Source: Haplodiscus bocki (lineage: Eukaryota). Taken from it: 64,000 bases of DNA. Both the position numbers and the translations under genes were made by a program. The stretch lies in assembly GCA_965655095.1 (NCBI GenBank), contig OZ296652.1, positions 42,966,001 to 43,030,000 of the forward strand. Direction: 5' to 3'. Below are positions 1-64,000 of the stretch, piece after piece. The notes beneath the pieces were generated by a model. It searched no databases. It saw only the letters and a program-made list of their open reading frames with translations, and was not told where the DNA came from. Position 1 is the stretch's first letter; the number at the start of each line of letters is the position of its first letter.

Positions 1-12652: not shown

Positions 12653-13445
12653 TTACTTGTTCTTTTTTGCGTACAGCAGAACGTAATTTCCAGTCGTATC
12701 TTGAGGGTACTTTAGGACAAGCCAGTCCACATACAAGTGTCGCTTGCTGGCTCCGTGAAGAAATGCCAACAATCTGTGGTCCCATTCATCTATGGAACCA
12801 CCTGTGAACACCTGTGTAATCAAATCAAAATACATTGGGTGTTTTTATTTTTCTACACCGCTATCTTAAATTGAACATTTTCAAAAATTCAAAGTTTTGA
12901 AGATGATTGTTATAATTGAAAACGTACCACTGAAATAAGTATTAGGAATAAATGTGCTTTTCTTTGCATATTTCTGTTCATAATTTTGATTATTTTTTGT
13001 GAGTTAAATTTTTGCATGTTTTTTAAATGTATTTTTTTTCCAAATATTTCGACGCAACATGCTTGGTAGTATTAACATGAGAACTACCTGGCGGATTGTT
13101 GCTCGCAAGTTGCTCTGAGTGTGAGTTGAGCCCGTGTATAGAAGTTGAATCTTTCCTCCTCCTCGGCTGATTCCGATAAAGTAGACACCTCTTGTCAGCG
13201 GGGCTGTGCTCATGGCTTCCTTTGCTGATTTCCAATGCATTCTTGTATAATGAGGATAAGGAGCTGAGATTTTTTTGAATACACTCTAAAATTGCGCGAT
13301 AACGTTGTCGTGATTGCACAAAGTGTGAGTACGTGGAGCCAATCTATTTTGTAAGTGAAAGTTGGAGAAGTTATTTGCATGTCTAATACCAGCTCCCTTT
13401 CTACCTTAGCCAACACTGTCAAGGCACTAATCTCTTGAAAATCAA
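12653..13445 (-). CDS. Spliced small GIY-YIG-like protein (exons ~13445-13333, 13285-13088, 12811-~12653; more exons possible)
   Basis: Phase-0 GT-AG introns (13332-13286 and 13087-12812) join one frame: ...IDWLH|SVFKK...HWKSAKEAMSTAPLTRGVYFIGISRGGGKIQLLYTGSTHTQSNLRATIRQ|VFTGGSIDEWDHRLLAFL... The GVY and YTGST motifs match the GIY-YIG hairpin. Confidence 0.6.
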
Positions 13446-13892
13446 CTTAATCTAGGGTATAAACGAACTGATGAATTTGTGATGCATTTCAATTTTCCAA
13501 TATATCAATCATCAGAAAGTTACGTAAAATAAGTATTAAGATTCACTGGTGCCGTACATCATTTAAGAAAAGCTGGAAATGGTCATAAAGTAGGGAAAAT
13601 GTTGAAAGTTGTTGAAGGTGCCAAGTTTTCAGACGGACACTCAGATGTTTTGATTTTTTTTGTTAGTTTGGTTCAATTTCATGTTGATTGCTCTTTCCAC
13701 TAAAACAAATGGCTCGGAGCAAACTTCCGGATGCTTCCTGGTAATAAGAATAGGCTTTACATGTCATTGGAAAATTTTTAGTGGCGAACAATCAAACGGG
13801 GATGCTGCCGCTTCGAAGCGCAGAATGGAATGTTCGTAGGTTTCATGAATTTACTTATTAATCGTGCTGACAAACGTCTTTTAGGTGTAGAA

Positions 13893-14396
13893 ATGACAGA
13901 CTGTCTGCTTGACATTGCGCTGGAAATTGACAGCTCAAGGTTGCCAGAAGTTATGGAGCATCCATCCCTGCTTTGTGATATCTTGGAATCCCAGTCGAAG
14001 CTCATACTTGGGTGTCTCCGTTTTACGCGCATACGACAGTCCTCTCATCTTGAAACCAGTAAGTTGGCCAACTGTCAAAGTTTCAAACGCAAACCGAGTA
14101 CCCGTCTTAATGTGTCATCCCCAAAAGTACCGAAACGAGATGTCAGTCAGATTTTTCAAGATCTAAACATAGTTCCACAGCTGAGTTCAGATTTGCAGTG
14201 TGCCATGTGTGCTTACATAGCTACAACTAAATCGTCTTTGAGGGTTCATTACAAATTGAAACATCTAGGAGGCGCGGATTTGATCGAAACCTGTCCCCTT
14301 TGCAAAAAGTCCATCAAAATGAGAAAGGCACTCAAGAAGCATTTAATCAACGTGCACAAATTAGATGAAAATGCCGCCCAGAAAATGATTAGTTAG
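13893..14396 (+). CDS. Small protein with two C-terminal C2H2 zinc fingers (paralog A)
   Basis: CAMCAYIATTKSSLRVHYKLKH and CPLCKKSIKMRKALKKHLINVH. The ATG at 13893 follows an acceptor-like TTTTAG; the ORF is open from 13830. Confidence 0.85.
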   Translation: MTDCLLDIALEIDSSRLPEVMEHPSLLCDILESQSKLILGCLRFTRIRQSSHLETSKLANCQSFKRKPSTRLNVSSPKVPKRDVSQIFQDLNIVPQLSSDLQCAMCAYIATTKSSLRVHYKLKHLGGADLIETCPLCKKSIKMRKALKKHLINVHKLDENAAQKMIS

Positions 14397-14606
14397 GGCT
14401 ATTTACGAGTAAAAAGTGTATATACCATTTTGTATTTTCTTTAGTATTTTGTTTTTTTTTAACATGGCACTGTCAAGAAAGTTGTTGCTGTTGTAGTTTG
14501 TAATTTAGGATTTTTTCCACATTTGACTGAAAGGAAGATTCTGTATGGGAAACCGGCTCACGCTTAGTTTTTTTTATCCTGTCCAAAACTTCCATTTTTT
14601 CTTTCA

Positions 14607-14905
14607 GAAAGTCTAGTCATCTAGAGTTATCATAAGGAAGTCTCTTTCAGGCAAGTACTTGTTCATTTTGGCGCTGTTTACTGTGCAAACTTCTTAAACA
14701 TTGGGCAGCAAAATGGCGTAACCTAAGAAGACATGATTGACGTATCAATTTTTCGAGTATAAGACCCTATGACAGATAATTGTTTCAATTTGCCTTTTTC
14801 AAACAAATTTTTGATTGACAGCTGGCACAGTTTCAATCACATCTCCGACTATAGCTTCAAATGTCTTTTGGGATAAGGATCTCAACTGACAAGTCAGAAT
14901 GTGTG
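14607..14905. repeat. Old interspersed repeat (homologous to ~57433-57745)
   Basis: Shared blocks AGTCTAGTCATCT, GTACTTGTTCATTTT, TTGATTGACAGCTGG, ACATCTCCGA and ACTGACAAGTCAGAAT occur in the same order at both loci. Confidence 0.8.
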
Positions 14906-15247
14906 TTTATTTTTTGTTCCCGTGTACATTCACCATCTGAGACTTTTCTGCATCCAAGTCGGTGGTCTTCAAGTGGTTATTTTCAATAGTTACTCTGACT
15001 GCCTCTAGACTTCTCTAGTAGCTAAATGCTCTATTTTCGAACCATTAGTTATTAATCTAATAGAAAAGGCTTCTTGTAAAAACTGATAATTTCAATTTTC
15101 CAACATCTCCCTGATAATTTGTTTCCATAAGTTCAAAAGATTTTACAACGGATCTTTGCTTCGAATAAAAATGTTCAAATTTTTATTTACAACCCACGGC
15201 TGAAGTGGTGTGAATTTCTTGCACGCGTTATTTTTCAGTTTTGGGAA

Positions 15248-15721
15248 ATGTCTGCAACAGTTAATTTTTTGATAGAAGCCACTGTCCTGGACCGTGGTTT
15301 CTCCCAAAAGGATATTTTGAATTGTGTCCTTATCAGTTGCATTGATTCCAAGAATATCGGTGTTGTGTCACTAGAATTTTCAAGAGAAGCTAAAGAGTCT
15401 TTAAAACGAAAGCGACCAATGTCCAACACTAGTAAAGCTGCAAAACAAATTCCTGGTCGAAAAGATGTACAGTCAGCATTGAAAGATATCAACTTGATGC
15501 CTGAGATGGGAAATGATCTGGCATGTTCATTATGCACGTACGTTGCAACTCAGAAAGGTAACTTGAAGGTTCATTACAAACTGAAACATCTAGGTGGAGC
15601 CGATTTGTCAATGAACTGCAATTTATGTCAAAAAGTTTGCACTACGAAAAGTAATCTGAAGTCTCATTTGATCTCGAAACATAGTTTGACTCGTGAAGAT
15701 GCTTCCAAGTTATTGAGCTGA
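15248..15721 (+). CDS. Small protein with two C-terminal C2H2 zinc fingers (paralog B)
   Basis: CSLCTYVATQKGNLKVHYKLKHLGGADL...CNLCQKVCTTKSNLKSHLISKH. Shares HYKLKHLGGADL with paralog A. A TTTTCAG acceptor lies 9 nt before the ATG. Confidence 0.88.
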   Translation: MSATVNFLIEATVLDRGFSQKDILNCVLISCIDSKNIGVVSLEFSREAKESLKRKRPMSNTSKAAKQIPGRKDVQSALKDINLMPEMGNDLACSLCTYVATQKGNLKVHYKLKHLGGADLSMNCNLCQKVCTTKSNLKSHLISKHSLTREDASKLLS

Positions 15722-18700
15722 TTGCTTTTGATCGCTTTGCTATTGTTTTTGGTGCAGAAGCAAAACTTGATTTGAAGATCTTTTTAGGTTAATGCGTGAC
15801 TGATGAAATTTCGTTTGTTACTGTTTCAAAAAGTAGATTGATGCCCACAGTTTTGCATTTTAGATTTTAATGCCCAACTTTGACTGTGAATCAAGAATTG
15901 ATGAAATTACATACGAAAGTTCTAATTGAAATAGTTGAGTGATGAAACAGAATTATTGTTTGTTGGATGTGAGAATGCTCTTATATTAAAACTTAAGACT
16001 CATGCATCGGTCCACGTTTTTCTAGCACGTACACATTCAGTCCGTTTCTGCAATAAAGTGGATACCGTTCGATTATGACGTCGAGCCTAGTATAACGTGT
16101 ATTTTCAACCGCCTTGCTGCGGTAAAGGTAGTGGTAGCACGTCTGGTTTTAGCGTCAGTCGGATAAGTCAAATTTTGCCCCTGTGCTAGGCTGACGTTAT
16201 ACTGCAATAACTTGGATAAGTTGTTGCAATCAAAGAGGCGGCCTCAATAAAAATGAGCCATAAATGTTTGACGACCCGCTGTAGTTATAGGAAACTGCTT
16301 CTTTTGGAGAAATAACTGTCCACAACAAAAGTTCTCTTTGTTTCATCAGCTCAACGTAATTGTTAATTCTATAGCCCAGTGCATGTTACATGTTGAGAGG
16401 AGAGAGTTGCTGGTGTGTGAAATTGTTCTGTAAACTTTTGAACATGAGCAAAGGCATTTTGTTTTGCTTGAAGTGAAACCCCCATTATGCATTCCCATTC
16501 TGTCGCCGATACCAGAAAACTGACAAATATAATCGCTGAAAGAAACTACCTGACGTGCATTGGCCCCCGCATAAAGACAATGCATAGGGATGAAAGTTGG
16601 TTATGTTTGCCTCGAGTAATTTTATCACCATGAGCATATAATGATTTCCTGTGAATGATAAATGAACTTTTGTTACTTTGGAACTTAGTGAATTCTTCGG
16701 CCAAAATACTGTCTAATGTGATTACTTCACTCTTTCATATTCGGCCTCTGCGTCATAAATTCTTTGAGCTGTTAGTCTGTCGTCAGGGTGCTAATTGGGT
16801 TGTTGTTGGTAAGTTGCTTTTTATTTTCTTTGAATGGCGTTTTGAGTACAATTGGAACTGGCATTCATAAAATGGAGTTTGTTCGTACTACTTTTTGGAG
16901 ATCTCTTGCGATAAGACTGTGGCCGTGCGCTGTCTTCAGAATTTTAGTTTCGACGTCATACCCTAACGAAACTGTTGAAATGAAAAAATATTTGAAGAGC
17001 ATCCGGTTATTTTTCCTTAATGCAATCAAGCAATCGTCATTCCAATACTACGGTTCGAGTAATCCAAAAGCTATTTTGTCAAAAAACATTCATTTTCCTC
17101 GAACAGAATGTGGCTTGAAAAATTCAGTTTATCACTAGGTCTCAGTCATTTATGAAGAAAAATACTAATCAAATCGTGATTTTCCAACATGTATATTTTT
17201 ATTCTATCTATAAAATCGGAAATTTCATCATCAGTCATTTTCCTCAATTTTGATGGAAAGGCTATGTTTAGGGAATTATCACTTTGGTTGTCTCCTCCGT
17301 TTTTAAGAGAACAGCACTTGAGGTTAATGTTATAAGTTGGGTAACCCAAAATTACTTTTGAAGAGTAAACCTGAAAGCAAAAGTTCAGCCCTAGGAACAC
17401 GAACATCAAATCAAAAAAAAACAATGTTCAATGGCTTTTCTAAGATGGCCATAATAAAAAGGAAGTTTTAGGCCAAAACTATGTCCGTTTGAAAATCTAG
17501 CAGAATTGCTAACGGATAAAAGGAATAGCAGGGAACGCCTATGAGATGGCTGGTTTCTACCGCTAAGTTCAGTACAAAATGATATTTCACAAGCGGATCA
17601 TGAAAATCGAATTAAGTTTTCTCTTGCCTCAAATTTCTTCTGCGAACTCAATTGAAAGTTGGTGCACTTACAAGGTTGGTCTTGTGCCCTCTGCTTGCAT
17701 CGTGGTGTTGGAAACTCTAGCTGATCAATGTAGAATGATTACTACATAGCAATTCTTTTCTCTTCTTTAGCTGGGTCTGAAATTGAACTCATCTGGAAAT
17801 TGCGGCGACTGAAACTGCGAAGCCGAAGGTCTGCGCGTCAATATGAAGAAGACCAAAGTAACGAGCTTTTTCAAATTGGGAAGTTGTGGCAGGTATTGCT
17901 GAGCGTCATTGTTATTATGGAGTCGAGGAAGCTCAATTCCATTTCAAAAATGCAAGCTTTGTTTTGAAAAGAGGTGTTCTTGTGTTTTACATGAACTGAT
18001 CTCGAACATAAACTTCGTATGTAAAAGTTGTATTGTCGTGACAGGCCCTTTGGACTGCAAACCAATCAGTTTTGTTGCCACGGAGACGTCGAAATTATTT
18101 CTCCTCTGTGCTATTTACGCCACAATGTAGCGGCAATTAGCGGGTTGCTGGATCTGTCACTTGGCGTATTAAAACTTCATGGCAAAAATTTTGAGAAGTC
18201 GTCCCTCTGCTAATAAACTGCGGCATGACAGTGCGTTTTAAATTGATAGTGCCAGGGAAAAAGGCTTCTCACTCCTCCAGGTCAATGATTGTAAGTCATC
18301 CATGCTCTTACCACCAGGATCGACAATGGTAAGTAATGTAGCGATGATGCGCTAAATATGCAGTGCCATGCACTTTCAGGATACGAGTTTAAGGTCCCTG
18401 TTAGAAAAGGTAAAACTCAATAACCTAGAGTATTGCTTCTGGTCAAATCGCCTCCGTTGTTTCGGACATATGCGAAGAAACAACAGCGCTATCCATGAAA
18501 TTTGCAGCTTCGGATTTCACTCGATAAAGAACCAAAAATCTTATATCAAAAGAACTGCCTTTAGGTGGTCCAACAAGACGGCCGGCTAGCACCGGCATAT
18601 TTTTCGCCCAATTAAAAATATTTTGATCAACTTTTGCAAACGGTGACAAACGAAACTACTGTTTTGAATTTAGTTTTCGAAGGTTTTTTACAAACATCAA

Positions 18701-18734
18701 TTCCACCACTGATTTCTATACTTTATGCAAAATA

Positions 18735-20130
18735 GTATCACTATTTTCCGTTGAAATTTTTGTCTCACAGTGCCGAAAAATTTCGTAGAGGAACCCTTCT
18801 GTTTCAGAAAATTTCTGGTTTGGAAAAATTTTTGGTTTATGGATAAAAGGGGGAGGGAGGGAGTATCATGATTTTCCGTCGAAAATTTGTCTCACAGTAC
18901 CGAGAAACTTCATGGAGGAACCCTTCCGTGTTTCAGAAAATTTCTGGTATCGAAAAATGTTAGAGAGAAAAGAAGATAAAAGATATCACTATTTTCCGTC
19001 GAAATTGTTTTGTCTCACAGTGGCGAAAAATTTCGTAGGGGAACCCTTTAGTGTTTCACTAATTTCGGGTATCGATAAATTTTGTGCATAAGATGGGGAT
19101 TTCACGATTTTCCGTCGAAAAAAAATTTGTCTCACACTGCCGAAAAATTTCGTTGGTGAACCTTTTTGTAATTCAGAAAATTTCTGGTATCGATAATTTT
19201 TTTGGATAAGAGGGAGGGAGGGAGTATCACGATTTTCCTTCAAAAAATTTTTGTCTCACAGTGCCGAAAACTTTCGTAGGGGAACCCTTTAGTGTTTCAC
19301 TAATTTCGGGTATCGAAAAATTTTATGCATTAGAGGGGTATGTCACGATTTTCCGTCAAAAAGTTTTTGTCTCAGTGCCGAAAAATTTCGTAGGGAAACC
19401 CTTTAGTGTTTCACTAATTTCAAGTATCGAAAAATTTTATGCAGAAGAGGAACCCTTTTGTGTTTCAGAAAGTTCCGAGTATCGATAAATTTTATGCATA
19501 AGAGGGGGATATCACGATTTTCCGTCAAAAAAATTGTTGTCTCACAGTGCCGAAAAAATTCGTAGAAGAACCTTTTTGTAGTTCAGAAAATTTCTGGTAT
19601 CGAAAATATTTATGGACAAGAGTATCACGATTTTCGGTCGAAAATTTGTTGTCTCACAGTAACGAAAAACTTCGTAGGAGAAACCTTCTGTGTTTCAGAT
19701 AATTTCGTGTATCGAAAAATTTATGCATAAGAGGGGGATATCACGATTCTCTATCTGAATTTTTTTGTCTCACAGTCCCGAAAAACTTCGTAGTAGATGG
19801 AACCTTTCGGTGTTTCAGAGAATTTCCGGTTGCGAAAAAGTTAATGAATAAGAGGGGGGGGGGGGGGAGTATCGAGATTGTCGTCGAAAATTTTTTGCCT
19901 CACAGTGCCAAAAAGTTTCGTAGGGGAACCCTTCAGTGTTTCACTAATTTCGGGTATCGAAAAATGTTAGGGATAAGAAAGGGGGCGGGTATCACGATTT
20001 TCCGTCGAAATTGTTTTGTCTCACAGTACCGAAAAATTTCGTATGGGAACGCTTCCTGGTTTCTGAAAAATTTTGCCATCGAAACTTTTCTTGCATAAGA
20101 GGGGGGTGGTATCACAATTTTCTGTCGTAA
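18735..20130 (+). repeat. ~120-bp satellite, ~11 diverged units
   Basis: TTTGTCTCACAGTGCCGAAAAATTTCGTAGGGGAACCCTT...GGTATCGAAAA...ATAAGAGGGG...ATCACGATTTTCCGTCGAAA recurs about every 120 bp. Confidence 0.95.
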
Positions 20131-20144
20131 TATTTAAGTTAAAA

Positions 20145-20215
20145 AATGTAGGTGAAGTCGGATTCGAACCCGCACCTACCGCTTAAGAACCATGTCGTCC
20201 TGCCCACTGTGCCAT
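20145..20215 (-). other. tRNA-derived Pol III promoter module (SINE-head-like)
   Basis: Minus strand has TGGCACAGTGG (A box) and GGTTCGAATCC (B box). No complete cloverleaf. Confidence 0.7.
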
Positions 20216-20267
20216 GGGAACTATTGGAATGGAATTTGACAAATGTCAGTGAAATCATAGAAATTTT

Positions 20268-20335
20268 TGGCACGACAGACTCGAACCCGGACCTACTGCT
20301 TGAGAATCGTGTTGTCCTAACCCCACTGCTGTCAT
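20268..20335 (-). other. Second tRNA-derived Pol III module
   Basis: Minus strand GACAGCAGTGGGGTTAGGAC...GGGTTCGAGTCT, paralogous to the module at 20145-20215. Confidence 0.6.
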
Positions 20336-20430
20336 TTATTTTTGAATAGAAAGAGTTGGCGATTTTTGGACTAAAAAAAACGACCGTACTGAATGAACAA
20401 TTTTTGCATATTACATATGCGGCGAAAAAT

Positions 20431-20935
20431 GACGAGACGGCTGGCTACTAGCGGCATATTTTGCACCTTCCCGTTTTTGTAGAAATCGTTTCGAAAAAGA
20501 TGAAATGGTTTTTTTTCGAAAAAAACACTTTTTCATATTTTCTTTTTCCCACGTTAAAAGCTTTCTGACTTTTTTGCTAAAAAAACCGCATAATTAGGGC
20601 GGAAATGACATTTCTAAGAACTAATTCCATTTGATATGCATTCTAGTGCAAATTTGCCACCTTTGGGGATTTCGAAAAAATTCAAGTTTTTTTCGAAAAA
20701 CGCATCTATTTTTTCAAAAAAGGACCCAAATTTCGAACGTTTTGAGAAATCTTACTATTTCAGTCGCATTCTACGGCAAATTGGTCAGAAAACATTTTCA
20801 CGTTCAGTAGCGTGAACAAACTTGCCGATGTGGTGTGAACGCAATTGGCAAACATCGGGTTAAAAAAACGTCGGAAATGGCCCATTTGAGGAAGATTTTG
20901 CTTTCATTTTCTTAAGAATATGGCGCAAAATAATT
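20431..20935 (+). mobile_element. Helentron/HINE-like element, head-to-tail with the previous copy
   Basis: GAGACGGCTGGCTACTAGCGGCATATTTT ... ATATGGCGCAAAATAAT. Close reverse-complement match to 21736-22125. Confidence 0.7.
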
Positions 20936-21735
20936 TTTCGGATTCATTGTACGTTGAAAGTGATCGGTAAAATTTTGGCATCAGATTTCAGTGTCAGATT
21001 TTCGTGGCAGTGCCGTGGAATACTCTGCCACTGAATTTCGAAAATCTGAAGTTTTGCTACTTCAGATAGAATATCGATTCTAACTATTGATCTTTTTTTA
21101 GGAGGCCGAGCCTTTTTCATACGCCAGTGATGGAAATTCCTGAGAGAATTTTACCTCGCTACATTTTCAGGTCGTTTTTTGTTCAAAGCTCAATGTCGCG
21201 TCGCCGATTCCGCGGATTTTTCTATTTTCTGGAGAGACATTACAAAGACGTGGAATAACCAGAATATTCGAATCTGACATCGAATTTTTGCAGAAGATCC
21301 GAAAATGTTTTTGTTTTGAAAATTGAACTATCTTAATGAAGTATGTCCTATTTGAATTCCTGCACATTGATATTTCAGCCCGTAAATACCATTTGTTGTC
21401 TTAACATATCGAACTTCATTTTGTCATATAGTAGGTTTTGGCTGCGGTGCAGTGATTTTTGATGGATTTGGTAGGAAAGAAACTTTGAAATGAAAGATTT
21501 TTACGGCTCACATCTGGGGGTCGTGTCTTGATAACTGGTTAGCAAAGCTATTGCGTTTTTCATTTGTGTACCAAAAAGGTTCCAATGTGAGATATGGAAT
21601 TTAAACTGCTGTCCGGAGTTTTTTGATGGGATTTTTGTCTGTTGGCATGTAGGTTTTCTTTCGATTAACCTTTGGCAGAAACATGGTCCAAAATCTTTGA
21701 TATTCAAGTTTCCAGTAGAAGTCCGCAACTGTTTC

Positions 21736-22125
21736 ATTATTTTGTGCCATATTTGAAATATGGAAGCAAAATCTTCCTCTCAAATGCGCTATTTCTGACG
21801 TTTTTTTACCCGATGTTTGCCAATTGCGTTCACGCCACATCGGCAAGTTTGTTCACGCTACTAAACGTGAAATTATTTTTTGACCAAGTTGTAGCAAATT
21901 TGCTGTAGAATGCGTATCAAATGGATTTATTTCGTAAAAATGTCTTTTCCGCCCTACTTATGAGGTTTTTTGGCAAAAAATCAGAAATTTTTGAAAGTTG
22001 GAAAAATAAGAAAATATTATGAAGTGTTTTTTCGAGAAAAAACGTTTTCATCTTCTTAAATGCCTTCTTTACGAAACGAAAATGGGAAGGGGTAAAATAT
22101 GCCGGTGGTAGCCGGCCGTCTTGTT
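21736..22125 (-). mobile_element. Helentron/HINE-like element (inverted copy)
   Basis: ATTATTTTGTGCCATATT ... AATATGCCGGTGGTAGCCGGCCGTCTTGTT. The internal TTTGCCAATTGCGTTCACGCCACATCGGCAAGTTTGTTCACGCTAC is the reverse complement of 20807-20852. Confidence 0.75.
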
Positions 22126-22659
22126 ATTGTTTTACTTGATGCAATTTAGTAAATTGTTTTTAGCTAAATTTGTTTTCATGATTTTGACCTCACTCGGTGC
22201 TTGGGTGCTTAAGTGGCCAATTCTTAGTTGAACGTGACACAGAGATGCATATCTAACATTTTCGCAGACATGATTTACGTAGGAAAAATTGTGTGAAGTT
22301 TTCTGGGGTGAAACCTACGAATGGAAAATTTTTGACCAAGGAAAGTGTTTTCTGAATAATGATTTCGAGTTTTTTTCTACCTTGAAGTTCTCTTTTAAGA
22401 AAATCGCGTTTTTCTCATTTTAACCCAAAGCTTTCGTGTACACTAACAGTAGAAAGAAACTTGATATAAAACCAATTTCCTGTTTTCTGTCCGCATATGA
22501 TAGTCTAGAAATATCGCCAAATTCGTAAAATGCTGACTAATGGTTTCAAAATGGATTTTCTGTGATAATACGCTCTCAATTCCTTTTTTATTGGGGCTTG
22601 ATCCACAATTACTTTTTGTAGTCATTTTTAAATTGTGAGTTTTTCTCTTATAGTTTTTC

Positions 22660-23185
22660 ATTTCCTACAAATGATGGTACGAACGTTGGTCTAGAGGCCT
22701 GTGGTGTCGATTTTAGCCAAATTTTAAAGTTTTCCTCATAAACAACAACCAAATAGAATGGTTTTATATGTAGATTGATTTTTGTGGAGCAGTTTCTCAG
22801 GATTCTTTTTCTATTTTTAGAATTGATGGTTCTAACGTTGCCATGAATGGGTGTAGTGTCGATATCGGTTTTTTTTCAGATTTCTTGTCTTTTGAACTAC
22901 TCACTCAATTCCTTTCAATTTTGACCGCTTGAAAAGAATGCTATGTGTAAATTGATATAGCCGGAGCAGTTTTTCAAAATTTTGTTTCTTTTTCTATAAA
23001 TAATCGTCCAAACATTGCTTGAATGCATGTTATTTCGAGTTTAGTCTGTTTTCACAAAAGATTTCTCTTAGTAACTACTCCCTTCTTTTTAACTGCTTTT
23101 TCGAAAGGCAAATAATTGCAGATTTCTTCAAGTGGAACAGTATCTTGTGTCATTTTCTACAAATAATGGTCTAATTTTTCCGATT
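22660..23185 (+). repeat. Highly diverged ~160-170-bp tandem repeat (3-4 units)
   Basis: Recurring (CT)ACAAATGATGGT..AACGTTG...TGTCGAT and GGAGCAGTTT blocks near 22664, 22819, 22996 and 23157. Confidence 0.5.
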
Positions 23186-25119
23186 TTTCTTTTCGTATTA
23201 GTTTTCAAAAAATCGTAATTTTTGAAAAAATTGTTGAACGGGAATCGTTTTGTCAAAATTTTTTAATCGGATCTTAATTTTGAATCAAAATAGAAACTGC
23301 TTGGTGTCCTTTTAGTAGCTCGCGTAACAAATAAACCAATACTTGTTTCTTTTTCACATGTGAGAAAGTTATAATATTCAGGTTTTCTATAGAAAAGATT
23401 CTGCATAATGAGACGTCCGCGCATATGCGTAATAAAAAAATAGGCATAGTGGAGTCTGGGTTTGTAATCCCATCACTTACTCGCAGATAACGCAAGTAAG
23501 TCAAGCGAATCGTTTGCAGTAAAATTGAGGGACGGTGAATTTTTGGCTAGTTTTGACTGGTTAGGAGTGAGAGATCATTAAATTTTGCTGCAAATTGTGA
23601 ATCTTCAAAAGAGACCGTAATCAGCGGTAACCTGAAACAGGTGAACTGTATTCGTTTCCCTGTGCATTTTGTTAACAGTGCCAGAGTTAAATACTGCGTA
23701 ATTAATTGAAGAAATAATCACAGATAAAGCTTTTTTGAATGTGTTGTAAATTGCGCCTTCATTAATCAATCGGTGGTTTCCTAATACTCACATAATTACT
23801 TGGATGATCATATCGATGCAGATGGAAACTCAATTTACAAATACACCTGACCTCAATAATAGCTCTCCATTTATTTGCATTTTCACATAAATTTATTGGG
23901 CCTCTTGAGCTCCTTCTAAACCTACCGCATGTTGGTATTTTGCTTCTGTTTTTGGAGAGATTCGATTCCGCGGTTTGTACCAAATTTTCATTTCGTGTTG
24001 GTTTAAAGTCTAATACAATAAGAGAAACCCGAGTAGTGTGGCATTGATGTGAACGCAGTGACAAAAATGCTGGTGGATTTCTCCAGGCACGGCGGAATTG
24101 TCAGCCGCAAAAGTCTTAGAATTTCATCAAGTTCATAATAGTTTGCGTTTAAAATCTTCGACCAGTATTACAAAAGTCAAGAATATGCATTTCTCTCATG
24201 TTTTCACCAATTAGCCATTGTTACTCATTCTGACTCAAAGAATGTGTATTGAAACTTTAGAGGGTGGGACAAAAAGATGATTAACCCATAGATACGGGCT
24301 CCAGACTCCGTCTTTGGGAGAAGCTATTTTTTTTTACCATCGAATTCAACGAAATTCTCAAAACATTGCAGTCTCTTGTTGGAGTCCTAGGCCTGCGGCC
24401 ATCCTGGAAAAGAAAATCCAAAGTCTGGACACGTATTGTATTACGTACAAGAGTACAAAAATCCCATTTTTCCCAAAACCAATTACCAAAATTTTTGATC
24501 CGGTTGCTTGACCCGTACGGGCAGCGCCGACTTGAGCCTTCCTGGCTTGATGGTGTTTACACAGGCTAATTTTCCCCTTTGGATGATTAGTGTTTTACAC
24601 TCAATCAAAAATAGCTAATTTTTCCTTTTCGATTTCGACTGATGGCTACTTTTCAAAATTGATTTTAGCAGAATTTTAGCACTTTTTTCAACTATATCAG
24701 TTTTCTGGCTAATAAGGGAAATTAAAACGATATAGAAGGTTTAAAACTGCAGAATCTATTGAAATGCTTCTTTTTTAACGTTTATCAATGGTTGAAATGG
24801 CGTTTTTGATGCGTCAAACCTAGCTAAATTCGATTTTTTTCCAGAATTTTCAGATTTTATCAAATTTCGCGCCATCTAAGAAGCGAACTCTGACGGCGTT
24901 AGCTGAATTTAGCTGAATTTTCAACGTGTTCAATTTTGAGGTTTTTCAATTGTTAGAATAATCGAAAATCAGTTATTTTTTCAATTTTCGCTCTTTTGCC
25001 TGCTAATTCTGCTTTTAGCTACAATCGCATCAACAATTCCTAGGAGGGGCCCATTTAAAAATCAATAAAAATCTGGCGTTTTGCATGAAAACGATTCTCT
25101 TAAAGTCTTCTAATGTCGG

Positions 25120-26930
25120 CGAAAATAGCTTTTTCTATATGTTTGCCGAAATTTCCGTAAGTTCGCCTTTCAAATCTGCTTTGTGATCACGAATCCAGCG
25201 TAATTAAATAAAGTGAAAAGTTTGGAGGGAATCCTCAAATTTGATAGATTTGTCCAGAATTGTATTTTTGGTGCTTTAACATCAACCATGAAACACCTAA
25301 TTTAAGATTTTTCGTTTTTCCCTTCCGAATCAGCATTTTTGCTAAAACTGCGCCCAGTAGAATGAAAACGCTTTAGTTGTCGCGCGGCATCGCTTTCTCT
25401 AGCTTCATTCTTCTCAGGAAAACTATTTTTTATACGACAAAAGAGCCTGGTTTAGCCGTAGGGAGTCCTTGTTTTTGAAGGTGAGGAAGCGAAGTGAGTA
25501 AGGCTTCTATTGTTGACACTTTTCGAAGTTTTTTCCTGCCACTTTTTTGATCGAAGTAATTTTTTTTCATTGCCTTCTTGCAAATTTTTAGCCAAGTTCG
25601 TTACTCCACTCCATTCACGTCTTCCAACGATAAAAATCACCACTTTCAAGCAAGAATCAATGTAAACCCGATAGAAAAACACATTATACAAAATGTGCCA
25701 GTTTTGCTAAGCCAAAACAAGGCATATTGGGCTAATTTTTCATTTTTTCTAACTGCCTATTAGAAGAACTTTTTGCTCAGAATCTACTCATAATAGTAAG
25801 AACTTACAGTTTCCGCTTCATTTTGCACTTCCTTTGCGGTAAAAACGCGATTTTAGGTGTGATATACCATGTTATTTGAAATATTGCCCGAATTTTGCAT
25901 TCTCTGTCCCAACTTTGCTTAGTGTGCGCACCATTAAACTCTTCACACCGAAACTGATTTTTTAGGACAACACCAAATTTTGAAGGCAGTTCATGTTTTC
26001 CTGGGAAACACTAGTTTTCGGATTTCTTGTACAACAGTAGCTAATTTTTTTCGGACTTTTTTGCCACATCAAACTCGTTGAATCCACGCAATCAGAACGA
26101 AGCAGTACGAAATATTTTGTCTGGAAAGTTTTCTTCAAAATTTTGATGTTTTGGCTGAATTATTGCGCTTTCAGCGTTTTAAAGGAAGTCGAAAACTTTC
26201 GTGACTATTCCAGAGTTTTCGCACTTTTGTTTGTAGCTCTGTCATAGCTAGCATTCCAAACTAAAAGATGAAAAGAGCACCAATCTAGGACATTGCCAAA
26301 AATTTTCTGAATATTGAGTTTTCTCAGTTGTTCAAATGGCGTTACTGATGCTCTAAAGTAATAAACCAAACGAATCTAATTTCGTAGTCCTGTCCAGATT
26401 TCTGCCTTCCATGGCAACTTTTCGGCTACCAATCAAAAATTATAAAATGGGCAAGCACAAATATTATTTAAATACAGCGGAATCATCCAGTTGTATTCGA
26501 TATTGAGATTTTGCGATAATTTGGAAGGATTCGAGAAATATCTATTTTTTTCCAGTTCGGGGACTTCTCGCTCTTGCCTGCGAAGTCTGGCTGTAGCAAA
26601 CTTCAATTAGAAACCAGGTCTTTTGCGAGAAAATGGTTTTTTTGGAGTCAGCGAAAATAGATAATTCAACGTTTTTTCCAAAACTTGTGCCTTTCAAATC
26701 AACTGCGATCACGAATCCAGCTTAATTGGATAGAGAGCGAAGAGTTTGAAAGATTTTCTCAAAAATTCGAAAGTTTAGTCCAAAATGGTACTTTGGTGGT
26801 TCAAAGTCAGCCACGAAACTGCTGACTTTAGCGATTGCTCACAGAACTTTTTTTGCCTTACAAGTCAGCTTTTCAGCTATAATTACGTCTAACGAGATGG
26901 AAAGATGTAAAGTTGAACATCGTGCTGCAA
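25120..26930 (+). repeat. Diverged direct duplication (~25120-25400 vs ~26650-26930) inside an old repeat
   Basis: CGAAAATAG...GCCTTTCAAATC...GATCACGAATCCAGC.TAATT...AGTTTG...TTTGGTG occurs twice, ~1.5 kb apart. Confidence 0.6.
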
Positions 26931-27575
26931 AATCCTTTTGAAATAATATTTTGAATGTCGACAGTGTGACAGGTTCTTGTTCATTTTCGTATTTTAAAAT
27001 GTGCAAATTCTTAAGCATTGGGCTGGACAATGGCGTGGAAAATCTCCAAACAGAGGCGAAACGAAACTTTGCAACAGATTCTGACTTGTCAGACGGGATC
27101 AAATATTTACATCTCGAATCAAATATCCTGATAGAAATTTGAAACCTTGGTCGGATACATGATGCATTCTTTTAGAAATACTCCTCCTGCTATCAATCAA
27201 AAGTTTGTTGTCAAGTTCCTGTCACAGTGTCTCATAATCAATCTTTTGATCTCTCAATCATATATTTTCAGTTCCAGAATATCTGAAGATTGATTCCAAG
27301 TAGTAAAACAATTCAGAAGACTCGACTTTTCTTTTTTAACACTTTACCATACACCATAACGATATATAGTATGCTTTTTATAGGTTTCTTTTGGTATGTT
27401 TTATTTTGTTTCAGAAATACGTGAAGGAAGCGAGCGCGCCTTAGAGTGCGAGATTAATCCTTTAGAATTGGCTGCAAGTCATACTAAAAAAAGTTTTCCG
27501 TCTCTTCAAACATTGATATGATAGCTCCGTTTTTTTGTTTTCCAGGTATTCGAATGGGAATAGTGTTGAAACGAG

Positions 27576-29066
27576 ATGAGTCATGAATTCGAAGGCGACA
27601 ATGCTGCTTCTGGTAGTAGCGAAACTAGCAATCAGTTGATTCTGTTCAGAACAGACTACACTCCTCGTGAATCGGAACAGGAGACAGACACGCTGTCCAA
27701 GAGCAGATCTGGGCGAGTCTACAAAAGACGCTGGTATGTCCTATTCGTGTACTGTTCAGTGGGTTTTGCCAACTACATTGCTTGGAACACGTGGGATCCA
27801 ATCCAAAAAAGTGCCAAATACGTGTACGGGTGGAACAACGGAATTCTATCTCTGCTCGCAGACTGGGGATTATTCACGTTGATCATCTTTCCACCCTTCT
27901 ACGCGGCTCTGTTGAAACGACATGGGCTGAGAACGGCAGAGTTGACCACTATTGGGTTAATGTTTATTGGCGCTTTCCTCAGAATCATTAACTGGGGTTT
28001 CGGTCTTTGTAACACTATCATGCTCAACATTAGCCAGTTTTCAACGGGAGCCGGGGGTATTATTCCAATGGCAGGTGCTAGTTTATTGTCCTTGACATGG
28101 TTCCCAGAAAACGAAAGGAGATTTGCTACGTCATTTGCAGCCGGAAGTCAACAGATTGGTTTGGCGCTCTCGTTCTTGATTGGTCCGTTGATAGTTGGTG
28201 AACCTCCATCTTCAAATTCACATGAAAATTCTTCTGCCACGAAAGCAAAACTGGCCCATGAAATTGACGTTTACATGTGGATACAGTTTGCGTTTGTAGC
28301 GGCTCTGGCAACGTGCGTTCTAGTTTACTTTCCCTCACGCCCACCGTCGCCACCTACTATGTTGTCAGTGAGTCAGCGGCACTATATGGGAGTGTCCTTG
28401 AAATTGATAGTTCGAGAACTAAAGTTTTGGGCGCTTGCCTTCTCGTACGGTCTATTCAGTGGAATATTCAACTCATATCTCGCAGTTATCGCTATTGATT
28501 TAGCTTCCAACTCTTCTCTGAATTTTTCTCAATACTCCTGCGGTTGGCTTGGTTTTTCAACTACCATAATTGGCGCCATGTCTGGTATGCTAGTAGCCGC
28601 CATTGCTGACTGTTTACGAGCCAGAAACCCCATCCGGAGAATGTTACTAGCACTACTAGTAATCGGGTTCATCGCATTCGGAACTTTTTTACTCATAGCA
28701 AAAGAATACGTATTCATAGAACCACGACTCGCACGCGACTTCTGTATTTTCCTCACCGTTATAACCACTGGCTGTGCATCTGCAAGCACAGTGCCCTTAA
28801 TATTCGAAATAGCAGCTGACATCTTGTACCCTATACCTGAAGAAGTGGTTGGCTCTATGTTGGTCTTGGTGCAGAATTCTTGTGGCCTGGTCTTGCTCAT
28901 GATATTTTTAATACCTGGAACTGGCATAGAGTGGCTAGACTACGCAGTATTAGGTGGCATAGTGGCGACGTTTCCAATGGTGTATCTCCTTGATGATACC
29001 AATGTTAGAGCCATGGCTTCTCAATTCAACCCTAATGGTGCTTTCAGCTATGATGTACTAGCTTAA
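27576..29066 (+). CDS. SLC49A4: MFS transporter, SLC49 family (SLC49A4/DIRC2-like), intronless CDS, 496 aa
   Basis: About 12 hydrophobic segments and family motifs VYKRRW, WNTWDPI, LSLTWFPENERRFATS, FPSRPPSPPT and FEIAADILYPIPE. An acceptor TTTCCAG at ~27545 suggests 5' UTR exons. Confidence 0.9.
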   Translation: MSHEFEGDNAASGSSETSNQLILFRTDYTPRESEQETDTLSKSRSGRVYKRRWYVLFVYCSVGFANYIAWNTWDPIQKSAKYVYGWNNGILSLLADWGLFTLIIFPPFYAALLKRHGLRTAELTTIGLMFIGAFLRIINWGFGLCNTIMLNISQFSTGAGGIIPMAGASLLSLTWFPENERRFATSFAAGSQQIGLALSFLIGPLIVGEPPSSNSHENSSATKAKLAHEIDVYMWIQFAFVAALATCVLVYFPSRPPSPPTMLSVSQRHYMGVSLKLIVRELKFWALAFSYGLFSGIFNSYLAVIAIDLASNSSLNFSQYSCGWLGFSTTIIGAMSGMLVAAIADCLRARNPIRRMLLALLVIGFIAFGTFLLIAKEYVFIEPRLARDFCIFLTVITTGCASASTVPLIFEIAADILYPIPEEVVGSMLVLVQNSCGLVLLMIFLIPGTGIEWLDYAVLGGIVATFPMVYLLDDTNVRAMASQFNPNGAFSYDVLA

Positions 29067-29737
29067 TAATTTTTTACTTTATCAAATTTATCCATCAATT
29101 TGCAATGCCTCATAGTTTGTAAGTTTTGATGCACCTTCAGCATCATTTTATTCATGAATAAGTTCTGATTCGTATGTCATTTTGAAAGTTTGCTAACATT
29201 ATTTGATGGCTCACTTTTGTAGTGAAGTGAAATTTTCCAGCATTTCTTAGTTTATTCGTTATTGTAAAACAAAATTGCAATAGAAGCTCTTGCGGCGAAG
29301 TTCCCTTAACTTCTTGGAAACACTGTAGCGTTTGGATGACGTTTAAGTTTCAATGCCTTGTTCATACGTTACTTTGAAATTACACTGGTTTCGTCATGAC
29401 TCTCCGGAAACTGTCAATCCTAGTATCGAACAACCGGAAAAGTTTTATGCTGTCGTTTTGATTACAGAAGCTATTTATTATTGTGAGCGATAATTTATCG
29501 CAAATTTTATTCTTTAATTTGATGATTTCGCTTAGAGCGCTTTTACGAGGGAACAAAATTTCCCCGACTTTGCATTCCATTTTCCGAGTATTTAGTCGGT
29601 ATTTTTTCAAGCAAAAAAGTCAACTAATACTGCACTCTTTTTCGTAAAACGACAGAGTTAGTTCGAATGCAACCGCTTTCTGAGGACTTGTTGAAAATGA
29701 AGCTTCTGAATCGGCGATTCGCACAACACATATTTTC

Positions 29738-30200
29738 TTATTTTTGGCCACATATTTTTGATTAAGAAAAATCGTTCACTCAGTAGGGTCGTTTTTCTTT
29801 TTTCGATGTACTTTGCCAAGCTATAAAATTTGAGCTATAATGAATGGTCTCGACAGTAGCGTTAGGACAAAGACTTCCCAAGCTGTAGTTCTGGATTCGA
29901 ATCTCTGCCTTGCCATATAACTTTGTTTTCCCTGAAATCGGAATTATGTGAGAAATCCGGTTGGAACAGTGGGTAGTACAACAGGGTTTTAAATCGCTCG
30001 GTACGAGCTCGAATCGTAGCATTTACCATGTTTTTTTCTCCTTTCGTAATTTTTTAATGCGATTGTAACATTGTTTTTAGTCGATTTTTCAAATTTCGGT
30101 CAAATCACTTCTCGAATGAAAGTATTCCATTGAGTAGTGCAGTTTTTTTCTTTCCCAGAACTTCTGAATGTAACGCAAACGTCGTCTGGCCGTGTTATTT
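29738..30200 (-). mobile_element. Second copy of the tRNA-module-bearing HINE-like element, without the satellite
   Basis: Left end matches the reverse complement of 20370-20430. Two tRNA-like modules on + (~29852-29915, ~29960-30030) align to those at 20268-20335 and 20145-20215. Confidence 0.65.
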
Positions 30201-33200
30201 TCTTGTATAATACACACTGGCCGTGTCACCGCAAATAGACGGCCCAAACATGCAACGATCCATTCCTCTTTTAAGCCAGTTTTATGTTTCCAGAAACTTT
30301 CAGTAGACTTTTCGATACTTTTTGCCCCATATTAGTTTTTTTGGATAATTTAGGTCTATGACTAAGTAGCTTGTTTCCTGAGAGGTTTACCCTTCTCAAC
30401 CTAGATCAATCAACTCAACCCGTTTCAAACTTTTAGAAAAATGGGCAAAAGTTTTGTATAACTTCTTTCCCCAAAAATTTCATCTTTATAAAAAATGATA
30501 TCTGTTTTGAAAGCTTGTAGTTTTTCCTTAAATGTATCTTTGGATCACCCGTATAGTGCTTTGGCTTCCAACATCAAAAAAGCACTTCAAAAAACATTTT
30601 GCCTGGAAAAAGTGTTGTCCCTAGTCAGACCAGCCTGAAGCACATGTTATTCATCATTCTCATGATTCAAAGTCACTCTCTCCAAAACAACCTGCTAGAA
30701 TTCTATCAAGATCTCAGTCCTCAACTTTCTACTTATAGATGAAAAATATGCCCAAAACTGCAGGCCGCAATTTTTTCAAATTCTTTTTCCAAACTACGGG
30801 CTGATTTTCATCGATTAAAATCCCAATTGACTGTTGTAAACTTTTGAAGGGGTATTCAGTGAATAATCTCCTGCGTTTTGACTTTCCAAATGGAAACCCC
30901 GTTAACCGAAATTGGCCAAAACTCTAGTTACAGATTTTGATCCGTGATGTTTATCGTTTTTTAATACTACCAGTAGAATTCAACCGAGGTCTAAATTGGT
31001 AGCCTTATACTTGTTGAATGTGTTTTGAAAACGTTTTTTCCTGTTAAGTTCCTTGCATTGGATAACTTATGGACCCAAATAGCCAAAAAGTTCATAGAAG
31101 TAAGATTGTGCAACTTTTAAACCTTGATTTCTCCAATACTCACGGCGAAATATCTTCGTCGAGCTGCCAATCGACACTTTCAATACTAACAAATGTTTTT
31201 AAACTATAATCGACAACTGACCTGCTTTGCTGATAATGCCAAAATTCTGTTAATAGTATGGATCGTGTTGATATAAGTCGCTTTTCTTCCAAGACTACCG
31301 GCTTCGTTTCCTTCATCTTGGAGTCATTCAACATTTTCTTCTAATACAGACTTCATGCAACTATCATTTCATGCATTCGGTTCATGGCAGCTGAGAGGCC
31401 GAAATTGTCAAAGTCTCATTCATGGCTCTTCTTTATATGGAAACTCATTTCCTTCCAATACTACGGCCTGCAATTTTTTACCAAAATCTCAATCGAGAAT
31501 GTTCTACCTGCAAGCGGTCATTCAATAACAATTTGGATTGTAGTTCTAGCATTGAAACCTGATAGATCGAATCGGCCAGAAGTTGCACAAGGGTTTATTT
31601 TTTCCTGTCTTCCCCAAAACAACTGGGTGCATTTCTTCCATGAATATATAAATCATGAATCGATATTCTTGTGCATGTGTATAGTTGATACTTTTTCTCA
31701 ATTTTTACATTTCGGTCCTGGCATCCGAGATTTGATAGGCGGAACTTGCCAATAATTGCAGATTCGTATTACTCGTCGTCATAATGAAACTCGTTTCTTT
31801 TTCGAAGCTACCGTCTGATTTTCTTCGATCAAGTTTTCAATGATCATTTTTCTAATCGTAGAACATGAATCAATACCAATATTTGAAGATAAGTTCCTTG
31901 GGTCGGAATTTTTTGGCGCGAAATTGCCAAATACTGCAAAGTGGTTTGATTTTTCTTGAAAATAAAACCGTCCTCCATAATTGCTTGCTGCCTTCCATGC
32001 CTCAAGGTCTCTGTCGATTTTCTTTTTGTCAAAAAAGTTACTTCATTGCCAAATATTGCGCTCCGTTACTACGGAATGCTCGAAGGCCGAAACTGTCAAT
32101 ATTTGCATATTTGTTTGATTCGTTTTGAATATTTCGTTAACAACTCTGTTTTTTTCGGGGTGTTACTCAACTTTTGATTTTCCAACATTGACTAACAACA
32201 TAATTAGGCTATTATCTGGGATTGGAAATTTTTTGGACTGAAATAGCCAGAAGGTGCAAGGATTTGCTGAAAATCAAACCTGCTCCACTCCAAAAATACC
32301 AGCTGCATTTCCACTTTAAATAGTTCCTCGACCGTCAACTTTATGGGTTGTTCAGTGCAAAAGAGACTTGATAGGCCTTCATAGTTAAACTTACGTATTT
32401 GTTCGATTCGTTCTAATCTTCAACTCGGTTTCCTTCATAATAACAGTCTTCATTTCTCCGTCAAAGTCAACACACAGCTTTGTTTTCGTAAAAATTGATT
32501 CAGTTTGCATATCTTGCGTTTTCATCGTTATTAAACAAAACCTAATTGGCTGAAATTGCCAAAAGATTTGCCTATGTATGATGATGCTTCGTTATTTTAA
32601 TTTTAACTTTTTTCCCAATATCTCGCTGCTTTTCTGTCACGTCGTCAATCGACAATTTTTTTTACTTGTGAACAGTTTTGAAATGTGGATTTTTATCTTT
32701 ACTTGCTTTCGTTGGATATTTAAGTGTCTAAAATTAAATTGAGGAAATTTTCATATGCGTATGGTTGTTTGAGTTTCCAACTTTCTCCAAAATTACCTAC
32801 TTCGCTTTTTCAGGGTCTCAGCCGGCAAATTTGTCTATTTAGAAAGTACTCGATTAACATACTGCCATATAGGTCGACTGTATTGGTACCCTCATCTGTT
32901 GAATTTAGCAATGATGCGATTCGTAATTGCTTTTTTCATTCAAACTCTTTTTTCAAAACTAAATGTTTTCTCAGTATGAAGGTCTTCTGAATAGACAGTT
33001 TCCTACTCGTGGAAACTGATTCAAAATTAGATCTTGGTCCTTATACTTTTCCTTGGAACCCTATGATAAGTTGCTAATGTTAAAAAATGCTGAAAAGAGT
33101 GTTGGAATTGATTTTTGTGGAAAACTTTGGAGAAAACGGATTGAGACACTCTTCGTTTTTTTGAAAAGAAATGCAAAACTTGATCGTAAAACATTGTGAT

Positions 33201-33549
33201 TGTGCGAAAAATTGCCAGAGCTAATCGGTGGCCTTGTTTGTTTTGCTAACCAAAAACGACTGTCCACTAGCGTGCCTTTTCGAACTATATCTATAAGCTA
33301 TATACCTCTACTGAAACGCTAAATTTATTAATTTTGAGTCCACAATTGAATGGCTAATCAAGTTTTTTTTTCATAAATTCAATGATAACAAAAACTGATA
33401 TTTGTTAAATTATTCGCCACCCCCCCCCCCCCCCACAACTACATCGCTCTACAAATCGAAAGGAGCCCGTCATAGAAAAACGAGGTTGTAAAGCTGTCAA
33501 CTTAATATAATCTTTCTCTGCGAGCATTGATTTCGATCGATAAAACTGT

Positions 33550-34250
33550 TAACTTTTAAGCATTTGACATGCTGGATGTATTTTTCAAAAGACGGAGATC
33601 ATCCCCTAATACCGCTGCTATCGTGAACGCACCTGTGATACCTTCTAATGCTCCGTTTCTCTAGAATCAAAAAACGTTCATGCCTTCGCTTGTACCGAAA
33701 TGAAGTGACAGGGTATGAATAAAGTTTATGGTGCTAGCGTCTTCTCAATTTCCATTGCCACCAAAAATTTGAGTGAAATGTTTTCCCAGAAATTTTATCA
33801 ATAGCATAAATAAAAGTGGGCCTCTGATTGAACCCTGGGTTGCAGCACTTCTGACTCCAGGAAATCCGAGGCTCTGTTGTTTAATTCGACGAATTGTTCC
33901 CTGTAACGATGCGAGTGCAAGAGTTGGAGACCTTTAACTTCAATTTTGTTGAAGGTTCGAATGTTGGTCAGTTGGCTTGTCAAAAGTTTTGGCAAAAACA
34001 AGGTACAGTTTTTTCAGGATTTCGTTAGAACGCTCTTCCTACCTTTGAAAGAGAGGTTCCAAAAGTAGTGAAAGTTGTGTGGCTGCTGAACGTATAACTA
34101 AGCCCAAATTGGTTTACATTTAGTGATTGTAGACTGCTCATACGGTACATTGAATTTTTATTGCTGGAAGACGTTCATTATGTAGCATAGTAGGCTTTTG
34201 GGTCTGTAGCATATAACGTCAGATTTATTTGCATTATTGAAAATGGCATG
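33550..34250 (-). pseudogene. CR1/L2-clade LINE reverse transcriptase fragment
   Basis: Minus-strand SAATQGSIRGPLLFMLLI corresponds to the (SGVP)QGSVLGPLLF RT motif. Heavily degraded. Confidence 0.7.
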
Positions 34251-34300
34251 ATTTGACCTTTATTCCTGCATTTTCGGTAAATTCTTTTATTAATCATTGT

Positions 34301-34797
34301 TGTTGTGAACCGGGGGTTTATGCTAGAATCTTTATTTGCGCAAAAGTCGCAAAAACAGTTTTTATAAAGAATACAATTCTTTAAAAAAGGTCTTTTACAA
34401 ATACTGGAAAGTTCTGAGTCTTGAGCTTTTCTGACTTAGCTGTTTTTATAAATGAATCTTAGTGAAATTTCAAGACTCTTTGTCAAGTGAATTTCAGGGG
34501 TGTTTTAAGAGAGCAAAAGAAAAGAAGGACTATTGCCTCCTTTACGTTCCGCATAGGATCGTTGTTAATGTTAGCTTTTTTTCTTTCTATCTCAGGACAG
34601 TTGTTCTGTCACGCGGCTTTTCTTTATTGGCTGAGCGTTAAAAGAATCGTCTTTTGCACTTTTTTGCGAGCGCGCTGCTATTTGCTTAGACTAAATGCTC
34701 GGATAATTCCTCTTCGGATAATAAATCTCTGAGTCAATTTCCCTGGATAATCACCTTTAGGAAAATGAACTAATTTAAACGGTACCGCATTGCTACA
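34301..34797 (-). mobile_element. Solo LTR (497 bp) of the adjacent Gypsy family
   Basis: TG...CA termini (TGTTGTGAAC...GCATTGCTACA) with a 4-bp TSD, TTGT (34297-34300 / 34798-34801). Its last ~55 bp match the LTR stub at 35046-35103. Confidence 0.8.
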
Positions 34798-35344
34798 TTG
34801 TTTGAAATAGCAACTCGAATGGTTTGCTGAGGAATTCATTGCAACTCTTCCGTAATGATTCCCTGGTCGAGTCGATTTGTCCAGATTTGTGCTTTTGAGA
34901 GTCAACGTCACACTTCCTGGTTTCCGATAAAAGTTCTTTTTCGAAAATGTTTCTTTTAGTTCTTTGAAAACACTTCCGAAAAATTGATCGCACTTTTGGC
35001 CTTTAAAGTGTCAATTTTGGATTTTGAACATTTAAAAGTGACAGTTCCGTGGATAATCTCCTTTAGGAAAATGAACTTAATTAAACGCTAGCGCATTGCT
35101 ACAACTCACCCCAGTTGACCAGAGAAGACTGCATTAGTCGCAATACTCGTCAACTAATAATAGTATAAATAACCAAAGTATAAATCATCAAATGATAATA
35201 TAAGGTGTACAATTTAATGTTTAAATGTTTAAAAGATTAATGTTAGGTAAAGTTTGAAAAGATACAAAATGTTTGTAAGCCTGAAAAGTTTTCGTTTTGA
35301 GAAGGTTTTTATGTGTTAAAGGTTCGATTGTTTCTTCTTGAACT

Positions 35345-36966
35345 TCAATTATTTTCTCCAGTGGGAACATTCTTTGCGTCAATGAGCCACCAGAGACGTG
35401 CATATTTTTGTGTCCAGTTCGGGTCCTGTTCGAAATTGTAGGCTGTGGGATAATAAACTGTAGAAAATCGAGTCTTGCTATTTCCTCGTTTAACATTGAA
35501 AATTGAATATTTTTTGGATTTTTCAATGTCCCATTTTTCAGCATATGTGTGGAGTGCATGTAAACATCTTTCTAGTTTTTCATATTGTTGGCCGTCAACG
35601 GCTTGGATTAGCTGGATGGCTTCGGCTCCTTGAATGTCTATCTCCACTCTCATCATTTGCAACTGTTTAACGAGCTTCTCTATTTCGGTCTGCTCTTTGA
35701 TCTGAGTGGCTTTCTTGTTAAAGGACTCTTTTATGAGCAAGATCATACTCGTCAAGTTTTTTCTTCAAGAGGATATTGCTCGTATTGGACTCTGACATTT
35801 CATATTGAAATGACTCCGCTTTGGAGGTCGCTTCATCTAATTGTTGTTTGACTTCTTTGTTCTCTTCGAACAAATCAGCAGTCACTCTCTCAGAAAGCTG
35901 TAGTTTAGATTCAGCGCGATCAGCGTTACTTTTAGCATTCGCTCGTGATCTATTAGCGCAATTGAGAAAAACTTTCAAATTACTGAGTTCAATTAACCGG
36001 TTTTTTTGTTGCTCGAATTCAGCAAAAGCCAACTCAGTTTCCCAAAGGGACTTTGTCAGTTGGGTATTTGCTTGGAAATTGGAACTCTGGCTCTGTCTGT
36101 GTTGTGGTTGAAACAGTTTTGGTAGTAGAGGACTTCATATTAGTTTCAGAGCACAAGGAAGTGTTGCAGGAGGAAGCTATTGTTTTCTGCGAATTGCAGT
36201 CAGAGGAAAATATTGGATTTGGATCGTTCAAGAAGGCTGTTACGACTCCAAATTGGGCTTTAATCTGAGCATTCAAGTTGTGGTTAGAAATTACATATTT
36301 TCTTTCATCGTGAAGTCGATCTTTCAAACGCCATTGGTTCAGATCTTTGGGTAATTTCACAACAAGATTTGAACTAAAGTTTGCGGGAATGTTGATAGAA
36401 CATTTCAGCTTCTTGTTAAAAATCTTGATGTCTCCAAGGCTTCTGGGAAGATACGTGTCATTATGATCCCTAAGGACACCATATTTTGGGAATCTTATAA
36501 ACTGCGCGTTGTCATTGTCAACATTCATTTCTCTCTCCTTTTGTATTTCTAATCTCTCTCTGAGATTGGGAAATGATTGTTTATCAGTAGGTAAACCATC
36601 ATCCAATCGTGAAGTTATACGAGAGGGTCCTTTTCTATCATCGAGTCTCGTTGACGAACGATGAGAAGGATTCAACTCATTGCTAAGTGTCATTAACTTT
36701 TTAGCACTTATGTGGTCTACTGATTCAGTGGCAACACGTTTGTTGGCATTTTGGTATACGGAGACTACCTTTTTATTAATTCGTCTTGCTTTTCTGGGTT
36801 TGAAGATAATATTCGGGGGTCTCAAATCATTGGGGATGAATCCTTCAGGATTAGTCAATGGAGTCAGACATAATGAATGTTCTAAAATTCGATTAAAAGA
36901 AGTGAATAAACGAAAAGTGAAGCAGATAATTTGCACAGAGTTTGGACGACTAAAATCATTTGACAA
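35345..36966 (-). pseudogene. Accessory ORF region between env and 3' LTR (basic N-part, coiled-coil C-part), probably one frameshifted ORF
   Basis: Abutting or overlapping same-strand ORFs 36034..36966 (310 aa), 35718..36032 and 35345..35755. The last two are E/K/Q/L heptad-rich. Confidence 0.6.
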
Positions 36967-36971
36967 AGCGA

Positions 36972-39404
36972 CTAAGTACGTGTTTTTTTTGTTTTCGGTT
37001 TTTTTCTTTTCTGATTTTTCGAGTTTTTTGTAAATTTATACAAAAATTTAAGTTGGGGTAATGGAGCATTTCCATTACTGTTCGAAGCATTTCCGTTAAT
37101 AGGAGCATTTCCGTTAGTACTTTTTTTCAAAAAGGTATTTGAAATAGTGGGAGCATTTCTGTGAGTACTAACAATTGAATTCAGGGGAGTATTTCCTGAG
37201 GTATGAAACATGTCAGGATCATGTCCTTGTGATTCAGTTATGTTTGAACTAATCGGAATTGGATTGTTCACAAGATGTACATGAGGGTAAAACGAAGTTG
37301 GATTTTTTTCGTACATTGGTGCAGCTCAGGTTTCATTACCTGTAACGTTCTTCATACGGAGATTACCATTCTTTTTGTTTTCATCAGTTTCGTACATTGG
37401 AGTCTGTAGTGAGAAAACGAACAAGTGAAATGTTGCACCTGGCATAGTTCTGACAAACCAAAAGTGGCACCAGAAACTTTTTCAAGTCCTCGGAGGACAA
37501 TAAAAAGAACGTCAATAAAAAACTTTACCGAGTGGAAGCAAGCAAAAAAGTTTCCGAAACATTTAATATAATATTCCAAAAGACCAAAAGTTTCTTTAAA
37601 CTTGTCGACAAAAAAGGAGGGCGTAAATAAATGATGCATCAAAAGTCTATCATCTAGACTCAAAAGGCGTTCTAAGTTTCCAGGATCGGAAATTCGAACT
37701 GTGTTGCCCTTTGTCAAAATGGTCCTTGTAAGCATCTTTAGGACAGTGTCGGAATTGGGAACATGGATTATATTATCCGAAAAGTTTTTCATTGGCTGGG
37801 GAGTATACATTCCAGAACGCCTAGTATCGAAGGTGGGAAACTGAGTAAAATGTCCTAGCTCAGTTGGCTCGAACAACAAAGGTTTATTAAAAGGCACGGG
37901 ATCAGGTAAAAGTTGATACCAGGAATTGTCATTCTCGATATCAAGTTGAAACACAATAGTGTAAACAACCAAACAGGGTATCTCGGATGCGAAGTCATAA
38001 GTATGACGCTTGAGAGGATCTACAATATTAGTAGTCCGTTCAAACAAGATCGGAATTCGGTCGTAACATTTATCAAGCACTCTTAGCGACAGAAATTTAG
38101 GACAACGATACAACGAAGCGACACTTCCATCGGTGTTCAGAAACATTGACCTATTTCCAGTTAGCATGTAACCGGCAAGCCTGGTGTTTTGCATTGCTAA
38201 CATTAACATTTTTAACATTTGAGTACGCTCAAGTTCGCATTGATTTTGCAAGAGCGTCATTTCTGAAAGTCTTATTTGCTTGGTGTTGAAGTACAATATA
38301 TACTCCAATTTTGTTCCCAAGTGCAAATCATAATCAATTTCATCCGCGCCGACAGAACGCCAAGGTTGTGCGCCAACCTCTCTGCTGGTTACTTCGCTAA
38401 AACTTAAAGACGTATAAGAAACCTGGTTAGTGTTGTCAATCGAAAACTGATGTGCGTTAGATGAATATTTGTTCGTATTCTCCACCTGGCATTGCGAAAC
38501 CTCCTTGGTAATTCACACTTTCAAAATTTGTCTTGTACAATCTTTCAGTGTTTTCCACATAGCTCATAGCTATGAGGGAAAACTTTAAGTTTTATGTTCA
38601 TTCCTTTTCCAGTGTCGTTGAATTCACTGAGGAAGAAAAATTGATTCTGATCCGTTGTCAAAGGATAGTGTAACATTTTTGCATCTTGTGTGAGAATTTT
38701 TGTCATCACACAGTTTTCTGGAGTGTCCCAGGTATATGCAAATGAGTCAAGAGTAGTGGTCGCTCAACCACCCTCAACGAAAAGACATGGAAGTTTCTTC
38801 CTGTCCCCATTGGGAACCTCTTTGTTCCCAAAATTATAGGTCAAATTGACTCGTTGCGTTAACGTTCCAAAACTGTAGTGTTTGATTTGGCCGCTAGTAC
38901 ATTCAATTGTTGAGCTAACGGCTTGACCATCATTGAATTTTGCTTGTGTCTTTACATCAAACTCAATGGGAACATCAAAATTTTCAACGAATGATGTGAT
39001 TTTGATTTCCTTCTTGGATTTCGATGCAAGTCTACACATTTCAGGTGTGACTATCATGTCATAAGTGATGCTATTTTGATCATGCACGTATGACGTATGA
39101 GAGAACCTACCACAATTGTATCGGAAAACATGGACCTTGACGGAACACATCGTTGCTGACAGGTCGGTGCGAAAATTTTTCTGGTAGAAAGTAATAGTAG
39201 CCGTCGCGTTGTACAAGTTTTAGGTGAAATCTTGCATTCAGCTACTTTGTTTAATGAGTATATTCGATTGTCATGCATTTTGGTACAATCGTAATGAGAA
39301 ACAAATAACTCTTGCGACACATTGTCTATGTTATCAACTTTCAGGGTATTAGTTAGGTAATTAAAAAGGAAATATTTAAGGACTAGTAAGATATTATGCG
39401 TCAT
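36972..39404 (-). pseudogene. env: Envelope glycoprotein, chuvirus-G-like, frameshifted
   Basis: Hydrophobic N-terminus, then SHYDC...SLNKVAEC, CSVKVHVFRYNCGRFSHTS, LGTKLEYI, QCELERTQML...LAGYML, LYRC...CYDRIPI...EIPC...WYQL.P and SGMYT, then a TM segment and cytoplasmic tail. This is the motif series of chuvirus-type glycoproteins. Confidence 0.8.
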
Positions 39405-39479
39405 TGCTTATTTGAGAAAACTGAAAAAACACTAGATGTTGTGATTGTACAAAAACACCAGATGTTGTTGTTGTACAGA

Positions 39480-41191
39480 AACACCAGATGTTGTGGTTAA
39501 ATGGATGAAGTTATAGAAAATACAAATGCGTTGAAGAGCATAGGATTTGTTTGGAATGACTTGGCGAGTTTTTTGAGTTTTTGTGTTTTTAGTAGAGAAC
39601 GTGGTAGAAAAGTAATTAGAATGAAAGATGATTGAAAATTTAGAAGTATGGTTTTCCGCATCACTCGCGAGGAATATTTCGTATAGTTCCTGTGTTTCTT
39701 GAGCGTGGAGTAGTGCCAGTACTAGTTGACGGAAGGTTAGTAGGATTAGTACTAGAAATGCGAGGCAAAGGGCTAGGTGTAGTCGGTTGACTTGTGTTGA
39801 CAGGTGATTGCGATTGAAATGAAAGAGGAGTTTGTGGAGATGATTGCGGAATACCAGAATCAGGTGAACTCGCTAAGAGACTCGGCGTCGAATGGCAACT
39901 GGTGTCTTTAACAGGCGAATTAAATCTCGTGTCCATTCGTGACGGTTCACATGTGTCGGGAAAGTTCGGTGAATAGTCATTCAAATGTTTTCGCTCAACA
40001 TTTGAGTCCATTGGCTGATTCAATTGAGAGAGTCGGTTCTAGCATATTCGTCATAGAAATGCTCGGTTTTATCATCGTTGTTAGGCTTCTCGTAATTGGA
40101 TAATAAGTTCGGTAACTCATTGTCACGAGGAAAATATTCAACGAGATGATTGCGATGGACGACTTGGGTCCTCGTTGGATCTTCACCGAGAGCAATCTCG
40201 TATCTAACCTTCGTAATTAGTTTACTCACTTTTGGCAAATATGGAAAAGGTTTGTCTAAATAGGGTGATAGTTTAACACATTTGCCGGGGAAGACCGTTA
40301 AATTTAGCCTGGGGTTTCTCTTATGTACAATTTCACCAAATTTTGCTGAAAAGTACTTTCTAAGGATGTTCATTCGTGCCTCGTCGGATTCCGAAACATA
40401 AACCATGTGCTCAATTTCTACGTCAGACACAGATTGAATCAACTTTCCCTTTCATGGGCATGGCATGTCTATTTGCAGCCAAAAGTGATTTTTCAAGAGA
40501 GATGACAACTAATGGTTGAATTTTTTAAATCTCTGTGAATGTGTCACAGTTGATAATGGAGCACGTTTCGCCAGTATCATTAAGAAACTCAGTGCTCAGG
40601 CCATTATTTTTATTTGTGTCTCCGACGGCGTATTGGAATGGTTCAATAAAAAAATGTTGACCGGGCGTTGCCGCTCCAGATGTGTGAGGAGTGTCATTTG
40701 GATCCTCACTTTCTTGGTTCGTAGTCTTGATTAGTTTAAAGGATTGCATGACTGCAATGTGTCATACAACGAATTAACCTTGTCAGCTGTTGCTTCGAAG
40801 CGAAGAGTTCCAGAGTAACTGTTACTTCTGCTGCGGTTGCGGTTTGCAACGTATGGCCTGTCGCTACGACCTCTCTGGGTGTTAGAGCGATCGTTCGAGT
40901 TTGATCTGTAAATATTTGGCTATTTTTGTGCGTTTGGGTAATTTTGAGAATAAGCTTCTTTCGGTTGAGGAGGCGCTTTTTCATTGTTTTTTTGTCATAG
41001 ACCAACAGAATTACACTGTGTGGCCGGATTTTTTGCCATGGGTGCAAAATCGAGTAAAGTCTTCTTTCTTTTTGGGGCCTTTTGGATCATAAGTCGCATT
41101 GATCTGATGATTCTTGACCATATTGCTGATTTCATTCAAAGTTTTCTCAATGTTTGTGAAGTGTGAGTCAGTGGAGTCGGCTGCGGTGCGA
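39480..41191 (-). repeat. Internal chimeric duplication: gag-end/protease copy (40232-41191, like 45760-46712) fused to integrase C-terminus copy (39480-40231, like 41192-41935)
   Basis: Near-duplicate translated ORFs: 40525 vs 45912, 40736 vs 46317, 39661/40020 vs 41348. ORF 40020..40442 reads across the PR-to-IN junction. Confidence 0.9.
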
Positions 41192-41347
41192 GAAACACCT
41201 AATGTTGTCTTTAGAAAGATGAAGTTATAATTGATACAAATGCGTTGAATAGCATAGGATTTGTATGGAATGACTTGGCGAGTTCTTTAGAGTTTTTTGT
41301 GATTAATACAGAAAGAGGTAAAAAGGTAGTAGAAGACGAGAGATAAT

Positions 41348-44300
41348 TTAGAAGTATGGTTTTCCGTACCACTCGCGAGGAATATTTCGTAAAGTTTCTG
41401 CGTTTCTTGAGCGTTGAGTAGTGCCAGTACTAGTTGACGGAAGGTTAGTAGGATTAGTACTAGAAAAGCGAGGCAAAGGGCTAGGTGTAGTCGGTTGACT
41501 GGTGTTGACAGGTGATTGCGATTGAAATGAAAGAGGAGTTTGTGGAGATGATTGCGGAATACCAGAATCAGGTGAACTCGCTAAGAGCCTCGGCGTCGAA
41601 TGGCAACTGTTGTCTTTAACAGGAGATTTAATAGTCGTGTCCATTTCTGACGATCCACAGGTGTCAGGAAAGATCGGTAAATAATCATTCAAATGTCGTT
41701 GTTCAACAAATGAGTCCTTTGGCTGATTCAATTGAGAGAATTGGTATTTTGCATACTCGTTATAGAAATGCTTAATTTTATCGTCCTTGAAAAGCTTGTC
41801 GTAATTGAATAATAAGTTCGGTAACTCATCGTCACGAGGAAAATATTCACCGAGATGATTCCGATGGACGACTTGGGTCCTCGTTGGATCTGCGCCGAGG
41901 GCAATTTCGTAATTAGATTTCGTATTTACTTTAGTCACAATGTACAGTCCACTTCGGAGTTTGCACAATTTTTGGGATTTTCCGAACGTAACCTTATTGT
42001 TTTCAAAAGGACTTTTTGTCCAACTCGTAGTGGTTTAGCAAGTTTGTACTTGTTTCTGTACTTTAGAGAACGATGATTGGCTTCTCGGACTTTCCTATAT
42101 GCCTTGCGATATATATTCTTGAATTGAGTTTCGCGGTTAAGTAAATCCATCGAGCTTTTCGAGGATTATAAATTGTTCATGCATGAATGACTTGTTTCTT
42201 TGTTCACATGGGTATGATTTGGTAAAGTTTGACAAAATTCGGACTGATATAAATCATTGTCGTCTCGAAATAGTCCCAGTTTGAGAGAAAATGGTATTTG
42301 AGGTTTGAAGCCTAAGACAACTTCATAAGGAGTTGTTCCAGTGCTAGAGTTTAATGAAATATTGTGTGCAAAAGCAAATTGACAAGCCAGTTTGGCCCAA
42401 TTAATTCCAGCTTCAGTTAGGTAGCAACGAAATTATCTACTCAAATGTTTATTCTGTATTTCAACTTTCCCATTGGTCCAAGGTGACCGTTTCGTTCTGG
42501 GAGCATGAGTTATTCCAAATTCCAGAACGAAAGTAGAGAAATCAGTACTCACAAAGGAATTTCCACGATCATAAACAAGCTTTTGAGGAATCCCAAAAGA
42601 AGGTCTGAGAGTAGACATGCATTCAGTGGTATGAGTAGCATCAGTTGATTTATCTGGATACACTTGAATGAAGCGCGAAAAAGCGTCTATTACAACCAAA
42701 CAATTGTGTTTGCCGTCACTCATTGGGTTCAGAGGTCCTTTGTGGTCAATGTGTACAGTGTGGAATAGGTAAGGTACTTCTTCTCTCTTTTTTTCAATGG
42801 GAGCAGTGTTTTGATCCTTTCGGATTTGTTTTTTCTTTCTGCAGGTTAGGCAACTCTTCGTTAGATTTCGTACCCATTTATACATTCCAGGCCAATAGAA
42901 AAATCCTTTCAGAGATAAAAGAGTTTTTTCAGAACCGGGATGTCCGGATAAACGATGATCATGTGCAGCATTGAACGCTTCAATGAAATGATTGCGTGGT
43001 AAGCAAATCTCTTTAGGTGAATGGTTGCTTTTGCGACAGATTAATTGTGTTTCTTTGTCAACAAAAAATTATTCAAATTGATTTGCGTAGCCAAGTAGGC
43101 CTTTGTATTGTCGTGATTTCACGTCTTTTGTGGGCAATTTGCTTTTTGATATCCACGAACGGACAGTTTTCAAGATGGAATCATTTTCTTGATTCACTAG
43201 GATATTATCACAATCGAATGTGTCAGTTGTGAATTTCAGTGTCCTTTTTGGTTCGTGTACAAAAAAATGGATGGTGTTGTATTAAGATTTGTTTTCTGAC
43301 TTTCTTCAATCTCTTGATTCAGCGCAATGTCCTCGTCGGATGCTTCGTTGTCACTAAATTCACTATCAGACTCTTTTTCTGGGTAATAATTTTCATGAAC
43401 TTCGGCTTCCTCAACCATTGGTGGAGCTTGCGATTTTCGTCTATTGTTAATGTTTTTGACTTCTCGGAAGGAATCAGAAACATAAAAAAAGCTCTGGCTG
43501 ACTTCGAGTCAAAAATTTTACAAATCTTCTCAGTACAATCATAATTAAGGTGAAGTGCCCTTGTTTCACCCAGATGTGTGCAAACAATGGGATAAAAATC
43601 GTCATTTCCATCATCGGCAGAGCTGTTGTGATCAATGAGATATTGAACTTCATGTCCGCTCTGGTTGAAGAATCTGATATCCTTGGGATCTTCTTTATGA
43701 GCCAATTAGTGTCCGTTCAGGTCCTTCAAGGAAACATTTCTACTCAACAGATCAGGAAAAGCTAAGTTTTTTCCAGGAGTCCAATTGATTTGGAGATAAG
43801 TGAACTCAGTAATGATCACTTGGTATCGGAAGAGTCGGTGAGACAATCTTCTTTTTCGTGCCCACAGGTACAGCAATGGCGTGTGATCACAAAAGATTTT
43901 GATCGGATGTGGTTAACCGATTATGAAATGCTCATAAGTTTGTAGAGCGGATATGATTCCACAAAGTTCACCGTGCAAAGTTGACATCTTTTGTTCATCT
44001 TTTGTGAATACTCGAGAAATGAAAGAAACTATACGTATTCCACTTAGGAACTCTACCAGGTTGGATCCAGTACCAATGCTGGATGAGTCAACATGAATAT
44101 GGAACGGGTCTTTAGAATTGGGTGCAGCTAGAATAGTTTTTTTTCTTATTCTGTCTTTGATGTTCTGAAATAGTTTTTCATGCTCTTTTCTTCAGTCGAA
44201 TTGAACATCATCTCTCAAGAGTTCATAGAAAGGTTTTGAATCCACCTGTAAATATTCCATGAATGTACTGTAGAAACCTAAACTTCCTAAGATGTGCAAT

Positions 44301-46274
44301 ACATCTCTCTTGTTTTCAGGGCTCTTCAGATTTTTTAGATCTTGGAACTTTTTGGCAACTGGTTGAATTCCTTTGTCGGAAACAATGTGTCAAAGTAATT
44401 GAACTTTTCTCAAAAAGAGTTTGGTTTTGTTTGGGGCAGCTTTCAGTCCTGATGATCACAAATATTTGAAATAAGATTCTAATTTTTCCACTTTTCCGCC
44501 TCGGTTTTTGCTTGAAAAATCACATCATCAATATATGTGATAGCTTGCTTCATGGCAATCAGTTCAGCAAAATGGATTGTCTTGATTCGACTAAAGAAAT
44601 TTGGACGACCCCATAGGTCGTAAAATCCTCGTTCGAACATGTATTGTTTTCCACCAACAACTAAACTAGTTATATTCTTGGTGTCTTCCGAAAGAGGTAC
44701 CTGCTTGTAGGCTGAAGCCAAGTCACTTCTGGTGTAATATTTTCCATCAAGTCTAGTCAGTAACATTTGTACTGGTTCTAGAGGCCATGAGTAGTTTGAC
44801 AAATCAGTTTTGGAGTTGAGATATCGAACGTCAATCACCAGTTTGACAGTTTCTCCTTTGGGTAGAGTGATGATAGGATTGGTGAATAACGAACCCATTT
44901 GCACATCACTTCCCATTTCACGAATGGTTCCTGCTGGTTGCAGTTCATTTGGAGGATTTCTAGTGCATCCCTGTAATGCAGAGGAACCTTGAAAGGTCGT
45001 TGCTTCCGTAATTCGGCATCTTTTTTCAATTTGACATGGATTTCTTGCGTGAGTTTTTTTCAACATGCTAAATAAATTTAGAGAAAATGTCATTGTTTTC
45101 AACTAAAGTTCTTAAGAGATGTCGTAGCTCACTATCAGTTATGTCAGATTCAGCGAAATCGAAATTTTTCAAAAATATTCGTTCAGAAGGACTGAACTCA
45201 GGAAAGAATTCTTCACTGAGTTGTTTTCGTTTGGTATCGCACGCCAATTTGGGCAGTCGAGGTTGCAGGGATTTTACCTCTTTGGAAAAATCCGTAGCTA
45301 ATTTTTTTGCGACACAGTCATTTCGGATAGCCTTTTTCGGGAGTCGATTTCAGTTGAAGATTGAAGTAAGGTTCAGTTGAACAAACTTGCATGTTATTGC
45401 TCAATCCTGAATCGAATGCCTTGACGAAGTCAATGAAAGCAACGTTGTCGATCACGCTCATCGTTTGAGTCGCTTCTTGTGTGCATTCAAGGAGAGCATA
45501 ACCAACTATTCCCTTTTTAATAGGGATACTATTGGGATTTGGGTTATTCAACATTAGAGGATATTTTGATTCATGATGTGAACAATAGACATGATAAGTA
45601 TAAATTCCAGTGTCGAGAACATTTTTATGTAAGCGGAAACTTGTTCCTTTTCTGAACAAATCATTGTCTTCGTCTGTAGGTATAAGTGTCAAAACTCGCG
45701 TTGAGTAAGGTGCAATCGTTATGTCTTGTGGTAATTCTACTGAGTTAACTTGTGAATAGTGCGGAAAAGGTTTATCTAAATAAGGCGATAGTTTATTGCC
45801 GGTGAAGACCGTTAAAATTACCATTGGGTTTCTCGGATTAGTAAATTCACCAAATTTTGCTAAAAAGTTCATTCCAAGATTGTTCTTTGGTGCCTCGGGC
45901 GATTCAGAAACCTAAACCATGTGCCCAATAACACCGGTATATTCTACGTCAAACAAAGATTGAATCACTACTTTCCCTTTCATGGGCATGGCATGTCCAT
46001 TTGCAGCCGAAGATGAATTTTCAAGAGGCATTACAATTAATGGTTGAATTTTTTCAATCTCTGCGAATGTATCACAGTTGATAATGGAGCACGTTGCGCC
46101 AGTATCAATAAGAAACTGAATGCTAATGCCATTATTTTCATTTGTGTCTCCGACTGCGTATTGGAATAATTCAATAAAATGTTGGCCGGGCATTCCAGCT
46201 CCAGATGTGTGAGGAGTATCATTTGGATCCTCACTTTCTTGGTTCGGAGACTTGATTAGTTTGAAGGATTGCAT
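41348..46274 (-). pseudogene. pol: Gypsy pol: protease, dUTPase-like spacer, RT, RNase H, integrase
   Basis: PR: FLIDTGATCSII. dUTPase-like: ITIAPYS...NPNPNSIPIKKG. RT: KLVIDVRYLN, DLASAYKQV, YIDD. RNase H: HVDSS...ELCGII...CDH. IN: CLTC...VHIDHKGP...IDAFSRF...YDRG...NGKVE. Multiple stops and frameshifts. Confidence 0.93.
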
Positions 46275-47040
46275 AACTGCAATGTGTCATACGAATTAAC
46301 CTTGTTAGCTCTTGCTTCAAGCGAACAGTTCCAGAGTAACTGTTACTTCTGCTACGTTTGCGGTTTGCAACGTATGGGCTGTTGCTACGTCCTCTTTGGG
46401 CGTTAGAGCGGTCGTTCGAGTTTGATCTGTAAATATTTGGCTATTTTTGTCCGTTTGGGTAATTTTGAGAATAAGCTTCTTTCGGTTGAGGAGGCGCTTT
46501 TTCATTGTTTTTTGTCATAGACCAACAGAATTACACTGTGTGGACGGATTTTTTGCCATGGGTGCAAAATCGAGTAAAGTCTTCTTTCTTTTTGGGGCCT
46601 TTTGGATCATAAGTCGCATTGATCTGATGATTCTTAACCATATTGCTGATTTCATTCAAAATTTTCTCAATGTTTGTGAAGCGTGAGTCAGTGGAGTCGG
46701 CTGAGGTGCGAGAACTTGATTGTTGAAAACCAGAGATTTCAACGCTAATTACGAGACGTGTCTTTGTTTATTATTAGCGTCTGTAGCGTGTCCCTTGTTT
46801 CATTGGGGTCTCCGATTAGTGCCTGGTGGGCTTTCTGTTTAAGTCCAGGGGTGTTAAACCACGTATAAAGAAGTCCTTATACCTTCCAATTCGTTGATTT
46901 TCACATGCTGTTTGTGCATTTGCATCAGCGTGGGGAGGCGTTGGCCATCCTTTGTCAACTAATGTTTTTATTCTGTGTATATATTTTTTGATGTTCTCGT
47001 CGGGCTGTCTTTTCAAGTTTTCAGCTTCAATAATAGTGAA
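46260..47040 (-). pseudogene. gag: Gypsy gag C-terminal half (capsid C-domain and CCHC knuckle remnant)
   Basis: QPDENIKKYIHRIKTLVDKGWP...DFFIRGLTP. Degenerate knuckle CTHGKKS.HTV*FC at ~46525-46570, copied at ~41005-41050. Confidence 0.8.
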
Positions 47041-48249
47041 TATTAGCTTTGAGAGTCAACGTTACACTTCCTGGTTTCGGTTAAAAGTTCTTTTTCGAAA
47101 AAAAAATGTTTCTTTTAGTTCTTTTTAAACACTACGAATTCCGAGAATTGATCCGAAGAATTGATCGTACTTTTGGCCTTGAAAGTGTCAATTTTGGATT
47201 TTGAACATTTGAAAATGAAAGTTGGATTGATATTGGAAGATTTTCTTTGTGCGGCATCAGTTATGACGACTAGTTTTCGAAATCTTTAGTTTTTTATATT
47301 GCTCAGTTAACGTTTATGGAAAGTTCCGGCTGCGATTATGCCTATATCGTCGTTTTGCCCTTCTTGGATTTCTCTCTCTTGAGTTTTGAAGATCTCGATA
47401 AAGTGAGAGTTGTCCAGATTTACTTTTTTTGAATTTTTTCATCAAGTGAAAGGTCGTTCTCTTAGGTCCACGATGGTAGGATTGCTCTGTGTTTGGTTAA
47501 TTTTGGGATGCAGTGTTCAGTCAAGTCTTCATTCTACGCCTACCACAGCGTTGTCAAATTCAAAATTGCTGTAGCTGTAGGGTTTGAAGGGATGACGTTA
47601 TTCACATGTTCCCAATCTGCTTTTTTTGCGAATGTCGTAAGGTGGCCAGAGTTCTCTATATTGTAGTTAATCATTTGATCGGGGTTTTTGAGGGAAACAA
47701 TGTCTTGCTGCTGCTGCTGCGATTGGTTTCCGAAGTTTTGGTCGATGAGTATTTGCAGCATTGCATTTTGGATGTCGTTTGGAGAACTCTTATTTGTCCA
47801 GTCTGTTTTTGAGTTGCTTGAGTCCCCGCAAAGGAAATTATATTGGTAGTTTGAATTGTTGATAGGGTTGGAAACATTTCCGAAAGTATTCAATTCCAAC
47901 TTGTTTCCAAGATTGGGGCCCGTCGGATTGTCGATTTTAGAGACAGCTGTAGAGTTTCGAGGCAGGCAGTTTTTACAGACTGACCAAGACATCTTCTCCG
48001 AAATCTGCAAGGTAGACTTGTTCATGGTCGAATTCCTCTGACTCCAATCAGTACGTCGCTTTGTCTGGTGTTACAGAATGTTTGACAAAGAAAAAAGCAA
48101 ATTTACTAGTGCCTTTACACTTCAGGCCGCTCCATGATTAGAAGTTCTCCGGGAGCTACCCTTGAAAAGCAAATAACTAACAAGATCTAAGGTGGGGGTT
48201 ACATTGAGGCTGCTGCAGTGTTGTTAAATCTCGGAGAGCTACTTGTGTA

Positions 48250-50200
48250 ACAAGGAAGATGAAGCACAACTTACCGATTTATTGTCCGACTTCTTCCACG
48301 CCTTTTTTTGTCTCCTTTTTTCCCTTTCGATTGCTTTTCCATTACTATTTTCGTCAGTATGTTCGATTGCAAACAATAGTTTTTAGTATGGTCGATAGTT
48401 TTTCCAGGATGAACTTCTGGGGGCTCGTAATGTATGGCATTGTATTAAACATTTGCTTCCGTCTCGATCACAGGTGTTTTTCAAGCTGCGAACAGGTTTT
48501 CAACTTTATTGATGGACTTAGCACTTATTGCGATATCACTTACTTTTTTCTAGTTTGAACTCTTCTCCCTGTTCTACTGCATCACTCTCTCGCAGAGCTC
48601 ATGGAGGCTATTGGAAACTTTGCAATTTGGTAAGAGAAATAAGAATCTAATTGATTAGTGTTTTTTGTCATCAAGACATTCGTGTAGTTTACTTTTAAGA
48701 GAGGTATGTGTGATTTCACCGTTCAAGAAGTTTGCCATTATGAATGTACTGCGTTCCTTAATCCGACAGACTTAAGAGTTCTCTTTAGTGGCTTCATTTT
48801 TTGTGCACCAGATGCTGATCTTCGGCTTCTCGTCACCTTATCTTCATGCGTCCAATGCGGACTACAGAGCTGTTGCTACATTTCTTTGTGGTAAAGTCAA
48901 CGACGCGGTTTGTGTTTGTACAAACAAGACCTATTTCTAATTTACAGGACTCAAAAAGAAGAGTAAGCCATGTTCTATTTTTTGATGTGACCAGTGTTTT
49001 CTGAGGTTCGGGACAATAATTCTTTTTTCGTTGCCTCCCCTGTACCATTCCGACTAAAGTACTTCTGAAGATGAAAGTAAACAAGCCAAGTCGTTTGCCT
49101 ACCGAATCATCTTTCATTCCGAACTCTCTTGAGGATCTTTATTCAATGATAACGAGTTTTATCAGAGTATGGTTTTCTGATACTCGTGTGCAAAAACTTC
49201 CCATCCAAATTTGCTTAGTGCCTCTTTCTCCAGAGAACAGGCCAATCCTTTTCCTTTCGTTTTGAGGTGAGTGAGATGTTGCGTTATAGACAACGATAGA
49301 TAGACAGTGGAAGTTGTAGTATATGACTGAAAGATGAAACTAAGTAAGAGAATATGATGAGGATACAGAGCTGTAATAGTCAGTTATAGCCGTCATTACA
49401 GCGAGCTAGGATAAATATAGGGACCGCAAATCTGATAGTGCACAAATTTGAAAAACCAAAAATATTAGTAGTAGATGGAAGGTTTCACTTTCCGATTGGC
49501 TCATGAATGCCAGGTACTGCTGGCATACTTTATACAAGCTGTTTCTCTGTTGGCTGCTTGTAGTTGATGTTTCATAGCAACCTCGCATAGCCTGGTAATT
49601 CATAGTATTTGTTCTCGCACAACCTCTGGAATTTCTTTTCGTACTCGCTTTCCCCTGCCCTTTTTGCTCACGTTGCTTATCATGGACAAAATTATTCCAG
49701 GTGGAACTCTCCCATTTTTCTTTATAAAAAGTTTTCCATTCTCATCCCTTGGAAAAATTTTTTCTAAATCCATCTCATTTTTCCCTATTGGATCTCTTGG
49801 AAATTTTCAAGTCCTTCGGCCAGTTTTCGCGAGTCAAAATTCTCAAAAGCAGAGTGGAATTCACTTGGCTGAAATGAATTTCATCCACGGAGGTAACCGT
49901 GAGTTGTTCGGCAGTCAGTTCTACTAGAGTGAATCCCGGTACTCCGTTTTGACCTGGAATACACCTTCAAAATCATTAGTGTGAAGACTGCCGGTTTCCT
50001 TGGGAATATATAGCTCAAAATTGATCTAAAAAACAAAATATCAGGCCCGTCGATGGTTCTGGAAGTCATGCAGTGTTGGATGGTCCTCTGCCTGAATATA
50101 AATAACTTTTTGATTTCCCCATCGATACATCCGTAAGACTTCAGTCGTGGTGCGGAGGAAAGGGAGCTAAGATTCGTAGCTGAGTGGACTTCTTAGTTAC
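48250..50200 (-). pseudogene. Highly degraded LINE remnants (APE-like and RT-like pieces)
   Basis: SVGKRLGL...RTW...VDF (APE-like, ORF 48833..49117) and RLKSYG...GPDILF (RT-like, ~50030-50150). Weak matches only. Confidence 0.35.
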
Positions 50201-52180
50201 ACTTTACTGAGTTTTGGATAAGAAGAAACTAAATATTACATAAATTGCGGTTAAGCTGTCAGCCTCTATCAAGTCGAAGCTCTGCTAGAAAAAGCTAACA
50301 CTGATTTGTTCTCTCTAGAAGCAGCCAAGAAATACATCATATAGTACATTTAATCTTCTGAGAAGCTTTGTAACATTTGTTTCTTTTTCAAGTTGATGTT
50401 TTGTAAGCTGATTTTTCTAATGTTGATATCGTTTACAGTTTTTTGTTGCTTCAATTTCCTTCATGATCACTGAAGAACAAATGGTTATCCAGAAATTGGA
50501 AACAGTTCAAACAACAAAAATACTATCGGGAGATTTAATGTAAGTTTATACTTCAGTAAATATTTGCTGTAGATTTGTTCAAATTGAATTGATAATTTCA
50601 CAGCTGCTCCGCTGGTTAGTCTGCAGAAACTAGCCCATCAAAAATGGCTTGCCTCACTGTCTGGGATTATCCTGATTCAGACGCCTATTTTGTGCAATTT
50701 CTTTTCTCCTAAATACTCTACTTTTTGTGAACTGACTAGTTTATTACTTTTTTCTTTCCCTCATTTGTCCGCATAAGTCCTTGGTAGTGGAATTCACGCC
50801 ACAATTTATCTGCTTGTCGGAGCAAGGCGCGTAAACAAATAGATTAGAGTTTGCTTCCTGAAACTTCCATACTCACTACTTGAAACAACTCGCACGCCTT
50901 CAGCCATATTGATTGAGACAACATGAAGATGGATTGGTAATAAACCGCTGCAAGCTAAACTGAAAAAACTGAACTAATACTCTTTCTTCCTTTCTCCTAC
51001 GCTCGCTCGACAATATTATCTTCGTTGTGCTTCAGAAATTTTATATCAAACTCAGCTTTCCCTAAAAAACAATGCAAAATGTATTTGCGTGTCCTTCGCG
51101 GAACCAGAATCATTGAGGCATTTACCGATTCTTTTTGAGAAAATAACTTTCTCCACCAATATTTTTCGTAGTGAAAGGTCATTCAACCGAATCGTAAAAA
51201 CGTTATTTCAATATTTTTTCTCCGAAAACGTCCGATTTCTCGAAAACAATCGAGCCCCATGGATTTTTTGTGCCTCACGGGCGGGGTTGAATTGGTTTCT
51301 AACTTAGTTTTCGTTTCCATCGTCCAGTCGACAAAAATGAAGAATGTCTTTGTTTGCTGTCAAAGGAAGAGTGGAATTGAGAAACGGCCTCTACCAACAA
51401 TTTCAACCAAATGCAGAAATATTCGAGAAGCTCGAAATCACTGAAAGGTCCCCCGTATGCAAGTTTTTCGTCTGTATTAGTATTTTTCAAACCAAAAGAT
51501 GTTGAAAATCTTTTTGTTGAGTGATTGTTTTGATGAGACCCAAAAGAAAGCATCAAATTCTCTCCCATCTAAGTATATTGTGACTCACCGTCGATACAGA
51601 GTTGGGCCGATCCTGGTTTGTTGGAATGGGAGGTGCAGGGGGAAAGTCAAACTCTAGGAAGCAACTGGTAACCGCAGTTTAACTGCCTCGTCTCAGATAT
51701 TCATTTTTTTTTCAACTTAATTTTCATAAGACAGTATGTTAATGATCTTTCACAAATTGAATTAGTTGGTTTTAAAAAGTTGTTTGTTGTCAAAATGGTT
51801 GGTCGTGGAAGAAGGGGCCAGCCAGTATTACTGCGCAGAAATTATTTGTTCAAAGCTGAAATTTGAATTTTAAACCGATGATGACTTGTAGTACCAATTT
51901 TTTCAACACGATTTTTTTAATGCAGTATGCTCAAACAACGCTTTCGATTCAGTTACCAGTCGAAAGCGTATACAAGAGATGTTTCGGGTAAATAGGTTTG
52001 AATTTTCAGATCGGGACAGTCAACAACAAACGGTGGTGGCAATGTAGAGATTCAGATCAAACTGAAGATTTCTGTGGAGATAGCAGAGATTGGTTAGCAA
52101 AACAGATTTTTAGGATGAGGCACAGAAGGAATTGAATATTAAATTGTATTTGTTTTTATAAAATTGGTTTCAAATTGTAT

Positions 52181-53778
52181 TGTGACGTGTGTGGTGTGGT
52201 GTTTTCATATTCTTTTTCTGCTCGAGTGGCTTGCTTTTATTGTATTGAATGGTGGTGGCTGAATTTTATTCTTTCTTAACTATACGTCTTAAATAATCCA
52301 CTCTATGGTGTTTGGCAGAACCGTAAGACGTTCAGTTCACAACCATGCAAATCTTCCGTACTGCAGAGCTTCCAGGTTCTACTTGGTTCGGGTCAATATG
52401 CTACGCTGGTACCTTACCGTCACTTAGCCCACCGCACGGTATAGAGTGAATTTGGTTTGGAATACTATCAACTCTATGCAAACGAGTTGTTTCTTAATTC
52501 TAAATTTTATAATCTCGATTAGTGGTGGTGGTGGTTCTGACTTTCTATCTTCTCAAATTTTAACAAGCTCTGAACAAATTTCATCTTTCTTTAATTTTCT
52601 TTCGAATGCGTGTTTCAGGTTCTCGTCACGTAAATGGTTTTATTAGTAGTAAGTCTGGGATTACTCTACTACTATTGAGTTGAAAAAGTAGTTTAACTAC
52701 TTTGGGATTACTAAAAATTTGATCTGTTTAGAGCTTGCTATGATAAAAGTGAAAGGAATGAGATTATGAAGTTGATTGAATTGATTTTTCGTTAAGCTTT
52801 GACAAAATTGTAGTTTACAATGAATGAAATCTAATATATCTCAAAGAACAGAACTCACGACATTATGGTTTGAATGTTGGTGTGGTTGATCGATGGTTGG
52901 AGGTCGTCTATGCAGTCTTCGTGGGGCAGTCTTTGGATATTTGTGATTTGATCGTAGGATTTGTTCAAGAGAGATTCGAAAATTTATGAAATTGAAAAGA
53001 ATACAAAATTTAGCAAGAAAAGTTGAACGTCGAACGTTCAATAAAATTTTTGAAGACGTCTAACGTCAAAAGAGTTTTTCAAAATTGCAAAAGTCAAAAG
53101 GAACGAGCAGCTGAATTTTAAAATTGTTAAGTGGGTCTCTAAAGGCAGAGTTTTGCGAGTCTGCCTTTTATAGTTTTTGTCATGCTCATGTGTGACCAGT
53201 AATATTTTGCTGGTCACTGTCTGGTGCATGATCAGCCTTTCATGCTTCAAGGTTTTACTATTTTTGGGGTATCTGTCAAGGAATCATCCCCCAAAAGTTG
53301 CTATTATTATTTCAACTGTTCTAAGTTTGAAGCATTGACGAAATTTTGTTTCTTCGCTTCAAGAAAATAATTCTTGATCGAAAGCAGTTGAGAGTTACTA
53401 TTTCTATAAGTAACTAAAATTTGATGGCTACTGAATTTAAGCATCTGATGACATTCGTTGTTGAGTTGGCGGCCAATTTTGCTGACGTACATTGATTTGA
53501 ATTTTGGCGGTCGTCTCCACAACAGAGGCTGTTTCGTCAGGAGAATAAATTTAGATAGTCTTCTGGTGTGGTGAGATTGTGCCATCAATAGCGACGTGAT
53601 CAAATATTTTATATGAAGCACCGGATAAGTGAGTTCTTTAATTATAAAAAGCATCGATTGAGTGGTTAAAATATGCGCGTTTAAGATTCAAGCTAAGTCA
53701 TGTTTAAGTTTAACGTTGTTTCAATTCTTCATTCTTTTCAGCATTCTTTCATATATTATGACTTTTGTCATTGTCATA
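52181..53778 (-). repeat. 3' LTR (1598 bp)
   Basis: Termini TGTGAC...GTCATA. ORFs inside it translate identically to those in 55289-56886. Confidence 0.95.
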
Positions 53779-53792
53779 ATGCCTTCCTTTTT
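53779..53792 (-). promoter_or_regulatory. Polypurine tract
   Basis: AAAAAGGAAGGCAT immediately precedes the 3' LTR on minus. Confidence 0.75.
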
Positions 53793-53811
53793 GTAGTTTG
53801 TGTCCCACAAA

Positions 53812-54156
53812 CTAGTGTTGTTGAATATGAAAGTCGCCCAAACAGTACGGTTGGCCTTTGGTGTACGCGTCCACCGCAGAAGGTCCACAACATTTGAGAA
53901 TAGCTTGAGCGAGAGTGTCATCGGTAGCAACAGGTGGTGGATCAGTCTGCGTGGATTGATTGGCCATGCGGGGCGCACTAATGAAGAGTTGTGATGGTGC
54001 GCGGAGAAAACTTCGGTACGTTGTATGATTTGTTCGTTTAAGGACGACCGGGCCAGGTGGAGAGGTGATCTTGAGGACCCGGTATTGGTTGCAATCAAGG
54101 AGGTGAACCACATCACCTACGCGAACGTTGTGAGTTCGCCCATCACAAGTTGTCAA
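53812..54156 (-). CDS. Second internal ORF, unknown function (possible small SH3/KOW-like barrel)
   Basis: 114-aa ORF with VRVGDVVHLLDCNQYRVLKIT. It has no early ATG, but the frame is open further upstream and acceptor-like TTTTTTTAG and TTCAATTCAG precede it. Confidence 0.4.
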   Translation of the reverse strand: MTTCDGRTHNVRVGDVVHLLDCNQYRVLKITSPPGPVVLKRTNHTTYRSFLRAPSQLFISAPRMANQSTQTDPPPVATDDTLAQAILKCCGPSAVDAYTKGQPYCLGDFHIQQH

Positions 54157-54375
54157 GGGAGCAAAAGGAAGACTAAAAAAATCAAAGGGAGACCCACAAC
54201 GGTCCCGCAGGGAGGAAGCTGCTAAGCTTGCAAAAAGAGTTCGCAGATGAACTTCAGTGAGGAAGCTGCTAAGCTTACAAAAAGGGAGTTCACTAAGAAC
54301 TACTGAATTGAAAAATGTAAAAGGTACAAAACAAGCGAATTAAGAACAGACGTGTTAGAAAGCGAGTATAAACGG

Positions 54376-54732
54376 TTATTCTTCAGTTTGTAGATGTCTA
54401 ATATTTTGTTGGGGGCGTCTTCGGGGTGAAGGACGGCGCTGGGCTGACTGGCTGGTTGGGGTGGCTTGGGCAAGAGTACTAGGATGGATACGGGGTGCTT
54501 CTAATCGAAAATAGAGGTGGGGGTGCTGGCAAACGGGACACCTCTCGTACCCACGGGAAAGGAGAAAATTTAAGCAAGGGGGACAAGTATAATGCGGGAT
54601 ATGGTGATGGATGTGTAACGTAATGATCTTATGTACGGGGAAAGTTTTTAAACAAACGGGGCAGGAGCGATAAAGGGGGCCGAGAGGACAGCGGGGATGA
54701 ATGGGTGTATCGTCATATAGCGGGGCATTCAT
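54376..54732 (-). CDS. RING-finger-like protein (118 aa from ATG 54732)
   Basis: CPVC-x-LHIHHHIPHYTCPPC-x-CPVCQHP gives RING spacing with His at ligand 3. Followed by a basic tail (RRPSPRRRP). Confidence 0.75.
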   Translation of the reverse strand: MNAPLYDDTPIHPRCPLGPLYRSCPVCLKTFPVHKIITLHIHHHIPHYTCPPCLNFLLSRGYERCPVCQHPHLYFRLEAPRIHPSTLAQATPTSQSAQRRPSPRRRPQQNIRHLQTEE

Positions 54733-54868
54733 GGAGTCGGATGGGTCTTGCTGTCGGCGTGAGAGGAGTGAGAGAAACGGAACCGCCGCCGCCTGATCCG
54801 GATCCGGGTCCGCCGCCACCACCGCTTCGTGGTGATCCGCTTCTTGATGGGGGGGTTGACGACGCCAT
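54713..54868 (-). CDS. 51-aa Gly/Ser/Pro-rich leader ORF overlapping the RING start
   Basis: AAAAATGGCG start; translation MASSTPPSRSGSPRSGGGGGPGSGSGGGGSVSLTPLTPTARPIRLHECPAI*. It overlaps the RING ORF by 20 nt in another frame. Confidence 0.5.
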   Translation of the reverse strand: MASSTPPSRSGSPRSGGGGGPGSGSGGGGSVSLTPLTPTARPIRLHECPAI

Positions 54869-55098
54869 TTTTGAGCAAAAACGTTCTTAGATCTTATTGA
54901 GTTTTAACCGAACAAACACACTGTTTAGAGTTTAAAGTTTTAAAGAAAAGGAAAAACAAAAAAACTGTTAAGAAAACACACTTAAAGTTGTGATAAACAT
55001 GCGTTGTCTTAAAATTTTGTTCAATCAACTTCTTTTTCTTTTATTAGCCAGCTCTTCTCAAGAGCGAAACAAGTAATTTTAATTTTAAGTTGAGTTGA

Positions 55099-55162
55099 GA
55101 GCGACCGTTCGCGAAAACAACCGTTCGAGAAAGCAACCGTTCGAGAAAGAGCAACCGTTCGT
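55099..55162. repeat. Four ~16-bp tandem units (CAACCGTTCGAGAAAG) in the 5' leader of the LTR element
   Basis: Directly visible. Confidence 0.85.
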
Positions 55163-55266
55163 GGTTAAAGTTTTATCACTTACCTTGTACTGGCAACTGA
55201 AAACTTTAAGATTTAAGTTTTACGTTTTACAAAAAAAACCCAAAAACAAAAGAAGGAGAAAGTCAG

Positions 55267-55284
55267 ATCCCACCCTTGTCACCA
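55267..55284 (-). promoter_or_regulatory. Primer binding site, tRNA-Leu-like
   Basis: Minus-strand TGGTGACAAGGGTGGGAT, 4 nt inside the 5' LTR boundary, is complementary to a tRNA 3' end ...ATCCCACCCTTGTCA-CCA. Confidence 0.85.
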
Positions 55285-55288
55285 TTTT

Positions 55289-56886
55289 TGTGACGTGTGT
55301 GGTGTGGTGTTTTCATATTCTTTTTCTGCTCGAGTGGCTTGCTTTTATTGTATTGAATGGTGGTGGCTGAATTTTATTCTTTCTTAACTATACGTCTTAA
55401 ATAATCCACTCTATGGTGTTTGGCAGAACCGTAAGACGTTCAGTTCACAACCATGCAAATCTTCCGTACTGCAGAGCTTCCAGGTTCTACTTGGTTCGGG
55501 TCAATATGCTACGCTGGTACCTTACCGTCACTTAGCCCACCGCACGGTATAGAGTGAATTTGGTTTGGAATACTATCAACTCTATGCAAACGAGTTGTTT
55601 CTTAATTCTAAATTTTATAATCTCGATTAGTGGTGGTGGTGGTTCTGACTTTCTATCTTCTCAAATTTTAACAAGCTCTGAACAAATTTCATCTTTCTTT
55701 AATTTTCTTTCGAATGCGTGTTTCAGGTTCTCGTCACGTAAATGGTTTTATTAGTAGTAAGTCTGGGATTACTCTACTACTATTGAGTTGAAAAAGTAGT
55801 TTAACTACTTTGGGATTACTAAAAATTTGATCTGTTTAGAGCTTGCTATGATAAAAGTGAAAGGAATGAGATTATGAAGTTGATTGAATTGATTTTTCGT
55901 TAAGCTTTGACAAAATTGTAGTTTACAATGAATGAAATCTAATATATCTCAAAGAACAGAACTCACGACATTATGGTTTGAATGTTGGTGTGGTTGATCG
56001 ATGGTTGGAGGTCGTCTATGCAGTCTTCGTGGGGCAGTCTTTGGATATTTGTGATTTGATCGTAGGATTTGTTCAAGAGAGATTCGAAAATTTATGAAAT
56101 TGAAAAGAATACAAAATTTAGCAAGAAAAGTTGAACGTCGAACGTTCAATAAAATTTTTGAAGACGTCTAACGTCAAAAGAGTTTTTCAAAATTGCAAAA
56201 GTCAAAAGGAACGAGCAGCTGAATTTTAAAATTGTTAAGTGGGTCTCTAAAGGCAGAGTTTTGCGAGTCTGCCTTTTATAGTTTTTGTCATGCTCATGTG
56301 TGACCAGTAATATTTTGCTGGTCACTGTCTGGTGCATGATCAGCCTTTCATGCTTCAAGGTTTTACTATTTTTGGGGTATCTGTCAAGGAATCATCCCCC
56401 AAAAGTTGCTATTATTATTTCAACTGTTCTAAGTTTGAAGCATTGACGAAATTTTGTTTCTTCGCTTCAAGAAAATAATTCTTGATCGAAAGCAGTTGAG
56501 AGTTACTATTTCTATAAGTAACTAAAATTTGATGGCTACTGAATTTAAGCATCTGATGACATTCGTTGTTGAGTTGGCGGCCAATTTTGCTGACGTACAT
56601 TGATTTGAATTTTGGCGGTCGTCTCCACAACAGAGGCTGTTTCGTCAGGAGAATAAATTTAGATAGTCTTCTGGTGTGGTGAGATTGTGCCATCAATAGC
56701 GACGTGATCAAATATTTTATATGAAGCACCGGATAAGTGAGTTCTTTAATTATAAAAAGCATCGATTGAGTGGTTAAAATATGCGCGTTTAAGATTCAAG
56801 CTAAGTCATGTTTAAGTTTAACGTTGTTTCAATTCTTCATTCTTTTCAGCATTCTTTCATATATTATGACTTTTGTCATTGTCATA
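55289..56886 (-). repeat. 5' LTR (1598 bp)
   Basis: Copy of 52181-53778. Has TATAAAAG on minus at 56273-56280 and AATAAA signals downstream. Confidence 0.95.
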
Positions 56887-57432
56887 GTATCTTGCGATGC
56901 AAAGCAAAGGAAGTTAGCTAGTGATATGAGAGCTGATTGAAACGACCTAGAACTAATTTTTGAGCATTAAACTGGCATCAAAACGTAATAATACGCATTG
57001 TGCAACTGGAACTTCGCTGTTCAAAAACTTTGTGAAACACAATAATTGGTGCTTTCTGAACAAATATTACACGGTGCTCTTCTAATTCAAAACAAGTTTA
57101 TGTATTTTATGACAGTGCAGTAATACCTTTGCAGCTTGAAATTAATTTTCTGTTCCTCATGGTTTTCACCTACTGAAACTCTGATTAAGTCCTGTTGATT
57201 ATAATATCAAGATATTTTCCCGCAGCTCTTTGGCTTCAGTGGATGTGTGGAGTTTCAAGAGTGTTTGTTTAGAAGCTATGTGAAAACTTGTGGGGCTAAT
57301 GCATTGGAAATTAGGGTTCCATTTCTCTGGTTATGGACTGTAGGCAGTGATCTACTTTTCACTCATTCTGACTGGAAGGGAGAATGTGTACTGAAAATGG
57401 CTTATGATTAGTTGCATTTTTTGACGTCATCA

Positions 57433-57745
57433 GAGAGTCTAGTCATCTGGTGTAAACGGTCAAAAACGGCCTCTTTTTGCAGGTACTTGTTCATTTTTGC
57501 GTTTTGTACAGTTCAAACTCTTAAGCATTGGGCGGCGAAATCCTGTAAACTGAAAAGACAATTGGCATATCAAGTTTTCGAATATGAAACATTGTGATAG
57601 GTGAGTGTCTCAACTCGACTTTTCCGAACAACCTCTTGATTGACAGCTGGTGTAGTATTTCTGAATGTGTCGATTACATCTCCGATGATGGTCTCAAATG
57701 TTTTTTTTTGGGATCCGTCAGCTCGACTGACAAGTCAGAATTTGT
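57433..57745. repeat. Old interspersed repeat (homologous to 14607-14905)
   Basis: Same shared sequence blocks in the same order as 14607-14905. Confidence 0.8.
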
Positions 57746-59399
57746 TGTGCGTTTCTGCTTCGCCTCTGTGTATTTAATTGAAAGCCTTCTTTTCCGGTTG
57801 AAAGGAATTCAAGAAATTCCAAGGAATCCTCCAAGTTTTGTGAATTTTCAATTTTTCCGGATGCCAAAAATTTCACCAAAATATGACCTGATCAGGTAAC
57901 CATTATGTGAGCAGTTTTCATCGAGATTTTCGAAATTCCAGTTTTCAATCGCGGGTGTCAACTTTTTAGAGCGGAAAGTCCTTCTCTGCCGTTGATTCGA
58001 CATATAGTGACATTAATTTTTGACAATATGATCTTTCCAAAAGTAACAAGAATCATTTGAAAGAAACTAGTTTCAATTTCCTAACAAAGCTAATAAAAAG
58101 TTGAAGCATCATTTAAACAATCCTTAATTTGATCCTATCAATGTAAATCACCGGCTGTAGTTGGTGGTAATGCTGAGGCTGTAAGACTTGCACTGATTTT
58201 ATATTAAGTGAATTTTGCGGAGTGTTGGATTATTTTCTGATGGGCTGTATGATATGCGGAAAAACAGTCGCATGCAACTCGTTGGAAATGAAAGATCGGA
58301 AAACTCGTCAGGTAGACGGGTCGCAAACCGATTTCGTCGAAAAATTAAAAGTAAAATTCCCGCATATTAATTGCGGCAAATTATTCATAGGAGATGAATT
58401 AGGTGATTATTGCGTTCGTTAAGATAACGAACCTGGGAATGACCCAAATCGGCGCTGGTATGGCTCAAATTACTCAAGTGCAGGAAGACTTTCATGTTTT
58501 GAAAAGTTTTGGTTTTACCTGGGAAATTCAGAAGTAGAAAAAAATCGTGATTCGTGTTTGGTTTTTCAAAGAAAAAAAATTGGAATATGCACATGGGTTA
58601 TGATATTTTCGTTATCGGATTTAGATTCAGTGTCTGTCTGTGGCTGTGTGAAAAACAATTGATTCTCGCTTTTCCAAAATTGTTGTGTATACGAAGGGCT
58701 ATCGAAGATTTTTAGAACTGTCGTTTTCGAAAGTTTTTATAATTTTAACTAGTAAACCCTTCTTTCAGATAGGCAGATTAAATGTTCAATCCTTCCAAGA
58801 CAAAGTCTGTTCAGGTTTTTTTTGTCTCCGTTGTCACTGTTATCACGCTGAATGCATAAAGCAGGTGAGTGAATTTAGCGGACGACTTGATGAACTCACT
58901 CGCTTTCTTCATTTGGTGTGATCATCATGACGCCATAGCTGAAACACTCTCACTGATTTTTTATGTACTCGCTTTTTATTGGCTCGCTATTTTAACAAGT
59001 TGGCTTCGGTCTTTCGGCAATGACGTCAGAAGAATTTCTGATAGTTTTGAAAAGCCGTGACAGGGTTCACTAACTCCGTTTTATATAGGATTTTATGAAG
59101 CACTTATACGGTTACTCGGTTTTTTTTTCGAAAATTTTTTTCTTGAACGACATCTTGCGACCCCGTTCGGAATCAAGAATTTGTGCAATAATTGATTTTT
59201 TGTAAAATTTTCCAAACGCAGCGAAGCTGCATGAGGGATCATATCTAACATCATAGTAGCGATGAGAACGCTCAAATCAAGAAAATATTTCCTTGTTCCC
59301 CTGTCAATATACTCGAATTTTTGTGTAATTTTGTGAAAACTTTTCAGATTTTTTTGTTCAAAGCGCAGCAAAGCTGCATGGCAGCACCGGAGAAAATAT

Positions 59400-60300
59400 A
59401 CTTATACAAATAATTGTACTTATACCAAAGATAGATCTTGAAAACTTTCGATATTTTTTCTCCGAATTTCTATGTAAAGTGAATGAGGGTCAAGCGGAAA
59501 CCATATGCACGAGCATACAGTCACTGAAGCCGCGGAAAGTCAGAAAAGCTAAATAGATTTTGTCTTCTAATCCCCTGATGTTATTCATTCCAAGGAGCTC
59601 TTGTAGCTGAAATGGGAGGAAGTTGAAATGGTTTAATATTTGCAATTTTAATCCGGAGTATTTTCCGACTATGGGTCTGGCCTTTCCCAACTCTTGGTGG
59701 CATTTCCCAAGCCGTGGCGACGAAGGGAATCAGAGGAAATTTTGCGGTTTTTCAATTTTGGTTTTGCGGTTACGTAGGATATGGTGAATAGTGGGACTTG
59801 GCTGCGAAGAGACAAACTATCATAATTTTTTAATGTTTTTATTTAGGCAAGGGTGTGGCCTTCCCGATGCAGTGGAATTTAATGGATTGGCATCAGTCTC
59901 GGAAGCATCAAAATATTTCCGGTTTTATACAAGGGTCAGGAAGGTTCAGGGAAGTAGTAGGAGGACTGGGCTTGTTGAAATGGTTAATATCTTCAGTTCT
60001 GTTCAGGAGCAGTATCCGGTCAAAAGTGTGGCCATTCCTAGGCAGTTTGAATTAAGGGAACGAAAAAATTTTGAACACATTAGAATTTTTCCACTTTGTG
60101 TGTTGTGCTTGGGGAGGGTTTAGACATTTGTCGCAATAGCCGGAGAAGTTCTAGTTTTCCTCTGTACTTCGTTATAGTATCCAGGCAAAGGCGTGCCTCC
60201 TGCCACGCTTTTTGGAATGGAGGAAATATAAAGTCTTGGAAAGTTAAGTTATACCAGCTTCGGTACAGGAGTTACGGAGGACATGCGTAGTATTGCGGAA
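59400..60300 (-). pseudogene. Degraded CR1/L2-like LINE (APE end and RT start)
   Basis: PRNGHTFDRILL (PTR..TLDL-like) near 60010-60045 and KIYLAF (YLDF-like) near 59550. Confidence 0.45.
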
Positions 60301-61949
60301 TAGTTTTCACTTCAGCGCTGAAGTATCGTGGAAAGGTGCTTCCATTCCAAGCCTGTGAAAACCCAGAAGGTGTCCAAAGTTTGGTATCATGAGATAATTC
60401 CAGTTTCACATTTGTTTAGGGTGTTGGGGCCAATTATTGCGAATGGTGAGCGAATTAAAAGTTGGAATAATTATCATGATTCATGAGCAATAAATTGCTT
60501 CTCAATCTGAAAAAGATATTGCAGGTTTTCCTTTTGACTAGTGGAAGTCGCTCCTCCTCAGTTTGTGTTTGTAGCAGTATCTCTAAACTGGATTATAACA
60601 TTCGAACTGTTGAGCTTCATCTAAGCATTCGCTTTTTCAAGGATTTCTCACTTCGGGTCAGCCACTGCCTGGGCTGACCTGAATCGGGAGCCCCCTTCCA
60701 TTTCCGACTCACATATTTCAAGCTACATTATGAGCGTCTGATTTGTCATTATATATGACTGTGCGACCATTTTTGAATGATGTTTTCCTCGGCATTGATC
60801 CCCCTGATAATGGCTTCTAATAACGAAATTCGATTTTTTCTGTTAGAACAGACAGTTGGTGTGGCTTTTTTGGGAGAAAATTTCCAAGAATGCGAGTGCC
60901 AATTAGTGCTAGTTAATCGCGCAGGTTCTTTGTTCCTCTTGTTGTTTTTTTGACAGAACGCTACCGGTCAGTCTGCAAATAAAATACTTGACGTTTCATG
61001 CGAGGCTTCATTTTTTTTGTCTCATGCCAGGCTTGCTTTTTTTTGTCTCAAACATTTATGTCGCAGACAAATTTGTTCTTCGGTTATCTTTCATTTTGTC
61101 TTGAGTCGCTAAGAGCAAATGTGTGTTAGCTGATCGGGGGTGTTCCAGTATCCCGTTCTATCCTGGCCACTAGTTGCTAATCGGTGTTTATAGCGTTTGT
61201 TTTTCATATCATTACTTGCTATATTAATGTTTTTTTGATAACTTCCTTGGAGTTAATTCCTTCTACCAATTTGAATCCAGTGAGGTTTCTCGTTGTGAGC
61301 CTTGCCATTAAAAGTCGGGGGAGTGCATGGAGTCACAAAAATCAATGAATTTACTCCAACTTAGTTACAGGGTTTGAGGAGCGAGGGCTAGGGAGTGGAA
61401 GTGACCCGACCAGATCCAGTAGGATGTAGTTTTCAATTTAATTCGCCGTTTTATCCGGGCAAACGACCGGCCAACTGCATCTTTTTAAGCTTCTCTTTAA
61501 ATTTGTCATTGCAGTTGTAGTGAAGAATAGTAGTCCCTACAAGCCCCCTTCCCCTCACGCAGAAATCTTCTCAATGGTTATCCGAAAACTTTTCCGAAGT
61601 GATATCCACATTGTGCGTCTGTGATTCTTTTCTGCAAAACCTATCTTATATCTGTTGCAAGTCTTGCTTACTTTCACTTTTTTACAGCCATATATGGAAA
61701 ACTTCGTAATTTTTTGAAACATATAATCTTCCTTTGCAGCATTTTTTTGAGGAGCCTCTTCAATGTTCGAGAACATCATCTTTAATCGCTCCGGAAATTC
61801 ACATTTAGAGCATGATAAAATTGAGTGCTGAGTGTTTTATTTAATACATATTTTTAATGTGGAACAAAAACCATCCTCCCAACGCGGTTCATTTTTTTTA
61901 TGTTTACTTGCTTATTGTACGGGCAGAATGACCGGAGGACGATTCTGAA

Positions 61950-62446
61950 AGTGAATGTTTTAATCACCAAAATTGAGCACATTTACTGTAGAATGCGAGT
62001 GAAATAGTAAGAGTTCTCAAAAAGTATGAAAGTTGTTTTGTTTTGGAAAGCATTTTTTGCAATTGCACTATTTTAAAATTTGCGCGTTTTTGAATTTGAA
62101 AAATTTTCATTACCAAATTTGCTGTAGAATTCAAGTGAATTATTAAGATCTCTCCAAAAAGTACAAAACGTTGATTTTTTTGAAAAAAACGTAAAAAATC
62201 TGATTTTCTCAAAAATCGTTAGAAATGGCTGTAGAATGCGTATCAATTGATATCATTTATTGAAGATGTATTTTCGACTTTAATTATGGTTCATTTTTGC
62301 AAAAAATTAAAATTTCCAAATTGGGAAAAGTTACAAAATTTCATGAACTGTATTTTTGATTAAAAAGACATTTGCATCTTTTTATGAGGCTTCTTCAACA
62401 ATATTGGTGGGCGGAATATAGGCCGGTGGTAGCCGGCTGTTTTGTT
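61950..62446 (-). mobile_element. Helentron/HINE-like element copy
   Basis: Ends AATATAGGCCGGTGGTAGCCGGCTGTTTTGTT. Internal CTGTAGAATGCG repeats as in 21736-22125. Confidence 0.65.
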
Positions 62447-63188
62447 TCACATCGTGTAGATACTCTCCGATTCAAGTAAATACTTTTGACAGGGATAAAA
62501 GGCAAGTTTGACTAATTTCGTGCTAATGGTGCATCAATACCAACAGAAGAATTTTGATGTTTTCAATCCGGTACATGTATCAGAATCGATGTTTTACATG
62601 TACAGTCATGATGGCTTTTGCTAGTAAGGTTTGGCAATTTCAGCGGAATAGATTGATGATCAATACAAAATCACTCAACTCATTTCATTAGTAATTAGCT
62701 AATCATTAATTTTTGTTTCAGGTGTTACATGGCTAATACTTGAAATCCGTGCAATAACACAAAAGCTTCAAGCTGAAAAGTCATTCATAAAAGGACTCCT
62801 AATATGATCAAGGCCGACTACTTAATTTTCGCAATTGTAAAAGCCTCATGATTACCTCGATTTCTACTCGCATTGTTCCACTTGTTCTACAACTTACAAA
62901 GTAAGAGATAACCTGTATGCCCGAACAGTTTTATCTTTGTTCACAATTAGCAAACTTGTCAGGACGCTTAAAGTACCATTTTCTGGATGTTTACAATGTG
63001 TGTTACCATCGTGTGACGAGTGTTTCAACAATTTATGTTACAAGTTACTTGTTCGACAAAGATTAAAAGGGTTATTAGCTGATATTAGTTTATTGAAAAC
63101 GGCAGTGCTGGGCTTTATTTCGGAGTCAGGGCGACTTGCAGATTACCTCTGGGATCAACTTGTCATCCAATACGATAACGTAGTTTAA

Positions 63189-63736
63189 ATGGCCGGCATG
63201 TCGTCGCAGCATTTTGAACATGGATCTTCTGAAAGTAGAAGTACTCAAAACGATATGGAGGATGCAGACAGTTTGTCCTCAAAATATTCAGCAGACCAAA
63301 CAGAAGTTTTAATTCGTGGAACTCAGAATTATTGCAATGACGCACAAATCAAGACGTATAAACGACGATGGTATATTCTCACTCTATGGTGCGCAGTGGG
63401 GTTCATCAACTTCGAAATCTGGAATACCTGGGGACCTATACAGAATACAGCCAAGTATGTGTTTGACTGGAACACAAGTCAGATCAGTTGGCTTGTCAAC
63501 ATGGGTCTCATCACTTTGATTCTCCTGCCTCCGTTTTTTGTTTACATCATGAGGCATTTTGGACTGAGGCCGGCCGTAGTTATCACGGCTTTAACTATTT
63601 CGGTCGGCTCTGCCATTAGATTGATTAGAAGTGACAAACCAATGCTCACCAAACTAATTCAAGATACAGGGCAGTTTTTGAATGGAATTGGAGGTGTTGT
63701 TCCAATGGCAGGCTCTACGATGTTGTCGTTGAAATG
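63189..63736 (+). CDS. SLC49A4: First coding exon of a second SLC49A4/DIRC2-like MFS transporter (continues beyond the window)
   Basis: YKRRWYIL, WNTWGPIQNTAKYVF and GQFLNGIGGVVPMAGSTMLSLKW are colinear with the 27576 gene. Similarity stops at the donor TG|GTTAGT (63737). Confidence 0.88.
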
Positions 63737-64000
63737 GTTAGTCCGTTATTTCATGCAAGTTCTAGAGTTGTATTTGAATTGTTGAATTCTTCGTTAATGT
63801 CTCAATCTTAGTTATTGAAAAAAATAAATGATAAGTAAAGTTAAATGTAACCTGGAACTGTTCGGCGAAGATTGAGTTGAGTAATTTGTGAAAAATAATT
63901 CAGTTGCTCTACCTCTTCAAATATACCATGAAGTTTTGTTACATTCGACCGTTGAAAGTCAAACGGCGGATTTCTAATTTTTTTTGCGCGCTCAGAAATT

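What the first reader, a model, noticed from the sequence alone, without database searches (positions are those of the whole stretch)
36972..39404. Chuvirus-type glycoprotein serving as env of a Ty3/Gypsy element
Seen: a signal-peptide- and TM-bearing ORF directly after integrase, on the same strand and upstream of the PPT, with YDC / EC / C...CG..SH / TKL.Y / CELER / CY..IP / WY / SG.YT motifs. Established: these motifs characterise chuvirus glycoproteins, known as captured env in BEL/Pao (Anakin) elements, whereas insect errantiviruses use a baculovirus F-like env. The pol here is Gypsy-type (YIDD, dUTPase-like spacer, single CCHC knuckle). Inference: an independent env capture producing a distinct invertebrate endogenous retrovirus lineage.
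Basis: partly seen in the sequence, partly recalled or inferred. Interest (0 to 1): 0.82.

Follow-up and report, generated by a model that had tools for sequence, protein, structure and literature searches.

The report
Four-gene Gypsy retrovirus with herpes-like envelope
This is a broken copy of an abundant retrovirus-like jumping element whose envelope gene is predicted to fold like herpesvirus and chuvirus fusion proteins (a pairing already in print), and it carries an overlooked fourth gene that is conserved in distant relatives and likely acts as an accessory protein.

Summary
The envelope gene is real but broken in this copy (minus strand, 39404 to about 37050). It belongs to a Ty3/Gypsy family with at least 142 copies here. 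Young natural copies read LTR-gag-pol-env-ORF4-LTR (12.5-12.8 kb, LTRs 99.4-100% alike). Env matches Pfam Monjiviricetes_fusion, and its model's best matches are chuvirus/xinmovirus G and herpesvirus gB, not baculovirus F. Pol is Gypsy, not BEL/Pao. Env followed integrase in 20 of 20 copies picked by integrase. The pairing is not new: Chary and Hayashi (PMC13524379) report gB-type env on Gypsy elements across invertebrates, 114 of them found with chuvirus-like baits. An independent capture was not shown, and 'dUTPase-like' found no support. It is under purifying selection (shared pN/pS 0.17) and has splice-acceptor-like sequence upstream. Its unnamed domain recurs after env in four distant families (env 38-46% identical). 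One of these, in the same genome, also carries a TRAF-C gene inside its LTRs. ORF4's function is inferred only: an LC8-type motif beside a coiled coil suggests a trafficking or scaffold role. Verdict: new variant of a known kind.

The parts
47048..47223 (-). Remnant of the 5' LTR, joined directly to mid-gag; the rest of the LTR, the PBS, the 5' UTR and the first ~100 gag codons are missing
   Evidence: 81% match over 176 nt to 35046-34894; a young copy aligns only from 47028
46270..47047 (-). gag remnant (capsid C-terminal part, single CCHC-type knuckle), broken
   Evidence: Translation; Pfam Retrotrans_gag on an unbroken natural copy, E 7e-8
41348..46286 (-). pol remnant: protease, beta-rich spacer, RT (YIDD near 44530), RNase H, integrase with SH3-type tail; broken
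   Evidence: Pfam on window pieces and on natural copies; best PDB match Ty3 RT, E 3.7e-38
39427..41174 (-). Internal duplication peculiar to this copy: gag end and protease joined to a second integrase tail
   Evidence: Direct repeats D6-D14; mapping of a young copy
37048..39404 (-). env remnant: class III (gB/chuvirus-type) fusogen in five pieces; 796 aa in unbroken copies
35345..36871 (-). ORF4 remnant (516 aa in unbroken copies): basic N-terminus, unnamed conserved domain, S/T linker with IQT/TQT motif, coiled coil, C-terminal domain; three pieces here
   Evidence: tblastn 68-82%; pN/pS; profile matches in distant families
35104..35113 (-). Short purine-rich tract just before the 3' LTR (likely PPT)
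   Evidence: Same sequence precedes the 3' LTR in young copies
34301..35103 (-). 3' LTR region: a ~300-nt LTR variant followed by a full TG...CA LTR, 81% identical to the young 530-nt LTR

Best explanation
The window holds a decayed copy of a recently amplified four-ORF Ty3/Gypsy element (LTR-gag-pol-env-ORF4-LTR) whose env is predicted to be a gB/chuvirus-type class III membrane fusogen and whose fourth gene is likely an accessory protein made from a spliced RNA. Shown by sequence: the architecture, near-identical LTRs and mostly 4-bp target duplications in young copies; a PBS complementary to the 3' end of host tRNA-Met(CAU); a T-TTA-AAC heptamer at the gag/pol overlap; and purifying selection on env and ORF4. 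Inferred: Gag-Pol arises by -1 frameshift; env and ORF4 come from subgenomic spliced RNAs; Env trimers would let particles enter other cells, such as the germ line; and ORF4 would act inside the cell as a coiled-coil scaffold. My preferred mechanism for ORF4 is binding of dynein light chain LC8 through the [TIV]QT motif to traffic or stabilise element complexes (about 0.3 on its own). The window copy itself is dead.
For: Architecture: 10 natural copies chosen for an unbroken env; 9 of 10 have LTR pairs 99.4-100% identical, and 4 of 10 have all four ORFs unbroken. Linkage: 20 of 20 integrase-picked copies have env on the same strand, and 18 of 20 cover >=490 aa of ORF4. Fold: Pfam PF24664 E 3.7e-41; top Foldseek hits are chuvirus/xinmovirus G (E 3.5e-32) and HSV gB (E 3.2e-13); gB chains rank 1-4 in the wide VIA search; 14 ectodomain Cys are >=90% conserved in the 61-sequence alignment. 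Selection, shared-variant pN/pS: env 0.08 (ectodomain 0.03), ORF4 0.17 (domain 0.11, coil 0.12, linker 0.51). ORF4 domain: a profile of this family alone ranks four post-env ORFs from three other loci first among 515 ORFs (E 4e-7 to 0.011; best reversed control 0.3); a leave-one-out profile finds the sister family's post-env ORF in 5 of 5 copies (E 3e-8; reversed control 0.023). Splice signals: AG just upstream of the env and ORF4 ATGs in 47 of 50 located copies each, with a pyrimidine share of 0.74 before ORF4 against 0.49 for the element; the sister family's ORF lacks an ATG and begins right after a T-tract+AG. Primer.
Confidence: 0.78

Rival explanations
1. The env was captured independently and comparatively recently from a chuvirus, founding a separate lineage.
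For: The best structural match is a chuvirus G. The close env homologues form a compact group at 26-51% identity. No term for acoels or Xenacoelomorpha occurs in the published survey's text or supplements, so some lineages were not sampled; the host group here is only a recalled guess.
Against: Identity to any viral G is only 12-19%, spread over several virus families. gB-type env on Gypsy is widespread and argued to be ancient (PMC13524379). Ten BEL/Pao loci of this genome carry no such env in the stretches fetched, so no local donor was seen.
Confidence: 0.2
2. ORF4 is a nucleic-acid- or chromatin-binding regulator, or a silencing suppressor (Rev/Tas-like), rather than an LC8-linked trafficking scaffold.
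For: Basic N-terminus (17 K+R against 10 D+E) and a basic conserved domain (22 against 17); no TM or signal segment; by eye the domain is a helix plus one or two small beta units. Spliced 3' accessory genes of complex retroviruses are often regulators (recalled).
Against: No match to any known binding fold, and the coil with the adjacent motif is kept in several families.
Confidence: 0.35
3. ORF4 is a passenger: a captured host fragment or open frame with no role in the element's life cycle.
For: No known family and no expression data. ORF4 diverges faster than env among copies (66-88% against 73-97%).
Against: Shared pN/pS 0.11-0.19 outside the linker. The same position and domain recur in families whose env is only 38-46% identical. 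A homologue from elsewhere is 30% identical over 424 aa (P0362).
Confidence: 0.07

Closest known systems
HSV/gB-type errantiviruses (env-bearing Ty3/Gypsy; Chary and Hayashi, eLife, PMC13524379)
   Same: gag-pol-env order, Gypsy pol, LTRs with a tRNA PBS, class III env resembling chuvirus G and herpes gB, many near-identical copies.
   Different: A fourth ORF after env under selection. The paper's main text has no match for 'extra ORF', 'coiled', 'TRAF', 'spliced', 'downstream of env', 'accessory' or 'dUTPase'. Whether this family is among its 1,512 elements could not be checked.
Anakin, mosquito BEL/Pao elements with chuvirus glycoprotein (Dezordi et al. 2020, PMC7642597, search listing only; follow-up PMC10084718, passages)
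   Same: Same broad class of glycoprotein on an LTR element.
   Different: The backbone here is Gypsy: no Pao-specific Pfam domains, and no significant RT match to 10 host BEL loci.
Planarian Burro giant Gypsy-like elements (PMC6431247, section 7 read)
   Same: Gypsy-like elements with env and accessory domains including MATH/TRAF-C; a precedent for the TRAF gene of the sister family.
   Different: Burro has env in frame between gag and pol in a ~5,000-aa polyprotein. Here env and the accessory genes are separate ORFs downstream of pol.
Bdelloid rotifer LTR elements with extra ORF3s (PMC5408684, passages) and Drosophila MDG1 sORF1/2 elements (PMC11952523, abstract and outline)
   Same: Gypsy elements with extra ORFs after pol, some coiled-coil, typically from spliced messages.
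   Different: There the extra ORF stands in place of env. Here it is added after a full env and has its own conserved domain.

Membership tests
Ty3/Gypsy (Metaviridae) | pol order PR-RT-RH-IN with Gypsy-type domains | tested here: met
   Pfam gag-asp_proteas, RVT_1, RT_RNaseH/RT_RNaseH_2, Integrase_H2C2, rve, Integrase_p58_C, SH3_Tf2-1 in this order; best PDB match Ty3 RT
Ty3/Gypsy (Metaviridae) | LTRs TG...CA, PBS, target-site duplication | tested here: met
   LTR pairs in 9 of 10 copies; 4-bp duplication in 6 of 9 read by eye (one 5-bp, one with a mismatch, one none); PBS matches tRNA-Met genes
Ty3/Gypsy (Metaviridae) | RT phylogeny or GyDB profile placing it within Gypsy clades | not testable with these tools
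   No named Gypsy reference set was available; only the Ty3 PDB hit and host BEL controls
BEL/Pao (Anakin type) | Pao-specific domains (Peptidase_A17 etc.) and BEL-type RT | tested here: not met
   No such Pfam hit in gag or pol, although PF05380 finds 149 BEL loci in the genome; RT against 10 BEL loci best E 2.0
HSV/gB-type errantivirus | env ORF after pol, with signal peptide, ectodomain and TM | tested here: met
   796-aa ORF; hydropathy; 20 of 20 linkage
HSV/gB-type errantivirus | class III (gB-like) fold | tested here: met
HSV/gB-type errantivirus | assignment to a published cysteine-bridge configuration (C1a-C2c) | not testable with these tools
   Figure supplements are not readable; 14 conserved Cys counted
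F-type (baculovirus/paramyxovirus-like) errantivirus | class I F fold with furin site and fusion peptide | tested here: not met
   No R-x-[KR]-R site; the fold matches class III proteins
Chuviridae-derived glycoprotein in the strict sense | nests within chuvirus G in a phylogeny | not testable with these tools
   Top Foldseek hit is a chuvirus but identity is 19%, and other families are nearly tied; viral sequences could not be retrieved for a tree
dUTPase-bearing Gypsy elements | dUTPase-like domain between PR and RT | tested here: inconclusive
LC8 (DYNLL) client proteins | [D/S]KX[T/V/I]Q[T/V][D/E]-like motif in disorder next to a coiled coil, with measured binding | tested here: inconclusive
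   Core motif present in 5 of 9 relatives; motif definition from the abstract start of PMC3078936; binding not tested

The most novel reading that the evidence does not exclude
These elements are a lineage of complex invertebrate endogenous retroviruses. Besides a class III fusogen they keep an old, undescribed accessory gene family after env (new domain, LC8-binding motif, coiled coil) expressed by splicing. Some members add captured host-signalling modules (coiled coil plus TRAF-C without RING, likely a dominant-negative of innate immune signalling; a Macro-like domain in pol), paralleling the accessory genes of vertebrate complex retroviruses.
Probability: 0.35. Interest if true: 0.72.

Novelty: new variant of a known kind. 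Interest (0 to 1): 0.45.

Why it matters
The headline claim, a Gypsy element with a chuvirus-like env, is already published and adds only another host. What matters is the conserved fourth gene. Surveys of env-bearing Gypsy elements look only for gag, pol and env, so a shared accessory gene downstream of env would be missed. If it is expressed and functional, it shows that invertebrate retrovirus-like elements evolved 'complex' genomes with trafficking or immune-modulating genes. It also supplies a small unnamed domain, a testable LC8 motif and a high-copy TRAF-C gene as concrete handles.

Tried and rejected
ORF4 family searches found nothing known. Pfam gave only weak coiled-coil hits. The ESM Atlas gave nothing at 0.9 or above for the whole protein and no usable hit for the domain. 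The PDB profile search's best hit was E 0.15 to a primase subunit, judged chance. The AlphaFold model was low-confidence except for the coil, so it was not used for a fold search. The ORF4 homodimer prediction gave no answer (score 0.05; alignment not used). No RNA holder was listed for the element, and laying four non-RNA contig sets showed presence only. IMG/VR scan: 47 pattern matches, none confirmed. dUTPase was not found. P0130, P0227 and P0041 are not encoded in this genome at high identity (best 49%, no match at E<=1e-200, best 67%), so they come from elsewhere. ARAGORN found no tRNA at the first three PBS-pattern hits. Those and three more are element-borne tRNA-Met 3' pieces; 3 of the 9 hits were genomic tRNA genes. 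No env was found in 10 host BEL loci. Earlier-findings look-ups were empty. Genomic context for protein-only homologues (P0041, P0362, P0467, P0477, P0485) was not obtained, so their position after env is unverified. A host LC8 sequence was not obtained, so the LC8 complex was not modelled.

Full report
Observation. The flagged interval is a minus-strand env remnant beginning at ATG 39404. The gene is in five pieces, with frameshifts near 39220, 38550, 38470 and 37460 and in-frame stops. The largest piece hits Pfam Monjiviricetes_fusion (PF24664) at E 4.8e-21, and a second piece hits it at 5e-5. Upstream lie broken gag and pol. The copy has lost most of its 5' LTR, the PBS and the start of gag, carries a 1.7-kb internal duplication between integrase and env, and is 77-87% identical in DNA to a young copy. 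It is a dead copy.

The family. A search of the window's genome with the env piece scored 142 matches out of 4,850 candidates, a lower bound, many with open frames of 840-848 codons. I fetched ten copies chosen for an unbroken env. They read LTR (about 530 nt)-gag (366 aa)-pol (about 1,650 aa)-env (796 aa from ATG)-ORF4 (516 aa)-LTR. Nine of ten have LTR pairs 99.4-100% identical, four of ten have all four frames open, and one is internally deleted but keeps env and ORF4. Target duplications are 4 bp in six of nine, read by eye. The PBS (TGGTGCGACCAG) complements the 3' end of genomic tRNA-Met(CAU) genes: two such genes, and one with the same 3' end but a Thr anticodon, were among nine pattern hits, and the other six are element-borne tRNA pieces. 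The gag/pol overlap contains T-TTA-AAC in the -1 arrangement (its status as a slippery site is recalled knowledge). To test linkage fairly I took 20 of 150 integrase hits at roughly even steps from rows 46-150, using row 60 in place of row 58, which I already held. All 20 have env on the same strand; 18 cover at least 490 aa of ORF4, one covers 196 aa and one only 19 aa.

Gypsy or BEL. Pfam gives Gypsy-type gag, protease, RT, RNase H and integrase with an SH3 tail, and no Pao domains. The Pao family PF05380 does ring at 149 loci in this genome, yet the element's RT-RNase H has no significant match to ten of those loci (best E 2.0), and its best PDB match is Ty3 RT (E 3.7e-38). A tree with named Gypsy references could not be built. 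The spacer between protease and RT is conserved among three families, but I found no dUTPase evidence.

What is in print. Chary and Hayashi (PMC13524379; I read parts 1-6 of 11 and the methods section on element identification) describe gB-type env on Ty3/Gypsy elements across invertebrates. They state that the mosquito BEL chuvirus-like glycoprotein baits recovered 114 Gypsy elements. Dezordi et al. 2023 (PMC10084718, passages) had found only fragmentary Gypsy associations. I searched that paper's seven supplements for six acoel-related terms (none found) and saw one part of 17 of the genome list. Long cells are cut and figure supplements are unreadable, so unseen supplements may include this family or its post-env ORFs. 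The host group was not established.

The missed gene. ORF4 lies between env and the 3' LTR (window 36871-35345, three pieces). Among 27 unbroken copies of 30 (picked from top hits, hence biased to open frames), shared pN/pS is 0.17: domain 0.11, coil 0.12, C-terminus 0.15, linker 0.51. A word-based search found 115 homologues at 59% identity or more. One cluster at 65% is not in this genome. A full profile search added divergent proteins, among them P0362, 30% identical over 424 aa. A profile of aa 95-222 from this family ranked first, among 515 ORFs of 17 other loci, the post-env ORFs of L055, L054 (two copies) and L056 (E 3.7e-7 to 0.011; best reversed control 0.3). Their envs are only 38-46% identical to this one. 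That first profile missed the post-env ORF of a sister family in this genome. A broader profile leaving that family out found it in five of five copies (E 3e-8; reversed 0.023). Of the seven metagenome loci, L058 showed no such match in its short downstream flank, L057 and L059 are too short, and L060 is a weak, different match. The domain has no Pfam, PDB or Atlas match. Both env and ORF4 are preceded by a pyrimidine tract and AG in 47 of 50 located copies. The same pattern precedes both L054 post-env ORFs, and the sister family's ORF has no ATG and opens directly after T-tract-AG, which points to splicing. No RNA data were available to test it.

Mechanism for ORF4. The protein has no membrane segment. 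It consists of a basic disordered head, the conserved domain, an S/T linker and a long coiled coil (confident only for the coil). A [TIV]QT motif sits in the linker just before the coil in five of nine relatives tested, and Q262 and T263 are 96% and 90% conserved in 115 homologues, though three neighbours are about as conserved. This fits the LC8 motif given in the abstract of PMC3078936 (search listing), but many such peptides do not bind (PMC6607443, passages). I therefore favour an LC8-linked scaffold for trafficking at about 0.3, against a nucleic-acid-binding regulator at a similar level. That it is a functional element gene I put near 0.9.

Sister family. A second family in this genome (env 39% identical, at least 61 copies) is about 20 kb with 2.1-2.5-kb LTRs (pairs in four of five copies, 97-100% identical). 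It has extra ORFs between pol and env, a weak Macro hit in pol (E 8.7e-4, below cut-off) and, inside the LTRs, a roughly 500-aa ORF with coil and TRAF-C (Pfam E 1.8e-17, PDB TRAF hits to 5e-14) in at least 150 copies without stops in the scored part. TRAF-C in Gypsy-like elements has a precedent in planarian Burro (PMC6431247, section 7). My literature searches for accessory ORFs after env in errantiviruses (term checks 21, 128) showed no description of this ORF4 domain, but the library lacks most subscription papers and Repbase.

Verdict. The env/Gypsy pairing is known; the conserved fourth gene makes this a new variant. Interest 0.45.

Noticed in passing
L042:2719-4236 (G000 C10, sister family; also L046, L048, L050): About 500-aa ORF with coiled coil and TRAF-C/MATH domain, no RING, inside the LTRs of a 20-kb Gypsy element with gB-type env; at least 150 copies. 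P0494 shows the ORF4 domain and MATH in one protein.
   Followed up: partly
L041:6859-9698: The sister family has several recurring ORFs between pol and env (155 aa sense, about 211 aa antisense, 127 and 117 aa sense) with no useful Pfam match.
   Followed up: partly
L043:1243-6780, pol aa 372-432: Weak Macro-domain hit (E 8.7e-4, below cut-off) between protease and RT in the sister family.
   Followed up: no
window 39430-39495; L021/L022 pol-env gap: Three to five tandem copies of ACAACATCTGGTG-like sequence, the same as the U5/PBS junction, lie between pol and env.
   Followed up: no
L086-L088, L125, L128, L130: Element insertions that carry a stretch of up to ~50 nt of the tRNA-Met 3' half at the PBS, likely primer read-through.
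   Followed up: partly
L054:9651-12095: A 13-kb related element from another source carries two tandem ORF4-domain genes after env.
   Followed up: yes
window 27570-29066 and about 63670-63740: Intronless MFS transporter ORF (PF07690), with a paralogue near the window end and beyond it; a second, older copy of the same element lies about 31 kb away with ~1-kb LTRs 91% alike.
   Followed up: no
window 18728-20127; 52180-55587; 507-636: A ~120-nt tandem repeat array, a 3.1-kb-spaced exact duplication, and a 30-nt tandem repeat.
   Followed up: no
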